Of a stretch of DNA of 64,000 nucleotides, positions 1-64,000 are shown in pieces; the first letter of the stretch is position 1, and every line of letters begins with the position of its first letter. This DNA comes from Elusimicrobiota bacterium (GTDB lineage Bacteria; Elusimicrobiota; JBDRON01). The position numbers and the translations under genes are program-made. The stretch lies in assembly GCA_043810025.1 (NCBI GenBank), contig JBDRON010000033.1:3431-67430 (forward strand), in the 5' to 3' direction. Under the pieces are notes generated by a model that made no database searches, was not told the DNA's origin, and saw nothing but the letters and a program-made list of their open reading frames with translations.

Positions 1-978
1 CACGATCAGTTTTCGTTCTTCAGAATGGGTTAAATAATATTGTATTTTTTCTTTTAGGTCATTTTCATCTTGATAACAAATTATTTCCTCGCCTATTTTA
101 TACAAATCAGCTATCGCCGCGTTTTCGTCCGCTAAAAGGAAGGTTTGCGAGGCCGGCACTTCAAAAAGGCGCGGAGTAACATTAAATTTTTTATCCCCTG
201 TTCCATAGGAAAGATGAATATCAAGAACGATTTTTGCAGCGTTGTAAATTTTTACCGCCTCTTCGCCAAAAACATTTTGCCGGCGATAACAATTTTTTAA
301 TTCAGGTTTTTTTTCTAGCCAATTGCCCCAAATCCCCAAATTAAAATTTGTTAGTGATTTTAACACTTCCGCTCGTTTAAATTTCATGGTTCCAACAAAA
401 CAAACATCGCTTCCATAATGACTTCTCTCATCATCCGACAATTTCACCCCTCTATGAAGTTCAGGGATACAACCCAAGGGAACTGTTTTGACCCATCTTG
501 AAGAAATTTTTGTATATTTTAAAATATCTTCTGAATCAATCATAAAGAAAAAATCATAATATGGAGATATTTCCTGGACAAATTTTATTCGTATTGGAGC
601 AACTACGGAATCATGGAACCAATTTACCGTAACTATTCCCATTTTTTGTATTTTTTCCAATGTCTGAGGAAGAATACCGTCACCCATTAAAACAAAAAAT
701 ATATCCGGCCGATATTCTTCTATAATTTTTAATAATAACTTATTCATTCTTCCATTTTCTAATGAATCAACTAGCGAAATTGGGGGTATTGATTTTGGAA
801 ATAATTTCTTGATAATTTTTTTTATAAAATAACAATCTGGACTTTTTAAATATTGGCTTTGACGAAAATCAAAAACTTCTGTTTTATAGCCAAGATTTAT
901 TAAACTTTGGTTACAATAATAACCAATTGTTCCTAATATTGTATCCTTTGATTGCGGTGCGGCTAGTAAAATTTTCAT
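1..978 (-). CDS. Glycosyltransferase, CgeB-like/GT1-related (partial; C-terminus runs off window start)
   Basis: The minus-strand ORF starts at ATG 978..976 and overlaps the stop of the upstream wzx-like gene as ATGA. Translation MKILLAAPQSKDTILGTIGYYCNQ...NVTPRLFEVPASQTFLLADEN resembles CgeB/DUF3880-type glycosyltransferases. It is too short for the supplied ORF track only because it is truncated at the window edge. Confidence 0.55.
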   Translation of the reverse strand, partial: MKILLAAPQSKDTILGTIGYYCNQSLINLGYKTEVFDFRQSQYLKSPDCYFIKKIIKKLFPKSIPPISLVDSLENGRMNKLLLKIIEEYRPDIFFVLMGDGILPQTLEKIQKMGIVTVNWFHDSVVAPIRIKFVQEISPYYDFFFMIDSEDILKYTKISSRWVKTVPLGCIPELHRGVKLSDDERSHYGSDVCFVGTMKFKRAEVLKSLTNFNLGIWGNWLEKKPELKNCYRRQNVFGEEAVKIYNAAKIVLDIHLSYGTGDKKFNVTPRLFEVPASQTFLLADENAAIADLYKIGEEIICYQDENDLKEKIQYYLTHSEERKLIV

Positions 979-2504
979 ATTTGTTGCAGTCTCTTTACTA
1001 AATTGCTAAAAAATTCCCTTATTCTGCTCCGGGCAATATTGTCCAGTCCCCATTTCCAGACAATATAAACATAAAGAACAAAAACAAATAGAATTCCGCC
1101 AAGATTAAAAAAATTTAAGAGGGATAGATTAAACCTATTCAAGCACCAAAGCAATAAACTACAAAGTAAAACCGGTGGAAATATTCGATACAAAAGAGAA
1201 CGATACCAAAGTAAAAGATTTATATTTAGCAACTTGCATGAAGCTTTATTGAGCAGTATTGTATCCAATAAGACCCGTAAAAACCAAGCGAAGGCGGCGC
1301 CAACCCCCCCGTATTTGTAAATTAGAAAATATGCTGTCGGAAGGTATAAAACTGTCTCAATAACATGAAAAATAGCCGGAATCTGCGGTTTTCCAATTCC
1401 CTGAAGTATCGTTATTGAAGGACTGGACACAGCATTAATCAAACCGGCAAAAACAAGAATAATCAGTATTTTTGCAGATCTTTGAGCGAAATCAGTGCCG
1501 ATCCAGAGATTAAGAAAAGATTGACCAAAAATAATAAAAAAAATTGCGGGAAAAAAATAAAGGAAAAAAATAAATAAAGTACCGCGATAATGAAGATCCT
1601 TATTTATATGCTTTTCATCAGAACTATGAAAGCGACTGTAAGCGGGGAAAAGCACTCCTGAGAATGCTGCGGGAATAATTGAAATACTACCCATTAAAGA
1701 ATATGGGACTGAATAATAAGTAAGATTTGCAATAGGACGAAACATTGTCAGAAAAACTTTTTCTATATTAATTAAAATCGGATTAGCAACGCCGGAGATT
1801 GTGACAAATCCTCCATATTTTAGCAGTTGAATCAAGGTATTGAAATTCCAAGCTGGTTTGATTAAAAAAGGCAATAACCTTTTTACAAAAATCCAACAAA
1901 TATAAACATTAATTATCTGCACAATAAGATTAGATACAATTATTTCTTTTAGAGATAATCCCAAGATAAGCAGTAATACCGTCAACCCTATTTGACAGGT
2001 GCCCATTAAAACCCCTATACGGTTTAATATATCAAACCTTTCTAAGGCGCGAATAACACCCCATATTGCCGCCGATAACATAGAAATGAGAAAGCCTATT
2101 GAACTTATTCTCAGGGTAAAAATTGCTATTGATTCTAGATCTGCTGGTATATTAAAAAGTTTTTCCACCAAGATTTTTGCAGAAAAAGCAATTAATACTG
2201 TTCCCAACAAACCCATAAAAAGATATACATATATACATGACCAAAAAACTTTTCTGATTTTTTCTTCTTCTCTTCTAACCAGATATTGAGAGATATATTT
2301 TACTGATGCCGAACCCAAACCAAGCTGCAAAAATCCAAAATATCCGACAACTATACCAGAGAGTGTATATACTCCATAGAGGTTAACATTTAGGTGATGA
2401 ACAATGAAAGGGGTGGAAAAAAAGGCAATCAGCAGCATCCAACCTTGCCCGGCGAAGTTCCATAAAATATTTCTAATAATTTTTTGCGATAAACCTTGTT
2501 CCAT
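975..2504 (-). CDS. wzx: Polysaccharide biosynthesis flippase, Wzx/MOP-superfamily
   Basis: A 509-aa protein with about 12-14 hydrophobic helices typical of the polysaccharide-biosynthesis (Wzx) family. It sits inside an EPS operon. It contains a G7 homopolymer within coding sequence (1314..1320 on the + strand). Confidence 0.75.
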   Translation of the reverse strand: MEQGLSQKIIRNILWNFAGQGWMLLIAFFSTPFIVHHLNVNLYGVYTLSGIVVGYFGFLQLGLGSASVKYISQYLVRREEEKIRKVFWSCIYVYLFMGLLGTVLIAFSAKILVEKLFNIPADLESIAIFTLRISSIGFLISMLSAAIWGVIRALERFDILNRIGVLMGTCQIGLTVLLLILGLSLKEIIVSNLIVQIINVYICWIFVKRLLPFLIKPAWNFNTLIQLLKYGGFVTISGVANPILINIEKVFLTMFRPIANLTYYSVPYSLMGSISIIPAAFSGVLFPAYSRFHSSDEKHINKDLHYRGTLFIFFLYFFPAIFFIIFGQSFLNLWIGTDFAQRSAKILIILVFAGLINAVSSPSITILQGIGKPQIPAIFHVIETVLYLPTAYFLIYKYGGVGAAFAWFLRVLLDTILLNKASCKLLNINLLLWYRSLLYRIFPPVLLCSLLLWCLNRFNLSLLNFFNLGGILFVFVLYVYIVWKWGLDNIARSRIREFFSNLVKRLQQI

Positions 2505-2571
2505 ATTTTATTTGTTGTTCTGATTCTACTATATTAATAACTATAAAGAAAAGCGAAAAAACAATAATAGG

Positions 2572-3993
2572 TTAGCTTCTAGCAGTGTAGAAACTCCCTC
2601 CCTCTTGATGGGGGATGGTTGGGTTGGGGGTGATTGTGTTTAAGGGGAGAGGATAAAGGTAGAGTTTCCTTGCGGCCATAATCATCCCCAATAAAAACCA
2701 AAAAGGTTCCATGATCCGGATAATGATAAAGGTATTGGAAGGAATGGCATGAACTATTAATCCGGCTGTGGCCGATAACATCCCTAAGGCAAAGCCTTTT
2801 AACCAATAGACTTCAATATTCCGATAGAACAGATAAAGATTTTTCAAAATTGACCAAAGCAGCCAAATAAAAGCAATTAAACCAACTACCCCGGTTTCCC
2901 CCAAGACAAGAGGGTACTGTCCGTCAAGAAATCCTGCGCCGGTCACCCCCCAGCCCAAAAGACTGCGTTGAGGGAATTTTACATAAATCATGTTTTTCCA
3001 ACTTTCCAGCCGTGCACCCGCCGAACTATCAATTTTTTTTTCAAAAACGGAAATTGCCTCAGACGATGTGCCGCTAAAGGTATAAAGAACTCGATCCCTC
3101 ATTTCTTGATATAATTCTTTAGATAACAAAGGTAAAATAATTATCCCAATTACTGTAAAAACAACCAACAACAGCTTCTTCCGGCGAGTAAAAAAAATCA
3201 AAGTCAACAACATCGGGACAAAAGCGACATAGGAAGCGCGGGACAAAGTCCGGATAAAAGGAGGGATTAAAAAGAGCAGCAAAGCAATTAGCAGAAAATT
3301 TGCGCCTTTGGACGAATTATAAGCAAAAAAACCAAAAACCAGGGCAATTACAATTATGTAGTAGCCGCCCAGAGTATTTGGTTCGCCAGATTTACCTTCA
3401 AATGGCGCGGTTACTCTTTCCATGCTCCCGAATTGACTGTAAACATAAACTGTCATGATTAAACAGGTGATCAGGCCAACGATTAAGTATAATTTTATTT
3501 GTTTTTCTGATTGGACAACATTGGAGACCATAAAAAATAGCAAAAAATATCCCAGATACCGTAGCAAATAAAAAGTGCCTTTTATCCAATTAACATTACC
3601 GTTAATCATCGCCAACGCGGAAGAAATAAAGCAAATCGAGATATAAAAAAAAATGGGTTTATTCAGCGGGGTTAAAGAAATCAATCCCAATTCCTTGTAA
3701 ACTGTTATCCTGACTAACCAGCTAAGAATGACCAATATTAAAATTATATCATCCATCCTGATTACTATATCCCGGCCGGGAAGTTCGGCTAATTTTAGCT
3801 CCGGTGAAAAAATCATCGAAACGATTAAAATTATCAAAGCTAAATCCGGCCGAAGAAATCCGAGCAAACAGACCGCTAAACCAACTACTAAAGCGATGCT
3901 AAGGAAAGGTGAAACCTGCGTGAGCAATTTACTCAGCAGCAAACAAAAAATAATTATGAAGATTATTCCCAGAATATTTTTAATCGAGGACAT
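2572..3993 (-). CDS. O-antigen ligase/polymerase family (Wzy_C-like) membrane protein
   Basis: A 473-aa polytopic membrane protein with a large loop containing RTLSRASYVAFV, resembling Wzy/WaaL-family proteins. It lies between wzc and wzx. Confidence 0.6.
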   Translation of the reverse strand: MSSIKNILGIIFIIIFCLLLSKLLTQVSPFLSIALVVGLAVCLLGFLRPDLALIILIVSMIFSPELKLAELPGRDIVIRMDDIILILVILSWLVRITVYKELGLISLTPLNKPIFFYISICFISSALAMINGNVNWIKGTFYLLRYLGYFLLFFMVSNVVQSEKQIKLYLIVGLITCLIMTVYVYSQFGSMERVTAPFEGKSGEPNTLGGYYIIVIALVFGFFAYNSSKGANFLLIALLLFLIPPFIRTLSRASYVAFVPMLLTLIFFTRRKKLLLVVFTVIGIIILPLLSKELYQEMRDRVLYTFSGTSSEAISVFEKKIDSSAGARLESWKNMIYVKFPQRSLLGWGVTGAGFLDGQYPLVLGETGVVGLIAFIWLLWSILKNLYLFYRNIEVYWLKGFALGMLSATAGLIVHAIPSNTFIIIRIMEPFWFLLGMIMAARKLYLYPLPLNTITPNPTIPHQEGGSFYTARS

Positions 3994-4071
3994 AGAATAC
4001 CTGCGGAAAATGAAGGTTGCAAGTTAGTTCGAGCTTTGCTCGGAATTTTAGGCGCCTGCAGCGCATATTTT

Positions 4072-4152
4072 TTCCCTCTTTTAAAAAGAGGGGTAGAGGA
4101 GATTTGATTAATATTTTAAAATCCCCCTTAATCCCCCTTTCAAAAGGGGGAA
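4072..4152. repeat. Dual-hairpin intergenic repeat element, copy A (CCCTCTTTTAAAAAGAGGGG ... CCCCCTTTCAAAAGGGGGAA)
   Basis: An ~80-bp unit of two GC-clamped palindromes, near-identical to copies at 13867..13949 and 29884..29966. It lies 35 nt downstream of the wzc-like stop, between wzc and wzy. Confidence 0.8.
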
Positions 4153-4186
4153 TACTGCAACTAAAAAATGTATTGATCTTTTAAGT

Positions 4187-6112
4187 TTAGGAGACATTGA
4201 ATTTATCGGGTGAAAAAGCGGCGGCTCGTTTTTTTTCCTGGGATTTATTCTCGTCTTTATCCGAATAATACTTGTTGGAATAATAATAACCGTAACGGGA
4301 AGACATCTCCGATACCTTTAAATCGTTCAGCACCACACCCAGTATTTTGGCCTGCGCTCCATCCAGCTGGGTTTTTGCCCGCCGCAGAACGCCGCGGGCC
4401 ATTCTTCCCACCTTATAGACTAAGACCACCCCATCCACTTTTGCGCCGACTAAAAGCGCGTCGGCAAAAAGCAGCACCGGCGGACAATCCAGCACCACCA
4501 GATCAAATTCCTCTTTTAAGGACTTAATCAAATTTTGCATTTGGACCGATCCTAATACATCACCTGGGTTGGGAGGGATAAAGCCGACGGTAATCACCGA
4601 AAGGTTTTCCAGACTCATCGTCTTAATCACCTGCTCAATTTTTAATCCGCCCATCAGAAAATCCGGAGTGCCTTTTAAGGCCTCCCGCCAGGAGACAGTT
4701 CCTAAAACAATATCAGTTAAACCGCAATCGGATTTAACCCCCAGGATTCTTCCTACTGCCGGCCGGCGCAGATCTCCTTCCACCAAAACAACCCGCAGCC
4801 CGGAGGCGGCCGCCGCCAAACTAAAATTGGTGGCGGTTAGAGTCTTGCCTTCTTCGACGCCGGCGCTGGTAAAAGCTACAGTTTTCCCTTTGCCTAAAAA
4901 TGTGGCAAACTTCAAATTTGCCCTCAAGGTATGATAGGCTTCCATGTAAGGGGATTTGGAATTGTGATGAATAATTAAATGCTGGCGAATATTTTCAATT
5001 TTATTCTGATGCGAACCGGCAAATATTTTCCCAAATAGATTATACCGCTCCGCAGGTCCGATATGCGGGATAACGCCCAAGACCGGAATCTTCAAAAAAG
5101 CTTCCACATCTTCAATGGTTCCAATGGAAGTATCCAAATTCTCCAGAATAAAAGCAAAAATCAACCCTAAAAACAGGCCAAGCATCAGGCCAACCAGTAA
5201 ATTCAGTTGCTTATTCGGACGGATCGGACGAATCGGTTCGACGGCTCCGCTGACCGGAGAAGCCATTCGGAACTCATCCGCAGCATCGATTTCCGCTTCT
5301 TTATATCTTTTGGAAAGCAACGTATATAATTCTTCATTTATCCTTAATTCCCGGGACAAACGGGCCAGTTCTAATTCAGTTTTGGGCAGACGGCTCTGTT
5401 CATTTTCCGCATATTTAATTTGTTGTTGGACCTTGATTACCTCCGGATGCTGCGCGGTATATTTTTTAATAATGTTCGCCTTTTGAGTTCGCAGATCGGA
5501 AAGTTTGTTGGCCCAGTAACTGCCCATGCCGCTGGTTCCATTTTTCTCGATATAGACTTTTTTCTCCTCTTCCGCTTTCTGCAGTTTTGTCCTGATTTGT
5601 TCCAGTTGTTTACCGATATAATCTCTCTTCTCCCTCTTGAGAAGAGAATATTCCTTCGCTCCCTTTTTGACGTAGACATCAACCAGAGTATTGGCGATTA
5701 AAGCGGCCTTAGGCGCCTTATCGGAATTGACCGAAATCTGAATTAAATTGCTATCCCCGATTTTATCCACCTGGACACCACTGATAATTGAATTAACTTT
5801 TTCGGCTATTTCCGCGTTGGAAGAATCTTCCTGGATCCAATTTAACCGCAAAGCTGTTTGCCGGACGATCGATTCGCTTTTTATTACCCTGACCTCAGTA
5901 TTGATCAAAGTCCATAAATCCACCTGGCCGTAAGCCGAAAGATCTCTCGGCTGATCCAACTTAATTACGGCCTTCGCCTGGTAAACAGGAGATTGCAAAT
6001 TAGTAAAAACTATCGTTGAAACCAAAACCAATCCAAAAATAAAGCTGACAAGAAGCTTGCGTTTTTTTATTATCCGCCAATAATCATGAAGGTTCAATTC
6101 ATAATCAGCCAT
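4187..6112 (-). CDS. wzc: Polysaccharide co-polymerase / BY-kinase (Wzc/GumC/EpsG-like) with N-terminal Wzz domain and C-terminal P-loop tyrosine kinase
   Basis: N-terminal TM plus a coiled-coil chain-length-determinant region. Walker A (TSAGVEEGKT), Walker A' (VVLVEGDLRRP) and Walker B (LVVLDCPP) are present. A Tyr-rich C-terminal tail is characteristic of BY-kinases. Confidence 0.8.
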   Translation of the reverse strand: MADYELNLHDYWRIIKKRKLLVSFIFGLVLVSTIVFTNLQSPVYQAKAVIKLDQPRDLSAYGQVDLWTLINTEVRVIKSESIVRQTALRLNWIQEDSSNAEIAEKVNSIISGVQVDKIGDSNLIQISVNSDKAPKAALIANTLVDVYVKKGAKEYSLLKREKRDYIGKQLEQIRTKLQKAEEEKKVYIEKNGTSGMGSYWANKLSDLRTQKANIIKKYTAQHPEVIKVQQQIKYAENEQSRLPKTELELARLSRELRINEELYTLLSKRYKEAEIDAADEFRMASPVSGAVEPIRPIRPNKQLNLLVGLMLGLFLGLIFAFILENLDTSIGTIEDVEAFLKIPVLGVIPHIGPAERYNLFGKIFAGSHQNKIENIRQHLIIHHNSKSPYMEAYHTLRANLKFATFLGKGKTVAFTSAGVEEGKTLTATNFSLAAAASGLRVVLVEGDLRRPAVGRILGVKSDCGLTDIVLGTVSWREALKGTPDFLMGGLKIEQVIKTMSLENLSVITVGFIPPNPGDVLGSVQMQNLIKSLKEEFDLVVLDCPPVLLFADALLVGAKVDGVVLVYKVGRMARGVLRRAKTQLDGAQAKILGVVLNDLKVSEMSSRYGYYYSNKYYSDKDENKSQEKKRAAAFSPDKFNVS

Positions 6113-6136
6113 CAGTAATCCTCTTTATGCCGCTGT

Positions 6137-7318
6137 CTAAAAATAAATCACCAGCAGAAGAATAAAATTAACCATCGATATCCAGGGTAGAAAATTGTTT
6201 AGCCAGGCGGCACCTTTCGCCGCGCCTTTTTGCGGCACATAAACTATATCGCCGGGCTTTAATTCAATGTCTTTATCCAATCTTCCTTTATCCAAAATCT
6301 CGGAAAGATTAACTGTAAATACCTGTCGTTTTCCCCCGCTTTCCCGAAAAATCCGAATTTTTCTGATGACCGCATTCGGCGATGTTCCGCCAGCCAGAGA
6401 AACTAATTCGACAACTTTTAATTTTTCTTTATGCTCGTAAGAACCTGGTTTATTCACTTCACCAAAAAGATAAATTTCCTTTGCGCCTCTGGGTATATCG
6501 ACAATATCTCCCACTTCCAGCAAAAAATCTTTGCTTTTTTCCTTTTCTCCCAGATCGATTAGAATAACCTCTCGTTCTGAGTCTTTCCCTCGATAAATTT
6601 TTACCGGTTTTAGCACAGCATGATCGGTAAGACCGCCGGCATGGGTAATTAACTGCCAAAGCCGCAGTTCTTCGCCATATTCATACGCGCCCGGGCGAGC
6701 AACCTCTCCTAAGACAAAAACCGACCTTTGGCTAAAGCGCTTGACGATAACCGACACCTGCGGATTAGAAACATAAAATGAAAGTTTCTTTGTTAAAATT
6801 CCGGCCAATCGCTCGACTGTTAAACCGGCCGCCATAATTTTGCCGATTAAAGACAGCGCAATATTCCCATCAGGCTGAACGATTACATCGCGGTTAAATT
6901 CTTCTGTTGGTGAAACCGAAATCCCGAGCAAATCACCGATAGAAATTATATAATCTTTTTTATCTTTGCCGGCAGCAAGCAGCCCCGCCGCTTCCGGTTT
7001 TTCCTTTTTTTGCTCAATTAATCCAGCTAACTTACCTTCTTTCTGAACCGGTTCCTTATCCCCGCTTTTCCCCATTTTCAGCTTTTCCAATTCCTCTTTC
7101 CAAACAGCAAGTTCTTTCAGGTCTTCCCCGTCATATTTATCGATAATCCGTTCCAACAGATACCGCCGGTCGTTGATGTTTAAATTCTTCTGCTTAACCA
7201 TCCTTTGATAATAACTTAAATCTTTTTGAAAGGATGTTTCCGGATCGTCGGCCAGCCCTAAATTAGCCGCCAGCAGCAAACAAATAAAAACAGAAGTAAA
7301 CATATTTGTTATTTTCAT
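6137..7318 (-). CDS. wza: Polysaccharide export outer-membrane protein (Wza-like; Poly_export + SLBB domains)
   Basis: Has an N-terminal signal peptide. The SIGDLLGISV...PDGNIALSLIGKIMAAGLTVERL motif is Poly_export-like. It is the first gene of the minus-strand EPS operon. Confidence 0.8.
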   Translation of the reverse strand: MKITNMFTSVFICLLLAANLGLADDPETSFQKDLSYYQRMVKQKNLNINDRRYLLERIIDKYDGEDLKELAVWKEELEKLKMGKSGDKEPVQKEGKLAGLIEQKKEKPEAAGLLAAGKDKKDYIISIGDLLGISVSPTEEFNRDVIVQPDGNIALSLIGKIMAAGLTVERLAGILTKKLSFYVSNPQVSVIVKRFSQRSVFVLGEVARPGAYEYGEELRLWQLITHAGGLTDHAVLKPVKIYRGKDSEREVILIDLGEKEKSKDFLLEVGDIVDIPRGAKEIYLFGEVNKPGSYEHKEKLKVVELVSLAGGTSPNAVIRKIRIFRESGGKRQVFTVNLSEILDKGRLDKDIELKPGDIVYVPQKGAAKGAAWLNNFLPWISMVNFILLLVIYF

Positions 7319-7342
7319 AAGGTTTTTGGTTTGGCTATCAAA

Positions 7343-7371
7343 CTTATAACAGCAATTAACTATTTTTGCAA
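7343..7371 (-). promoter_or_regulatory. Sigma70-like promoter of the EPS operon (TTGCAA-17-TATAAG on minus strand)
   Basis: The -35 element is at 7366..7371 and the -10 at 7343..7348 on the minus strand, about 25-50 nt upstream of the wza start. Confidence 0.4.
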
Positions 7372-7422
7372 CTAATTTTTAAAATATTTTAATTTTTCAG
7401 CGAATAGGTTTAGGCAAAAAAA

Positions 7423-7451
7423 AGACCCGGCAATAATTGCCGGGTCTTTTT
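7423..7451 (-). terminator. Rho-independent (bidirectional) terminator downstream of csp
   Basis: A GACCCGGCAATAATTGCCGGGTC perfect hairpin is flanked by an A-run on one side and a T-run on the other. It lies 17 nt past the csp stop. Confidence 0.8.
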
Positions 7452-7467
7452 GTGTTTGCGGATTGGA

Positions 7468-7668
7468 TTATAATTTCGTTACGTTAACGGCTTGTTCGCC
7501 TTTAGGGCCTTTGGTAATCTCGAATTGGACTTCCTGTCCTTCGTCCAAAGACTTATAACCTTCACCCTGAATTGCGCTATGATGCACGAAGACATCATTG
7601 CCGGACTCAGGAGTAATGAATCCATAACCTTTTTGGTTATTGAACCATTTAACTTTCCCTTTAACCAT
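7468..7668 (-). CDS. cspA: Cold-shock protein, CspA family
   Basis: The 66-aa product [34 protein letters not shown] contains the RNP1/RNP2 motifs of the cold-shock domain. An SD (AAAGGAGG) precedes the start. Confidence 0.95.
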
Positions 7669-7723
7669 TGTTTACTGCCTCCTTTCGCTAAAATTCCAGT
7701 AAATGGCGGTAGAAACTAAAAAA

Positions 7724-7756
7724 CCGCAAGGCGAGCTTCTTCTGTATGCCTTGCGG
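7724..7756 (-). promoter_or_regulatory. Hairpin plus U-tract within the csp 5' leader (attenuator-like)
   Basis: On the minus strand, CCGCAAGGC-(15 nt)-GCCTTGCGG is followed by TTTTT. It lies between the predicted csp promoter (-35 at 7826..7831, -10 at 7804..7809) and the csp start. Confidence 0.45.
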
Positions 7757-7803
7757 TACAAGATTTCTACTCACTTATCTACTACTACTTTTAATTCGAG
7801 CTA

Positions 7804-7831
7804 AGTATACAACTTTCCCAAGATTTGTCAA
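7804..7831 (-). promoter_or_regulatory. Sigma70-like csp promoter (TTGACA-16-TATACT)
   Basis: The minus-strand TTGACA is at 7831..7826 and TATACT at 7809..7804. This gives a ~128-nt leader typical of cspA mRNAs. Confidence 0.5.
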
Positions 7832-7922
7832 GCAAAAAATTATTTCAAAAATTATTTCATTAAATTTGTTGCATTATTTGGAAAAATGAGCTATGTATTT
7901 AATAGGAGGGGGGGGGTAATTT

Positions 7923-9275
7923 ATGAAAGTTGAATCTAAACGAATTGTTCTTTGTAAAGGAATTCGCACGCCGATCGGCCACCTGTCTAAATCCCTGGCC
8001 GGCTTTTTGCCGGAAGAGTTAATGAGAATTGCTATCGAAAGTCTGATTAAGCAAACAGCTCTCGATCATCATCTTATCGACGGGGTTATGGTCGGCTGGG
8101 TGGGACAGGGAAGCCATGCTCCGAATATCGCCCGCGTCACCGCTCTGCAGGCTAAATTACCGATTCAAATCCATGCTTTCACTGTTCAAGCCAACTGTGT
8201 TTCCGGAATCGAATCAATCTGCTCGGCCGCCCGGCATATTTTACTGGGTGAAGGCGGCCTGTATTTAGCCGGCGGCACAGAATCGATGTCTAATTTCCCT
8301 TACGTCTTTAGAGGCTCGCGCAAGCTGAAAGAACTGCGTTCTTTGGATACTCTTGTGGCAAATTGGAGCACGGTTTTGGAAAACAAGGAAATTGCCCTTA
8401 CCGACTGTATCGAGGAAGGGCTAACCGATCCGGTGGAACATTTAAATATGGCCGCCACCGCTGAGGTTTGCGCTCAAATTTACGGCGCCACCAGGCCGGA
8501 AGAAGATGAGTATGCCTACGAAAGCTACAAACGCGCGCTGGAAGGCGAGGAAGACGGATTTTATTCCAGCCACATCGCTCCGCTGGTTAAAAACGGTGAA
8601 ACCATCTTAGAAAAAGACGAATATCCTTATCTGCGGGAAAGTCTGGTAAAAAAGAAAGAAATGATTGCCAAAGCCCCGCTTTTTTTTGATTCTCCGGCGA
8701 TGAGCATCAAAGATTTTTATAAAACTTATGGAAAATTTATTTTCGGCAAAGAATATCGGGAAGGCGAAAGCAAAGCCACGGTAACCTTGTTTAACTCCTG
8801 CGCCCGTTCCGACGGCGCAGCGGTGTTTATTGTTACTACCGATGAAATCGCCAGGAAGAATAATTTAGAAATTATGGCGGAAATAAAAAACTGGTCATTC
8901 TACGGTGTCAACCCGGCCGTAATGGGGATCGGACCGGTCTATGCCACCTTAGCCGCTTTAAAAAAGGCCGAGCTAAAATTTGAAGATCTCGACTACATCG
9001 AAGTCCACGAGGCCTTCGCCGCAACCAATGTTTCCATCTTTAAACTTGCCAAAAGCAAATATAATCAGGATTGGGAAAAACTTTGGCGGGAAAGAAGGCT
9101 CAACCATTACGGCGGCTCCATCGCTTTAGGACATCCGCTGGCCGCTACCGGAACAAGAATTATCCTCAACCTTGTGGAAATGATGAAACGCGATCCCTCC
9201 GCCCGCTACGGCCTAGCCACCGCCTGCGCCAGCGGCGGACTGGGCGGAGCGATCATTTTGGAGAAATACAAATAA
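7923..9275 (+). CDS. Thiolase-family acetyl-CoA C-acyltransferase
   Basis: The active-site Cys is in QANCVSG, the catalytic His in GHPLAATG, and the C-terminal motif is ACASGGLGGA. A strong SD (AGGAG) is followed by a G9 homopolymer in the spacer before the ATG. Confidence 0.8.
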   Translation: MKVESKRIVLCKGIRTPIGHLSKSLAGFLPEELMRIAIESLIKQTALDHHLIDGVMVGWVGQGSHAPNIARVTALQAKLPIQIHAFTVQANCVSGIESICSAARHILLGEGGLYLAGGTESMSNFPYVFRGSRKLKELRSLDTLVANWSTVLENKEIALTDCIEEGLTDPVEHLNMAATAEVCAQIYGATRPEEDEYAYESYKRALEGEEDGFYSSHIAPLVKNGETILEKDEYPYLRESLVKKKEMIAKAPLFFDSPAMSIKDFYKTYGKFIFGKEYREGESKATVTLFNSCARSDGAAVFIVTTDEIARKNNLEIMAEIKNWSFYGVNPAVMGIGPVYATLAALKKAELKFEDLDYIEVHEAFAATNVSIFKLAKSKYNQDWEKLWRERRLNHYGGSIALGHPLAATGTRIILNLVEMMKRDPSARYGLATACASGGLGGAIILEKYK

Positions 9276-9373
9276 AATCAGCGTAAAGCGCAAATAGCTC
9301 CTATTATGCTTTATTTTGGGTTAAAAAGTTTTTCTATTTCCGGATGAGCCTTAAGCTCTTGACGGATTCCGTA

Positions 9374-9557
9374 TATAGGGGACGTAGCTGATAGTGTTGA
9401 CAGATTGCGATATACATTATCCAACTGCAAATATAGAACAAAATATTTTTGTTTCAGTTTTTGCAAATTACCCCATCCTAAGCATACTGTCCTTTATCGT
9501 CTCCTATTATTTTTCAGCATCCACATCTGTCAACACTATCAGCTACGTCCCCTATAA
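9374..9557. repeat. 32-bp perfect inverted repeat pair (TATAGGGGACGTAGCTGATAGTGTTGACAGAT) flanking 120 bp
   Basis: The left arm is 9374..9405. The right arm is its exact reverse complement at 9526..9557. The spacer is AT-rich and non-coding. The element lies between the thiolase gene and the TA locus. Confidence 0.85.
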
Positions 9558-9579
9558 GCAATTTTTTTCAGAAAAAACC

Positions 9580-9608
9580 TTGACAAAGTATATATATTTG
9601 TGTATACT
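9580..9608 (+). promoter_or_regulatory. Sigma70-like promoter (TTGACA-17-TATACT) for the prlF/yhaV-like operon
   Basis: TTGACA is at 9580..9585 and TATACT at 9603..9608. The SD AAGGAGG at 9617..9623 precedes the ATG at 9632. Confidence 0.6.
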
Positions 9609-9631
9609 TATAATGAAAGGAGGAATCTATT

Positions 9632-9931
9632 ATGAGTATAATGTTAAGAAGATTATTTAAACACGGCGGCAGTTACGCGGTAGATCTGCCAATGAATTTT
9701 GTGAGGAACGCAGGGAATCTCGAAGTTATTCTGGAGAACACCGCCAAGAGAATAAGTATCCGTCCTAAGACAGAATTAGATACTCTCGAGTCCGATCCGC
9801 TGTTCGCTAAATTTATTAATGCCCTGGCTGTTGATGCGATGAAACATCCAGAAAAACTGCACGAAGCAAAGCATATCTGGGATAAAGAATGGGATGAACT
9901 TCTTAAGGGAGTTACCGCGGATGGGGAGTAA
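9632..9931 (+). CDS. prlF: AbrB/MazE/PrlF-like swapped-hairpin antitoxin
   Basis: KHGGSYAVDLPMNFV resembles the looped-hinge AbrB/MazE fold. The gene lies directly upstream of, and overlaps, a YhaV-family toxin gene. Confidence 0.55.
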   Translation: MSIMLRRLFKHGGSYAVDLPMNFVRNAGNLEVILENTAKRISIRPKTELDTLESDPLFAKFINALAVDAMKHPEKLHEAKHIWDKEWDELLKGVTADGE

Positions 9932-10376
9932 TTACCTTTTAAGATACCATGATTTTTATTTCCAGCGGATAACAAAACTGAAAGAGCAGGTAAAGGAACT
10001 GCGCGCTAAACTTAGTATTGAAGAATTCAGACAACACGAAGTTGTAAAACTTGCCTATCGCATCCGTGAAGCGGATCAAGAGATAATTCCACAGAACCCG
10101 GACCGTCCGGACTATCGCCTAACAGGAAATCTCAAAAAATACCGCCGTTACAAGCAGGGTCTGCAGCGTTACCGGTTATTCTTTTGTTTTTCCAACCAAC
10201 CCAAGATTATTCTATATCTATACTTAAACGACGAAAAGCATCTGCGCAAGGCGCAAGATAAGAATGATCCCTACGAAGAGTTTAGCCGGCTTGTATCTAA
10301 GGGTTATTTTTCGCACAACCCAAATGATTCTCAAATTCAAAAGTGGATAAAAGATTATCGTAAAGAAGATATTTAA
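9921..10376 (+). CDS. yhaV: YhaV-family ribonuclease toxin (type II TA)
   Basis: RYRLFFCFSNQPKIILYLYLNDEKHLRKAQDKNDPY matches E. coli YhaV (RYRLFFRYSEKEKVIILGWMNDENTLRTYGKKTDAY) from memory. The preferred start is ATG 9921 (MGSNY), with an upstream GGGAG. The ORF-track start at 9894 is the alternative. Confidence 0.7.
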   Translation: MGSNYLLRYHDFYFQRITKLKEQVKELRAKLSIEEFRQHEVVKLAYRIREADQEIIPQNPDRPDYRLTGNLKKYRRYKQGLQRYRLFFCFSNQPKIILYLYLNDEKHLRKAQDKNDPYEEFSRLVSKGYFSHNPNDSQIQKWIKDYRKEDI

Positions 10377-10423
10377 TGTCGCAAAAGTAACACTTTTACG
10401 ACGTTGCGAATTTGAATATTTTT

Positions 10424-10577
10424 ATCCCGAAGGGATTTTGGATTATGGAAGCCCCGAAGGGGCGAAGGGGTTTTTGGCGCTTAGCATATTTTCCTGCGCC
10501 CTTTCAGGGCTTATTAATGGGATATTTCTTTTTCGGGGGTTAAAACCCCCGCCTATATTCCGGCGTCCTTTCAGGAC
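10424..10577. repeat. Cluster of five short GC-stem hairpins in a non-coding gap
   Basis: The hairpins are ATCCC-GAA-GGGAT, GCCCC-GAA-GGGGC, GCGCCC-TTTCA-GGGC, CGGGGG-TTAAAA-CCCCCG and GTCC-TTTCA-GGAC. No credible ORF overlaps them. Confidence 0.5.
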
Positions 10578-10810
10578 TTTAATGATGCAACTGTTTTCAA
10601 GTGAAAATTTTAATTGCCGCAATTCCTTTTATTGCCATTTTTTCCCAACACCGACGACACCCCTCCCCAAAAAAACCTTAACAAAAAATTAACATACTCT
10701 TAACACGAACTTAACATGAATATGGTACATTTTTAGAGAGATTCAGCCCAAATCTTCCTCTGAAACCGGACATTTTGGCAATTACTCCCAGAAGCCTTTG
10801 TAAATAGTAG

Positions 10811-10853
10811 TTGACAAGGTGTATCATTTCTGATACACTTACATTGTCAAAAC
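10811..10853 (+). promoter_or_regulatory. Promoter with palindromic operator (TTGACA...GTGTATCA-TTTC-TGATACAC...TACACT) for the RHH/RelE operon
   Basis: TTGACA is at 10811..10816, an 8-bp perfect inverted repeat sits inside the spacer, and the -10 TACACT is at 10834..10839. This is the classic autoregulatory layout of TA operons. Confidence 0.6.
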
Positions 10854-10867
10854 AGGAGGTGATTGTA

Positions 10868-11107
10868 ATGACCACAAAACATCCAAGAATTAATCTGGTA
10901 ATCGAAGAACCGATATTCCATATTTTGAAAGACTTGTCGAAAGCTAATTCTCTTTCTCTGTCTTCTCAGGTTAAAAATTTAGTTCTTAAAGCTCTGGAAG
11001 ACATCGAAGATATGGGACTTAACCGGATCGCTGATTATCGAGAAAAAACCTTTAACCGGAAAAATGCTTTATCGTTTGATGAAATGATGAAGAGGTTAGA
11101 TAAATAA
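10868..11107 (+). CDS. Ribbon-helix-helix (CopG/RelB/ParD-like) antitoxin
   Basis: The N-terminal beta-strand MTTKHPRINLVIEEPIF is followed by helices and paired with a downstream RelE/ParE toxin gene. The start was chosen at ATG 10868 after SD AGGAGG; the ORF track extends to 10811 through the promoter. Confidence 0.6.
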   Translation: MTTKHPRINLVIEEPIFHILKDLSKANSLSLSSQVKNLVLKALEDIEDMGLNRIADYREKTFNRKNALSFDEMMKRLDK

Positions 11108-11111
11108 TTTT

Positions 11112-11390
11112 ATGGAATACAAAATTATTTTCGATGAACGTGTTCTCAAAAACGATTTCAAAGCAATCAATCAAAACCTCCAGCAAAGAATAATGACGGC
11201 AATTAAGACCCGTTTAACAGTTTCACCGGAACAATACGGAGCACCGCTGCATAAAACCTTAAAATCTTTCTGGAAATTGCGGGTGGGAGACTACCGGGTC
11301 GTTTTTAAAATCTTTAAAACAGAAATTCACATCTTCGCCATCATGCACCGTAAAAAAGTTTACCTCGCCGCTCTGAACCGCATTAAATAA
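11112..11390 (+). CDS. RelE/ParE-family toxin
   Basis: The 92-aa protein carries LRVGDYRVVF...IFAIMHRKKVY, typical of RelE/ParE. It lies 4 nt after the antitoxin stop. Confidence 0.8.
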   Translation: MEYKIIFDERVLKNDFKAINQNLQQRIMTAIKTRLTVSPEQYGAPLHKTLKSFWKLRVGDYRVVFKIFKTEIHIFAIMHRKKVYLAALNRIK

Positions 11391-11537
11391 CCGGAGTAAC
11401 CCGCCAGAAGAGAAAAACATCGTGAATACCCAGGATAAAAGTTATCTTCAAAGCTTCAATCTCCATCCTCCAATTTCAGCCTGAGCAGTTAAAATTTAAT
11501 CCCCCAACCAAAAACATAATTCTAAAACGCAAAATTT

Positions 11538-13562
<2,025 letters not shown>

Positions 13563-13664
13563 TTACGAAATTTTGTGAAGATATTCAAAGTCTTGAGTCT
13601 TGAGTAATGCGTCTTGAGCTTGATTCTTTAAACTCACAACCCATGACTCATAACTCATGACCCG

Positions 13665-13808
13665 TTATGACAATCTTTTTCGAGAGTTGCAAGCCGACTG
13701 ACTGATTGGCGGAACACTCCAGCATTTGCCGCAGGCTAAAGCGGTTGTTTCTAAAATTTTTTCTGAAATAATCTCCGGTTTTTTGTAAGGTTTTTTTTTC
13801 TTAGGCAT
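13665..13808 (-). CDS. Unannotated 47-aa Lys-rich/Cys-containing peptide (MPKKKKPYKKPEIISEKILETTALACGKCWSVPPISQSACNSRKRLS); candidate RiPP precursor
   Basis: Hand-translated from the minus strand. The ATG is at 13808..13806, the SD AAAGGAGA lies 6 nt upstream, and the TAA stop is at 13667..13665. Three Cys residues sit in the C-terminal half. It lies downstream of the PqqD-like and rSAM/SPASM genes on the same strand and falls below the 60-aa ORF-track cutoff. Confidence 0.35.
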   Translation of the reverse strand: MPKKKKPYKKPEIISEKILETTALACGKCWSVPPISQSACNSRKRLS

Positions 13809-13866
13809 CGGCTTTCTCCTTTTAAAAAAACAGAACTTAGTCTACCTTCAATGCGCGATTTTTCAT

Positions 13867-13949
13867 TTCCCTCTTTTAAAAAGAGGGGTAGGGGAGATTT
13901 TGACAACATTTTCTAAATCCCCCTCAATCCCCCTTTCTAAAAGGGGGAA
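13867..13949. repeat. Dual-hairpin intergenic repeat element, copy B
   Basis: Same two-palindrome architecture and sequence as copies A and C. It lies 27 nt downstream of the rSAM stop, between the rSAM gene and the small peptide ORF. Confidence 0.8.
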
Positions 13950-13975
13950 CTCATAATGCTACAATATAAATCCTT

Positions 13976-14977
13976 CTACAACTTTCCACTAATTTGGCAA
14001 TAGAGGTTTGCCGGGCCGAATAAATCGCCGTCTTCCAAATAGGCGATCCCCGGACAACGTTGACAGACGGCATAGCGGGAACATTTCGCGCAAACCGGCA
14101 AATCCTGCAGTTTTATTTTTCGAAAATTTTGTAATTCTTGGGAACCGGACCAGATTTCGGCGAATGATTGCCGGCGCAGATCTCCCATTTCTATCGGCAA
14201 CTGCAAACAGGGCAGCACTTTTCCTGCGGCCGTAACCGTAACTAAATTTTTACCGGCGCTGCAAAAAAAATCATCGGAAGAAAAACTTCCGCCAACGGAA
14301 CTGCCGGCAAAGTTTTTACCTTGGGCAAAAGCTTTCCTGATCACCGGCAGGGGAAGCCGGTAAGCTAACGGGCGGCGATCGCCGTTATCGCGCGGCGTCA
14401 CAATAAAATCAAATTTTATTTTCACTCCTAACTGACCGGCCAATTGTTTAAGCTTCTTTTGTTCTCCCGCATTAAGGGTCATCAAAAGCGATTTAATTTT
14501 TACGGATACGGCTCTTTCTTTTAAGAGTTTAATCGCCTTTAAGGAACGAGTAAACGAACCTTTTACCCCGGTAATTTTTTCATGGACGGCCGGAGCGGCC
14601 GCATAAAGACTAATATGCACTTCCTGCAAGCTGAGCCGCGCTAACGCCTCGGCCTCCGTTCTCTCGATTAGCGTACCGTTGGTAAACAGCGATAAGGCAA
14701 ATCCTTTTTGCCGGGCAAGGCGAATAATCTTCAGCGCATCCGGCCGGCTAAAAATTTCCCCGCCGGTAAAAATTAGATACAGGCCTCCGGCTTTAGCTAA
14801 TTGATTGAATAAATCAGTCAGTTCTTCGTAAGACAAAATATCAGCTTTTTGATTTTTTACTTTACAGCAATGGAGACAAGAAAGATTGCAATCATCGGTA
14901 AGTTCGACAATTGTATCCAAAGGAATATTATTTTCCAAAGAAAGCCTAAACATCTCCCCGGAAATTGAAGAGTTCAT
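13976..14977 (-). CDS. Radical SAM / SPASM-domain peptide-modifying enzyme
   Basis: The N-terminal motif is CNLSCLHC (CX3CX2C). The C-terminal Cys-rich twitch/SPASM cluster is CSAG...C...CAKCSRYAVCQRCPG. It overlaps the PqqD-like gene by 4 nt. Confidence 0.85.
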   Translation of the reverse strand: MNSSISGEMFRLSLENNIPLDTIVELTDDCNLSCLHCCKVKNQKADILSYEELTDLFNQLAKAGGLYLIFTGGEIFSRPDALKIIRLARQKGFALSLFTNGTLIERTEAEALARLSLQEVHISLYAAAPAVHEKITGVKGSFTRSLKAIKLLKERAVSVKIKSLLMTLNAGEQKKLKQLAGQLGVKIKFDFIVTPRDNGDRRPLAYRLPLPVIRKAFAQGKNFAGSSVGGSFSSDDFFCSAGKNLVTVTAAGKVLPCLQLPIEMGDLRRQSFAEIWSGSQELQNFRKIKLQDLPVCAKCSRYAVCQRCPGIAYLEDGDLFGPANLYCQISGKL

Positions 14978-15246
14978 TTCTTTTCCACAATCCCCTTGCC
15001 CGACAATAGCTCCAAAAAATCCAGCGCATCGGCTAAAACAGTTGATTGATCAACATCGTATACCCCGGCGAGAGAAGCGGAAATTTCTTCCGTAGTATTC
15101 TTTCCATCCAACAACTCCCAAATAAACATCCCCTGCTCGTTAAACTGGTGCAAAGTCGAATCTTTGGGAGTAACCACAAACACCGTCTCCGCTATTTTCC
15201 GCCAAGCGATATTTTTACTTTTTATATACCGGGATTCCTTAATCAT
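14974..15246 (-). CDS. PqqD-family RiPP recognition element (peptide chaperone)
   Basis: The 90-aa protein carries WRKIAETVFVV...LHQFNEQGMFIWELLDGKNTTEEI...YDVD...DFLELL, the PqqD consensus. It is translationally coupled to the rSAM gene. Confidence 0.8.
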   Translation of the reverse strand: MIKESRYIKSKNIAWRKIAETVFVVTPKDSTLHQFNEQGMFIWELLDGKNTTEEISASLAGVYDVDQSTVLADALDFLELLSGKGIVEKK

Positions 15247-15294
15247 ATCTCCAAATCTCCTTTATCTTGTGTCCTGCAGCCTGCTATATGCTAT

Positions 15295-15323
15295 ATTATA
15301 AATCTTAAACCCAAATTTTGCAA
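15295..15323 (-). promoter_or_regulatory. Sigma70-like promoter (TTGCAA-17-TATAAT) of the pqqD-rSAM operon
   Basis: The minus-strand -35 is at 15323..15318 and the -10 TATAAT at 15300..15295. No small ORF lies between it and pqqD. Confidence 0.5.
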
Positions 15324-15455
15324 CAGGACAACGGAATTTGAGTGGAATTTGAGAAAAAAATAAAAATCGCTTGAATTTTTTTGGTATCTGGTTATATCTT
15401 TAAAGGCGGGTGAACTTTAACTTGCTGTAAAGCAGAAAAATCTAAAGGAGAAACA

Positions 15456-16148
15456 ATGCGGGAAAAAATTCTCATTATTGATGATGAACAAGAAGTTGTT
15501 GATTATCTAAAAGCCTCTTTGGAAAGAGAAAATTTTTCGACCATCACCGCGATGTCCGGGGGAGAAGCAATAAGTTTAGTGCACGAAATTAATCCTGATC
15601 TATTGCTGCTGGATATCGGACTGCCGGATATGTCCGGTTTGGAAGTCTGCCGGATTTTAAAACAGGACAAAAAAACCGCCTCCTTGCCGATCATTATGGT
15701 TACCGCTTTCCGGGATCTGGAGGATAAAATAGAAGGGTTGGAATTAGGCGCCGACGACTACCTAACCAAACCCTTCGAATTAAAAGAATTAACCGCCCGG
15801 ATCAAATCGCTGTTCCGGCGTCTGGATTATGGAGGCGAACCCTGGGAGATTATCGAGAAAGGAATGGTAAGTATTAATATTAATCAGGTAACGGTAAAAG
15901 TTAACGGCATTTTAAAAGAAAATATTACCCACCGCGAATTTGACCTGCTTTACTTACTAATGAAAAAAAGCCCAAAAGTGTTAAGCCGAAATTATCTTCT
16001 GGAAACCATCTGGGGTTCGGAATTCTCCGCCACCCCCCGGGCGGTGGACACGGCGATCAAAAGACTGCGCCAAAAACTGGGCAACGGAGAAGCCAAACTA
16101 ATTAAAACCGTAGAAGGATTTGGCTACAAATTCGACTCGGATAACTGA
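15456..16148 (+). CDS. OmpR/PhoB-family response regulator (receiver + winged helix)
   Basis: The receiver carries the phospho-Asp motif LLLLD. The C-terminal winged-helix ends in RAVDTAIKRLRQKL. The SD is AAAGGAG. Confidence 0.85.
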   Translation: MREKILIIDDEQEVVDYLKASLERENFSTITAMSGGEAISLVHEINPDLLLLDIGLPDMSGLEVCRILKQDKKTASLPIIMVTAFRDLEDKIEGLELGADDYLTKPFELKELTARIKSLFRRLDYGGEPWEIIEKGMVSININQVTVKVNGILKENITHREFDLLYLLMKKSPKVLSRNYLLETIWGSEFSATPRAVDTAIKRLRQKLGNGEAKLIKTVEGFGYKFDSDN

Positions 16149-16155
16149 AAGGGAT

Positions 16156-16839
16156 TTATTCCTCGGCGAAGCGGTAGCCGTAACTTTCCACTGTTTCGAT
16201 CCTTCTGCCCTCAACACCTAACTTATAGCGCAAATGGCGGATATGGACATCGACGGTCCGGGTTGTCCCATAATATTCATATCCCCAAATACTTTCCATC
16301 AAATAAGCGCGGCTTACCACCTTGTTTTTCTTCTTCAACAAAGTATAAAGCAAATCGAATTCTTTAGGGGTAAGTTTTATCGGTTTATCTTTTACCATTA
16401 CCGAATGGGAATCCAAATCGAGAACCAGTTTTCCGGAACAAACAATTTTTTCTTTCTCGCCCTTGGTATCCATTCGCCTGATTACGGCTTTTAACCTGGC
16501 CACAAGCTCCGCCGACCTAAACGGCTTTGTGATGTAATCATCCGCTCCTAACTCCAATCCCAAAACCTTGTCCGCTTCGGTTTTTTTGGAACTCAAAATA
16601 ATCACCGGAATAGCGCTGGTCTGATCATCGCTCTTTAAAGTGCGGCAAATATCGAAACCATCCTTCACCGGCAGTTTAAGATCAAGCAGAATCAAATCCG
16701 GCTTAGATTCCCTGATTTTGCGCATTGTCTCGTCAGCGTTGTTGGCTGAAGAAACGCTAAAATCAGCTTCTCTTAAAACCTCAGTGACCAATTTAACTAA
16801 ATCCGGCTCATCATCAACAACCAGAATTTCCTGTTTCAT
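16156..16839 (-). CDS. OmpR/PhoB-family response regulator
   Basis: Contains ILVVDDEPDL...LILLDLKLP and C-terminal RTVDVHIRHLRYKL. It is the last gene of the minus-strand HK-RR-RR operon. Confidence 0.85.
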   Translation of the reverse strand: MKQEILVVDDEPDLVKLVTEVLREADFSVSSANNADETMRKIRESKPDLILLDLKLPVKDGFDICRTLKSDDQTSAIPVIILSSKKTEADKVLGLELGADDYITKPFRSAELVARLKAVIRRMDTKGEKEKIVCSGKLVLDLDSHSVMVKDKPIKLTPKEFDLLYTLLKKKNKVVSRAYLMESIWGYEYYGTTRTVDVHIRHLRYKLGVEGRRIETVESYGYRFAEE

Positions 16840-16880
16840 CGCGCACCATCCTTATAACTATTTTAAGGTAATCTAACGCC

Positions 16881-17261
16881 TCATGAAGTCAGCAGCACAT
16901 TTTTTATTCTTTCCACCAGCTTAAACAAATATTCAAAATTAATCGGCTTTTCGACAAAATCAAGCGCCCCAAGACGAAAACCTTTTTTCTTCTCTGCCCC
17001 GGTAACTACGGAAACAATCACTACCGGTATTTTACAATATCGTTGATCTTTTTTTAAAGCCTTCAATAACTGAAACCCGTTCATTTTCGGCATCAGAAGA
17101 TCTAAAGTAATCAGGTCGGGTAAATTGTTTCCCATTTTTTCAAGGGCTGATTTCCCTTCCAAAGCGATGTCTACCTGATAACCGGCATCTTCCAAATTTA
17201 TTTTTATCAGATTAGCCACGGGAAATTCATCATCAATAACTAAGATCTTTTTCTTTTCCAT
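16881..17261 (-). CDS. Single-domain CheY-like response regulator receiver
   Basis: A 126-aa protein with KILVIDDEFPV...LITLDLLMPKMNG. It overlaps the HK gene by 29 nt. Confidence 0.8.
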   Translation of the reverse strand: MEKKKILVIDDEFPVANLIKINLEDAGYQVDIALEGKSALEKMGNNLPDLITLDLLMPKMNGFQLLKALKKDQRYCKIPVVIVSVVTGAEKKKGFRLGALDFVEKPINFEYLFKLVERIKNVLLTS

Positions 17262-18786
17262 CTGAAGAACCCTCTGTCCCTTCTTCCCGGCATTTTTTCT
17301 CCTTCGGCACGGTGAAAGAAAAAGTACTCCCCTTCTCCGCTTCGTTCTTTAACCAAATTTTACCGCCATGGGCATCCACAATCCCTTTCGCAATCGCCAA
17401 CCCTAAACCTGTGCCCTTAATCTTGCGCAAAAAAATTTTCCCTTCCTTTATCTGATAAAACTTTGTAAACAGCTTTTCCCGGGCATAGACGGGAATCCCT
17501 ATCCCGGTATCAGAAACATTGACCTGCAAACTATCCCCCAGTTCCTGGACGGAGATGGCAACCTTGCCGCCTTCCGGGGTAAACTTCAAACCGTTGCTGA
17601 TTAGATTTGTCAAAACCTGGATAATTCTTTCCGGATCAATTAGCGCCCTGGGCAGGTTTTCCGGATATTCAGCTGTTAACTGAATTTTGTTTTCTTCCGC
17701 ATTCGCTCGAAAAAGAACGATTAACTCCTCAATCATCAAAGAAATTTTGGTTGGCAAAACATTCAGATCCAGCATGTTTTTTTCAATTTGGGCTAAATCT
17801 AAAACATCGTTGACAAACTGGGTTAACCGCTGGGCATTATTCTTGACAATTACTAAATATTCGCGCTGTTTCGGATTCAATTCTCCGGACTTGCGCCTAA
17901 GCAAAAAATCCACATACCCTTGAATGGCCGTCAACGGCGAACGGAGTTCATGAGTAACACTGGAAACAAAATTATCCCGCAATTTATCCAGTTCAGACAA
18001 CTTGTTCTTCATTTTGTCTAAGACCGTTAAGACCTCGCCAAACTCATTTTTATTTTCCACATCAATCAATTGACTAAGGTTATCATCCTTAATCATTTTT
18101 GCTCCCTCACTGATCATCCGAAGCGGCCGAACCAGGAACAAAGTAAAAAACAAGCTGAATACGCTGAATATCCCGCAAAAATTTAAAACCCATTTATTCA
18201 TCTGCGCATAAATGGGTTTTAAAGATAAAAAGGCCTTTTCTTTCGGCTCGATCGCGGTAAGGGTTAAATTAAACTTATCCGCATTGAGGGTATTAAGAAA
18301 AAACTTCTCCGGATGCGTTTTTGTTTCTGAAATCAGATAAGCCAACTCGGCTTTGTTTTTCTGAGGATAAACCAACAAATTGCCGTTCCTGTCATCAACA
18401 ATAAAAATTCTATTTTCATCGAAATTTTTTAATCCCGAAAAAAAACGGACAAACATTTCCCAATCCAAATTACCAACAAAATATTTGTCACCTTGAGAGA
18501 TAACAACCGCGTTTTTGTTTTTGGCCGATTCAATTATTTTTTTTGATACCGGCTTTTTCCTTGCCGCTTTATCCATGGAAGCCAGCGCCATATTGCTAAA
18601 CTTGATTAGCCGGTTTTTTAAATAAAGATTATTTTGGGTAAGAGACACGGCGATTCTTTCCTGAGTTTGTTTTTTAAGATGATATCTTAAACCAAAATAA
18701 ACAGAAACCAAAGGAAGATTGGAAATAACAAGTAAGAGAAGAACTAATCGATAAAACAGTTTACTGCGCAGATAGAACTTAAACAT
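17233..18786 (-). CDS. Sensor histidine kinase (TM sensor, HAMP, HisKA, HATPase_c)
   Basis: The H-box is SHELRSPLTAIQGY and the G-boxes are DTGIGIP and GTGLGLAIAK. There are two TM segments. Confidence 0.85.
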   Translation of the reverse strand: MFKFYLRSKLFYRLVLLLLVISNLPLVSVYFGLRYHLKKQTQERIAVSLTQNNLYLKNRLIKFSNMALASMDKAARKKPVSKKIIESAKNKNAVVISQGDKYFVGNLDWEMFVRFFSGLKNFDENRIFIVDDRNGNLLVYPQKNKAELAYLISETKTHPEKFFLNTLNADKFNLTLTAIEPKEKAFLSLKPIYAQMNKWVLNFCGIFSVFSLFFTLFLVRPLRMISEGAKMIKDDNLSQLIDVENKNEFGEVLTVLDKMKNKLSELDKLRDNFVSSVTHELRSPLTAIQGYVDFLLRRKSGELNPKQREYLVIVKNNAQRLTQFVNDVLDLAQIEKNMLDLNVLPTKISLMIEELIVLFRANAEENKIQLTAEYPENLPRALIDPERIIQVLTNLISNGLKFTPEGGKVAISVQELGDSLQVNVSDTGIGIPVYAREKLFTKFYQIKEGKIFLRKIKGTGLGLAIAKGIVDAHGGKIWLKNEAEKGSTFSFTVPKEKKCREEGTEGSSDGKEKDLSY

Positions 18787-18860
18787 TTTGGGATATTATA
18801 TATTCATTTCTCCGTAGAGTCAATTATTTTTTCAATGTTTTATTTTGAAAATTCATTTTA

Positions 18861-18937
18861 GACGAGACCTTGGTGCGCCTGGGCAGATTCGAACTGCCGA
18901 CCTGCGGATTCGAAGTCCGACGCTCTATCCAGCTGAG
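18861..18937 (-). tRNA. tRNA-Arg (anticodon TCG), CCA encoded
   Basis: The minus-strand sequence GCGCCTGTAGCTCAGCTGGATAGAGCGTCGGACTTCGAATCCGCAGGTCGGCAGTTCGAATCTGCCCAGGCGCACCA folds as a cloverleaf. The acceptor pairs 7 of 7, the T-arm is GGCAG/CTGCC, and the anticodon loop is CTTCGAA. Confidence 0.8.
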
Positions 18938-19039
18938 CTACAGGCGCATCCCAACTTTTTTATTTCAACAAGCCAGTTGTATTCTACTACAAAACTTCAA
19001 GTAAGGGAAGAGGAAAACCAAAAATCGCGGTTCTAGGGG

Positions 19040-20200
19040 TTAATAGCGGAAGATTGCGGAGATTAGGGATTGATCGGGTAACTGCCCGGGATGAACGGCG
19101 TAAACTGTTCCGCCGTGCAGCAAAGTGTGGAAGGCGGCCAGGTTTAACAAATCATCGTCGCCAGCGATTTCTTTGGGGTGAAGTTCGACCGCTTCGTTGA
19201 TCGAATCGAATATCCCCCATTTTTGAACACCAACGGCTACAAACAATGAATCAACTCTTCCATGGTGAGCGGCCGGGACAATTGATTCCAGTTTATTGGA
19301 AACTTTTTCCGTCTTCGCTAGTTGATTGTAGCGTTTCATCGCCTCTTCTTGTTTTCTTCTAAAAAACGGTTCAACTAACGGCCAGGCCAGAAAGCGCAAT
19401 TCTTCTGCCGTGAGCAACTCCGGATTGCCAGGAACGCTGTCTTCAACCAAATAAGGATAGGTGTTCACTTGCCGGTAAATCGACCCCTGATATTCAACAC
19501 AGGCCAAAACCAGAGGAGAGTGTGCTTCTTTTAAGAAATTATGCAGCCCTTGATTCACCTGCTGAAAAAAACGGCCAATATTGATTTTGAAATCATCAAT
19601 ATCTTCAGCCTGAAGATGACAGATAGATCCCCGCTTCCCGCCTTTCGTCATTCTCGACGATACCCCGCTGTGGAACTGCAGATGAGGTTCGTAAATATCA
19701 TGTTGGATGGTTTCGGCAAGACTTTCCGGCATTCCTTTTACTTTAATTTCCTGGCAACTGTATCGACTGCTTTGCAACAGCCTTACCTTGTTTTGGCTGA
19801 TCGCTAAGACATAGAACTGCCCATCATCCATAACTATGGGAAGAAGCGGCTTCAGATGAAAATGATTACTCACTACCACCAATTCTTCAAACACCAGCGG
19901 CAAACGATAATAGACAAGGGTTTCGGCCGATAAAAAAAAGGCCAGCCCATCGCCTTGATGCTGAAAAAAAAGCGTATCCCCCAATACTGCTTGAAGCGGC
20001 TTTAACATTTTTTCCACTTCAAGTTTAGGCACGCCTTTTTGGAGCAAAAAACCCTCCGCTTGCCTAAACATATTCTTAAATCTGATTTGATCATCCAAAG
20101 TATAAGTTACGCGCCGGTGAGTAGACAAATAAATTGAAACGCACCATCCTTTTTCTCTGGCAATTAATTCCTTAAGATCGGATTTTTGGATTAGGTCCAT
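19040..20200 (-). CDS. Hypothetical protein (386 aa), function unknown
   Basis: A long ORF with its own divergent promoter region shared with the ABC-2 permease gene. No motif I can name with confidence. Confidence 0.5.
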   Translation of the reverse strand: MDLIQKSDLKELIAREKGWCVSIYLSTHRRVTYTLDDQIRFKNMFRQAEGFLLQKGVPKLEVEKMLKPLQAVLGDTLFFQHQGDGLAFFLSAETLVYYRLPLVFEELVVVSNHFHLKPLLPIVMDDGQFYVLAISQNKVRLLQSSRYSCQEIKVKGMPESLAETIQHDIYEPHLQFHSGVSSRMTKGGKRGSICHLQAEDIDDFKINIGRFFQQVNQGLHNFLKEAHSPLVLACVEYQGSIYRQVNTYPYLVEDSVPGNPELLTAEELRFLAWPLVEPFFRRKQEEAMKRYNQLAKTEKVSNKLESIVPAAHHGRVDSLFVAVGVQKWGIFDSINEAVELHPKEIAGDDDLLNLAAFHTLLHGGTVYAVHPGQLPDQSLISAIFRY

Positions 20201-20377
20201 TATTTAGATCCTCCTCTGCCCCTATATCCTACCTTAATATTTTACCTTTATTACAAAAAATTATAAATTGGCTGGTTCTGCTTTTATTTGACTTTTTTCC
20301 ACCTTTTGTTTTTAGGTCAGGGATATCAGGATAAGGATTATTTGACACATTCCGACCAAATAAACTAAGATTAATCT

Positions 20378-21181
20378 ATGTTTAAAGCTTACTCTTTCCT
20401 AAAAAGAGATTTTTTAATTGAAAACAATTACCGGCTAAGTTTTCTTGCCCGAATTCTGGGTGTCTTTTTCAACTTAATCATTTTTTATTTTATCGCCAAA
20501 CTTCTGGACAGCTCAACACACCCGGCTCTGGCTGATTACGGCGGCAGCTATTTTGCTTTTGTGCTGATCGGCATCGCTTTTTCTCAATTAATGGGAATCA
20601 GCTTAAGTTCTTTTGCCAACTTTTTTGAACAGGAACAACTCTGGGGCACTCAGGAATCTGTTCTGGTTACCCCCACTCCCCTGGTTAAGCTGATCGTTTA
20701 TTCATCGTTGTGGTCAATATTATTGACCTCGGTAGAAATTTTACTTTATCTGTTTTTGGGCATATTTTTTTTTCGGCTCGATCTTAGCCAAGCCAACTGG
20801 CTGGGCTCTTTACCTTTTTTTGTGCTAACCTTGTTGGCCAACTGCCCCTTAGGAATTATTTCTGCCAGTTTTATTATCGTTTACAAACGCGGCGATCTTT
20901 CCGGTTGGCTGCTGAATAAAATTGTCCAATTTACCAGCGGGGTCTATTTCCCGATAGCGATTTTCCCCGGCTGGCTAAAAAAAATTTCCTTGTTTTTGCC
21001 TTTTACTTATACTTTGGAAGGCTTAAGGAAAACCTTGCTGACCAACGTTTCTTTGCGCACTCTCTATCCGGAACTAATAACCCTGACCTTGTTTTCCGCA
21101 ATCTTACTGCCGTTAAGTTTTTGGATCTTAAACCGGGCTTTGAAGAAAGCAAAACAAATGGGCAGTTTAGCTCAATACTAG
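20378..21181 (+). CDS. ABC-2 type exporter permease
   Basis: Six predicted TM helices in an ABC-2 family arrangement. It is followed by an ABC ATPase gene. Confidence 0.7.
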   Translation: MFKAYSFLKRDFLIENNYRLSFLARILGVFFNLIIFYFIAKLLDSSTHPALADYGGSYFAFVLIGIAFSQLMGISLSSFANFFEQEQLWGTQESVLVTPTPLVKLIVYSSLWSILLTSVEILLYLFLGIFFFRLDLSQANWLGSLPFFVLTLLANCPLGIISASFIIVYKRGDLSGWLLNKIVQFTSGVYFPIAIFPGWLKKISLFLPFTYTLEGLRKTLLTNVSLRTLYPELITLTLFSAILLPLSFWILNRALKKAKQMGSLAQY

Positions 21182-21205
21182 CAGCAATAAGTTAGGCAGG
21201 GAACG

Positions 21206-21232
21206 TCTATATGCGTTCCCTGCAACTTACAT
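21206..21232. repeat. CAGGGAACG-(loop)-CGTTCCCTG palindrome (REP-like family, copy 1)
   Basis: GCAGGGAACGTCTATATGCGTTCCCTGC lies between the ABC permease and ATPase genes. It shares its core with the palindrome at 26283..26306. Confidence 0.6.
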
Positions 21233-21244
21233 AGCAAGGGCATT

Positions 21245-22051
21245 TTGGAGCGAAACATGGAAACTTTGGCGTTGCAAATTACGGAAATCAGCAAGAAGTT
21301 TTCTAATCATCCCCGGCAAGTGCTGGAAAAAATAACGTTTTCTGTCCAACCGGGAGAAATCTTTGGTCTGCTTGGACCGAACGGCGCCGGTAAAACCACC
21401 TTATTGAAAATCTTAGCAACTTTAATTTTACCATCTTCTGGCGGGGCAAAAATAAACGGTTATGATTTAATTGCCCAGGAGGAAAAGATCAGATCATCAA
21501 TCGGCGTGGCCTGGGGAGACGACCGGAGTTTTTACTACCATTTAACCGGTGAAGAAAACCTCCAGTTTTTCGGCTCTCTCTATGGACTTTCCCGCCAACA
21601 GCTTAAACCGCGCATTCAGGAACTTTATCACTGTCTGAAACTGGATGCGGCAAAAGAAAGAAAATATCAGTATTTCTCCACCGGGATGCGTCAGAAACTC
21701 GGGCTGGCCCGAGCCGTATTGCCTAACCCCCCGATCCTTTTCATTGACGAACTGACCCGGGGAATTGATCCCTCCACCACAATTGAATTGCACCGCTGGA
21801 TCAAAAACGAGCTGGGGATAAAACAGAAGAAAACCATCCTGCTGACCACCCATTCTCTGGACGAAGCGCAAGCCGTATGCTCTAAACTGGCCATCCTCAA
21901 CCAGGGCCATATTTTTGCCCAGGGAAGTATCTCGGAAATACTTCAACAGGCCAGAGCCGAATCCCTTGCTGAGGTGTTTGGAAAATTGGAAGAGCAGGGA
22001 TCAAGGGATCAAGGGACCAAGGGGTCTAGGGGAAAGGAAACATTGAAATAA
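21245..22051 (+). CDS. ABC transporter ATP-binding protein
   Basis: Walker A is GPNGAGKTT, the signature FSTGMRQKL and Walker B ILFIDELT. Its 3' end overlaps the convergent nucleotidyltransferase gene by about 50 nt. Confidence 0.9.
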   Translation: MERNMETLALQITEISKKFSNHPRQVLEKITFSVQPGEIFGLLGPNGAGKTTLLKILATLILPSSGGAKINGYDLIAQEEKIRSSIGVAWGDDRSFYYHLTGEENLQFFGSLYGLSRQQLKPRIQELYHCLKLDAAKERKYQYFSTGMRQKLGLARAVLPNPPILFIDELTRGIDPSTTIELHRWIKNELGIKQKKTILLTTHSLDEAQAVCSKLAILNQGHIFAQGSISEILQQARAESLAEVFGKLEEQGSRDQGTKGSRGKETLK

Positions 22052-22936
22052 AATTTTAAAACCTTTAAACACCAAAGATATTGGTCGGTAGAGATAGAGG
22101 AAAGGAAGCATTAAACAGGAAGATTGATACCGGCGAAGAACGAAGACCGGCGCAGGGAAAAGAAATTTTATCAGAAAATTTAGCTTAAAGAAAAAACCGG
22201 GAATAATCATCGGGCGAAGCAAATGCCCGATATCGCCCACCGGAGCGGAACGCCAAACCCGCGATAAGATTTTTTTTTGCCAACCGGGAATTTTGACCCA
22301 ACTAAGCCGTTCGATAGAGGTAGTAATTTTTTCACACAATTCATCAGAAAACCCCACCTCTATTTTTTGTACCCTGGTCAGAACCTCCCGCAGCGAAAAA
22401 GCCAAATTGTATAACTTGGCCTGCCGATACAATTCTTCCCAATCTAAATTATATTTTTTAATGATCAGAGCGCAATCCATCAGCCATTTATCCTCTAACC
22501 AACCATGATGAATCGCCGCGTGAGCCACAATAAAAATCAGGTTATCCTGAGGACCAAGGCTCCGGGCCTCCACCCCGTCGATTTCGAACAGAAGCGCCCG
22601 GGACCAAAGTTGTTCCAGATTTTTTTTACTCAGGTACCAAATTTCCGTATGCAAATCGATGGCCACCGGACAGCCGGGGCGAATAAAATTCAACTCCCCG
22701 CAGGGTAGAACCTGATAGTTCAGCCGCGCTAAAACCCGTTCAATGTCCGGAAGATCTTTTTTCTGAATTAACAAATCCAGATCGTCTATTGGACGCAGGC
22801 CGGGAGCATAAACTGTTTCCCTTAACGCCGCCCCCTTCAGCACAATGGATTCAATCGCATCTTTGGCAAACTCCCCCAGCAATTCCCTAACTTGCCAGTC
22901 AATCAGAAGCTCCCGGCCGATATCTTCCCTATTCAT
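22001..22936 (-). CDS. Nucleotidyltransferase-fold protein (PF14907-like uncharacterised NTase)
   Basis: VLKGAALRETVYAPGLRPIDDLDLLI carries the G[SA]...DxD pol-beta-type motif. It lies 19 nt downstream of the PorV-like gene. Confidence 0.6.
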   Translation of the reverse strand: MNREDIGRELLIDWQVRELLGEFAKDAIESIVLKGAALRETVYAPGLRPIDDLDLLIQKKDLPDIERVLARLNYQVLPCGELNFIRPGCPVAIDLHTEIWYLSKKNLEQLWSRALLFEIDGVEARSLGPQDNLIFIVAHAAIHHGWLEDKWLMDCALIIKKYNLDWEELYRQAKLYNLAFSLREVLTRVQKIEVGFSDELCEKITTSIERLSWVKIPGWQKKILSRVWRSAPVGDIGHLLRPMIIPGFFFKLNFLIKFLFPAPVFVLRRYQSSCLMLPFLYLYRPISLVFKGFKILFQCFLSPRPLGPLIP

Positions 22937-22954
22937 ACCTAATTATAGCAAATT

Positions 22955-24562
22955 CTACTTCTCTCCGGCAATCACCAGAATCATCCCTTTTTTGATCTTG
23001 ACGGAGTAGAGGAAAGCATCTTCCTGTTCTTCCATTATATTTAGCTTTAAAAACCGGCATTCTTTTTCTGCGGTTGTATAATAGAGAACAATTTTGTCCG
23101 CCATGATCTTGTTTTCCGCCAGCCAGGATTTGCTAATTTTCAAGTGTAAAATTGAATTCTTTATCTCCAAAGGGGAATCAAACTTATAAACACTGTGCAC
23201 CACCGCCGCCTGACCAATCAAACCGTTAAGTTCTTCCGGCGGGGCAGGTAATTGCTCCAAAGCCAAATTGAGCGGGCAATCTTTTCCCAGCCGTTGACGC
23301 GTTAAGAAACTCAGTTGAACCAGCAAGGGATCGTCAAAAGATATTTTCACCTCCGACTCGATGGCTTGAGGTGAAATCCTCAACGGTTTAATTTTAATAT
23401 CTTTGCTCACCGCCTTTTGGTTACCGGCTTCCGACCCTTGCTTATCCGGCAAAACATTTTTTTCTTCTACCTTGGCCGCCGCACAGACCGGTTTTTGCCG
23501 GAAAGATTCCTTCTCCACTTTTTGACCGAACCGGGCGGAAAGAGAAAACCGATAAGTGTTCCCCAAAATACCCTGGGGTAAAAAAGCAAAATCAAATTGA
23601 TAATTGCTAATCCTCAGTCCGATTCCCGTAGATAATCCGGAAAGATCGCCTAAATCGTTGCCGTACAGTTTATAACGGTAACCGGCGCGCAGCGCCAGCT
23701 GTTTAAACCAATATTCTCCGCCCGCTGTTACCTTTGTATAATTATCGATGGATTGCGCTAAATCCAGGGAAAAAACCATCCTTTCCTTTAATGGCCGCCA
23801 GGCCATCCCCAGTTGCGCGGTTAACGGCAGATTGTAACTGCGGCTAACCACCTTCAAGGCTGGGCCAAAATTTCGGATCGCCCCACCCCAACTGATCTGG
23901 CGCCAAAAATTTCCCCAAGCCAGGGGACTGCGGGCAATAAAACCGGCATCCAAACCGACACTTGTTCCGCTTTGATTATCGATTTCCTGCCGGATAATTT
24001 TTAAATTCAGGCCGCCGGACAGAGAGCGGTTAAACTGATAGCCATAACTAAGACCGGCGGCAAAATCGTTGGCGCCGAAACTGCCTTCCGATTCCGTCAA
24101 CGGCTCCTCCGGAATATTCTCATTATCCCCGCTGCGCCGCTCCAGATCCTTGGGATAAAACAACCCGGTCAAGCCAAAACCCCAAACATCCCTGGTCCGC
24201 GGATAAACATATCCCAGGAAATCATGCTGTAAATCCTGGAACCATTGATTGTGCATCGCCGATACTTCCTGCTGCCGTATCCGGTTAAGCCCGGCCGGAT
24301 TGGCAAAAACAGCGCTGGGATCGTCACAAACTGCCGCCGCATTCCCCCCCATACCGCCGGCCCGCGCCCCGACAATTAGTTTCAGAAAAGCAGCGCTGGT
24401 CGAACCAGCCGCCTGATGCACCCGGGCGGCTTCGGCGAAAGTAAAAAACAGTCCAAGCAAAATTAAAACAAAAACCGGCTGTTTGCCCTTACCCCAGACC
24501 ACTTTGAAGATATTGGCAACCAGCCGGTAAATAAATTTAAAATAAGATTTATCTTTGCGCAT
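22955..24562 (-). CDS. PorV/PorQ-family (T9SS-associated) outer-membrane beta-barrel protein with C-terminal extension
   Basis: A signal/TM segment is followed by LKLIVGARAGGMGGNAAAVCDDPSAVFANPAGL, matching the PorV/LptO N-terminal signature, and by beta-strand-rich sequence. An extra ~150-aa C-terminal domain is present. Confidence 0.5.
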   Translation of the reverse strand: MRKDKSYFKFIYRLVANIFKVVWGKGKQPVFVLILLGLFFTFAEAARVHQAAGSTSAAFLKLIVGARAGGMGGNAAAVCDDPSAVFANPAGLNRIRQQEVSAMHNQWFQDLQHDFLGYVYPRTRDVWGFGLTGLFYPKDLERRSGDNENIPEEPLTESEGSFGANDFAAGLSYGYQFNRSLSGGLNLKIIRQEIDNQSGTSVGLDAGFIARSPLAWGNFWRQISWGGAIRNFGPALKVVSRSYNLPLTAQLGMAWRPLKERMVFSLDLAQSIDNYTKVTAGGEYWFKQLALRAGYRYKLYGNDLGDLSGLSTGIGLRISNYQFDFAFLPQGILGNTYRFSLSARFGQKVEKESFRQKPVCAAAKVEEKNVLPDKQGSEAGNQKAVSKDIKIKPLRISPQAIESEVKISFDDPLLVQLSFLTRQRLGKDCPLNLALEQLPAPPEELNGLIGQAAVVHSVYKFDSPLEIKNSILHLKISKSWLAENKIMADKIVLYYTTAEKECRFLKLNIMEEQEDAFLYSVKIKKGMILVIAGEK

Positions 24563-24824
24563 ATTTTATTTCGGCAACCCGGCGACCGTGCCCCGGTTCT
24601 TCATCGAAGTTTAGGCCCGTAGCTTTGCGTCCCCGCCTTTCGACGAGTTTGCTATTATCGGTAAAAATAACTAATCTACTTTCAGACCCACCATATATAT
24701 AACATAAATCTCTGAAAAGTCAAGCTAAAAATTTAATATTAAGTTGTATTGTTTATATTACAAGGATAGAGGTAAGCTGTTTAGTTCTCATTGAGTAAAG
24801 ACGGTTCGAGATTGCTCAAAAAAT

Positions 24825-24953
24825 GTAACAGATTAGCTCCCAATAGTAATTCGTCGAGATCTTGTGTAGCCCTTTCTGGTGGCACAGGCTTCCAGCCTGT
24901 GCCACCAGAACAAGCCCCTGCACTGCTGGGAGCTAACCTGTTACGTTTTTTTT
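24825..24953 (-). terminator. Nested-hairpin terminator (18-bp outer IR + 12-bp inner GC hairpin + T8/A-tract), bidirectional
   Basis: The outer arms are GTAACAGATTAGCTCCCA (24825..24842) and TGGGAGCTAACCTGTTAC (24927..24944). The inner hairpin GGTGGCACAGGC-ttcca-GCCTGTGCCACC is at 24878..24906. T8 follows at 24946..24953. It lies downstream of the AAA ATPase gene. Confidence 0.6.
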
Positions 24954-25023
24954 AATGCAGAACGGCCAGCTTTTTCATTACTTCGGCTTTATTGTTGGCG
25001 GAACGGGCTTGCAGATGGCAGGT
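24953..25023 (-). pseudogene. Remnant 3' fragment of a T9SS C-terminal sorting domain gene (encodes ...HLQARSANNKAEVMKKLAVLH*)
   Basis: About 70 nt are near-identical to the last 23 codons plus stop of the intact cargo gene at 26364..26430 (...YHLEARSAHGKAEVMKKLAVLH*). No upstream ORF exists. It abuts and overlaps the last codons of the AAA ATPase gene. Confidence 0.65.
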
Positions 25024-26151
25024 TTATCGCCTTAGAATCCATTCTGAAAACCAGATATCGGAAAATATAAACTTTTTCCCGGCCTTTTCTAAAATATCTT
25101 TTTTTTCCAACAATTTTAACGAAGTCATTACTGTCGAGCGCGCATGCATCTGATAACGGATAATAAACTCCTGTGATGACGGGTTTTCCATTACCCCGCG
25201 CGCAATTCCCTCAAGCAACCGTTGCTGCGTGGAAGGCAGCAATTCCCAAAGCGCGCCATATACATGCCCACTCTCATCCACTATAGATTCAATCGCTTCT
25301 TCTAACGTTTCCTTTTCAATTTTAACCGCCCCAACGTTTAGCTCCCATATCTTATGACAAAGGCTCTGCACATAGTACGGTATATTTTGGGCTTTTTGGA
25401 TTATTTTTCTTATGACCAAATCATCTAATAGTATTTTGCTTTGACCAAATTTTTCTTTAATATATTTAACCCACTCCTCTTCGCCAATTTTATCCAAATA
25501 AACAACCGGCCCGCTATGGTAAAATGCCCTGTTTTTTTTGCTGACCATATCGGTAAGCATCGATTTCTTGGATCCGCTAAATACATACCCGACATTTTCT
25601 TGCCCCTGGATTACTGCTCTTAAATATTTTTCAAGCTGCTCTCCGCCAATCTTTACAATCTCCTGAAACTCGTCAATCATAATGGCTACCCGGCATTTAT
25701 TTTTTTCGGCAATTTTTTGGGATTTCTCCATTAATGTTTCCAGAAGATGATATACTTCCTGTTCGCGGGGTTTTGCATCAATCTCCATGGACAGAGAACC
25801 GTTTTTATCGATGCTAAACTGAGGCCTGAGAGACGCTATCCATTCCCCGACTAGTTTTATCGTCCTTTCCACTGTAGTTACTTCAAGCGATGCTAATGAA
25901 CGGGCATATTGAGCAACAAATTGCTCAATTGACGAACATTTGAATAGATCGATATAGGCAACACGGGTTTTCTTTTTCTTAAGTTCTTCAGATACTTTTT
26001 TTAATAAAGATGATTTCCCATAGCGCCTGCTGGATATTAAAAAAACAATCTGCCCATTAAGCAGTTTTTCGGCTAAATCAGCCTTCTCTTTTTCACGATT
26101 TACGAAGCTGTCGCCGACAACTATTTTACCATAAATAAATGGATTTTCCAT
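25024..26151 (-). CDS. AAA-family ATPase (Arch_ATPase/DUF234-like)
   Basis: Walker A is SSRRYGKSSL and Walker B IMIDEFQE, in an Arch_ATPase-like layout. It has its own promoter (TTGACA-17-TATAAA at 26239..26211 on the minus strand) and its own terminator. Confidence 0.7.
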   Translation of the reverse strand: MENPFIYGKIVVGDSFVNREKEKADLAEKLLNGQIVFLISSRRYGKSSLLKKVSEELKKKKTRVAYIDLFKCSSIEQFVAQYARSLASLEVTTVERTIKLVGEWIASLRPQFSIDKNGSLSMEIDAKPREQEVYHLLETLMEKSQKIAEKNKCRVAIMIDEFQEIVKIGGEQLEKYLRAVIQGQENVGYVFSGSKKSMLTDMVSKKNRAFYHSGPVVYLDKIGEEEWVKYIKEKFGQSKILLDDLVIRKIIQKAQNIPYYVQSLCHKIWELNVGAVKIEKETLEEAIESIVDESGHVYGALWELLPSTQQRLLEGIARGVMENPSSQEFIIRYQMHARSTVMTSLKLLEKKDILEKAGKKFIFSDIWFSEWILRR

Positions 26152-26282
26152 CTACACCTCCGTCCCTATCAACTGATGCATAAATATATAACCTATTTAT
26201 AGGACACCTATTTATACAACATATCTTATTTTCTGTCAAGCGCGGTGTTTTCCGTCATTCCGCCCTCGAATAGCACAGGTAG

Positions 26283-26306
26283 GGAACGGTCGCGACCGTT
26301 CCCTGC
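26283..26306. repeat. GGGAACGGTCGCGACCGTTCCC perfect palindrome (REP-like family, copy 2)
   Basis: A 22-bp perfect palindrome followed by TGCAA, the same core as 21206..21232. It lies about 60 nt downstream of the 1164-aa cargo gene stop. Confidence 0.6.
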
Positions 26307-26363
26307 AATGTCTAAAATATGAAGAGGTTTCTTGTCAAATTACGTAAACTATCAGGGTTTTAT

Positions 26364-29300
26364 CTAATGCAGAACGGCCAACTTTTTCATCACTTCGGCT
26401 TTGCCGTGAGCGGAACGGGCTTCCAGATGGTAGATGTAGACGCCGCTGGCGATGTTTTTGATTTCCCAGACTGTTTCGGAGACCAGGCCGGCTTCACCGC
26501 CGCCTTTTAACTCGGCCACCTTTTCTCCGGCAACATTGTAAACATCAATCGACACATCGGCTTTTTCGCCGAGGTAATATTTAAAAGTTACGCTGCCGCC
26601 TTTGGCCGGGTTGGGATAGGTATAGACCGATTTCTTGTCTAACAGATCACCTGACGCCAAAAACTCCATTACCCGATAGATGGAGAAATGGCTGACTTTA
26701 GCGCTGACTTTTTTATTGCTTCGGTCCACCTGGGAAGTATTGATAATCGTCCATTTGTTTTTTTCCGTATTCCAGTAATAAAGCCGTAAATTTTCTTCCT
26801 TCATCCGGCTCAAATCCACTTCCTGATAAGGTAGTTTGATCGTCACCAATTTCTTGAACTTTATTTCGGCATTGCTCTCTACAAATTCCCGAACTTGGGC
26901 AACCGATTTATTTTGCAGCTGGACCCGCTGGTTTTCGGTTAACAAAGAAAAATCCCGGACCACGTTGGTGGCCCGCACCTTGGCCGAAATCCCGGTCTCC
27001 GCATACTCGCCGGCAGAAAGTTTTTTCACCAGCACCCAATATTTTTCACCGGCCGGGAAACTCCCCTTCTCAAAACTTACCTCCGTACCGTCCTCAAGCA
27101 GAAGATTCCCCTCCTCGTCTGGATTGATGGGCAGCCAATTGTTCAGCGGGGTGATCTTGGCCAAATTAGAAGGGGGTGATTCCTGCCACTGATCATAAGC
27201 GCGCACCAAATAATAATATTCTTCACCGGCATTCAATCCGCTATCCTGATAATTTTGACGGCCTTTGGTTAAAGAAACCACTAAAGAAAAACTCCCCAGG
27301 GCGGCGTTGGTACTGCGGTAAACCCGGTAACCGGCGACATCGTCAGCGCCGCTTCCATCGTCGGCGGATTTCTGCCAACTCAAATTAACCGCGCTGCCAA
27401 AATCTTCCGCCACATCGGAAGCCGCCAAATTCTGCGGAGCGGCCGGCAAGGTCAAATCCACCTGGGCGCTGGCCGACCCGAGATTGGAGTTAGCGCTCCA
27501 ATTCGACGCATTATCCACACTGCGCAGACAAAAATAGCAGGTCACCCCTTCCTTTAACCCGCTCACCACTTCCGTTTCCGCAAATCCCGCCTCCCCTCCG
27601 GTTAACCGTAGACTTTGCCAAACCTCAGCCAGCGTAAAATAGCTCTCCCAATAAAAATTAGCATCAACCGTGTAACGAATATTATAAGACACCGCTTTCC
27701 CGGTCACTCCGTCATCGCCCGGGGCCGTCCAGCTCAAAACTACTTCACCGGCGGACTCACCGGTGCGGACAACCAGGTCAGTAATCGCCGCCGGTGGCTC
27801 CAGATCGGCTCCGGCATAAGGGAAAGTATGCACTTCTCCGGAGAAAGGGCTCTGGTTGTTCCAGACATCCGTGGCTTGGAGTTTAAAATAATAAGTCAGA
27901 TCGTTTGTCAGTTCTGTCTGAAGATAATTGTTTACCGGATGATAAAGCAAGGTTAAATATTGGTAATTCAGGTTATCGGTAGACCGATAAATCAGATAGG
28001 CGCGAATATCCAGTTCGCTGTTCAAATCCCAGCTCAGATTAAGTTTTCCGTCCCCGGGTACGGCTAAAACATTTTTCGGCGCTGAGGGCGGCTGGTTGTC
28101 CAGAGCGATCCCCTCTTTTTCGCTAGAGTTCGCCGAATACCAGACCCCATCGTAACTACGCATTTGGTAATAAAAGGGCTGGCCGGTCAACACGGAACTA
28201 TCCTGGTAAAAAGTTGTTCCGGCCGGCAGAATCGCGTAAGGTTGGCCATAGTTATAGCTGCCGGAAACAGTAGAACGATAAATCAAATATTCCTGCAGAT
28301 CGTTATCGTTATCCCCATCATCGATAGACTTGCTCCAGAGTAAATTAATTACCCCGCCTTCATCGAGAAGATTATCCACTACCGTCAGTTCTTGCGGCGG
28401 CGCCGGCGGTAAATTTATTTGGACTATAGCAGCAGTTGTCGTATCATCGCCGGAAGCCGGCAGTTCGTTCACAGTAAGTTTCAGGGTGTAGAGCCCATCA
28501 AGGACCTCGGTCAGCGGCCAATTGACCAGAAGACCGTTATCCACGGACATCGTCGAGTAAATAATCTCCGTCCACTGCGCGGGATTTTCTCCGGCTCCGT
28601 ATTCCAGCAGATAGCTGGAAAAATTCGGGCCAAACGCCGAACCGCGAATATTGATCTTTTCCACATTCCCAGAAAAAAGTTCCCCGCTGGCCGGACTGCT
28701 GATCGCCGAAACCCGTTCCGCTTTAAAGGCATAAATATGTCCGTCTTTCGTTCCGATATAAAGCCAGCCGTTGGCAATACAGGGAGAAGAAGCAAGGGAT
28801 GTCCCCAAATTTTTGCTGACCACCTCCGTCCCGTCACCAGCCTTCAACACATAAAGATTGCCGTCCGGCGAGGCGGCATAAACAAGATCGTTAACCACTG
28901 CCGGTGAGGGAAGAAATCCGATATCCGTGGCGTTACCCAAACTTTTCTGCCAGATAACGCTTCCGTTAGCGGCTGACAAGGCAAAAAGTTTGACCGGTGA
29001 AAACCCGCTCAGCAAATACACCCGGCCGCGAGCGGCCGCCGGCGAAGAAACATTAGTGGATTGAACAGAAAAATCCGGCGTGGTCCAGCCGGAAAGCATC
29101 GTCCCCTTATTGATATCCAAAGCATAGAGTTTCCGATCGTCATCGCCGGGCAGGCAATAAACCACCCCGTTCTCTACCGCCGGCGAAGAAAAGAAAATGC
29201 TCCCCTGGGTCGAAAAACTCCAGAGTGACTGTCCGTTGGCCGAATCCAGACAATAAAATTTTCCGTCATTGGCGCCGGCAAAAAGTTTATTGCCGCTGAC

Positions 29301-29858
29301 CGCCGGCGAAGAATAAACAAACTGACCCACCGGATAACTCCAAAGCAAATTGGCGGCCGCTGCGTCTAAAGCCAAAATTTCTTTCCGGGGATAACCGGCA
29401 CCGAAAAATATTTTACCCTTCGCGATCACCGGCGAAGAATTATCCGCTGACCCCGTATTATAGGTCCAGCGGATGTCACCGGTTAAGGCATCAAAAGCAT
29501 AAAGATTACCATCCCGGCAGGAAAGATAAACCGTCCCGCTGGAAACCAGCGGGGTGGAATCTACCCAGCCGCTGGTCGAATACTGCCAGACCACCTCCCC
29601 CGTGTAAGCGTCAAAGGCAAAAATACTCATATCCCGGGCGCCGATATAAACCATTCCGCGGGCCGTCACCGGCGAAGAAACAATATTGTCCCCGATGTTA
29701 TATTTCCACTGATAATCCCAGCTGCCGCCGGGCGGATAAGCCTGCTCGTGCGTATAGCCGCTGCGATTGACATTCCCCCGAAACATCGGCCAATCCGCGG
29801 AATAAGCAGCGGGTGCAAGTGACCAGATTAAAATAATAATTTTTATTAAACGGTTCAT
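26364..29858 (-). CDS. Secreted PQQ-like beta-propeller / fibronectin-III repeat protein with T9SS C-terminal sorting domain
   Basis: A signal peptide (MNRLIKIIILIWSLAPAAYSA) is followed by repeated G.VY.G..DG.LYA.DA.TG...W propeller blades and several FN3-like modules. The C-terminal ~80 aa, YTYPNPAKGGSVTFKY...VYNVAGEKV...SGVYIYHLEA, fits the T9SS type A sorting-domain consensus. Confidence 0.8.
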   Translation of the reverse strand: MNRLIKIIILIWSLAPAAYSADWPMFRGNVNRSGYTHEQAYPPGGSWDYQWKYNIGDNIVSSPVTARGMVYIGARDMSIFAFDAYTGEVVWQYSTSGWVDSTPLVSSGTVYLSCRDGNLYAFDALTGDIRWTYNTGSADNSSPVIAKGKIFFGAGYPRKEILALDAAAANLLWSYPVGQFVYSSPAVSGNKLFAGANDGKFYCLDSANGQSLWSFSTQGSIFFSSPAVENGVVYCLPGDDDRKLYALDINKGTMLSGWTTPDFSVQSTNVSSPAAARGRVYLLSGFSPVKLFALSAANGSVIWQKSLGNATDIGFLPSPAVVNDLVYAASPDGNLYVLKAGDGTEVVSKNLGTSLASSPCIANGWLYIGTKDGHIYAFKAERVSAISSPASGELFSGNVEKINIRGSAFGPNFSSYLLEYGAGENPAQWTEIIYSTMSVDNGLLVNWPLTEVLDGLYTLKLTVNELPASGDDTTTAAIVQINLPPAPPQELTVVDNLLDEGGVINLLWSKSIDDGDNDNDLQEYLIYRSTVSGSYNYGQPYAILPAGTTFYQDSSVLTGQPFYYQMRSYDGVWYSANSSEKEGIALDNQPPSAPKNVLAVPGDGKLNLSWDLNSELDIRAYLIYRSTDNLNYQYLTLLYHPVNNYLQTELTNDLTYYFKLQATDVWNNQSPFSGEVHTFPYAGADLEPPAAITDLVVRTGESAGEVVLSWTAPGDDGVTGKAVSYNIRYTVDANFYWESYFTLAEVWQSLRLTGGEAGFAETEVVSGLKEGVTCYFCLRSVDNASNWSANSNLGSASAQVDLTLPAAPQNLAASDVAEDFGSAVNLSWQKSADDGSGADDVAGYRVYRSTNAALGSFSLVVSLTKGRQNYQDSGLNAGEEYYYLVRAYDQWQESPPSNLAKITPLNNWLPINPDEEGNLLLEDGTEVSFEKGSFPAGEKYWVLVKKLSAGEYAETGISAKVRATNVVRDFSLLTENQRVQLQNKSVAQVREFVESNAEIKFKKLVTIKLPYQEVDLSRMKEENLRLYYWNTEKNKWTIINTSQVDRSNKKVSAKVSHFSIYRVMEFLASGDLLDKKSVYTYPNPAKGGSVTFKYYLGEKADVSIDVYNVAGEKVAELKGGGEAGLVSETVWEIKNIASGVYIYHLEARSAHGKAEVMKKLAVLH

Positions 29859-29883
29859 CAGCGAACACCTTCCTTGATATTTA

Positions 29884-29966
29884 TTCCCCTCTTTATAAAA
29901 GAGGGGCTAGGGGAGTTTAAACAGACAGAACCTAACCCCCTTAATCCCCCTTTATAAAAGGGGGAA
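29884..29966. repeat. Dual-hairpin intergenic repeat element, copy C
   Basis: CCCCTCTTTATAAAAGAGGGG...CCCCCTTTATAAAAGGGGGAA lies 32 nt downstream of the giant-gene stop and upstream of the cargo gene start. Confidence 0.8.
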
Positions 29967-29997
29967 ATACGATATCACCAGCCGCCCTTGTCATATC

Positions 29998-32900
29998 CTA
30001 AGGTGTTATATCCAATACATATAGTTTGCCGTCGGAGGAACCGATGTACAAGCGGTTGAATTCGGTGTCGATTACCGGCATGGACCGCACGGTGGCGCCG
30101 GTGTTGACCGGCCAGCCGGAACGCAGACTGCCGTCGGCAACGGCCAGACAATAGATGTTGCCGTCATCGCTGCCGAAATAGACGTAGCCGTAACCGTCGT
30201 CCACCGGTGAAGATTTAATCGGACCGCCGGTTTGGCAGGACCAGGCCAATGTCCCGCTGGCCGCATCCACCTTGTAAAGTTTACCGTTATCGGCGCCAAA
30301 ATATAAATATTTTTTTCCGTCCGCTTCCGGGTTGGGTGTCAACCAGACTGAGGTATCGATTGGACTGCCGCAATCAAAATCCACCCATCCGGAGGGGGTA
30401 CCGGTCAAATTGGAGGATGTCCGGCAATACAGTTTGCCATCGCTGGAGGTAATATAAAGATTGTTGCTGGTCGCATGCACACCGCCGGAATCAATAAACG
30501 GAGCCGATCGGACCGGCCCGCCGGTATCAAACCAGGAAGTGGCTGTTCCGTCACCGGATTGCATTCGATAAATCCGGCCGCCATCCGAACCGATCCAACA
30601 GGCGTTTACCCCATCGGTATATTCATCTATGGAGGGAGAAGAACTTAACGCCCCGTTTAATGTGGGCGGCGCCCAGCCCAACACATTGTTTCCATCATTA
30701 ATATTTATTTTATAAACCTTGTTGTCGTTACAACCGATAAACATATTTTCGCCGACAATCTGAATCGCCGAATTCACCACCGCTCCCAGCTCCCGCGACC
30801 AGCCGCCGCCGTTAGTTGTCCCCGAAGTTATATTATCTTTCAGCTTGTAAATAAATCCGGCGTTATCGCTGAAATAAACAAACGTCCCCGCCGTTTCCAC
30901 GGTCGAATTAATCGCCGAAGTTATCGAACCGCTGGAAACAAACGGCTGGGTCCATTTGGCTGTGCCGTCGGGATTCATCGCCAGCAGTCTTTTATCCTCC
31001 GTCCCGGCATAAATAGCCACCTGATTATAAGCGCTGTCGTAACCTAACCCGATAGTCGAAGAAATCGCCGAACCGGTGCTTGTTCCGGCGCTGTACGGCC
31101 AGCTGGTATCCGGCGGGGGCAGCACCGGCACCGAAGCGGTAGTAGAGGATGAATTTACCGCAGCTGTGGGATTGATACTTTGGCTAACATCGCTGGCGCC
31201 ATCTCTTAAGACAAGATCAGCGCCGGCGGTAATCGAGGCGCGGAAGGAACAGGGGGTTTGATCGGTGGCATCAGCGGTCAGTTCCGCGATCACAAAATAG
31301 TCCCGGTAAGACGAAGGATTAACAATCGCCGCCACGCTGTCGGGAGAAACAACATTAAATGTTTGCGCGCCGGCGCCGTCCAAGGAAATACCGGCATTAG
31401 CCAAAACCGCTAAAGTGGAGACATCAATTGCATACTCATAAATACCGGCCGCCCCGTTCTCCTGATCATCGGCGCAGATTAATAGTTGAGCGAACAAGTT
31501 TTGCGCCTCCAGGGTAGTCAACGGCGCTAAATCGGGGTCGGTAAATCTAACCTTGATTTGCTCTATCTCCAAATTATTGTTGGCGCTGTTATTAGTCACC
31601 CTCAGACGCAGCATACTGCCCCGTTTACCGTTGTTCAACCGCGGCAAAGCGGTATTGACGGCGCTAACCGCCGGAATACTGCCGTCATAAGTAACATTGT
31701 TCAATACTATTGCCGGCGCCGGGCCGGAAGCGGTATCGCTGTTCAGATTCAGCCGATAAACCGCTCCATCAATTAAGCCGTAACCATCTTCGTCGAGGAT
31801 TAAAGCCCCCGCCACCGTAGTGGTTTGCGCGGTCAAATTATTTAAAGTGAAGCCTAAATTGGCCAACTTGAAGCGGTGCGGGGAATGCAGATCGGCGCTG
31901 CCGCCGGTGCGGGTAAAGGTGAGGTTATCGGTATAGCCGCCGCTGGAATCCTCACCTAAAGTCAGGGTCAGATTAAAGCGGCGGGGCAGGGCGGTCGAAT
32001 TTACCGGGTAGGTAAAAGTGTTGGCGGAGGCCGGCACGCCAACATTGTTTTTTGCTCCCTCGCCGGTTTGAGCAAAATTGGCGAAGTCGGCCGCATCCAA
32101 ATCGGTATCCGTCCCTTCGTTCGGGTAACGGCCAATGGAACCGCTAACCACCCCGCCCGGCGCCGTCCCCGGATAAGGAATTAAACCGGCTTGATAATCA
32201 TAATAATAATTGGCTCCGCTCTGCCAGCTGACCCGGTCCACCGCCTGACCGGAAGAATTTTCTAAAACCAGAAAATCGCTGTTACTGTCCAATCCGCCGG
32301 CCCCAAAACAGGCAGGATAACTATACTGATTGGCTGAATTATCCGTCGAGGAAAAGTTCAACCCGCTGAAACTATAAGTATCAATATTTAAGCTGAATTG
32401 GAACTGACGCCGGTAAGGGACGATGGTGTTTGCCCCCTGACTGTTCCGCAAAGTCCAATTAGTCAAAGCTTGCTTCGCCGCCGAATTATTATACAATTCG
32501 ATAAATTCCTGGCTTACTATCCCGTAACCGATCTCGTTAATTTTTATCGTCCCGCCGGCGACGTTGAGCAAATTTTTGGTAGTTGTCGGATCCTTTTCCC
32601 AATAGGCGCTGCCGTCATAAATCCGGCTGAAGGAAATACCGGCGCCGTTAATTGCCGGATACTGAACGATATCCACAAGACTGGCGATATTATCTTTCAG
32701 TTTCAAATGGTAACTTTGACCGTTGTCCAGATTGGTATTGGGAACAATCACCAGTAATCCCCCGCTATTAATCGTTTCAGCCACGCCCCCCGTCCAGACC
32801 ACGGATTCAGCGCCCGGCAAAGCGATACTGCCCTGATTATAGACCAACTGCCAGCCGTTTAAAGAAATCGGGTTGGGGGTATTATTATACAATTCAATCC

Positions 32901-35900
32901 AATCCTCCGCTCCCGTAGAACCGGAGAGATAAATTTCATTCAGATAAACATTTTCTTCCCGCGGCAAGGCGCCGGCGGTCCCATTGGAAATCGAAGAAAG
33001 ATTATTGGCTTTGTCATAAGTCTTCAGGGCAAAATAGTAAGTTTTGCCTAAAGTTAAGCCGGTGATTACCCGCGATTCCGTCGAGCCGGCCGAAACCGGC
33101 GCCCAGCTGTTTAACCAGACACCGGCCGTATCCCAGTTGCCGGCATTGATCACCCCGCCGGTAGAATAACGAACCTGATAACCGCCCAAAGTATTGTTGC
33201 CGCTGACACCGTCGTCGCCGGGCGCGGTCCAGGTCAGCACAATCTTGCCTCTCGTCTCTCCGGGATTAGCCGCCAAATCCGCCACCGCCGCCGGCGTTTG
33301 CGTATCTTTTTTCAGATAAAACACATCGTCAACAGTATTGAGATTGCCGGCATTATCGTAAACACGCACCGAAACATAATTAATTCCCTGCTGAGCAGTA
33401 ACAAAATCTATCGCCCAATCCGTCGTATAACCAGCCGCCCCAATATTGGCGGCGATATCCGTCCAATTTTTGATTACCGTGCCGCTGCGGGCGACGGCGC
33501 TGTTCAACGTATATTGAGCGGTAGCCAGCAGGGAAAGATTATCGGCAAAATCAACATTATAAACCGTCCCGCCGCTGTTCCGCCAGGTATCGTCGCCGGT
33601 CTGGTTATCAGTAACACCGGGCAGGCCGACATCCTTCTTTACATAAAAAACATCCGTCCTGTCCACACTGTTTCCCACCCCGTCGAACACCCGCACGGAA
33701 ACATAGTTTGCCCCTTGCTGTAAAGCATTCCAAGCCGTGGTAAGAAATGGCCAGTTAGTCGTATAACTATTCGCATTGATCCCGCTTACTTGGGTAGTCC
33801 AATCCTGCAATACCGTGCCGGCTTGATTGGGCTGGCTGGTAATCTTCGTCTGGAAATAGGAAATTTTGCTTCCGCCGCTATCCAGAAAATCCACGTCATA
33901 AGCGGCGACGTTACTGCACCGCCAGGTATCATCGCCGTACTGGTTATCACTGAGCGAAGGCGGTGAAATATCGTGACGATCTAAAGCAATCATCGCACAT
34001 TCGTAAAGCGCGGTCGAAGAATTGGTTTCATGGATTGTGCCGCCCGTCCAGGCTGAACCGCTCCAGTTGCGGGAACGAATATCGTTACCGGTATCGATCC
34101 CGACCACGGTCATTTTCACGGTGTTGGGATCAGGCAGAAGTCGCAGCCAACGGATGTTGCTGCTCCAGGTATAAGAATCGTTTAAAGGAGCCGACGGGGT
34201 TTGCTGCCAGGCTGTGCCGTTATAAAGGATATAACTAAAATAATTCGCTCCGCTTTTTACCCCGACAGCTAAACACCGGCCGCTGTCTTTTTCCCAAGCG
34301 ATATCCACTCCCCGTCCCGCTACCGAATCCATCGCCGTATTATCCGCTGGTAAAGCGCCCCAAGCCGATCCACTCCAAATGGAAACATTCCAGTGTAGTG
34401 AACCATCCAAACTCGCCATACCAATTTTATTCGAGGCCGGATCGGCTGCCAGTTTCAACCAGTTGGCAATAGCGGCAATCGCCGGACCGACCCCGCCCAC
34501 AGTTACCCAGCTGGTGGTAACCGAATTCCATATATCATAGGTAGTGCCGGTTCCCGACCCAAACAAAACCAGACAGCGGCCGCTCAGCGCCTCCCAAACC
34601 AGATCAAAACACTGTTTGGCGCTCACCGCCGCCGTCGCCGTATTCGTCCGCCGGTTAGCCGTATCCCAAGCGCTGCCCGTCCAACGGATAGAATGGATAT
34701 CGGAATTAGTATCGAGAGTAACCAGCAGCGCTTCATTTGCCGCCGGCCGGACGGCCAGCCGGACCCAGATGGGGATACCGGTCGTCAATACACTGAGACT
34801 AAGCGGCCCTTCCCAACTGCTTCCCGTCCAGCGCCGATAAACCGGATTGGCCGCATTATCGTTATAGACCACCAAACAATTGCCGCTCACTTCTTCATAA
34901 ACAATATCGAAACCCCGGTAAACCGCATTAGTCACCCCAATCGTTGTCGTCTGCCATTCCGTTGTCCAGGTCAGATTAGCTCCATTCCAGCGCTGGATCG
35001 TCAGTTTACCGTCCGAACTTAACACCCCCAGCATCTTTTCGTTGCGCAGTAACGGACAGGCTTTAACTACCACCCAGTTAATCGTCGCCGAGGCGTTCTG
35101 TCCGCTTTGTTCCCCGCCCCAGGAAGCGCCGTCCCAGAGATTATAACGCGGCGCAATTTGGGTACCCTGACCAAAAACCAGCATCCCGCTCGCCGCTCCC
35201 GGGGGCGCGGCTACCGCGCCGGTACTGTTGGAAATAGACGAATAACTAGGCAGATCATCGTAAGCTTTCAGGGCAAAATAATAAGTGGTAGTCGCCGTCA
35301 GATTAGCCAAAACTTTTTCTTCCAGACTACTCACCGGCAGCGGTTCCCAGGACTGGGTATAAGCAGCGGCCGTATTCCAATTGCCGGCGGTAACCGCCGC
35401 CGTGGTTGAATATTTTAACACATAGCCGCCGGAAGGAGGAGCAGCCAAATTGCCGGTGGCTTCGTCTTCTCCCGGCGCCGTCCAGGTTAGTTTAATCTGT
35501 CCGACATAATCGCCGGTCATCGCCGCCAGATCGGTAATCTGACGCGGCGGGGTAATCGCCGCCCAGGCCGAATTGCCGGTTAAATTGGAGATCGTCCCCT
35601 GATTGCCGGCTTTATCCACCGCCTTAAGCGCCAGATAATAAGTTGCTCCCTCCATCAAGCCGGTTAAAGTATAACTTTCGCTTCCTCCGGAAGATTTTGG
35701 GCTGAGCGTCTGGTAATAGGTGGCCGCAATCGTAAAATCAGCCTCGCCGGTAAAATTACTGCCGGTTTTATATTTCAGCAGATAACTAACGGACTGGCCG
35801 GCGCCAGCGTCATCGCCGGACGCCGTCCAGGTTAAATTGATCTTGCCGGCAAAATTGCCGGCCGCGGCCGCCAAATTGGCGATTGCCGACGGAGCCACCG

Positions 35901-38900
35901 TATCTTTTAACACATAAAACACATCCACGCCGGTCGTGGAACTAGCCAAAACATCGTAAGCGCGCACGGTAACATAATTGGTGGTCCCGCCTAAACAACC
36001 GGCAAAATCCACCGGCCAGTCCGTGGTGTAAGCCGCCGCGCCGATCCCGGCAGCGATATCCGTCCAGTCCTTGACCAACGAACCGCTTTGACCGGGCGCG
36101 CTCCAAATCCGGTATTGAACGGTAGATAAACCGATTCCATAATCGGCGAAATCGATATTGTATATTGTTCCCGCCGCCGCCCGCCAGGTATCATCGCCGG
36201 TTTGGGCATCAGTAATCGTCGGACCAACCGTGTCTTTTTTCAGATAGAAAACATCGTTCTGGCTGGTGGTCGAACCGGCCAAATCGTTGGTGCGCGCCGA
36301 AACATAATTCGTTCCCTGATTAGCGCCGGCAAAATCAATGGTCCAATCGGCAGTATAGGCCGAATTATTGATATTGTTGGCAATCACCGTCCAATCTTTG
36401 AGCAAACTGCCGGTTTGGCCGGCCGCGCTCCAAATGGTATATTCGGCTTTCTCCAACAGCGAGCCGCCGCTATCGTTGAAATTTACATTGTAAGCAGTGC
36501 CGGCGGCGCGGCGCCAGGCATCGTCGCCGGACTGCTGGTCGTCAATCGTCGGTGTAATCGTATCTTTCAAAATATAGAAAGGATCATTTAGACTGCTGCT
36601 ATTGCCGGCCAGATCGTAGACCCGCAAGGCTGCATAGTTTGTTGACCCGCTGATTAAAGCCAGCCAACTGGAGTTAACCAGCGGCCAATCCGCGCTGTAA
36701 CCGCTATTATTGATTGCGGAAACTTGGGTCGTCCAATCTTGCCGGACTGTGCCGCTCTGGGCCGGAGCGGAGGTCAGTTTCGTCTGGAAATAACTGATCA
36801 ACGAGCCGCCCAGATCGGCAAAATCAACATTGTATAGTCCGTCATTAAGCCGCCGCCAGGATGTATCGCCGGCCTGTAAATCCTGTATCGTCGGCGCGGT
36901 CGTATCTTTGCGCACGTAAAAAGCATCGGTTAGTGTGGTAAGACTGCCCGCCGTATCCGAACTGCGCACCGAGACATAATTTTCCCCTTCCTGACAGCTG
37001 TCAAAATCCAGCGTCCAGTCGGCAGTATAACTTGTCCCGCTAACCCCGGCGATACCCGTCCAATCTTTGAGCAGCTGCCCGCTTTGGCCGGCCGCGCGGT
37101 AAATGATATATTCGGCTTTATTCAACAGTGACCCGCCGCTGTCGGCAAAATCTATATTGTAAACCGTGCCGACGGCCTTTCTCCAGACATCGTCCCCCGG
37201 CTGGTTATCGGTAATCGTCGGCGTAATAGTGTCTTTCCAGATATAAAAGGGATCGTTTAAAACGGCGCTGTTCCCGGCCTGATCGTAAAGGCGCACCGCC
37301 AGATAATTAGTCGGCCCGCTGCGCAAGGCCTGCCAGGAAGGGTCGAGCAAGGACCAATCCGTCGTATAACTTGCGCCGTTGATCACGGAAACCTGCGTCG
37401 TCCAGTCTTGAAGCGCCGTCCCGCTTTGCGCCGGACCGGTAGTCAATTTCGTCTGGAAATAACTAACCAGCGAGCCGCCGCTATCGAAAAAATCCAGATT
37501 GTAGACGGCATTATTGCTGCGCCGCCAAACCGTATCGCCGGACTGATTATCCTGAATCACGGGAACGGTCGTATCCTTGAGCACCGAGAAAACATCGTTA
37601 GCCGAACCGCTGTTGCCGGCCAGATCGAAAGCCCGCACCGAGACATAATTGGTTCCTTCATTACAGGCGGTGAAATCAATCGGCCAATTCGTCGTATAAC
37701 CGGCGGCGTTAATCCCGCCGGCGATATCTGTCCAATCTTTTAGTTTGTTTCCGGTCTGACCGGCAGAATCATAAATTAAATACTGCGCGGTGGTCAGCTG
37801 GGAACTCAAATCGGCAAAATCAACATTGTAAACCGTCCCGCTGTTATTCCGCCAGGCAGCGTCACCGGACTGACTGTCCGTAATCGTCGGTGAAGTAGTA
37901 TCCTTCTTTACATAAAAAACATCATCGGCGCTGCCGGAAGCCCCCGAATAAGTGTAAACGCGCACCGAAACATAATTAGTCCCTTCCCGGCAAGCGTCAA
38001 AATCCACCGGCCAATCCGCGGTATAAGCGCCGACGTTGATCCCGGCAGCGATATCCGTCCAATCTTTAATCTGTGTTCCCGCGCGGTTGGCAGCCGAGTA
38101 AATTGTATATTGCGCCGAAGACAACAAGGCGCTGGCTCCGGCCTGAAAATCCAGATTATAAACCGTCCCGGCCGTCTTCCGCCAAATATCGTCACCGGAC
38201 TGGTTGTCGGTAACGGTGGGCGCCGCCGTATCTTTTTTCACATAGAAAACATCGTTGACAGTGGCCGCATTACCCGCTCCGTCAAAAACCCGGACGGAAA
38301 CATAAGAGGTCCCGCCGGTCAGCAAAGCCTCCCAACTGGCGGCCGACAACGGCCAATCCGTAGTATAACCGGCGGCATTAATCCCGCTAATCTGCGTCGT
38401 CCAATCCTCTAAAACCGTTCCGCTTTGCGCTGTGCCGGTAGTGAGTTTGGTCTGGAAAGAGGAAAGCAACGAACCGCCGCTGTCCTGAAAATCAACATTG
38501 TACACCGACGTGTTATTACTGCGCCAGCTGTCGTCACCGGACTGATTATCGGTTAACACCGGAGAAGTCGTATCTTTTTTTACATAGAAGACATCATCCA
38601 AACCGGCGCTGTTCCCGGCCCGATCATCGACGCGCACGGAAATATAATTTTCGCCATCTACCGCCGAGTCGAAATCTATCGGCCAGTTCGTGGTATAACT
38701 ATTGCTATTGATACTGCCGGCAATATTGGTCCAAGTCTTTCTTTGTGTGCCGGTCTGGCCGGCCGCCGACCAGATCGTGTATTGGGCATTATTTAAGAAT
38801 GAACCGCCGCTATCCTGAAAATCAACATCGTAAGTCGTCCCGCCGCTGTTCCGCCAGCTGTTATCGCCCAGCTGATTGTCGCTGATACCGGGCGCGGTCA

Positions 38901-41900
38901 GATCTTTTAATACATAGAAAACATCTTCGGCAATCGTCGAATTATTTAAATTGTCATAAGCCTGCACACTTACATAGTTGGTGGTTGCCGCCGCGCAGGC
39001 GGAAAAATCAATCGCCCAGTCGGCCGTGTAATTGGATGCATTAAGGCCGGCCGCAATATTTGTCCAGGTTTTTAACAGCGTGCCGGTACGGTTTGGCCCG
39101 CTATAAATGGAGTATTGGAGATAATTCAGCAGGGAACCGTTGTCCTGAAAATCCACATTGTAAACCGTGCCGCCGCTGTTCCGCCAGGTATCATCGCCGG
39201 TTTGGTTGTCGATCACCGTCGGACCGCTGGTATCTTTTTTCACATAGAATACATCAATAGCTTCCGCGCTGTTTCCTACCCCGTCGTAAACCCGCGCCGA
39301 AACAAAATTATTGCCCTGCTGACCGGCCGTAAAGTCAATCGGCCAATTAGCGGTGTAGGATGTGGTACCGATCGAGACGGCGATATCCGTCCAATCTTTC
39401 AGCTGCACACCGGTTTGTCCGGCCAAACTATAAATTGTGTATTGCGCGGTGGTGAGCAGGGAACCCAAATCGGTAAAATCCACATCGTAAGTCGTCCCGC
39501 CCGCCGTCCGCCAGGCATCGTCGCCGGTTTGGTTATCGGTAATCGCCGGCACAGCGGTATCTTTTTTCACATAAAAACAATCGTTAAGCTGAGCGCTGTT
39601 ACCGGCTCGATCAAAAACTTTCACCGAAACATAATTCGCTCCTTGCCCGCAAGCCGGGAAATCCACCGGCCAATCCGCGGTATAGGATGCGGAGTTAATC
39701 GAGGAGGCGATAGCCGTCCAATCCTTCAGTTTGCTTCCGCCCAGCCCGGCCACGCTATAAATCGTATACTGCGCCGTCGTCAATAGCGACCTCAAATCGG
39801 CAAAATCCACATTATAAGTCGTGCCGGCCGCCGTCCGCCAGGCATCGTCGCCGGTCTGGTTGTCGGTAATCGTCGGGGTAGTCGTATCTTTCAAGATATA
39901 AAACACATCGTTACTCGTCGTGCAATTCAGCAGGTTATCAAAAACCCGCACCGAAACATAACCGGTGGCTGTCTCCGGCAAACCGGCAAAATCCACCGGC
40001 CAGTTAGCGGTATAGCCGGCCGCATTGATCGCGCCGGCGATGTTGGTCCAATCTTTCAGCAGACTGCCTGAGCGGTTAACATCGCCCCAGATTGTATATT
40101 GGGCATAATTGAGCAGGGAATGGTTGTCGGCGAAATCCACATCGTAGGTTTTTCCGGCCGCCGTCTGCCAGGTATCGTCACCGGACTGATTATCGGTAAT
40201 CGTCGGAGTAACCGTATCTTTCTGCACATAAAACACATCGCTGACGGTGGTGGTATTGCCGGCTTCATCCAAAATACGCAAAGAGACATAGTTTCTGCCC
40301 GGCAGAAGTTTATCGAAAGCGGCATTTAACAGTGACCAGTTTGCGCTATACTGGGTGGAACCGATAGCGCTGACCACCGTGGTCCAATCTTCAATCACCG
40401 TCCCGCTCTGCCCGGCGGCAGAGCAGACCTTGCTTAGGAAATAAGATAAATTCGCCCCGCTATTGGAGAAGAAATCAATATCGTAGGCCGCGACGTTGGT
40501 TTTGCGCCAGGTATCATCGCCCAGCTGGTTGTCGACGATACTCGGCGCGCCGGCCGCTTTCCGCACATAAAAAACATCCACCCCCTCCACGGAACCGCCC
40601 GCGCCGTCGAACACCCGCACCGTGATATAATTGTAACCTTGCTGGCAGCCGTTAAAATCTATTTCCCAGTCGTTAGTATAACTATTGCTGTTAATCGCGG
40701 TGACAATATTTGTCCAGGTCTTAATCTCCCCCACAGTCCTCCCCGGCCCGGCCCAGATGGTATATTGGGCATAACTAAGCAGGGAGCCGCCGCTATCCTG
40801 AAAATCCACATTGTAAACGGTACCCGGCGCTGAACGCAAGGTATCGTCACCAGACTGGTTGTCGGTAATTGTTGGAGAGGTGGTATCTTTTTTCACATAA
40901 AAACAATCATCGCCGGTGGTGAGATTGCTGAGGTTATCATAAACACGCGCTGAAACATAGTTTGTCCCTTGCTGACAGGCATCAAAATCCACACCCCAGT
41001 TGGCAGTGTAACCACTATTATTTATCCCGCTGGCGATATCTGTCCAGCTTTTTAGTTCCGTTCCGCTCCGATTCAGCCCCGTCCAAATCGCATACTGCGC
41101 CGTCGCCAGCAAAGACAAACTATCCAGAAAATCCACATTGTATGTTGTCCCGCTTACCTTCCGCCAGGTATCGTCGCCGGTTTGGTAATCGCTGATCGTC
41201 GGTCCAAAAGTATCTTTTTTCACATAAAAAAGATCGTTGGCCGTGGTCGTAGAGCCGGCGGTATCCCAGACCCGCGCCGATACATAATTGGGACCGGCCG
41301 AACAGGCGCCAAAATCTATCGCCCAATCGGCGGTAAAACTGCTGTTTCCGGCCACAGCGGCCGCCGTCGTCCAGTCTTTTAAAACTGTCCCCGTCCGGTT
41401 CACACCGCTGTTAATCGTATATTCGGCGCCGGCCAGCCGCGAACCGACATCGCCAAAATCAATATTGTAAACCGTCCCGCCGGCGGCGCGCCAATTATCG
41501 TCGCCGCTTTGGTTATCGCTGATCGTCGGCGCGGCCGTATCTTTAAGCACATAGAAACAATCATTTAGTGTTTGGCTGTTACCGGCGCGGTCATAAATCC
41601 GTATAGAAATATAGTTCGTTGTCCAACTGACCAAATTATCCCAGATACCGCTGCTCAGCGCCCAATCAGTGGAGTAGCTAGCCGCACCAATATTGCCGGC
41701 CAACGTCGCCCAGTCCTGCACTACCTGTCCACTGCCCGCGGTACCGGTAGCCGCCCGAACCTGAAAATAACTGAGTTGAGATCCGCCGGTATCGTTAAAG
41801 TTTATATCGTAAATACCGTTATTGGTTATCCGCCAGAGGTCATCGCCGCCCTGCTGATCGTCTATCGTCGGCGCGGAAGTATCTTTATAGATATGGAAAC

Positions 41901-44900
41901 AATCAGCCAGTTCACTGCTGTTCCCGGCCCAGTCATCGACCCGCACCGAGACATAATTCAGGCCTTCCCGGCAGGCCGTAAAATCGACGGGCCAATTGGT
42001 CGAATAAGACGACGCATTAACAGCGCCGGCCAGATTCGTCCAATCCTGATACAGCGTCCCCGTTTTGCCGGCTTGACTGTAAATCGCATACTGCAAATTA
42101 TTCAGCAAGGAACCGCCGCTGTCCTGAAAATCGATGTCGTAAACACTGCCGGCTTGACTGCGCCAGGTGTCATCGCCTAATTGGTTATCGGTAAGACCGG
42201 GCAAACTGACATCTTTTTTTACATAAAAAAGATCATTGCCGGCTGCGGAAATACCGGCCTGATCAAAAACACGCGCCGAAACATAATTAGTCACCCCTTC
42301 GCTTAAAGCGGCAAAATCCAGCGGCCAGTCGGTGGTATAAACGGAGGCATTAATCGCCGTGGCGATGTTCGTCCAGGTTTTCAACTGATTGCCCGTCTGC
42401 GCCGGAGCGTCCCAGACGGTGTATTGGGCATAGTCGAGCAGAGCGCTGCCTTGCGCCTGGAAATCCAGATTATAAACAGTCGAACCGCTTTTCCGCCAGG
42501 TATCGTCACCGGACTGGTTATCAATAATCACCGGCGGAGAAGTAGTTTTCTTCACATAAAAAACATCATCGGCGATGGTGAAGTTGTTGGCTTGATCGTA
42601 AACGCGCACTGATACATAATTATAGCCCTGCTGACAGCTATTAAAATCAACTGTCCAGTTGGCCGTGTAAGCGGAGTTGTTAATACCGGCAGCGATATCC
42701 GTCCAGGTTTTCAACTGCGTCCCGGTCCGCCCGGCGGCGCTGTAAATGGTATATTGGGCCAGCGAAAGCAGGGAACCGCTGTCCTGAAAATCAATATCGT
42801 AGGTGGTCCCGGCCGTCGTCCGCCAACTATCGTCGCCGGTCTGGTTATCGACAACGGTGGGAGAGGAGGTGTCTTTTTTTACATAAAAACAATCGTTCAG
42901 CTGGGTAGATTGCCCGGCGTTATCGTCAGCGCGCACCGAGATATAACTTGTCCCTTGCTGACACGCGGTAAAATCGACCGGCCAATCGGTGGTGTAAGAT
43001 CCGGCGTTAATGTTGGCGGCGATATCCGTCCAGGTTTTCAACTGTGTCCCGGTCAGCCCGGCGGCGCTGTAAATGGTGTATTGAACGGAACTGAGCAGGG
43101 AACCGAGATCATTAAAGTCAACATTATAAGCGCTCCCCGCCGCGGTCCGCCAGATATCGTCGCCGGACTGCAAATCGCTGATCGTCGGCACACTGGTATC
43201 TTTTAATACATAGAACAGATCGTTTTGACCGGTCAGCTGGCCGGCCTTATCGGCAAGGCGCACCGAGACATAGTTGGTCCCCTGCTGGCCGACGTTAAAA
43301 TCGATACTCCAGTCGGCCGTGTAATTGCTGTTATTAATATCGGCGGCGATGTTGGTCCAGGTTTTAAGATTATTGCCGGTTTGGTTGGGCTGGGTCCAGA
43401 GCGAGTATTGGGCGTAATCGAGCAAGGAACCGCTGTCCTGAAAATCAATATTGTAGGTCGTGCCCGCCGCCGTCCGCCAGGTATCGTCGCCGGTTTGGTT
43501 AGCGGTGACGGTCGGAACGGTAGTATCTTTTTTTACATAGAAAACATCTTCGGCGATTGCGCTTAAGCCGGCGTAATCATCAGCGCGCGCCGAAACATAA
43601 TTGGTCGCCCCTTCCCGGCAGGCGCTGAAATCGACCGGCCAGTCTGTGGTGTAAGCGCTGGCCGAAACATTGGCGGCGATATCCGTCCAATCTTTTAATT
43701 GGCTGCCGCTGCGGTTGGCGCCGCTGTATATTGTGTATTGCAGATTGTTCAACAGCGACCCGCTGTCCTGAAAATCCAGATTATAAACCGTGCCCGCCGC
43801 CGTCCGCCAGGTATCGTCGCCGGTTTGGTTGTCTATAATACTGGGAACGTCGGTATCTTTCCTGATATAAAAAGCATCCGTCAAACTGACGCTGGAACCG
43901 GCCCAATCGTAGGCGCGCACGGAAACATAGTTAGCGCCGGCCTGACAACTGGAAAAATCCACCGCCCAGTCCGTTGTATAGGTGGTCGTGGAAATATTGG
44001 CGGCAATATTTATCCAGTCAACAAGTGTTGTGCCGCCCCCGCCGGCGGCGCTGCAGATTTTGTATTGCGCATAATTTAACAGTGACCCGCCGCTATCCTG
44101 AAAATCGACATTATAGGTTGTTCCGCCGGCGGTCCGCCAATTTAGATCACCGGTTTGGTTATCAATAATCGTCGGCTCGTGCACATCCTTGAGCAGATAA
44201 AAACAATCATTGAGGCTGACACTGCTGCCGGCCCAATCGTAAGCGCGCGCCGAGACATAATTGGTCGCCCCCTCCAGACAAGCGCTAAAATCGATCGGCC
44301 AGTCCGCAGTGTAAGAGTTGACGTTAATATTAGCGGCGATGGTTGTCCAATCCTTGCGCAGCTGGCCGGTCTGGCTGGGACCGGTGCAAATCCGGTATTG
44401 GACATAGTTCAACCGTGAACCGCCGGTATCGTAAAAATCGCCATTGTAAGTTTTTCCGGCCGTATTCTGCCAGGTAGTGTCGCCGGACTGCAAAGCAGTA
44501 ATTGTCGGCGGCGAGGTATCCTTAAGCACATAGAAACAATCGTTAACCGTGGCGGTGTTGCCGGCTAAATCGTAAGCCTCGACGGAAACATAGTTGGCGG
44601 CGCCCTCCAGACAGGCGGAGAAATCTACCGGCCAATCAGCGGTAAAAGCGCTGCCGCTTACCGCCGGTATCGTCGTCCAATCTTTACGCAATTGACCGCT
44701 GCGGTTAACCTCAGTGTAAATCGTGTATTTAGCGCCGTTCAAGGTGGAGTGCAAGTCCTGAAAATCCAGATTATAAACTTTGCCGGCCGTATTCTGCCAG
44801 GTAGTATCGCCGGATTGTAAATCGGCAACAATCGCCGGAATGGTATCCTTCCGCACATAGAAAGCGTCAATAAGCGCTGAGGAAAAATTGCCGGCGTTAT

Positions 44901-47900
44901 CCTGCGCCCGGACCGAAACATAGTTATTGCCGGAAACCAGCGCGTTCCAGGTATTGGCGATTAACGGCCAATCGGCGGTGTAACTGTTAGCGCCGATATT
45001 GTTGACTTGCGTAGTCCAATCTTCCAGCAGTTGACCGACGTTATTCGGCTGGGTATAAATTTTCGTTTGTATCTTGAGCAGTTGACTGCCGCCGCTGTCC
45101 TCAGCATCAATGTTATAATTAACAGTATTGCTTTTCCGCCAGGTATCGTCGCCGGTTTGGTTGTCGGCAAGTGTCGGCGGCGCTGCGTCATGCTTGCTGG
45201 AAACGACAGCGGCGCATTCGTAGCTATAATCGGAGACAGCGGAGGAATGCAAAGCGCCGCCCGACCAGCTGGAACCGGTCCAAATCCTGCTCCTTAAATC
45301 GCCGCTGATACTGATCCCGCTAAGAAATATTTTATTGGTGTTCGGATCGGGGTTGAGCGTTACCCAGCGCAAATTGCCGGTCCAAACCAGGGTGTCTTTC
45401 GGCGCCGTATTCGGCACCGCTGCCACAAGGGTGACCGGATTATGCCAGCCTAAAACGCTGCTCCAGCCTAAATAACTAAATTGGGAAGCAGCCGCATCTA
45501 CGGCCGCCACCAGACACAACCCGTTATCTTTGCCCCAGGCAATATCCGTAGTTCGACCCGTTGGCCCAATCGCCGAAGCGTCTTCCAGCGGCAAAGCGCC
45601 CCAGTCACTGCCGTCCCAGATCGAGACATTCCAATCACTATCGGCATCCATGGAAGTAAAACCGATCCGGCTGGAAGTCGGATCAGCGGCCATTTTAATC
45701 CAGCCGGCATTGTTTTTAGCGTTAATATTCGGGCCGCTCTGCGCGATGATCGGCCAACTGCCGGCAGTTGGACTGTAAATATCATAAGTTGTAATTCGAC
45801 TGCCGGTACCCCAGAGCGCCAGGCATCGGCCGGCCGTGTTTTCCCAGGCCGCATCGAAACACTGGTAAGCCGCATTGGCTGCCCCGGCGCTGGCATTGGT
45901 CCGGCCGTTAACCCAGGCTGAACCGTTCCAATAGATTGAATAAATATTGAGATTTACATCCATCGCCGTCAGCATTATACCGTTATCGGCCGGACGAGGA
46001 GTAAGTTTTAGCCAGTAAACAGCTCCCGTTAATCCCGGTAAAGACAGGTTAGTTGGCCCAGCCGCCCAGGCCGCCGCCGTTGAACTCCAGACCCGGTAAG
46101 TTATCTGAGCGCCGGTTCCGTTAAAATAAGCGGCCAGACAGCGGCCGGAAAGCTGCTCGTAAGCCAGATCAAAACCGCGGTAAGCGCTGTAGATTGTCCC
46201 CAATGTTGTATTCATCCGGCCCAAATCCACCCAATTACTGTTCACTCCGTCCCAGCGCTGGAGATATAAATCACCATCGGGAGCGGCGGTCCCATCGTAA
46301 CTGAGCGCCCCGAGCATTTTTTCGTTGCGCACTGTTGGGCAGGCCTCCAGCCGTGTCCAGCGAACAACGGACGCGGCCGCCTGGGCCGAATATTGGTAAT
46401 CGTCCCAATTACTGCCTAACCACAGCCGATACTGCGGATTGGCCGAGGAAGCCGAGCCGTAAACCAGCATCCCCTCCGCCATTCCCGGTAAACCCGCCGA
46501 GGCGCTGGGACTGTTGGAAAGATTGCTCAAATTGTTCGCTTCATCATAGGCCCGGACGGCAAAATAGTATAGTGTGCCGTTAGTCAAGCCGGTTACCGTG
46601 CGATTCTCCGTAACACCGGCAGTCATCGGCGCCCAGTTCTGGGCAAAAGTTTGCGCTGTTGTCCAGGCCACTTCACTGCTAATCGAGCTGGCCGCGGAAT
46701 ATTTTAGCGCATAGCGCCCGTTCGGCGGGGCTTGCAGATCACCGACTAACCCGTTATCGCCGGGCGCTGTCCAGCTTAAATTCACCTGTCCGGCAAAATC
46801 GCCGGTCACCGCCGCCAAATCATTGATCGTTCCCGGCAAGGTCGCATCCGCCCCGGATTTACACCAGTTCCCTGATGTGTTGGATAGACTGCTCCGGTTG
46901 CCCGCTTTATCCACAACTTCGATGGCGAGATAATAGGTAGTATCGGCCGTTAAACCGCTAATCGTCTGCGTCTCGCCGTTAGTGGGCGGCAAGGGCGTCC
47001 AGGATTGAGCAAAAGCGGCGGCCTGCTCAAAACTATTCTGATCGGTAAACTGAAAAGTCGCATATTTTACGACATAACTTGCGGCCGTGCCTGAGGCCCC
47101 GTTATCCCCCGTAGCCGTCCAGCTTAAACTGATTTCCCCTTCCAGCGCGGTGGAGGCGGAAAGGTTGTTGATCGCCGTTGGACCAACGGTATCTTTTAGA
47201 AAATAAAAAATATCGTTGGTCGTCGTCGAATTAGCTAATTTATCGAAGGCGCGGACGGAAACATAGTTCGTCCCTTCCTGGCCGGCGGCAAAATCAACAC
47301 CCCAATCCGCGGTGTAATCGGCCGAATTAATATCGCCGGCGATGAGGGTCCAGGTTTTCAAAACCGTCCCACCTTGACCGGCCGCGCTGTTAATTGTATA
47401 CTCCGCCGAATCCAGCCAGACCTCCGGATCATTAAAATCAATGTTATAGACTGTTCCGCCGGCCTTCCGCCAGATATCATCGCCGGTTTGATTGTCAATA
47501 ATCACCGGGCCGGAGGTATCTTTTTTTACATAAAAAACATCGGCGGTGGTAGTCGTAGAACCGGCAACATCCCAGGCGCGCGCCGAGACATAGTTAACAC
47601 CCTGCAAACAAGAATTAAAATCCACGCCCCAAAGAGCAGAGTAAACACTGTTATTAATATCGCCGGCGATGTTCGTCCAATCTTTTAAGATCGTCCCGCT
47701 GCGGTTGGCTGCCGTATTGATCGTATATTGGAAAACAGACAACAACGAGCCGCCGCTATCATTGAGAGTAACATTATAAGTATTGCCGGCGCTCGACCGC
47801 CAGGTATCGTCACCCAGCTGGTTATCAATGATCGAAGGCGCCAAAATATCTTTCTTGAGATAAAAAAGATCATTGGCCGTCTGCTGATTTCCCGCCCGGT

Positions 47901-50900
47901 CGTAAACCCGCGCGGAAACATAATTGGCGCCTTGCTGGGCAGCGCTGAAATCCAGCGGCCAATCCGCGGCAAAACTTGCGACGTTGATGTTGACGGCGAT
48001 ATCCGTCCAGGTTTTCAACTGCGTGCCGGTTTGCCCGGCCGCCGTCCAGATCGTATACTGGGCGGTAGCCAGCAGCGCCAGGGTATCGGCAAAATCAATG
48101 TTGTAAGTTGTGCCGGCGGCTCTCCGCCAGGTATCGTCACCGGTCTGATTATCGGTGATCGAGGGGGTGGTTGTGTCTTTTAAAACATAAAAAACATCGG
48201 CAACCGTCGCGCTGACCCCCGCGGCATCATAAGCCCGGACCGAAACATAATTGGTTCCTTCCCGGCAGGCCGCAAAATCAACCGGCCAATCGGTTGGATA
48301 ACTGCCGGCATTGATATTGGCGGCGATATCCGTCCAAGCCTGATAAACCACCCCTCCTAACCCGGCAGCGCTGCGCACGGTATACTGAACATTGCTGAGC
48401 AAAGAACCGTTGTCGGCAAAATCCACATTGTAAGTTGTCCCGGCGGCGGCCCGCCAACTATCATCACCGGTCTGATTGTCGGTAACCGAAGGAATAATCG
48501 TATCTTTTTTTAGATAGAAAACATCGTTAATCGTGGTTAGATTGCCCGCCTGATCGTAAACCCGAACGGAAACATAGTTGTAACCTTCCTGACCGGCCGT
48601 AAAATCAATTGCCCAATCCGCGGTGTAACTGTCGGCATTAATGCCGGTGGCGATATTCGTCCAGCCTTTTAACTGACTGCCGCTCAAACCGGCGGCCGAA
48701 TAGACGGTATACTGCGCCGAACTGAGGAGGGAAGCGCCGCTGTCCTGAAAATCTATGTTATAAGTTGTCCCGCCGGCCGAACGCCAGGCATCATCGCCGG
48801 TTTGATTATCCGCCACCGTCGGCGAAGAAAGATCAACTGTTGTCGAGCTTTCCGGGATAGCGCTGGAATCGGGGCCGGCCTCGTCGGTATTGCCGGCGTT
48901 ATCTTCGGCAATGATCTTAAATCCGTAAATATTTTCGGCGCCGGCGGTAAAAGCGATGGGCGAAGCGGTAAAGGTTGTCCCATATTGCCCCCAGGTATAG
49001 GGGACACCCGTCTGGGTAGTATAATAAAGTTTTACATTTTTTAACTGTGAACCGCCGCTGTCGCCGGCCGCATAAAGAAGATTGAAATTAGTTGTGTTAC
49101 TATAAGCCGGCGCCAAGGCGCTGCCGCTGGGCGGGGTGGTATCTTTGCGCACATAAAAACCATCGGTTAAAGCAGTAGTATTTCCCGCTTGATCGAACAC
49201 CCGCACGGAAACATAATTCGTTCCTTCGCCTAAAAGCTCCCAACTGCCCGAGACTAACGCCCAATCACTTGTGTAACTCACCGCGCCTATTCCGGAAACT
49301 ACCGTCGTCCAGTCCTGAAGCAGTGTGCCGCTGCCGGCCGCGCCGCTGCTAATTTTTGTCTGGAAATAGGACAATTTAGCATCATTGTCGGCAAAATCCA
49401 GGTTATAAGTTGAGCCGCCGGTTTTGCGCCAGGCATCGTCGCCGGTTTGCTGATCAATGATCGCCGGCGGCGTGGTATCTTTGAGCACATAAAAGGCATC
49501 GGTCAATGAACCGCTGTTCCCGACGTTGTCAAACACCCGGACCGAAACATAATTTTTTCCCGTCATCAGATTAGCCCAAACCGCTGAACTCAAGGACCAA
49601 TCCGCGGTATAGGAATCGGAGGCGATATTTTCGCCGATTGTCGTCCAATCGTTAAGCAAAACGCCGGATTGCGCCGGCCCAGAAGTAACTTTCACCTGGA
49701 AGTGCGACAATTGCGATGTTCCGCTATCGGCAAAATCCAGATTATAGGCCGCCGTATTATCCTTGCGCCAGGTATCGTCACCGGATTGGTTATTGGTTAA
49801 TGTCGGCGCGCTTGTATCTTTCTTTACATAAAATACATCCGTCAGACCGGCGCTGTTGCCCGCCCGGTCATAGACGCGCACGGAAACATAATTTGTTCCT
49901 TGCAGACAACCGGCAAAATCCAGACTCCAATCAGTGGTATAACTGTTAGCGTCAATGTTGGCGGCCAAAGTAGTCCAGGTTTTGACCGCTGTCCCCCCCA
50001 ACGTCGGCTGGGACCAGAGACAATACTGCGCATAATCCAACAGCGCCCCGCCGCTGTCCTGAAAATCAATATTATAATTTGTCCCGGCGCTGTTCCGCCA
50101 AGTGTCGTCACCTAACTGGTTGTCGGTAATGGCCGGCGCCGTCAGATCTTTTTTTACATAGAAGACGTCTTCTGTTATGGTAAAATTACCGATTCCGTCA
50201 TAACTGCGCACAGAAACATAGTTAGTCGTTCCTTCCTGGCAAGCGCTAAAATCTATCCCCCAATTGGCGGTGTAATCACTGGCGACAATCCCTACAGCAA
50301 TATTCGTCCATGTTTTCTGCTCCGTTCCCGTCCGGTTCGGTCCGCTCCAAATGGCATATTGAACCGTCGTTAAGAGAGATAAATTATCCTGAAAATCAAC
50401 ATTGTATGCGGTTCCGGCAGCCTTCCGCCAGGTATCATCGCCGCTCTGGTTATCCACGGTCACCGGTCCGGAAGTATCTTTCTTGACATAAAATACATCT
50501 TCAACAGTAGTGGTAGAGCCGGCTAAATCCCAAACCCGCGCCGAAACATAGTTATAGCTGCTGAGACAAGTATCAAAATCCAGCGCCCAATCGGCAGTAT
50601 AACTGCTGTTCCCGGAAACAGAACCGATAGCGGTCCAATCTTTCACCAGCGCTCCACTGCGATTTAACCCGCGATAAACCGTATATTCGGCCCCGGCCAG
50701 TTTCGAGCCGACATCGCCAAAATCAATATTGTAAACTGTGCCGCTAACCTTTCGCCAGGTATCGTCACCGCTCTGATTATCGGTCATTGTCGGCGGGGCA
50801 GTATCTTTCCAAAGGTAAAAAACATCGTTAGCAGTTTGACTGCTGCCGGCGTGATCCCAAACCCGCACCGAAATATAGTTCGTTGTCCAGCTGACCAAAT

Positions 50901-53900
50901 TGTTCCAGATACCGCCGGTTAAAGCCCAATCATTAGAGTAAGCGCCGGCGTTAATCCCGCTGATCACTTCCGTCCAGTCCTGCACCACCTGACCACTGCC
51001 CGCTGTTCCCGTCGCCGCCCGCACCTCAAAATAATTAAGCAGAGAACCGCCGCTATCATTGAAGTTGATATTGTATGTTCCGTCGTTGCTAGTGCGCCAA
51101 ACCGCATCGCCGCCCTGCTGATCGTCAATCGTCGGCGCGGTAGTATCTTTTTTTACATAGAATACATCGTCCAGTTCCGCAGTATTCCCGGCCCGATCGT
51201 CAGCGCGCACTGAAATATAGCCGGTCACCCCTTCGCTGAGCGCAGCAAAATCAATCCCCCAGTTGCCGGTATAACCGCTGCTGTTCACCGAGGCGGCAAG
51301 ATCTGTCCAATCCTTGACCAGGCTTCCCGTTTTACCGGTTTGAGTGTAGATGGTGTATTGCAGGTTGTTCAGTAAAGATAACCCGTCGGCAAAATCAATA
51401 TCGTAAAGAGCGGCGGTTTTCCGCCAGGTATCGTCGCCAGACTGGTTGTCGGTAATTACCGGCGGGGAAGTGTCTTTTTGCACATAAAAGACATCGGTCA
51501 CCGAGGTGCTGCTGCCGGCAGTATCGAAAACCTTCACGGAAATATAATTGGTTCCCGGCTGGAGCAAATCCCATGTAGTGGACAACAGCGGCCAATTATC
51601 GGTGTAGTGACCGACGTTGATGTTGGAAACAACCGTCGTCCAATCCTCTAAAACCGTCCCCCCCTGGTTAGGCAGAGTGTTCACCTTGGTTTGAAAATAA
51701 TTGAGCAAAGCCGTATCGCTATTGGAAGAAAAGTCAACATTATAGACGCCGTTATTGATTGTTCGCCAAGTATTGTCACCGCTCTGGTTGTCGGTAACCA
51801 CCGGCAGGCCGGCGGCTTTGATCAGATAAAAGACATCTTCCAGTGTTTGGGAATTGTTCGCGTTATCAAAAACTTTTACGGAAACATAATTTTGACCTTG
51901 CTGACAAGCGCCGAAATCAATCCCCCAATTGTCGGTGTAACTGGCCGCATTGATACTGCCGGCTAGATCAGTCCAATTTTTTAACCGCGTCCCACCCTGT
52001 CCAACGTCCGTGCATATCGTATATTGAATATTTTTCAATAACGCCCCGCCGGTATCGGCAAAATCAACATTAAAGATGTTACCGGGATTGGTATTGTATT
52101 CCGTATCGTCACCGCTTTGCAGGTCGGTAATCGTCGGTGTAGTAGTATCCATTTTTACATAAAAGAGGTCATTGAGGCTGGAAATATTGCCGGCGTTGTC
52201 GGCGGTGCGCAGACTGATATAATTTGTCGCTGCCTCCCGCAAAACCGCAAAATCAATTGACCAATCCGTGGTGTAACCGGAATTATTTAAACCGCTAAAA
52301 ATATTTGTCCAGTCTTTCAGTTGATCGCCGGTTTGCTGGCTGCCGGAGTAAATCGTATATTGCGCATAATCCAGCAGGGAGTTGCTATCGTTGAAATCCA
52401 GATTATAAACAGCGCCGGCCGCCTTTTGCCAAGTGTCGTCGCCGCTTTGATTATCCACAATCCCCGGCAAGATGGAATCTTTTTTCAGATAGAAAACATC
52501 GGTGGTTGTACTCTGATTGCCTAAATTGTCCGTGGCCCGCGCGGAGATATAGTTTATTCCCTGCTGACTGGAAACAAAATCGATCGTCCAGGGCGTATTA
52601 TAAAGCGCGGTACCGGCCGAGGTAAAAATATTCGTCCAATCCTTGCGCAGACTACCCGTTTGACCGGGGCCGGTCCAGATGGAATACTGGGCGGAAGACA
52701 ACAGGGAGTGGGCATCCTGAAAACTGACATTGTAAGCGGTCCCGCCGAAACGGCGCCAACTGTCATCACCGGTCTGACTGTCAATGATGGTTGGCACAGC
52801 GGTATCTTTTTGGATATAAAAAGCATCGGTTAGGGAAGCGCTGTTCTGGGCATGATCGAACACCCGCACGGAAGCATAGTTCCTGCCCGCGGCTAAACTC
52901 GTCCATAAATCAGTGGGCAGTGGCCAGTCGGCAGTATAAGAATTAGCAGCAACATCTCCCAGCACCGTCGTCCAATCCGTAATTAAAGCGCCGGTTTGGC
53001 CGGGACCGGTGGTGATTTTTAACTGAAAATAATCCAACTGCGCACTGCCGGTATCGTTAAAATCAATATTGTAAGCGCCGTCGTTTTGTTTTCGCCAGGC
53101 ATCGTCACCGGTTTGATTGTCGGTGATCGTCGGCGCGGCGGTATATTTTTTCAGATAAAAAACATCGTTAAGAGTGGAAAGATTATTGCCGTTGTCGGTT
53201 ACTTTTACCGAAACATAATTGAGGCCTCCGGCGCAGGCGCTGAAATCAATCGGCCAATCCGCCGCGTATTCGTTATTATTCAGATTAGTAAAAATGTCCG
53301 TCCAATTTTTTAAGGTTGTGCCGCCCTGCGCCGGCAGACTGTTAACTAAATATTGCGCCGAAATCAACAGTGAGCCGCCGCCATCTTGAAAATCCACATT
53401 ATAAACCGCACCTTCGCTGTTCCGCCAAGTATCGTCACCCAACTGGTTGTCGCTAATCTGCGGGACGGTAACATCTTTCAAAACATAAAACACATCGTTG
53501 ACGGTGGCGGTATTGCCTGCCCAGTCGAAAGACCGCACGGAAACATAATTGGTTGTCCCTTCGGCGCAGGCGGCAAAATTTATCGGCCAGGGCACCGAAT
53601 AACTGTCGGCATTAATGGCGATGGCGATATCGGTCCAACCCTGCAATTGACTGCCGGTTTGATTTACATCGCTAAAAATAGCGTATTGCGCGGCGGATAA
53701 TTGGGAAGCGCCGGAAACATCGTTGAAACTTACCGTATAAGTTTTACCGGCCGCTTTCTGCCAGACCGTATCGCCGTTTTGGTTATCGGCGATGGTCGGG
53801 GTGGTGGTGTCCTTCAACAGATAAAACAGATCAGCGAGAGTAATGCTGGAACCGGCCCAGTCAAAAACACGGACGGAAACATAGTTGTAACCATCACTGC

Positions 53901-56900
53901 AGGCGGTGAAGTCAACTGCCCAATCCGTCGTATAACTATTGCTGTTAATATTGGCGGCGATATCCGTCCAATCTTTTAAAACCGCTCCGGCCTGCGCCGG
54001 CAATTTGGTAATTTTATACTGGGCGTTGTTGAGCAAGGCTCCGCCGCTGTCCTGAAAATTAAGATCATAAACTGTTCCGCCGGTTTTGCGCCAAGTGTTA
54101 TCGCCGGATTGATTATCGGTGATCGTCGGCACGGTGGTATCTTTCAGCAGATAAAAAACATCGTTGTTTTCCGCACTGATGTTGCCGGCCTGGTCGGCCG
54201 CCCGCGCCGAAACATAACCGGTTGCTCCCTCCCGCAAAACATTCCAACCAGCCGCCGGTAACGGCCAATTGTTGGTATAACTGCTATTATTTATACCGCT
54301 GACCACCGTCGTCCAATTTTGCAAAACTTCTCCCGACTGCGCCGGACCGGTAGTAATTTTGATCTGGAAATAGTCGAGGTTAGACCCGCCGCTGTCGGCA
54401 AAATCAATGTTGTAAGCGCCGTCGTTAATCCGCCGCCAGGTCGTATCGCCGGATTGCAGGTCATTGACCGTCGGAGAAGTAGTATCCTTCTTTACATAAA
54501 AGACATCGTTGACGGCGGCGCTGGAACCGGCCCAATCAAAAACACGGACCGAAACATAATTGTACCCTTCCTGACAGGCGGTGAAATCCACACCCCAGTC
54601 GGCGGTGTAGTCATTGCTGTTAATATTAGCGACAATATCCGTCCAATCTTTATAAATTGCCCCCCCCTGATTGGACAACTGAGTGATTTTATACTGGGCA
54701 TAGTTGAGCAATGAATCGCCGCTATCCAGGAAATTTACATCGTAAACATCCCCACCGGTTTTATGCCAGACATCATCGCCGCTCTGGTTGCCGGCGATGG
54801 CCGGCGCCGAGGTGTCTTTTAAAACATAAAAAACATCGTTGGTTTCGGAGCTGAGATTGCCGGCCGCATCGAGAACACGCACAGAAACATAATTGGTTAC
54901 CCCTTCTCTCAAGGTGTCCCAGCCGGAACTAGGCAGAGACCAGTTAGCAGTATAAACACTGTTGTTAATCCCGCTGATCACCGTCGTCCAGTTTTGCAAG
55001 ACTTCGCCCGATTGACCAACACCGGTAGTGATTTTGATTTGAAAATAATCCAGGTTGGAGCCGCCGGTATCGGCAAAATCAATGTTGTAAGCGCCGTCGT
55101 TGATCCGCCGCCAGGTTGTGTCACCGGATTGAAGATCAGTGATGGTTGGAACAGTAGTATCTTTCAGCACATAGTAGCAATCGTTAACCGTGGTCGTGTT
55201 GCCGGCCAGATCGTAAACTTCCACGGAAACATAGTTGGTTGCCCCTTCCAGACAAGCCTCAAAATCTACTGACCAATCGGTCGTAAAACTTGTCCCGCCG
55301 ACCGTAGGAATCGCCGTCCAATCCTTGCGCAATGCGCCGGTTCGGTTGAGATCGGTATAAATCGTATATTTAGCCCCGGCTAACCGCGAAGCCGAATCGA
55401 GAAAATTTACATTGTAAACGGCGCCGGCGCTTTTTTGCCAGACATCGTCGCCGGACTGCAGGTCTTCCACCGTCGGGGTTGTGGTGTCTTTAAGCAGATA
55501 GAAACAATCGTTGAGGGTAGTATTATTTCCCACTTGATCAAAAACCCTCACACTGACATAGTTGGTTACGCTCTCCTGTAAAGCGGTCCAACTACCGGCA
55601 ATTAAAGACCAGTCTGTCGTATAAGTATTGCCGGACAAACCGCCGGCTTGAGTAGTCCAATCTTGCACCACTATGCCGGACTGGGCAGCGCCGGTCGTAA
55701 TTTTCGTTTGAAAATAACTGAGACCGCTGCCGCCGCTGTCCTGAAAGTCAATGTTGTAGACGCCGCTGTTGGTTTTCCGCCAAACCGTATCACCGGCCTG
55801 CAGATCGGAGATCGCCGGAGTAACAGTATCTATCAACACGGAAAATGTTGATGTCCAGTTACAATAATTATTCGCTTGGTCATAAGTTCTTACCCGCCAA
55901 TAATAAAGATTAGTATTCAAACCGGTCGAAGCGGCCTGCGAGAGGGCCGGACTGGAACTATAGGTGATAGTCGTAAAATCGGCAGCAGTAGCCACTTGTA
56001 ATTCATAGCGGTCGAGCGTTGACCCGCCGCTGTCGGTGGAGTCCGACCAGTCGAAACTGACGGTTTGATTGCTCTGTTTGGCGCCATTGGTGGGGGTCAG
56101 CAAAGTGGGAACAGTCGGCGAGGAAAGATCACAGCCAAAATCCCCTTCCGTTTCCAGATTCCCGCCGAAGGATGCCCAGCCGCTTGTTCCCCCCGTACCG
56201 GAAAGACGGGCCTGCCAGTGATAAGTCGTTCCCGAAGTTAGGCCGGAAATACTCACACTCCCGGCCGCCGCCGGACTGGTAGAATAATAAACCACCGCTG
56301 AGCCGCTATCAGTCGGGGTATTGGTAAAACCGGTTCCCACCGCTCTCACTTCGATTTGCGGCGTTAAGGTATCGGACAGGCGCGGGCTGGTCATCGGCAA
56401 TTTTAAAACGAGATTGTTTTGGTTCGTCCAACTGCCGGTGGAAATAATGGTTGCGCCATCGGATTTATATTGTGTTAGATTCGTCGGGGTATTAGGGATG
56501 GCGATACATTCATAAACAACGGAACCGAGACCGGTAAAGTTGGCCTGATTGGCGGCGATACTGTAATTAGCGGTTACCTGCGAACTGGCTTCAGTAATCT
56601 GACCGACGTTTTGATAAAAGCGGCTCGTCCCGAAAGCCTCGCTGGTCGTGCGGGGATTAACAATTTGGGACCCGGAACCGTTAAAATCAACAGAGGTGGT
56701 AGTATTTTGAGTGATCGTGTTTTTATTATTGGATTGTGTATAATTCATCTTCAACCAGGCCATCCGCAAACTTTTACTGCCCGGAGCAGGAAACCAAAGC
56801 GGCATCGTAGGAGAAAAACCGGCCGCGATACCCGAATCGCTTTGTCCGGCAAAAGTTTGATAATAATTTGTATAGTCCGCCTCATTGGTATAATCATAAG

Positions 56901-58215
56901 TAACCACCAGTTCTACACCGCAAGCGCCTAAAGCATCGGGAGCGGGCGGCGCGGCATAGCTGACGGCAATTGTTGAACCGTTTACCCAGTAACCGGCTTG
57001 CAAGGTCAAATCATGCAATAACGACCAGCCGGAAATTCCGATGGATTCCGCGCGCAGACGATACAAGGTTTGCGTCAAGGAAATTCCGTTGACACTGGCC
57101 TCAACCGGCAGATCTTGACCGGTAGTCGAGTTATAGGAACCAATCATCCGGGCATAAAGACGACGGATGGTAATTCCCGCCTCATTTAAATAAAGCGGCA
57201 GACTAAAACCGGTATCCACCGCCGCATCGGAGGCCTGACCCAAAAAATAGCTGATCGTTTTCGTATGGGTGGAAGCGCTGACCGAATATTCGTAAGTGAC
57301 CAGACATTCTCCGCCAAGCAAATTGATTGTTCCGGCGGCGATAATCATGTTAAAAGTTTGATCGGTATTCACCGCAAAACCGGCTAAACCGGCGTTTCCC
57401 TGATGATCAATAAACAGGAACTCGTAGGAATCAATCAAAGAACCGTCCAAGGTCATCGTCTGACTGTTCGCCGTATTATTGACATTGACCGTAATCGTCG
57501 TATCCGTAGTGGCCGCGCCCGACTGCCGGAAACCGCGCGCCTCAAACCACTGCTGACGAACGGTAAATTTCGGATCACCCAACAACGCTTCGGCAATTTC
57601 CGCCTTATAACCAAACCCATAGGTGCCGGCCGGCGACTCGCTATTTTTTGAAGCCAAACCGTTAGCTTTGTCCCAGTAAAGCGGGAAACGAACCGTTTTA
57701 ATCTGGATGGCCGAGGTATCGTCATATTCGTAGGTAATATATAATTTTAGGGTATGGGTGTTGGAAGTCGGCCCGACAATTTTTGCGCCGGCGGAAAACA
57801 GGGAGGATGTGGTCGTATTCAGGTCGAAAACACTGCCCAAGACGGAAGTCACATCCGCCCGGGCAACAATTTTTCGGGATTCACCGGTAGTATCATCGAA
57901 TTGACCGGTGATCGGGTCGCGCGCCGTGGAAGCAGCTGCCCCTTGATCAAAAAGCAAATCAACATTCGTCGTATCCGCCGAGGAACACCCCAAGGCCTCC
58001 AATTCCAAAATCGCGCTGCGGATCACCCGGACAGCGCCCGTCTCCGGCAGATGGACCGTAAGGGAAGCCGGCAGCCAGTTAGTATTGGAAGCCAAATCCG
58101 CAACGTTATAATACGACCCAAAACTGTACTCGACAGTTTTGATCCGTGTCGCCGCAGTCAGAGATAAATTCCATCCCCAAACCAGCGCCCCGATAAACAG
58201 AAATATTTTTCTCAT
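29998..58215 (-). CDS. Giant secreted repeat protein (9,405 aa): signal peptide, about 58 tandem ~106-aa Ig-like repeats, duplicated FN3 pairs + Trp-rich propeller-like blocks, two lamin-tail domains, C-terminal PQQ-like beta-propeller
   Basis: A single uninterrupted 28,218-nt ORF. The N-terminal signal peptide is MRKIFLFIGALVWGWNLSLTAATR. The repeat unit is conserved in DNQ[ST]GDDTWR..YN[IV]DF.D...[DN]WT...NYVS[VA]R..D.AGN...DVFY[VL]KKDT. The lamin-tail motifs are LNEIYLSG...EDWIELYN and INEIGYG..QEFIELYN. The C-terminal blades have the form YFG.DDG.LY..D...G. Confidence 0.85.
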   Translation of the reverse strand: MRKIFLFIGALVWGWNLSLTAATRIKTVEYSFGSYYNVADLASNTNWLPASLTVHLPETGAVRVIRSAILELEALGCSSADTTNVDLLFDQGAAASTARDPITGQFDDTTGESRKIVARADVTSVLGSVFDLNTTTSSLFSAGAKIVGPTSNTHTLKLYITYEYDDTSAIQIKTVRFPLYWDKANGLASKNSESPAGTYGFGYKAEIAEALLGDPKFTVRQQWFEARGFRQSGAATTDTTITVNVNNTANSQTMTLDGSLIDSYEFLFIDHQGNAGLAGFAVNTDQTFNMIIAAGTINLLGGECLVTYEYSVSASTHTKTISYFLGQASDAAVDTGFSLPLYLNEAGITIRRLYARMIGSYNSTTGQDLPVEASVNGISLTQTLYRLRAESIGISGWSLLHDLTLQAGYWVNGSTIAVSYAAPPAPDALGACGVELVVTYDYTNEADYTNYYQTFAGQSDSGIAAGFSPTMPLWFPAPGSKSLRMAWLKMNYTQSNNKNTITQNTTTSVDFNGSGSQIVNPRTTSEAFGTSRFYQNVGQITEASSQVTANYSIAANQANFTGLGSVVYECIAIPNTPTNLTQYKSDGATIISTGSWTNQNNLVLKLPMTSPRLSDTLTPQIEVRAVGTGFTNTPTDSGSAVVYYSTSPAAAGSVSISGLTSGTTYHWQARLSGTGGTSGWASFGGNLETEGDFGCDLSSPTVPTLLTPTNGAKQSNQTVSFDWSDSTDSGGSTLDRYELQVATAADFTTITYSSSPALSQAASTGLNTNLYYWRVRTYDQANNYCNWTSTFSVLIDTVTPAISDLQAGDTVWRKTNSGVYNIDFQDSGGSGLSYFQTKITTGAAQSGIVVQDWTTQAGGLSGNTYTTDWSLIAGSWTALQESVTNYVSVRVFDQVGNNTTLNDCFYLLKDTTTPTVEDLQSGDDVWQKSAGAVYNVNFLDSASRLAGAKYTIYTDLNRTGALRKDWTAIPTVGGTSFTTDWSVDFEACLEGATNYVSVEVYDLAGNTTTVNDCYYVLKDTTVPTITDLQSGDTTWRRINDGAYNIDFADTGGSNLDYFQIKITTGVGQSGEVLQNWTTVISGINNSVYTANWSLPSSGWDTLREGVTNYVSVRVLDAAGNLSSETNDVFYVLKDTSAPAIAGNQSGDDVWHKTGGDVYDVNFLDSGDSLLNYAQYKITQLSNQGGAIYKDWTDIVANINSNDYTADWGVDFTACQEGYNYVSVRVFDWAGSSAAVNDVFYVKKDTTSPTVNDLQSGDTTWRRINDGAYNIDFADSGGSNLDYFQIKITTGPAQSGEVLQNWTTVVSGINNSSYTNNWPLPAAGWNVLREGATGYVSARAADQAGNISAENNDVFYLLKDTTVPTITDNQSGDNTWRKTGGTVYDLNFQDSGGALLNNAQYKITKLPAQAGAVLKDWTDIAANINSNSYTTDWAVDFTACSDGYNYVSVRVFDWAGSSITLADLFYLLKDTTTPTIADNQNGDTVWQKAAGKTYTVSFNDVSGASQLSAAQYAIFSDVNQTGSQLQGWTDIAIAINADSYSVPWPINFAACAEGTTNYVSVRSFDWAGNTATVNDVFYVLKDVTVPQISDNQLGDDTWRNSEGAVYNVDFQDGGGSLLISAQYLVNSLPAQGGTTLKNWTDIFTNLNNNEYAADWPIDFSACAGGLNYVSVKVTDNGNNLSTLNDVFYLKKYTAAPTITDNQTGDDAWRKQNDGAYNIDFNDTGSAQLDYFQLKITTGPGQTGALITDWTTVLGDVAANSYTADWPLPTDLWTSLAAGRNYASVRVFDHAQNSASLTDAFYIQKDTAVPTIIDSQTGDDSWRRFGGTAYNVSFQDAHSLLSSAQYSIWTGPGQTGSLRKDWTNIFTSAGTALYNTPWTIDFVSSQQGINYISARATDNLGNQSTTTDVFYLKKDSILPGIVDNQSGDDTWQKAAGAVYNLDFNDSNSLLDYAQYTIYSGSQQTGDQLKDWTNIFSGLNNSGYTTDWSIDFAVLREAATNYISLRTADNAGNISSLNDLFYVKMDTTTPTITDLQSGDDTEYNTNPGNIFNVDFADTGGALLKNIQYTICTDVGQGGTRLKNWTDLAGSINAASYTDNWGIDFGACQQGQNYVSVKVFDNANNSQTLEDVFYLIKAAGLPVVTDNQSGDNTWRTINNGVYNVDFSSNSDTALLNYFQTKVNTLPNQGGTVLEDWTTVVSNINVGHYTDNWPLLSTTWDLLQPGTNYISVKVFDTAGSSTSVTDVFYVQKDTSPPVITDNQSGDDTWRKTAALYDIDFADGLSLLNNLQYTIYTQTGKTGSLVKDWTDLAASVNSSGYTGNWGIDFAALSEGVTGYISVRADDRAGNTAELDDVFYVKKDTTAPTIDDQQGGDAVWRTSNDGTYNINFNDSGGSLLNYFEVRAATGTAGSGQVVQDWTEVISGINAGAYSNDWALTGGIWNNLVSWTTNYISVRVWDHAGSSQTANDVFYLWKDTAPPTMTDNQSGDDTWRKVSGTVYNIDFGDVGSKLAGAEYTVYRGLNRSGALVKDWTAIGSVSGNSSYTADWALDFDTCLSSYNYVSARVWDLAGSTTTVEDVFYVKKDTSGPVTVDNQSGDDTWRKAAGTAYNVDFQDNLSLLTTVQYAIWSGPNRTGTEQKTWTNIAVGIVASDYTANWGIDFSACQEGTTNYVSVRSYDGIGNFTITEDVFYVKKDLTAPAITDNQLGDDTWRNSAGTNYNIDFQDSGGALLDYAQYCLWSQPTLGGTAVKTWTTLAANIDANSYTTDWSLDFAGCLQGTNYVSVRVYDRAGNSAGLTDVFYVKKDTSAPTLTNNQSGDDTWRKDNTAAYNLDFADSGTSQLSHFQVKVTSGPAQSGVLLNDWTTIGENIASDSYTADWSLSSAVWANLMTGKNYVSVRVFDNVGNSGSLTDAFYVLKDTTPPAIIDQQTGDDAWRKTGGSTYNLDFADNDAKLSYFQTKISSGAAGSGTLLQDWTTVVSGIGAVSYTSDWALVSGSWELLGEGTNYVSVRVFDQAGNTTALTDGFYVRKDTTPPSGSALAPAYSNTTNFNLLYAAGDSGGSQLKNVKLYYTTQTGVPYTWGQYGTTFTASPIAFTAGAENIYGFKIIAEDNAGNTDEAGPDSSAIPESSTTVDLSSPTVADNQTGDDAWRSAGGTTYNIDFQDSGASLLSSAQYTVYSAAGLSGSQLKGWTNIATGINADSYTADWAIDFTAGQEGYNYVSVRVYDQAGNLTTINDVFYLKKDTIIPSVTDNQTGDDSWRAAAGTTYNVDFADNGSLLSNVQYTVRSAAGLGGVVYQAWTDIAANINAGSYPTDWPVDFAACREGTNYVSVRAYDAAGVSATVADVFYVLKDTTTPSITDNQTGDDTWRRAAGTTYNIDFADTLALLATAQYTIWTAAGQTGTQLKTWTDIAVNINVASFAADWPLDFSAAQQGANYVSARVYDRAGNQQTANDLFYLKKDILAPSIIDNQLGDDTWRSSAGNTYNVTLNDSGGSLLSVFQYTINTAANRSGTILKDWTNIAGDINNSVYSALWGVDFNSCLQGVNYVSARAWDVAGSTTTTADVFYVKKDTSGPVIIDNQTGDDIWRKAGGTVYNIDFNDPEVWLDSAEYTINSAAGQGGTVLKTWTLIAGDINSADYTADWGVDFAAGQEGTNYVSVRAFDKLANSTTTNDIFYFLKDTVGPTAINNLSASTALEGEISLSWTATGDNGASGTAASYVVKYATFQFTDQNSFEQAAAFAQSWTPLPPTNGETQTISGLTADTTYYLAIEVVDKAGNRSSLSNTSGNWCKSGADATLPGTINDLAAVTGDFAGQVNLSWTAPGDNGLVGDLQAPPNGRYALKYSAASSISSEVAWTTAQTFAQNWAPMTAGVTENRTVTGLTNGTLYYFAVRAYDEANNLSNLSNSPSASAGLPGMAEGMLVYGSASSANPQYRLWLGSNWDDYQYSAQAAASVVRWTRLEACPTVRNEKMLGALSYDGTAAPDGDLYLQRWDGVNSNWVDLGRMNTTLGTIYSAYRGFDLAYEQLSGRCLAAYFNGTGAQITYRVWSSTAAAWAAGPTNLSLPGLTGAVYWLKLTPRPADNGIMLTAMDVNLNIYSIYWNGSAWVNGRTNASAGAANAAYQCFDAAWENTAGRCLALWGTGSRITTYDIYSPTAGSWPIIAQSGPNINAKNNAGWIKMAADPTSSRIGFTSMDADSDWNVSIWDGSDWGALPLEDASAIGPTGRTTDIAWGKDNGLCLVAAVDAAASQFSYLGWSSVLGWHNPVTLVAAVPNTAPKDTLVWTGNLRWVTLNPDPNTNKIFLSGISISGDLRSRIWTGSSWSGGALHSSAVSDYSYECAAVVSSKHDAAPPTLADNQTGDDTWRKSNTVNYNIDAEDSGGSQLLKIQTKIYTQPNNVGQLLEDWTTQVNNIGANSYTADWPLIANTWNALVSGNNYVSVRAQDNAGNFSSALIDAFYVRKDTIPAIVADLQSGDTTWQNTAGKVYNLDFQDLHSTLNGAKYTIYTEVNRSGQLRKDWTTIPAVSGSAFTADWPVDFSACLEGAANYVSVEAYDLAGNTATVNDCFYVLKDTSPPTITALQSGDTTWQNTAGKTYNGDFYDTGGSRLNYVQYRICTGPSQTGQLRKDWTTIAANINVNSYTADWPIDFSACLEGATNYVSARAYDWAGSSVSLNDCFYLLKDVHEPTIIDNQTGDLNWRTAGGTTYNVDFQDSGGSLLNYAQYKICSAAGGGGTTLVDWINIAANISTTTYTTDWAVDFSSCQAGANYVSVRAYDWAGSSVSLTDAFYIRKDTDVPSIIDNQTGDDTWRTAAGTVYNLDFQDSGSLLNNLQYTIYSGANRSGSQLKDWTDIAANVSASAYTTDWPVDFSACREGATNYVSARADDYAGLSAIAEDVFYVKKDTTVPTVTANQTGDDTWRTAAGTTYNIDFQDSGSLLDYAQYSLWTQPNQTGNNLKTWTNIAADINNSNYTADWSIDFNVGQQGTNYVSVRLADKAGQLTGQNDLFYVLKDTSVPTISDLQSGDDIWRTAAGSAYNVDFNDLGSLLSSVQYTIYSAAGLTGTQLKTWTDIAANINAGSYTTDWPVDFTACQQGTSYISVRADDNAGQSTQLNDCFYVKKDTSSPTVVDNQTGDDSWRTTAGTTYDIDFQDSGSLLSLAQYTIYSAAGRTGTQLKTWTDIAAGINNSAYTANWTVDFNSCQQGYNYVSVRVYDQANNFTIADDVFYVKKTTSPPVIIDNQSGDDTWRKSGSTVYNLDFQAQGSALLDYAQYTVWDAPAQTGNQLKTWTNIATAINASVYTTDWPLDFAALSEGVTNYVSARVFDQAGISAAGNDLFYVKKDVSLPGLTDNQLGDDTWRSQAGSVYDIDFQDSGGSLLNNLQYAIYSQAGKTGTLYQDWTNLAGAVNASSYSTNWPVDFTACREGLNYVSVRVDDWAGNSSELADCFHIYKDTSAPTIDDQQGGDDLWRITNNGIYDINFNDTGGSQLSYFQVRAATGTAGSGQVVQDWATLAGNIGAASYSTDWALSSGIWDNLVSWTTNYISIRIYDRAGNSQTLNDCFYVLKDTAAPTISDNQSGDDNWRAAGGTVYNIDFGDVGSRLAGAEYTINSGVNRTGTVLKDWTTAAAVAGNSSFTADWAIDFGACSAGPNYVSARVWDTAGSTTTANDLFYVKKDTFGPTISDYQTGDDTWRKVSGTTYNVDFLDSLSLLATAQYAIWTGLNRSGTELKSWTDIASGINNSGYTANWGVDFDACQQGTNYVSARVYDNLSNLTTGDDCFYVKKDTTSPTITDNQSGDDTLRSAPGTVYNVDFQDSGGSLLSYAQYTIWAGPGRTVGEIKTWTNIVTAINSNSYTNDWEIDFNGCQQGYNYITVRVFDGAGGSVEGVDVFYVRKAAGAPSIVDNQLGDDTWRKTNVAAYDIDFFSNSGANLSYFLSKVCSAAGQSGTVIEDWTTVVSAIGSTQYSANWSLLNAAFDKLLPGRNYVSLRILDEAGNTTTVSDVFYVQKDTVTPTITDNQSGDDTWQTAAGKTYDVDFADNHSLLNYAQYTIWGDVNRSGSLLKDWTNIAGAINAAGYTANWPVDFAGLPETATGYVSVRVFDNLLNCTTSNDVFYILKDTTTPTITDNQTGDDAWRTAAGTTYNVDFADLRSLLTTAQYTIYSVAGLGGSKLKDWTAIASSINSASYTADWPVDFPACGQGANYVSVKVFDRAGNSAQLNDCFYVKKDTAVPAITDNQTGDDAWRTAGGTTYDVDFTDLGSLLTTAQYTIYSLAGQTGVQLKDWTDIAVSIGTTSYTANWPIDFTAGQQGNNFVSARVYDGVGNSAEAIDVFYVKKDTSGPTVIDNQTGDDTWRNSGGTVYNVDFQDNGSLLNYLQYSIYSGPNRTGTLLKTWTNIAAGLNASNYTADWAIDFSACAAATTNYVSVQAYDNLNNSTIAEDVFYVLKDLTAPGISDNQLGDNSWRNSGGTTYDVDFQDSGGSFLNNAQYTIWSAAGQTGTQRKTWTNIAGSINSNSYTTNWPIDFDSAVDGENYISVRVDDRAGNSAGLDDVFYVKKDTTSPVLTDNQSGDDSWRSNNTSVYNVDFQDSGGSLLSSFQTKLTTGTAQSGTVLEDWTTQISGINAAGYTTDWPLSAASWEALLTGGTSYVSVRVFDGAGNAATVNDVFYVKKDTAAPTVTDNQSGDDIWRKTAGTVYNLDFQAGASALLSSAQYTIYSAANRAGTQIKDWTDIAAGINVGAYTADWPVDFDACREGTNYVSVRVYTYSGASGSADDVFYVKKDTTSPTITDSQSGDAAWRNNSGTVYNVDFADLSSQLTTAQYLIYDSAGQTGNKLKDWTDIAGGINAAGYTTNWPIDFTACNEGTNYVSVRAFDLAGNSGSANDVFSVLKDTTVPVIQDNQSGDTVWRRSNNAVYNLDFFDSGGSLVSYFQTKLTTGPAQSGTALQDWTTQVSVINGASYTTDWSLLDPSWQALRSGPTNYLAVRLYDQAGNSAVLNDPFYIWKDTITPTITDNQPGDDVWRKAVGTVYNIDFADSGGSLLNKAEYIIYRAAGQSGQLLKDWTGIAGVSGTSYTADWTLDFDSCQEGENYVSVRSSDTAGSLTTLTDAFYVRKDTTAPTIQDLQAGDTSWRRLNDGLYNVDFADLGGSLISYFQTKLTSAPAQSGTVRQDWTTQVSAINNSGYSADWPLVNSSWLALISGSTNYAALRVYDLAGNSSSLNDPFYILKDTITPTIDDQQSGDDAWRRAAGTAYNVNFNDSGGSLLEKAEYTIWSAAGQTGSLLKDWTVIANNINNSAYTADWTIDFAGANQGTNYVSARTNDLAGSTTSQNDVFYLKKDTVGPTITDAQTGDDTWRAAAGTIYNIDFADYGIGLSTVQYRIWSAPGQSGSLVKDWTDIAAGIGAAAYTTDWPVDFAGCLGGTTNYVTVRAYDVLASSTTGVDVFYVLKDTVAPSAIANLAAAAGNFAGKINLTWTASGDDAGAGQSVSYLLKYKTGSNFTGEADFTIAATYYQTLSPKSSGGSESYTLTGLMEGATYYLALKAVDKAGNQGTISNLTGNSAWAAITPPRQITDLAAMTGDYVGQIKLTWTAPGEDEATGNLAAPPSGGYVLKYSTTAAVTAGNWNTAAAYTQSWEPLPVSSLEEKVLANLTATTTYYFALKAYDDLPSYSSISNSTGAVAAPPGAASGMLVFGQGTQIAPRYNLWDGASWGGEQSGQNASATINWVVVKACPLLRNEKMLGVLSSDGKLTIQRWNGANLTWTTEWQTTTIGVTNAVYRGFDIVYEEVSGNCLVVYNDNAANPVYRRWTGSSWEGPLSLSVLTTGIPIWVRLAVRPAANEALLVTLDTNSDIHSIRWTGSAWDTANRRTNTATAAVSAKQCFDLVWEALSGRCLVLFGSGTGTTYDIWNSVTTSWVTVGGVGPAIAAIANWLKLAADPASNKIGMASLDGSLHWNVSIWSGSAWGALPADNTAMDSVAGRGVDIAWEKDSGRCLAVGVKSGANYFSYILYNGTAWQQTPSAPLNDSYTWSSNIRWLRLLPDPNTVKMTVVGIDTGNDIRSRNWSGSAWTGGTIHETNSSTALYECAMIALDRHDISPPSLSDNQYGDDTWRCSNVAAYDVDFLDSGGSKISYFQTKITSQPNQAGTVLQDWTTQVSGINANSYTTNWPFLTTAWNALQQGANYVSVRVFDGVGNSVDRTDVFYVKKDVGLPGVTDNQTGDDTWRNSGGTVYNVDFADNLSLLATAQYTLNSAVARSGTVIKNWTDIAANIGAAGYTTDWAIDFVTAQQGINYVSVRVYDNAGNLNTVDDVFYLKKDTQTPAAVADLAANPGETRGKIVLTWTAPGDDGVSGNNTLGGYQVRYSTGGVINAGNWDTAGVWLNSWAPVSAGSTESRVITGLTLGKTYYFALKTYDKANNLSSISNGTAGALPREENVYLNEIYLSGSTGAEDWIELYNNTPNPISLNGWQLVYNQGSIALPGAESVVWTGGVAETINSGGLLVIVPNTNLDNGQSYHLKLKDNIASLVDIVQYPAINGAGISFSRIYDGSAYWEKDPTTTKNLLNVAGGTIKINEIGYGIVSQEFIELYNNSAAKQALTNWTLRNSQGANTIVPYRRQFQFSLNIDTYSFSGLNFSSTDNSANQYSYPACFGAGGLDSNSDFLVLENSSGQAVDRVSWQSGANYYYDYQAGLIPYPGTAPGGVVSGSIGRYPNEGTDTDLDAADFANFAQTGEGAKNNVGVPASANTFTYPVNSTALPRRFNLTLTLGEDSSGGYTDNLTFTRTGGSADLHSPHRFKLANLGFTLNNLTAQTTTVAGALILDEDGYGLIDGAVYRLNLNSDTASGPAPAIVLNNVTYDGSIPAVSAVNTALPRLNNGKRGSMLRLRVTNNSANNNLEIEQIKVRFTDPDLAPLTTLEAQNLFAQLLICADDQENGAAGIYEYAIDVSTLAVLANAGISLDGAGAQTFNVVSPDSVAAIVNPSSYRDYFVIAELTADATDQTPCSFRASITAGADLVLRDGASDVSQSINPTAAVNSSSTTASVPVLPPPDTSWPYSAGTSTGSAISSTIGLGYDSAYNQVAIYAGTEDKRLLAMNPDGTAKWTQPFVSSGSITSAINSTVETAGTFVYFSDNAGFIYKLKDNITSGTTNGGGWSRELGAVVNSAIQIVGENMFIGCNDNKVYKININDGNNVLGWAPPTLNGALSSSPSIDEYTDGVNACWIGSDGGRIYRMQSGDGTATSWFDTGGPVRSAPFIDSGGVHATSNNLYITSSDGKLYCRTSSNLTGTPSGWVDFDCGSPIDTSVWLTPNPEADGKKYLYFGADNGKLYKVDAASGTLAWSCQTGGPIKSSPVDDGYGYVYFGSDDGNIYCLAVADGSLRSGWPVNTGATVRSMPVIDTEFNRLYIGSSDGKLYVLDITP
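35910..45190 (-). repeat. Coding tandem repeat array 2 of giant gene (about 29 copies of ~318 bp; approximate bounds)
   Basis: Same unit as array 1. It is bounded by the two FN3-pair + Trp-rich block units, at about 45190..47190 and about 33975..35910. Confidence 0.8.
47190..55832 (-). repeat. Coding tandem repeat array 1 of giant gene (about 27 copies of ~318 bp; approximate bounds)
   Basis: The KDT...DNQ.GDD boundaries recur every ~106 aa. Copies are divergent at DNA level. This is protein-coding, not CRISPR. Confidence 0.8.
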
Positions 58216-58294
58216 ATTTACTTGCTAATTGAGCATTTCCAGCACAATAAATGTTTAGCATAGATTAGCCAATTTTTCAATGTGTTTTTTGACA

Positions 58295-58732
58295 CTAAAA
58301 TTTTCGAAAAAGAGGCTGGATGAGGCTGCGGCTGAACCAAAAGATTGTTTTGATTATCCGGCTATAAACTAATCCCAGCCGGCCTTTAGAGAGAAAATGA
58401 TTAGCGGTCAGCCGGCCGATAACTTCTTTAAAATCAACTTTGTGTAAACCAACTATCCCCGTATCATCATTGACCATAAAACTATTTTCCTGCTTCTTTT
58501 CCACCCGATGCAAAAAATATTTTCCCCCGCTGCGATACAAAATACAATCGCCGGGTTTAATTTTGTCCATTCCCACCGGCTCGACAAAGACCAGTTCCCC
58601 ATTTTTCAGCAGCGGCCGCATACATCCGCCGCGGGTAAAAAAAGGGATCAACATCCTTGAACCCACTTGAATCGGCTGGGATAATTTTTTATTTGCTTTC
58701 ATGGGAGAGGGGGCGCCAGAATAATTTTCCAA
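58295..58732 (-). CDS. S24/S26 (LexA / Sec11-SipW-type signal peptidase) fold peptidase-like protein with Cys and His at the predicted nucleophile/base positions
   Basis: FTRGGCMRPLLKNGELVFV aligns to the GSMEP box (Cys where the catalytic Ser normally sits). GDCILYRSGGKYFLHRV aligns to the GD...HRV/KRV box (His where S26A/S24 have Lys, as in Sec11/SipW). There is no obvious TM helix. It overlaps the HprK-like gene by 34 nt and ends 79 nt before the giant-gene start. Confidence 0.45.
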   Translation of the reverse strand: MENYSGAPSPMKANKKLSQPIQVGSRMLIPFFTRGGCMRPLLKNGELVFVEPVGMDKIKPGDCILYRSGGKYFLHRVEKKQENSFMVNDDTGIVGLHKVDFKEVIGRLTANHFLSKGRLGLVYSRIIKTIFWFSRSLIQPLFRKF

Positions 58733-59313
58733 AAAGCGCGGTGTCGGGTAAACTGCATTTCGTAAGCTGGAACTGCGGATAAAAAATCTTCCGCGATAAA
58801 AAAAATTTTTTCTAATAAATGTTTTTCGGAATTAAAGAACAAGAGGTTGGTTAAAAATTTTGGCAAGGACTGTTTCAAGGTGAGAGCGGACAAAATGTTT
58901 TTTTGTGATTTTACAGGAAAATATACGCCATTGACAGGAAAACTTAAGTTTTGCGCAGGCAAATCCAATTCACCGCTGAAAGGTGTGCTGTAAGCCCGAT
59001 ACTGCGTTCCGATTTTTCTTACGGCCACCACCTCGTCACTGAGGATAAAAGAACCGGCCGATAAGCGGGCAATCGTTGACTTGCCGGCCAGGGAAACCCC
59101 GGGGAAAAGATAAGCTTGTTCTTTTTTTACCACACCGGAGGAATGAATTAAAAACCCCTGTTCTTCTAAAAGCAAATAGGTATACAGTATTCTAAGAAAT
59201 GAATCGAAGGAATAAATATTTTTTTCGATCATTCCCTTACCTGTATGCTCAGCTAAATTAATTTCCACTTCAAAATCCCCACGCAAGACAATCAATTTTC
59301 CCTTTTTTAACAA
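58699..59313 (-). CDS. HPr kinase/phosphorylase C-terminal-domain-like P-loop protein (HprK-related kinase)
   Basis: LIHSSGVVKKEQAYLFPGVSLAGKSTIARLSAGSFILSDEVVAV matches the HprK catalytic-domain pattern H[AS]S.V...G.L..G.SG.GKS..A..L...G..L..DD.V.[IV]. It lacks the HprK N-terminal domain. Confidence 0.6.
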   Translation of the reverse strand: MLKKGKLIVLRGDFEVEINLAEHTGKGMIEKNIYSFDSFLRILYTYLLLEEQGFLIHSSGVVKKEQAYLFPGVSLAGKSTIARLSAGSFILSDEVVAVRKIGTQYRAYSTPFSGELDLPAQNLSFPVNGVYFPVKSQKNILSALTLKQSLPKFLTNLLFFNSEKHLLEKIFFIAEDFLSAVPAYEMQFTRHRAFWKIILAPPLP

Positions 59314-59541
59314 TATTTGCGGAGCGATTTCATCGGTATTAGACTTGTTTTTTTTGCGTTAAATTGAATTTTCCAGTTTGCCGTTTGGGGGGAAGAAAAG
59401 TTTTTGTAGCGTTGAGATAAAAGGCGATAGAATTTTAGTTCGGGGGTAGAAAAAACCGGATTTATCTCAGCAATATTCAATGAAAGTTTGTAGTCCATTT
59501 TACTACTGCCGATTATAGCAAATTTTTTCAAAAAACAAAAT

Positions 59542-59862
59542 CTACATCACAAACAACATCTCCGCGTATGTCGGAAGCGGCCAGAGCTCACGGGAAACAA
59601 CTGCTTCCAGAGCATCAACGGCTGCGCGCAGCTCAACCCTTGCGCCGAGCATTTGCGGAACCGAGTGACCGGCCTGGGCCTTTTCCAGTTTTCCCACAGC
59701 TTCCATCGCGCAATCGCCGAGACCGCTGAGCTTTTTGAGCAGCGCTTCGGTGTGTTCCGAGGAGAGGCCCGTGTTCTTAACATTGGAAACAGTTAAGGCC
59801 AGTTCGTTCTGATATTTGACTACGGCCGGAATGATCATCGTCTGGGCCATAGCCAGAGCCAC
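59542..59862 (-). pseudogene. Possible C-terminal fragment of a type III glutamine synthetase-like gene (…ELWPLPTYAEMLF)
   Basis: A short ORF with no start context. Its C-terminal W-P-[LF]-P-[TS]-Y motif recalls GS C-termini. It lies 67 nt downstream of a gltB fragment. The assignment is weak. Confidence 0.25.
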
Positions 59863-59928
59863 ACCGGTTTCGAAGATGATAGTCTTTTCATACTGTTCTT
59901 TGTAAATCTCGTATTGGTATTTTTCAAA

Positions 59929-60390
59929 TCAAAAATTAATTGGGCCAAATCCTCGATGGAGTAAATGCGGTCTCTTCGATAAAACCGCCAGCGGTGTGTC
60001 ATTGCCCATCGAGCCGACCGGTTCCTGCCCGGTTTCCGCCATCGGTTTAATCAGCACATTTAAATCTTCCCGCGTATAGCCAAAAGATTTCAGGAGCGTC
60101 CCCACATCCCTCTCCTCTTTCTTTTCTTCTCTTTGGGAGGAAGGAAGATTGTCCAAATCCAGTATATTTTCTTTAAGCCAGGAAGTGCGGCTGGACAAAT
60201 TGGTGATATAGAAAAATGATTTTTCTTTCAGTTTTGCTTCCCGAATAGTTTTTTCCGTCTGTTTTCTAATTAAATAGAGCTTTCTTTCAAAAGCTAAATT
60301 GTCGCCGTGGTCCGGACCCTTCCCGATAAAAATTTGTTCAAGCACCGGTTCGCTCTCCCGAGCGGTTTGTCCGATCTCCGAATTATCCAC
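59929..60390 (-). pseudogene. gltB: Fragment of glutamate synthase large subunit (gltB) central region
   Basis: FFYITNLSSRTSW and LLKSFGYTREDLNVLIKPMAETGQEPVGSMGNDTPLAVLSKRPHLL match the conserved GltB motifs FYICSLSSRT and QAFGYT.ED...PMA..G.EP.GSMG.DTPLAVLS. Only ~150 aa are present, where the full-length protein is ~1500 aa. The frame is lost immediately after HLL. Confidence 0.55.
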
Positions 60391-60497
60391 CGGAACCGGC
60401 CGCCAACCTAAAAACGTTTGATTTTCTTTTTCGATAATTTTGGTGAAAACATTTTTGCAGAATTACAGGAAAATTCCAGAACTTAAAAACTTAACGT

Positions 60498-60527
60498 TTG
60501 ACATTCCCTGTCAAAAATTGATATTAT
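60498..60527 (+). promoter_or_regulatory. Promoter with palindromic -35 operator (TTGACA-ttccc-TGTCAA ... TATTAT) upstream of the ORF6N gene
   Basis: TTGACA is at 60498..60503, a perfect inverted repeat TTGACAnnnnnTGTCAA overlaps it, and the -10 TATTAT is at 60522..60527. Confidence 0.45.
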
Positions 60528-60603
60528 CGGCCTATGCTCGGATAAAGCAGAATGGAAATTTCCGGCTATGTATACGCACCCGCAATTTGAAGGAGCTCAT
60601 AGA

Positions 60604-61116
60604 ATGAAAGATTTAATTCAATATCAGCGGATTGAAAAAATGATTTTCATTATTCGCGGGCATAAAGTAATGCTGGATAAAGACTTGGCCGAACTTTATG
60701 GTGTCCCCACAAAACGTCTTAATGAACAGGTTCGCAGGAATGCCGAACGATTCCCTGAAGATTTTATCTTTCAATTAAATAGACAAGAAAAAGATAAGGT
60801 GGTCGCAAATTGCGACCACCTTAAATCTTTAAGATTTTCCTCACAATTACCTTTTGCCTTTACAGAACAAGGCGTAGCCATGCTATCCAGCGTATTGAGA
60901 AGCAACCGAGCTATACAAGTCAATATCCAAATAATAAGAGTTTTTGTTAAGCTGAAAAACCTGATATCGAAACACAAGGAACTTGCTAATCGCTTAGCTC
61001 AACTTGAGAAAAGAATGGATAAAAAGGATGAAGAAACACAGATTATTTTTGAAGCTATCCAGCAATTAATGGCAGAACCACAGAAAATAAAAAAGAAAAT
61101 AGGGTTTGTTAAATGA
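60604..61116 (+). CDS. ORF6N (KilA-N-related) DNA-binding domain protein
   Basis: IRGHKVMLDKDLAELYGVPTKRLNEQVRRNAERFPEDFIFQL is the ORF6N domain signature. The start was chosen at ATG 60604 after SD AAGGAG; the ORF track start at 60568 is the alternative. The stop overlaps the HK start as ATGA. Confidence 0.7.
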   Translation: MKDLIQYQRIEKMIFIIRGHKVMLDKDLAELYGVPTKRLNEQVRRNAERFPEDFIFQLNRQEKDKVVANCDHLKSLRFSSQLPFAFTEQGVAMLSSVLRSNRAIQVNIQIIRVFVKLKNLISKHKELANRLAQLEKRMDKKDEETQIIFEAIQQLMAEPQKIKKKIGFVK

Positions 61117-63212
61117 ACGTATTTTCGCTTTCGGGATTATTAATCGTGGTTAGCAGTTCTTTGATGGGGATTTTTGTCCTCTGCAAAGGAAGAAATGTAA
61201 AATCCAACTTAATCTGGGTTTTCTTCGTTTTTGCCGTCGCTATCTGGGGAGCGGGCCTGTTTTTTATTGGTTTTAATCAGGATAGCCAAAAGGGAATTTT
61301 GTTGTGGAGATTAACCCGCATCGGGACAATCTTTATTCCCGTGCTTTTTTTTCATTACACCCACTCCTATTTAAATCTGAACAGAACGGATTTTCTTGCT
61401 CTCGTCTACATCCTCGGAATATTTTTTCTGATTGCCGATTTTACCCCCCTTTTTATTTATCATATGAGCTATGCGTCTTCTTCCTTGCATCGGGATTCTC
61501 CACCCGGAATAATTTATCAGCTCTTCCTGGTCTTCTTTGCCGCAGTAATCATCTACACGCATTACGAATTTTTTAAAGCCCTAAGAGAAGCTTCCGGTTT
61601 AAGAAAAAATCAAATTAAGTATTTTATTTTTTCCACCAGCCTGCTTTTTACCGGCATGAGCCTGTTTTTTTTGCCTTCTTTCAAGAGCGATTGGTACCCC
61701 TGGGGAAATTTTGCCGCCGCCATTTATCCGGCGATAATGGGTTACGCCATAATTCGTTATCGCTTAATGGACATCAACCTGATTTTCCGGGATACCACGG
61801 CTTACCTGCTCAGCACCCTGCTGATTACAGTTGTATTTGCCTTCATTGGTTATCTCTATAATTTTCAGCCGCTGGTCGTAATCCTGCTTTTGGCGCTTTT
61901 GGGTTTAATCTTCCCGATTCTGCACCCCTACTTAAAAAACAAATTATTACCGGTGGTAGAAAAAACATTTTTTAGGGACCGCTACTCTTACCTGAAAAAT
62001 GCGGAAAAATATCGCAATTTTTTCCGGGAAACTTCGGTCACCGTCCGGGATGTCGCCGAAAATCTGGTTGATTCGGCAACAAAAATTTTTGCCCCAAAAA
62101 ATTGCAACCTGCTAGTCTACAAATTTGAAGATAAAACCTACCGGATTAAATTTCAATCAGAGACGGGTAACCCGCTGACAGAAAATTCCGCGCAATTAAA
62201 CGAAGAAAGCCCCCTTCTCCGTACCCTCGACGAGCTGAAAAGAACATTGGTTAAAGAAGAATTGGAAAAATGGCTTTCTTTTTTTGAATACGACATTATC
62301 CGTGAGGATATGGATTTACTCAAAGCGGAGATCAGCGCCCCTTTGTTTATGTTAGGTAAAATCATCGGGATTTTAAATCTGGGACCAAAACAAAATAAAA
62401 TGATGTATAACCATGAGGATATTCGTAATTTAGAGGCCTTGTGCCGGGTAGCCGAAGAAGTTTTAAAAGCGGCAATCATCAGCGAGCAGGAAAGCATTCT
62501 CACCGCCGGGATGACCCACGATCTGCGCACCCCGTTTAGCAATATTTATTCTTTTTATCTCCAGCCTCTGGCCGCCGAAGAGTTGGGACCGCTTAATGGC
62601 GAACAAAAAGAAGCCATCGAACTTATCCACAAAGAACTGGAAAAACATAACCAGCGGCTGGACCTTACCCTGGATCGAACGACATTGGTTTACAAGCGGT
62701 TATATCCGGAAGATTTTGCTTATCCTTTTGATCTTAGCGAGATTATCCGGTATACGATGAAATTATACACCAAGGAATCAAACCGAAAACATTTGTTAAT
62801 GGAAATAAAACTGCCTCCGGCCCTGCCCCTGATTTATGCTGACCCGGACGATATCGAGTTAGGCGTGCTGCAAAATTTAATCAACAACGCTCTCCGCCAT
62901 ACCCAGGAAGGAAAAATCGTCGTTTCTGCCGAGGTAAAAAACAACGAACTGCTCGTTACTGTTAGCGATACCGGTTCGGGGATAGAACCGGACTACCTGG
63001 CAAAAATATTTGATCCCTTTCAACTGGATCAGGCAACTAAGGGAGAAAAAGGACTGGGATTATACCGGGTAAAAGATATTATTACCACCTATCGAGGAAA
63101 AGTCTGGATCGAATCTACTCTAGGCAAAGGAACCACCTTCTATTTCACCCTGCCTCTGGCCACCGAAGAACAAATTCAAAAACACAAAATCATTCATAAA
63201 CAGATGGGTTAA
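61113..63212 (+). CDS. Sensor histidine kinase with N-terminal 7TM sensor domain
   Basis: Seven N-terminal TM helices, then the H-box MTHDLRTPFSNI and the G-boxes SDTGSGIEPDYL and GLGLYRVKDI. Confidence 0.8.
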   Translation: MNVFSLSGLLIVVSSSLMGIFVLCKGRNVKSNLIWVFFVFAVAIWGAGLFFIGFNQDSQKGILLWRLTRIGTIFIPVLFFHYTHSYLNLNRTDFLALVYILGIFFLIADFTPLFIYHMSYASSSLHRDSPPGIIYQLFLVFFAAVIIYTHYEFFKALREASGLRKNQIKYFIFSTSLLFTGMSLFFLPSFKSDWYPWGNFAAAIYPAIMGYAIIRYRLMDINLIFRDTTAYLLSTLLITVVFAFIGYLYNFQPLVVILLLALLGLIFPILHPYLKNKLLPVVEKTFFRDRYSYLKNAEKYRNFFRETSVTVRDVAENLVDSATKIFAPKNCNLLVYKFEDKTYRIKFQSETGNPLTENSAQLNEESPLLRTLDELKRTLVKEELEKWLSFFEYDIIREDMDLLKAEISAPLFMLGKIIGILNLGPKQNKMMYNHEDIRNLEALCRVAEEVLKAAIISEQESILTAGMTHDLRTPFSNIYSFYLQPLAAEELGPLNGEQKEAIELIHKELEKHNQRLDLTLDRTTLVYKRLYPEDFAYPFDLSEIIRYTMKLYTKESNRKHLLMEIKLPPALPLIYADPDDIELGVLQNLINNALRHTQEGKIVVSAEVKNNELLVTVSDTGSGIEPDYLAKIFDPFQLDQATKGEKGLGLYRVKDIITTYRGKVWIESTLGKGTTFYFTLPLATEEQIQKHKIIHKQMG

Positions 63213-63263
63213 AAGCAGCGATTAGATGATTAGGGAATTAGGCGATTTTGTAGAGGATAACTG

Positions 63264-63815
63264 TTACTGTTTTAAAAGACGTTTTATTTCATTGTGGATT
63301 CTGGCGTCTTCTGTTTCGTCTGACAGTTTCATTGCCCAATCGAGGAGATATTCCTTATTCAGTTTACCTGAATTTTTAATAACGATACTTTCCGCGTCAG
63401 CGATGTCTTTCGGCCTTCCGGGAATTATTTTTAGTAAAATTAAATCTTCCGGGGTAGGTAAATTTGTATCTGCGCCATGCAATTTAATCACTTTTTTTCT
63501 TCTTATTGCCTCTTTTTCCAGTTCAATAGAGCAAATTATGAAATCGATGTGACAATCGTCTATTCTTACTTGGAATGTTCCTGTTGTTTTTGCTCCTTTG
63601 AGACACTTTTTTTTAGAAACAATGAATCCCTGCTCGTCTAATTTTTCCAAAAACTTTTCAAGCTCATTTTTATCGAGAATTATATCAACATCAACATCGC
63701 CTGTTGCCCGCGGTTCACCCCAGATTCCGACTGCCATTCCCCCGATGATGATATAATCAATCTTTTCTTTATTGAGAAATGTGACGGTTTTTTTAAATAC
63801 TTCAATTAAATTCAT
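63264..63815 (-). CDS. Minimal nucleotidyltransferase-fold protein (pol-beta superfamily; MNT/AbiEii-like)
   Basis: IIGGMAVGIWGEPRATGDVDVDIIL carries the GG...DxD NTase motif. Its start overlaps the stop of an upstream small ORF as ATGA. Confidence 0.5.
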   Translation of the reverse strand: MNLIEVFKKTVTFLNKEKIDYIIIGGMAVGIWGEPRATGDVDVDIILDKNELEKFLEKLDEQGFIVSKKKCLKGAKTTGTFQVRIDDCHIDFIICSIELEKEAIRRKKVIKLHGADTNLPTPEDLILLKIIPGRPKDIADAESIVIKNSGKLNKEYLLDWAMKLSDETEDARIHNEIKRLLKQ

Positions 63816-64000
63816 CTCTTTGCCTTTAGCAGTAACTCATAACTTACAGGTGTGTCTTTAATAAATTCACTTCCATGGTGATCAAAAAAAAGCAACAGTG
63901 ATTTTTGCAGCTCTTCGGCTTTTTCCAAGCTGAGATTTTTAAGCCATTTCCTTTTCTCTTTTTCCATCAATTTGAACCGATTTTTGCTAAAAAGATAGTT
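63812..64000 (-). CDS. Small upstream partner ORF of the NTase gene (partial; continues beyond window end)
   Basis: Hand translation gives ...MEKEKRKWLKNLSLEKAEELQKSLLLFFDHHGSEFIKDTPVSYELLLKAKR*. The stop TGA overlaps the NTase ATG. The frame is open to the window edge. Confidence 0.3.
   Translation of the reverse strand, partial: NYLFSKNRFKLMEKEKRKWLKNLSLEKAEELQKSLLLFFDHHGSEFIKDTPVSYELLLKAKR

Follow-up and report, generated by a model that had tools for sequence, protein, structure and literature searches.

The stretch of Elusimicrobiota DNA analysed here, 64,000 nucleotides in full and hereafter the window, carries on its minus strand a giant secreted-protein gene (29998..58215) encoding 9405 residues, as given by the open reading frame list. 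Two minus-strand open reading frames (ORFs), 58295-58732 and 58699-59313, overlap each other; they lie on the upstream side of the giant gene and in its orientation, with 79 bp in between, as the original prediction had described. The first encodes a soluble S24/S26B-like peptidase, a variant with Cys as the nucleophile; it most likely occupies 58295..58702 of the minus strand, giving 135 residues from an ATG at 58702, because this start forms an ATGA overlap with the stop codon of the upstream gene and the homologues P0001 and P0002 begin there. The second belongs to a ScmC-family HprK/PEPCK-like P-loop gene (58699..59498, minus strand). Scanning 57900-60600 for promoters and terminators showed the 79-bp spacer to be free of minus-strand promoters and revealed no terminator separating the peptidase gene from the giant gene, a result compatible with co-transcription of the two, though not evidence for it.

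Immediately upstream of the pair, positions 59542-60390 hold gene debris made up of glutamate synthase pieces and of a fragment that, by eye, resembles the C-terminus of glutamine synthetase. Further down the same strand, some 43–45 kb from the pair, lie three more genes: a 90-residue PqqD-family peptide-binding protein of the RRE type (14974..15246; Pfam PqqD E=2.8e-15, cassette-PqqD HMM E=3.4e-22), a 333-residue enzyme with Pfam Radical_SAM and SPASM matches (13976..14977), the start of which overlaps the PqqD stop, and a 47-residue precursor-like peptide (13665..13808; MPKKKKPYKKPEIISEKILETTALA followed by CGKCWSVPPISQSACNSRKRLS) recovered at E=2.3e-20 with an HMM of five cassette peptides. 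An uncharacterised nucleotidyltransferase gene of the NTP_transf_5 family (22001..22936, minus strand; Pfam PF14907 E=2.7e-33), an accessory cassette component, sits about 36 kb away. The original prediction had not connected these genes, at 13.7–15.2 kb and 22.0–22.9 kb, with the pair.

The S26B-like peptidase

The peptidase ORF contains the GGCMRP and FLHRV motifs that had been read as counterparts of Sec11/SipW-type signal peptidase boxes, and alignment to these S26B enzymes does place the Cys at the nucleophile and the His at the general-base position. A profile of the peptidase family aligned with SEC11A box for box (E=4.6e-8), matching its GSMxP, HRV and (G)D boxes and bringing Cys37, His75 and Asp90 of the window protein onto Ser56, His96 and Asp122. 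Judged by this profile alignment, the three residues are the catalytic candidates; in the numbering of the 145-residue ORF they replace the Cys39 and His84 given initially, while the S24/S26 fold and the catalytic placement of Cys and His that had been foreseen for the 145-residue protein stand.

An AlphaFold2 (AF2) model of the peptidase (pLDDT 89) ends in a C-terminal amphipathic helix, and its top Foldseek matches are SpsB (E=4.6e-4), LexA-CTD, UmuD′, lambda cI-CTD, SipA and SEC11C. The best curated sequence match, TIGR02228 (sigpep_I_arch), spans residues 34–84 only and, at 37.6 bits (E=1.8e-9), is below its cut-off of 51.85; Pfam Peptidase_S24 (PF00717) scores 18.6 bits against a gathering threshold of 23.3 (E=0.0016) and is precomputed on several homologues. 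As had been noted, the protein has no transmembrane (TM) helix, with a maximal 19-residue Kyte–Doolittle mean of 0.88, and this maximum stays below 1.6 in 150 of 163 family members. Since it lacks a signal peptide as well as a TM segment, the peptidase is predicted to be cytoplasmic.

The extent of the family depended on the search. A k-mer homology search with the 145-residue protein returned only two close relatives, and the single window peptidase as query recovered no relative among GTDB representatives; an exhaustive phmmer search gave the wider family. Among 182 relatives, the general-base His is present in every one and the Asp in all but one (181/182), and the nucleophile position is occupied by Ser in 163 and by Cys in 19, the window protein being one of the Cys variants. 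Ser and Cys have switched approximately eight times on the family tree, and the several Cys lineages have otherwise intact motifs. The Cys/His dyad, put forward as a novelty of this locus, instead recurs as the less common state of a family whose usual nucleophile is Ser. Relative to L001, a locus in which the neighbouring ScmC-like gene is intact, the dN/dS of the peptidase gene is 0.22; its dN/dS values span 0.2–0.5 overall.

Three groups of known proteins delimit the family. With MEROPS S26B (SEC11A/C, Sec11, SipW and archaeal SPase I) it shares the core fold, the HR-box His, the GDN-box Asp and small residues at −3/−1 of its putative substrate; it differs in lacking a Ser nucleophile in the window and about 10% of relatives, which have Cys, in having no TM anchor or signal peptide, in its length of about 105–135 residues with the C-terminal amphipathic helix, in falling under the TIGR02228 cut-off, and in the placement of its gene inside a cassette resembling those for RiPPs. 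The S24 proteins LexA, UmuD and lambda cI resemble it in their beta-barrel fold (Foldseek E ~3e-3), in being soluble and cytoplasmic and in the weak Pfam Peptidase_S24 match. These S24 enzymes use a Ser-Lys dyad and cleave their own chain, whereas the present family has an invariant His in the HR box and a conserved Asp and is devoid of a DNA-binding or cleavage-site region. A LexA-like self-cleaving repressor was ruled out on the same grounds, the base being His in the HR box and not Lys; topology ruled out a true membrane signal peptidase acting on the giant protein. The Streptococcus pilus factors SipA and LepA likewise combine a small signal-peptidase fold with genes beside surface-fibre genes. 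Those factors no longer possess their catalytic residues and sit, anchored in the membrane, outside the cytoplasm; in contrast, the triad-like set is strictly conserved here and there is no anchor.

The ScmC-like gene

The 204-residue ORF next to the peptidase is real and carries the HSSGV...GVSLAGKST pattern attributed to it, but it is not a whole gene; it covers the last three quarters of a ScmC-family gene whose N-terminus lies on a 74-residue ORF at 59307-59531. DNA alignment with L001, together with the translations, traced the break to a minus-strand A-run at 59348..59355, where the window has eight A and the intact 269-residue L001 gene has nine; repairing this one-nucleotide deletion yields about 266 residues. 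The frameshift may have arisen in assembly or may be a true mutation and, because of it, the window ScmC component may be inactive.

The HprK-like P-loop ancestry of this gene, as originally proposed, was borne out structurally. An AF2 model of the L001 orthologue (pLDDT 94.5) matched PEPCK (~3e-9) and HprK/P (~3e-4) in Foldseek; its first ~95 residues fold into a separate domain rich in beta structure, and the Pfam search gave no Hpr_kinase_N match for an HprK N-terminal domain. The Hpr_kinase_C profile suggested as a check (PF07475) gave no match at E<=1 and is precomputed on one distant homologue, P0032. In the Pfam copy searched, the ScmC model PF27840 was also unmatched at E<=1. It is, however, precomputed on P0004, a protein identical to the window ORF, an annotation that assigns the ORF to the broader ScmC family. 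TIGR04249 (ScmC) matched at E=5e-8, scoring 32.6 bits in the window and 32.1 bits in the intact L001 orthologue where the cut-off is 125, and the HprK_rel_A/B models TIGR04352/04355 matched weakly, below their cut-offs. The H, G, GK, T and D positions are invariant among 44 ScmC homologues; the window retains the H, GxxxxGK[ST] and D-E elements, reading IHSSGV...GVSLAGKST...LSDE. Comparisons among the window, L001 and L002 place the dN/dS of both genes of the pair at 0.18–0.47.

A probable peptide-maturation cassette in Elusimicrobiota

Using a precursor alignment, we collected 64 species-level loci, mostly from Elusimicrobiota, and scanned them with HMMs. The typical cassette consists of ScmC, PqqD, one radical-SAM/SPASM (rSAM) gene, a precursor of 45–55 residues and the S24-like peptidase. 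PqqD and peptidase genes were each detected in 61 loci, rSAM in 55 and ScmC in 53, and the gene tables of L003–L012 show the same set; NTP_transf_5 turned up in just 3 of the 64 loci. It adjoins ScmC in L012, L037 and L048, and in P0112 it forms one protein with an S24-like domain. The precursor is followed immediately by the peptidase gene in 57 of the 64 loci. Acidobacteriota loci possess the cassette and are devoid of the giant gene.

The precursor matched no NCBIfam or Pfam family, and its conservation shows in three respects. The 68 unique homologues share the pattern YxKP...EK[IV]FET.AL[ASG]-CGK, all of them have Ala at −3 and Ala, Ser or Gly at −1 before the first Cys, and all of them end in Ser. 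At the gene level, then, a short precursor with a conserved leader adjoins PqqD and a maturase, as in RiPP clusters with an RRE, and a Ser-ended precursor accompanies an HprK-like gene, as in clusters of the phosphorylated lasso type. No account of this cassette was found in a literature search, which is not proof of absence; the cassette, conserved across Elusimicrobiota, is apparently undescribed so far.

Among known systems, SynChlorMet (SCM) comes close: it too combines an HprK-like ScmC with a PqqD homologue and a PqqE-like radical-SAM/SPASM enzyme, represented in NCBIfam/TIGRFAMs by TIGR04249 (ScmC), TIGR04248 (ScmD, PqqD-like) and TIGR04250/04251 (ScmE/ScmF). SCM models are the best or near-best named matches of the window cassette proteins, yet no score comes near its equivalog cut-off (32.6 against 125 for ScmC, 24.4 against 100 for ScmD, 107 against 400 for ScmE and 77 against 400 for ScmF). 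All window-protein scores for TIGR02228, TIGR04249, ScmD/E and Pfam S24 fall under the curated cut-offs, as do the other NCBIfam matches of the rSAM enzyme (AhbD, GeoRSP, MftC, PqqE and others). SCM has two rSAM proteins, ScmE and ScmF, whereas the present cassette has one, along with an S26B-like peptidase and an obvious conserved precursor; the taxon and the link to a giant gene also differ. Going by the TIGRFAMs description, we know of no precursor identified for SCM.

The second parallel is with the phosphorylated lasso peptides paeninodin (PadeK) and pseudomycoidin (PsmK/PsmN), the clusters of which similarly unite a PqqD-type RRE, an HprK-like kinase, an uncharacterised nucleotidyltransferase and a leader protease. 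In lasso precursors the C-terminal Ser is phosphorylated by the HprK-like PadeK and PsmK; hexose is subsequently attached by the NTP-transferase PsmN, and some transferases of this kind occur as fusions with the leader protease (PMC6993621, PMC8498205). The Ser-ended precursor is common to both systems and invariant here, and the transferase–protease fusion has its counterpart in the S24-like::NTP_transf_5 protein P0112. The present cassette differs in having neither a lasso cyclase (the Asn-synthetase-like C protein) nor a transglutaminase-type B2 protease, genes for which were found in neither the L003–L012 tables nor the window; an rSAM/SPASM enzyme and an S26B-like peptidase take their place.

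We consider it probable that both genes of the pair are parts of such a RiPP-like maturation cassette, found in Elusimicrobiota and some Acidobacteriota, that has been rearranged in the window lineage. The cassette would comprise the precursor, a PqqD leader binder, one rSAM/SPASM enzyme, ScmC, the S26B-like peptidase and sometimes NTP_transf_5; in the window lineage, ScmC and the peptidase would have been kept directly upstream of the giant gene while the rest moved away. In the pathway that we envisage, PqqD would bind the conserved leader YxKP...EKIFET and the rSAM/SPASM enzyme would then cross-link the Cys-containing core. By analogy to the HprK-like kinases of lasso peptides, ScmC would place a phosphate on the invariant C-terminal Ser; this phosphate may in turn be decorated by NTP_transf_5. 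Lastly, the S26B-like peptidase, through its putative Cys(Ser)/His/Asp centre, would cut after A-L-(A/S/G), just before the first core Cys; this segment resembles a signal-peptidase site and, on that pattern match, is the candidate cleavage site. Because the giant gene here splits the cassette in two, the pair and the precursor need not be expressed together.

Linkage to the giant gene and competing readings

The 9405-residue protein, which has a Sec-type signal peptide, aligned by BLASTP at 35–42% identity over >2000 residues with ORFs downstream of the cassette in L012, L014–16, L022, L036, L056, L071, L073 and L076; identity to the L028 giant ORF is about 33% over the whole protein and 41% over the N-terminal 700 residues. 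By these alignments the window giant gene is orthologous to the cassette-flanking giant genes of other Elusimicrobiota. The gene-neighbourhood comparison raised in the original prediction found the pair upstream of orthologous giant genes in related genomes, contrary to the refuting case named there, in which orthologous giant genes would never be preceded by the pair. The linkage is conserved within Elusimicrobiota and absent in Acidobacteriota.

This arrangement was first read as a module dedicated to the giant protein, or to T9SS cargo, with a role in processing or phospho-regulation, in which the peptidase would trim the giant protein, for example at a signal or pro-region, and the kinase-like protein would modify or regulate it. 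The position immediately upstream is conserved in L001, L002, L013, L014, L028 and L076, across which the giant genes are orthologous, and the peptidase directly precedes a large ORF in six of six Cys-variant loci. Most loci, however, have an rSAM gene, an Rrf2 regulator gene and another gene between the peptidase and the giant gene, and in 57 of 64 loci it is the small precursor that stands directly before the peptidase gene. An S24-like domain also runs in frame into a giant or other large secreted protein in P0063, P0079/L003, P0121, P0127 and P0133; at least one of these fusions, P0063, owes its linker to in-frame reading through a repeat element, for which reason the fused ORFs are only suggestive. 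Since the cassette exists without a giant gene in Acidobacteriota, and a soluble peptidase and a Sec-exported protein would face opposite sides of the membrane, processing of the giant protein is not the best-supported idea, and we regard a dedicated module as unlikely.

It is quite unlikely, too, that the pair is a decaying remnant left after PqqD, rSAM and the precursor moved off, with a frameshifted ScmC and a Ser-to-Cys peptidase losing function. The one-nucleotide deletion that splits ScmC, the cassette order disrupted relative to L028 and L014, and the glutamate synthase and glutamine synthetase-like debris at 59542-60390, which marks a rearrangement breakpoint, fit such decay. Yet dN/dS values of 0.18–0.47 for both genes across the window, L001 and L002 argue against it, all catalytic and invariant residues are kept, and the ScmC-peptidase-giant order is intact in L001 with its 269-residue ScmC; the Cys recurs in several lineages with otherwise whole motifs, and the frameshift, lying in a homopolymer, may be an assembly error. 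A non-catalytic, SipA/LepA-like chaperone or scaffold that assembles pilin-like or giant surface proteins, brought to mind by SipA (4n31) and LepA (4k8w) among the structural and sequence matches, by N_methyl pseudopilin genes upstream in canonical loci and by the fusion of P0066 to an N_methyl pilin-like segment, is very unlikely given a nucleophile position that allows Ser or Cys only, a His (182/182) and Asp (181/182) pattern typical of an active centre and unlike the degenerate SipA/LepA, and the predicted cytoplasmic location.

The peptide-maturation cassette is the reading that we carry forward, and it brings to light a phylum-wide, apparently undescribed system in Elusimicrobiota. Within it, a minimal soluble ER/archaeal-type signal-peptidase fold is a candidate leader peptidase, and its natural Ser/Cys nucleophile interchange is of interest for protease evolution and RiPP engineering. 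The pairing of an HprK-like kinase with a C-terminal Ser would be carried from lasso peptides to a radical-SAM/SPASM pathway, and ScmC-type cassettes gain a candidate precursor class. Annotation can learn from the locus as well: a frameshift in a homopolymer divides ScmC, and the cassette genes are spread over 45 kb.

A plain RiPP model does not account for the tight and ancient linkage to the giant gene. A tentative and rather doubtful joint reading is that the modified peptide of the cassette is functionally tied to the giant protein, with the Cys-variant peptidase of the GG[S/C]MRP clade directly coupled to the giant gene. The peptide could be a partner, an anchor or a cofactor-like adduct of the giant protein, or a signal that controls its production, and it may be within that clade that a soluble enzyme of S26B type, having a natural Cys nucleophile, was recruited into this coupling. 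Other products of comparable pathways, PQQ and mycofactocin, are cofactors. The conserved linkage to a surface protein of ~9400 residues offers a concrete way to study giant bacterial proteins and, if the peptide is indeed tied to the giant protein, the cassette would be a housekeeping, vertically inherited RiPP-like system and not one that makes an antibiotic.

The gene pair preceding the giant gene

Upstream of the 9405-aa giant gene (29998-58215(-)), and in the same orientation, ORF listing confirmed two minus-strand ORFs with TTG starts: a 204-aa HprK-like ORF (58699-59313(-)) and a 145-aa peptidase-like ORF (58295-58732(-)), the latter stopping 79 bp before the giant gene start. A third ORF of 74 aa (59307-59531(-)) adjoins the 204-aa ORF on its upstream side. 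Every motif in the original prediction (IHSSGV...GVSLAGKST, GGCMRP and FLHRV) was found, with the residue numbers Cys39/His84 corrected to Cys37/His75 in 145-aa ORF numbering. Comparison of the window with the related loci L001 and L002 demonstrated purifying selection on both genes (dN/dS 0.18-0.47), and the observation is real, beyond chance. As the homologues P0001 and P0002 (88-89% identity to the peptidase-like protein) begin at ATG 58702, which overlaps the stop of the upstream ScmC-like gene as ATGA, the sequence most likely encodes a 135-aa protein from this ATG. Between positions 54000 and 64000, GC content is ~50% within the giant gene versus 36-45% in the flanking genes, this pair included; the contrast may reflect the amino-acid composition of repeats or a separate history of the giant gene.

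The HprK-like gene belongs to the ScmC family and carries a frameshift. Its orthologue in L001 is an unbroken 269-aa gene, and DNA alignment revealed that one A is missing from an A-run in the window (A8 at 59348-59355, A9 in L001), which leaves two ORFs, of 74 and 204 aa, in place of one. NCBIfam matches to the 204-aa ORF (TIGR04249 ScmC, E=5e-8; HprK_rel_A, 1e-3; HprK_rel_B, 4e-3) all fall far under the cut-offs, and a Pfam search of the window protein returned neither the anticipated Hpr_kinase_C nor the ScmC model PF27840. A precomputed PF27840 match exists on P0004 (NCBI, ABII74_02975 [Elusimicrobiota bacterium]), which shows 100% identity to residues 16-204 of that ORF. In Foldseek, the unbroken orthologue, modelled with AF2 at pLDDT 94.5, matched ATP-dependent PEPCK (E ~3e-9) and HprK/P (~3e-4), and the window protein retains all residues invariant in 44 homologues: His, the Walker-A Gly/Gly-Lys/Thr, and Asp, the last followed by a nearly invariant Glu. 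Given these matches and residues, the HprK-type P-loop ancestry is real, as had been proposed. An HprK/P assignment does not hold; the N-terminal domain differs, in keeping with the reported absence of an N-terminal HprK domain, and the supposed 204-aa kinase is part of a frameshifted gene.

Predicted fold and catalytic positions of the peptidase-like protein

Curated profiles match the peptidase-like protein weakly: the archaeal/ER-type signal peptidase I model TIGR02228 at E=1.8e-9 and Peptidase_S24 of Pfam at E=0.0016, each scoring under its cut-off. With a threshold of E<=1e-3, an exhaustive phmmer search collected 424 cluster representatives, the majority 100-145 aa long. The AF2 model, based on an alignment of 42 of these homologues (pLDDT 89), consists of a beta-barrel (residues 21-108) and a single long, amphipathic C-terminal helix, with SpsB, LexA-CTD, UmuD', lambda cI-CTD, SipA and SEC11C as best Foldseek matches. 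Against all PDB sequences, the family profile matched SEC11A best (E=4.6e-8), bearing out the by-eye alignment to the signal-peptidase boxes and placing Cys and His at catalytic positions: GgsMrP corresponds to GSMEP (Ser56), llHRv to IVHRV (His96), and kdDag to KGDNN (Asp122). Among 182 near-full-length members, His is present in 182 and Asp in 181, and the nucleophile position holds Ser (163/182) or Cys (19/182), with ~8 switches between the two on a neighbour-joining tree. Judged from the alignment, a Ser/Cys-only position between invariant residues has the pattern of an active nucleophile; E. coli LepB S90C reportedly retains activity. As predicted, a TM segment is absent (maximum 19-residue hydropathy 0.88; below 1.6 in 150 of 163 family members).

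The protein is a predicted soluble, minimal, S26B-like peptidase and a natural Cys variant, and the structural part of the earlier interpretation is right. Its catalytic boxes resemble those of S26B enzymes, while anchor and Ser are missing from the window protein. The fold had been assigned before: annotations by PGAP and JGI call some of the family "S24/S26 family peptidase" or "signal peptidase I". Elsewhere, the domain is fused to NTP_transf_5 (P0112), GNAT acetyltransferase domains (P0117, P0145, P0152) or a prepilin N_methyl segment (P0066); such fusions point to a broader family in which soluble S26-like peptidases are coupled to tailoring enzymes.

A radical-SAM cassette and its candidate precursor peptide

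Gene tables near distant homologues repeat the order (NTP_transf_5)-ScmC-PqqD-45-49-aa ORF-S24-like-radical-SAM/SPASM-Rrf2-396-aa gene-giant gene, the last of 4542 or 9395 aa. The small ORF, a candidate precursor, is strongly conserved (MKKKKxYEKPxxxxEK[IV]FETAALA-CGKCITGPxxQxxCKxLxKFS) and matched no curated family in Pfam or NCBIfam. Scanning GTDB species representatives with its alignment yielded 64 loci, mostly from Elusimicrobiota, with a few from Acidobacteriota, plus one MAG labelled Ignavibacteria and one from Armatimonadota. By HMM scan, with absences partly due to contig ends, the S24-like gene is present in 61/64 loci and immediately follows the precursor in 57/64; PqqD occurs in 61/64, the radical-SAM (rSAM)/SPASM enzyme in 55/64, ScmC in 53/64 and NTP_transf_5 in 3/64. 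In loci L007-L012 and L005, Rrf2 lies between the rSAM and giant genes, and a conserved upstream block encodes a GT2 glycosyltransferase, an ~840-aa N_methyl (prepilin-type)/CarboxypepD_reg protein, a 170-aa N_methyl pseudopilin-like protein and an unannotated 430-590-aa protein; a block of this kind did not turn up in the window.

In the window, cassette HMMs located the precursor MPKKKKPYKKPEIISEKILETTALACGKCWSVPPISQSACNSRKRLS (13665-13808(-), E=2.3e-20), the radical-SAM/SPASM gene (13976-14977(-)) and PqqD (14974-15246(-)) past the giant gene; an NTP_transf_5 gene was detected at 22001-22936(-). Among the closest arrangements, L028, L014 and L013 have the order ScmC-PqqD-rSAM-precursor-S24-giant, and L076 holds, within its flank, the precursor-S24-giant part only. 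In the window lineage, with L001 and L002, the PqqD-rSAM-precursor genes are evidently gone from between ScmC and peptidase. Just upstream of the ScmC-like gene (59542-60390(-)), a 153-aa ORF joins glutamate-synthase GATase_2 and central-domain pieces (Pfam), and a 106-aa ORF with no Pfam match resembles by eye the C-terminal end of type III glutamine synthetase; this debris looks like, and is consistent with, a rearrangement or deletion breakpoint. Mobile or toxin-antitoxin-type genes at the window margins (9894-10376(+), 60568-61116(+), 63264-63815(-)) encode a YhaV-family toxin, an ORF6N-domain protein and a DUF6036/DUF2204 nucleotidyltransferase (antitoxin-like, MNT-type fold). Between an ABC transporter and a two-component system, a 386-aa protein (19040-20200(-)) matches bacterial eRF1-like (baeRF) families and, under cut-off, the NCBIfam 'AOC03_06830 family ribosome hibernation factor'.

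We rate the system as an RRE-dependent radical-SAM RiPP-like cassette. Among curated systems, the SynChlorMet (SCM) cassette (ScmC/D/E/F) comes nearest, but the window proteins miss every one of its equivalog cut-offs; SCM has two rSAM enzymes and this cassette one, with a peptidase and a clear precursor in addition. No paper on this cassette was found in the accessible literature.

Directly before the first, invariant core Cys, all 68 unique precursors have Ala in position -3 and Ala, Ser or Gly in position -1, and all 68 end in Ser. Small residues at -3/-1 are the classic signal-peptidase pattern. In lasso-peptide clusters, the HprK-like kinases PadeK and PsmK phosphorylate the C-terminal Ser of precursors, the uncharacterised NTP-transferase PsmN adds a hexose onto that Ser phosphate, and fusions of such NTP-transferases with the leader protease occur in some cases (PMC6993621, PMC8498205). 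The tailoring logic is similar, but lasso enzymes are absent from this cassette. Building on these patterns, this precedent and the S24-like::NTP_transf_5 fusion in P0112, we propose that PqqD would bind the leader, the rSAM/SPASM enzyme would cross-link the Cys-containing core, ScmC would by analogy phosphorylate the terminal Ser, which NTP_transf_5 (PF14907) might optionally decorate, and the soluble S26B-like peptidase would cut off the leader at A-L-A|C.

Linkage of the cassette to the giant gene

The window giant protein is 35-42% identical, over >2000 aa, to cassette-adjacent giant ORFs in at least 11 other species-level loci; orthologous giants thus adjoin the cassette, as the original prediction implied, and the linkage is ancient. 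Of the 47 loci whose flanks are long enough, 35 have a very large ORF starting no more than 5 kb downstream; the peptidase directly precedes a large ORF in 6/6 Cys-variant loci, and several ORFs continue in frame from the S24-like domain into the giant protein's signal peptide. At least one such ORF (P0063) contains a repeat element read in frame. This short repeat (L077, 1-900; translated ...VIASDRRERGNLN..SKGEIASV..L..D.KNELRHSL...) lies upstream of the S24-like gene and again, read in frame, in the stretch that joins the S24-like domain to the giant signal peptide; the second occurrence gives rise to the 6457-aa 'fusion' ORF. The giant gene is followed there by one for a Y1 transposase.

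At its mature N-terminus, directly after the predicted signal peptide, the giant protein carries A[TV]R[IVQ]KTVE[YW].FG, strongly conserved in distant orthologues (P0121, P0127, P0133, P0063), and there are hints that an N-terminal module of ~700 aa without a Pfam match is functionally important. The giant gene is followed by genes for a 1164-aa beta-propeller/fn3 protein with a Por_Secre_tail T9SS sorting domain (26364-29858(-)) and a PorV/PorQ-family outer-membrane protein (22955-24562(-); NF033709, 178 bits) with a PGF-pre-PGF-like tail. In L003, a UPF0164/PorV-like gene follows an S24-fused 879-aa BNR protein.

Despite this linkage, the original proposal of a processing module with the giant protein as the peptidase's substrate is probably mistaken or, at most, part of the answer: Acidobacteriota loci possess the cassette and lack the giant gene, the peptidase should be cytoplasmic, and its constant neighbour is the small precursor. 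The system offers a soluble Cys/Ser-His-Asp S26B-like leader-peptidase candidate, an invariant C-terminal Ser together with an HprK-like protein, and, most interestingly, a puzzling phylum-wide linkage to a giant surface protein.
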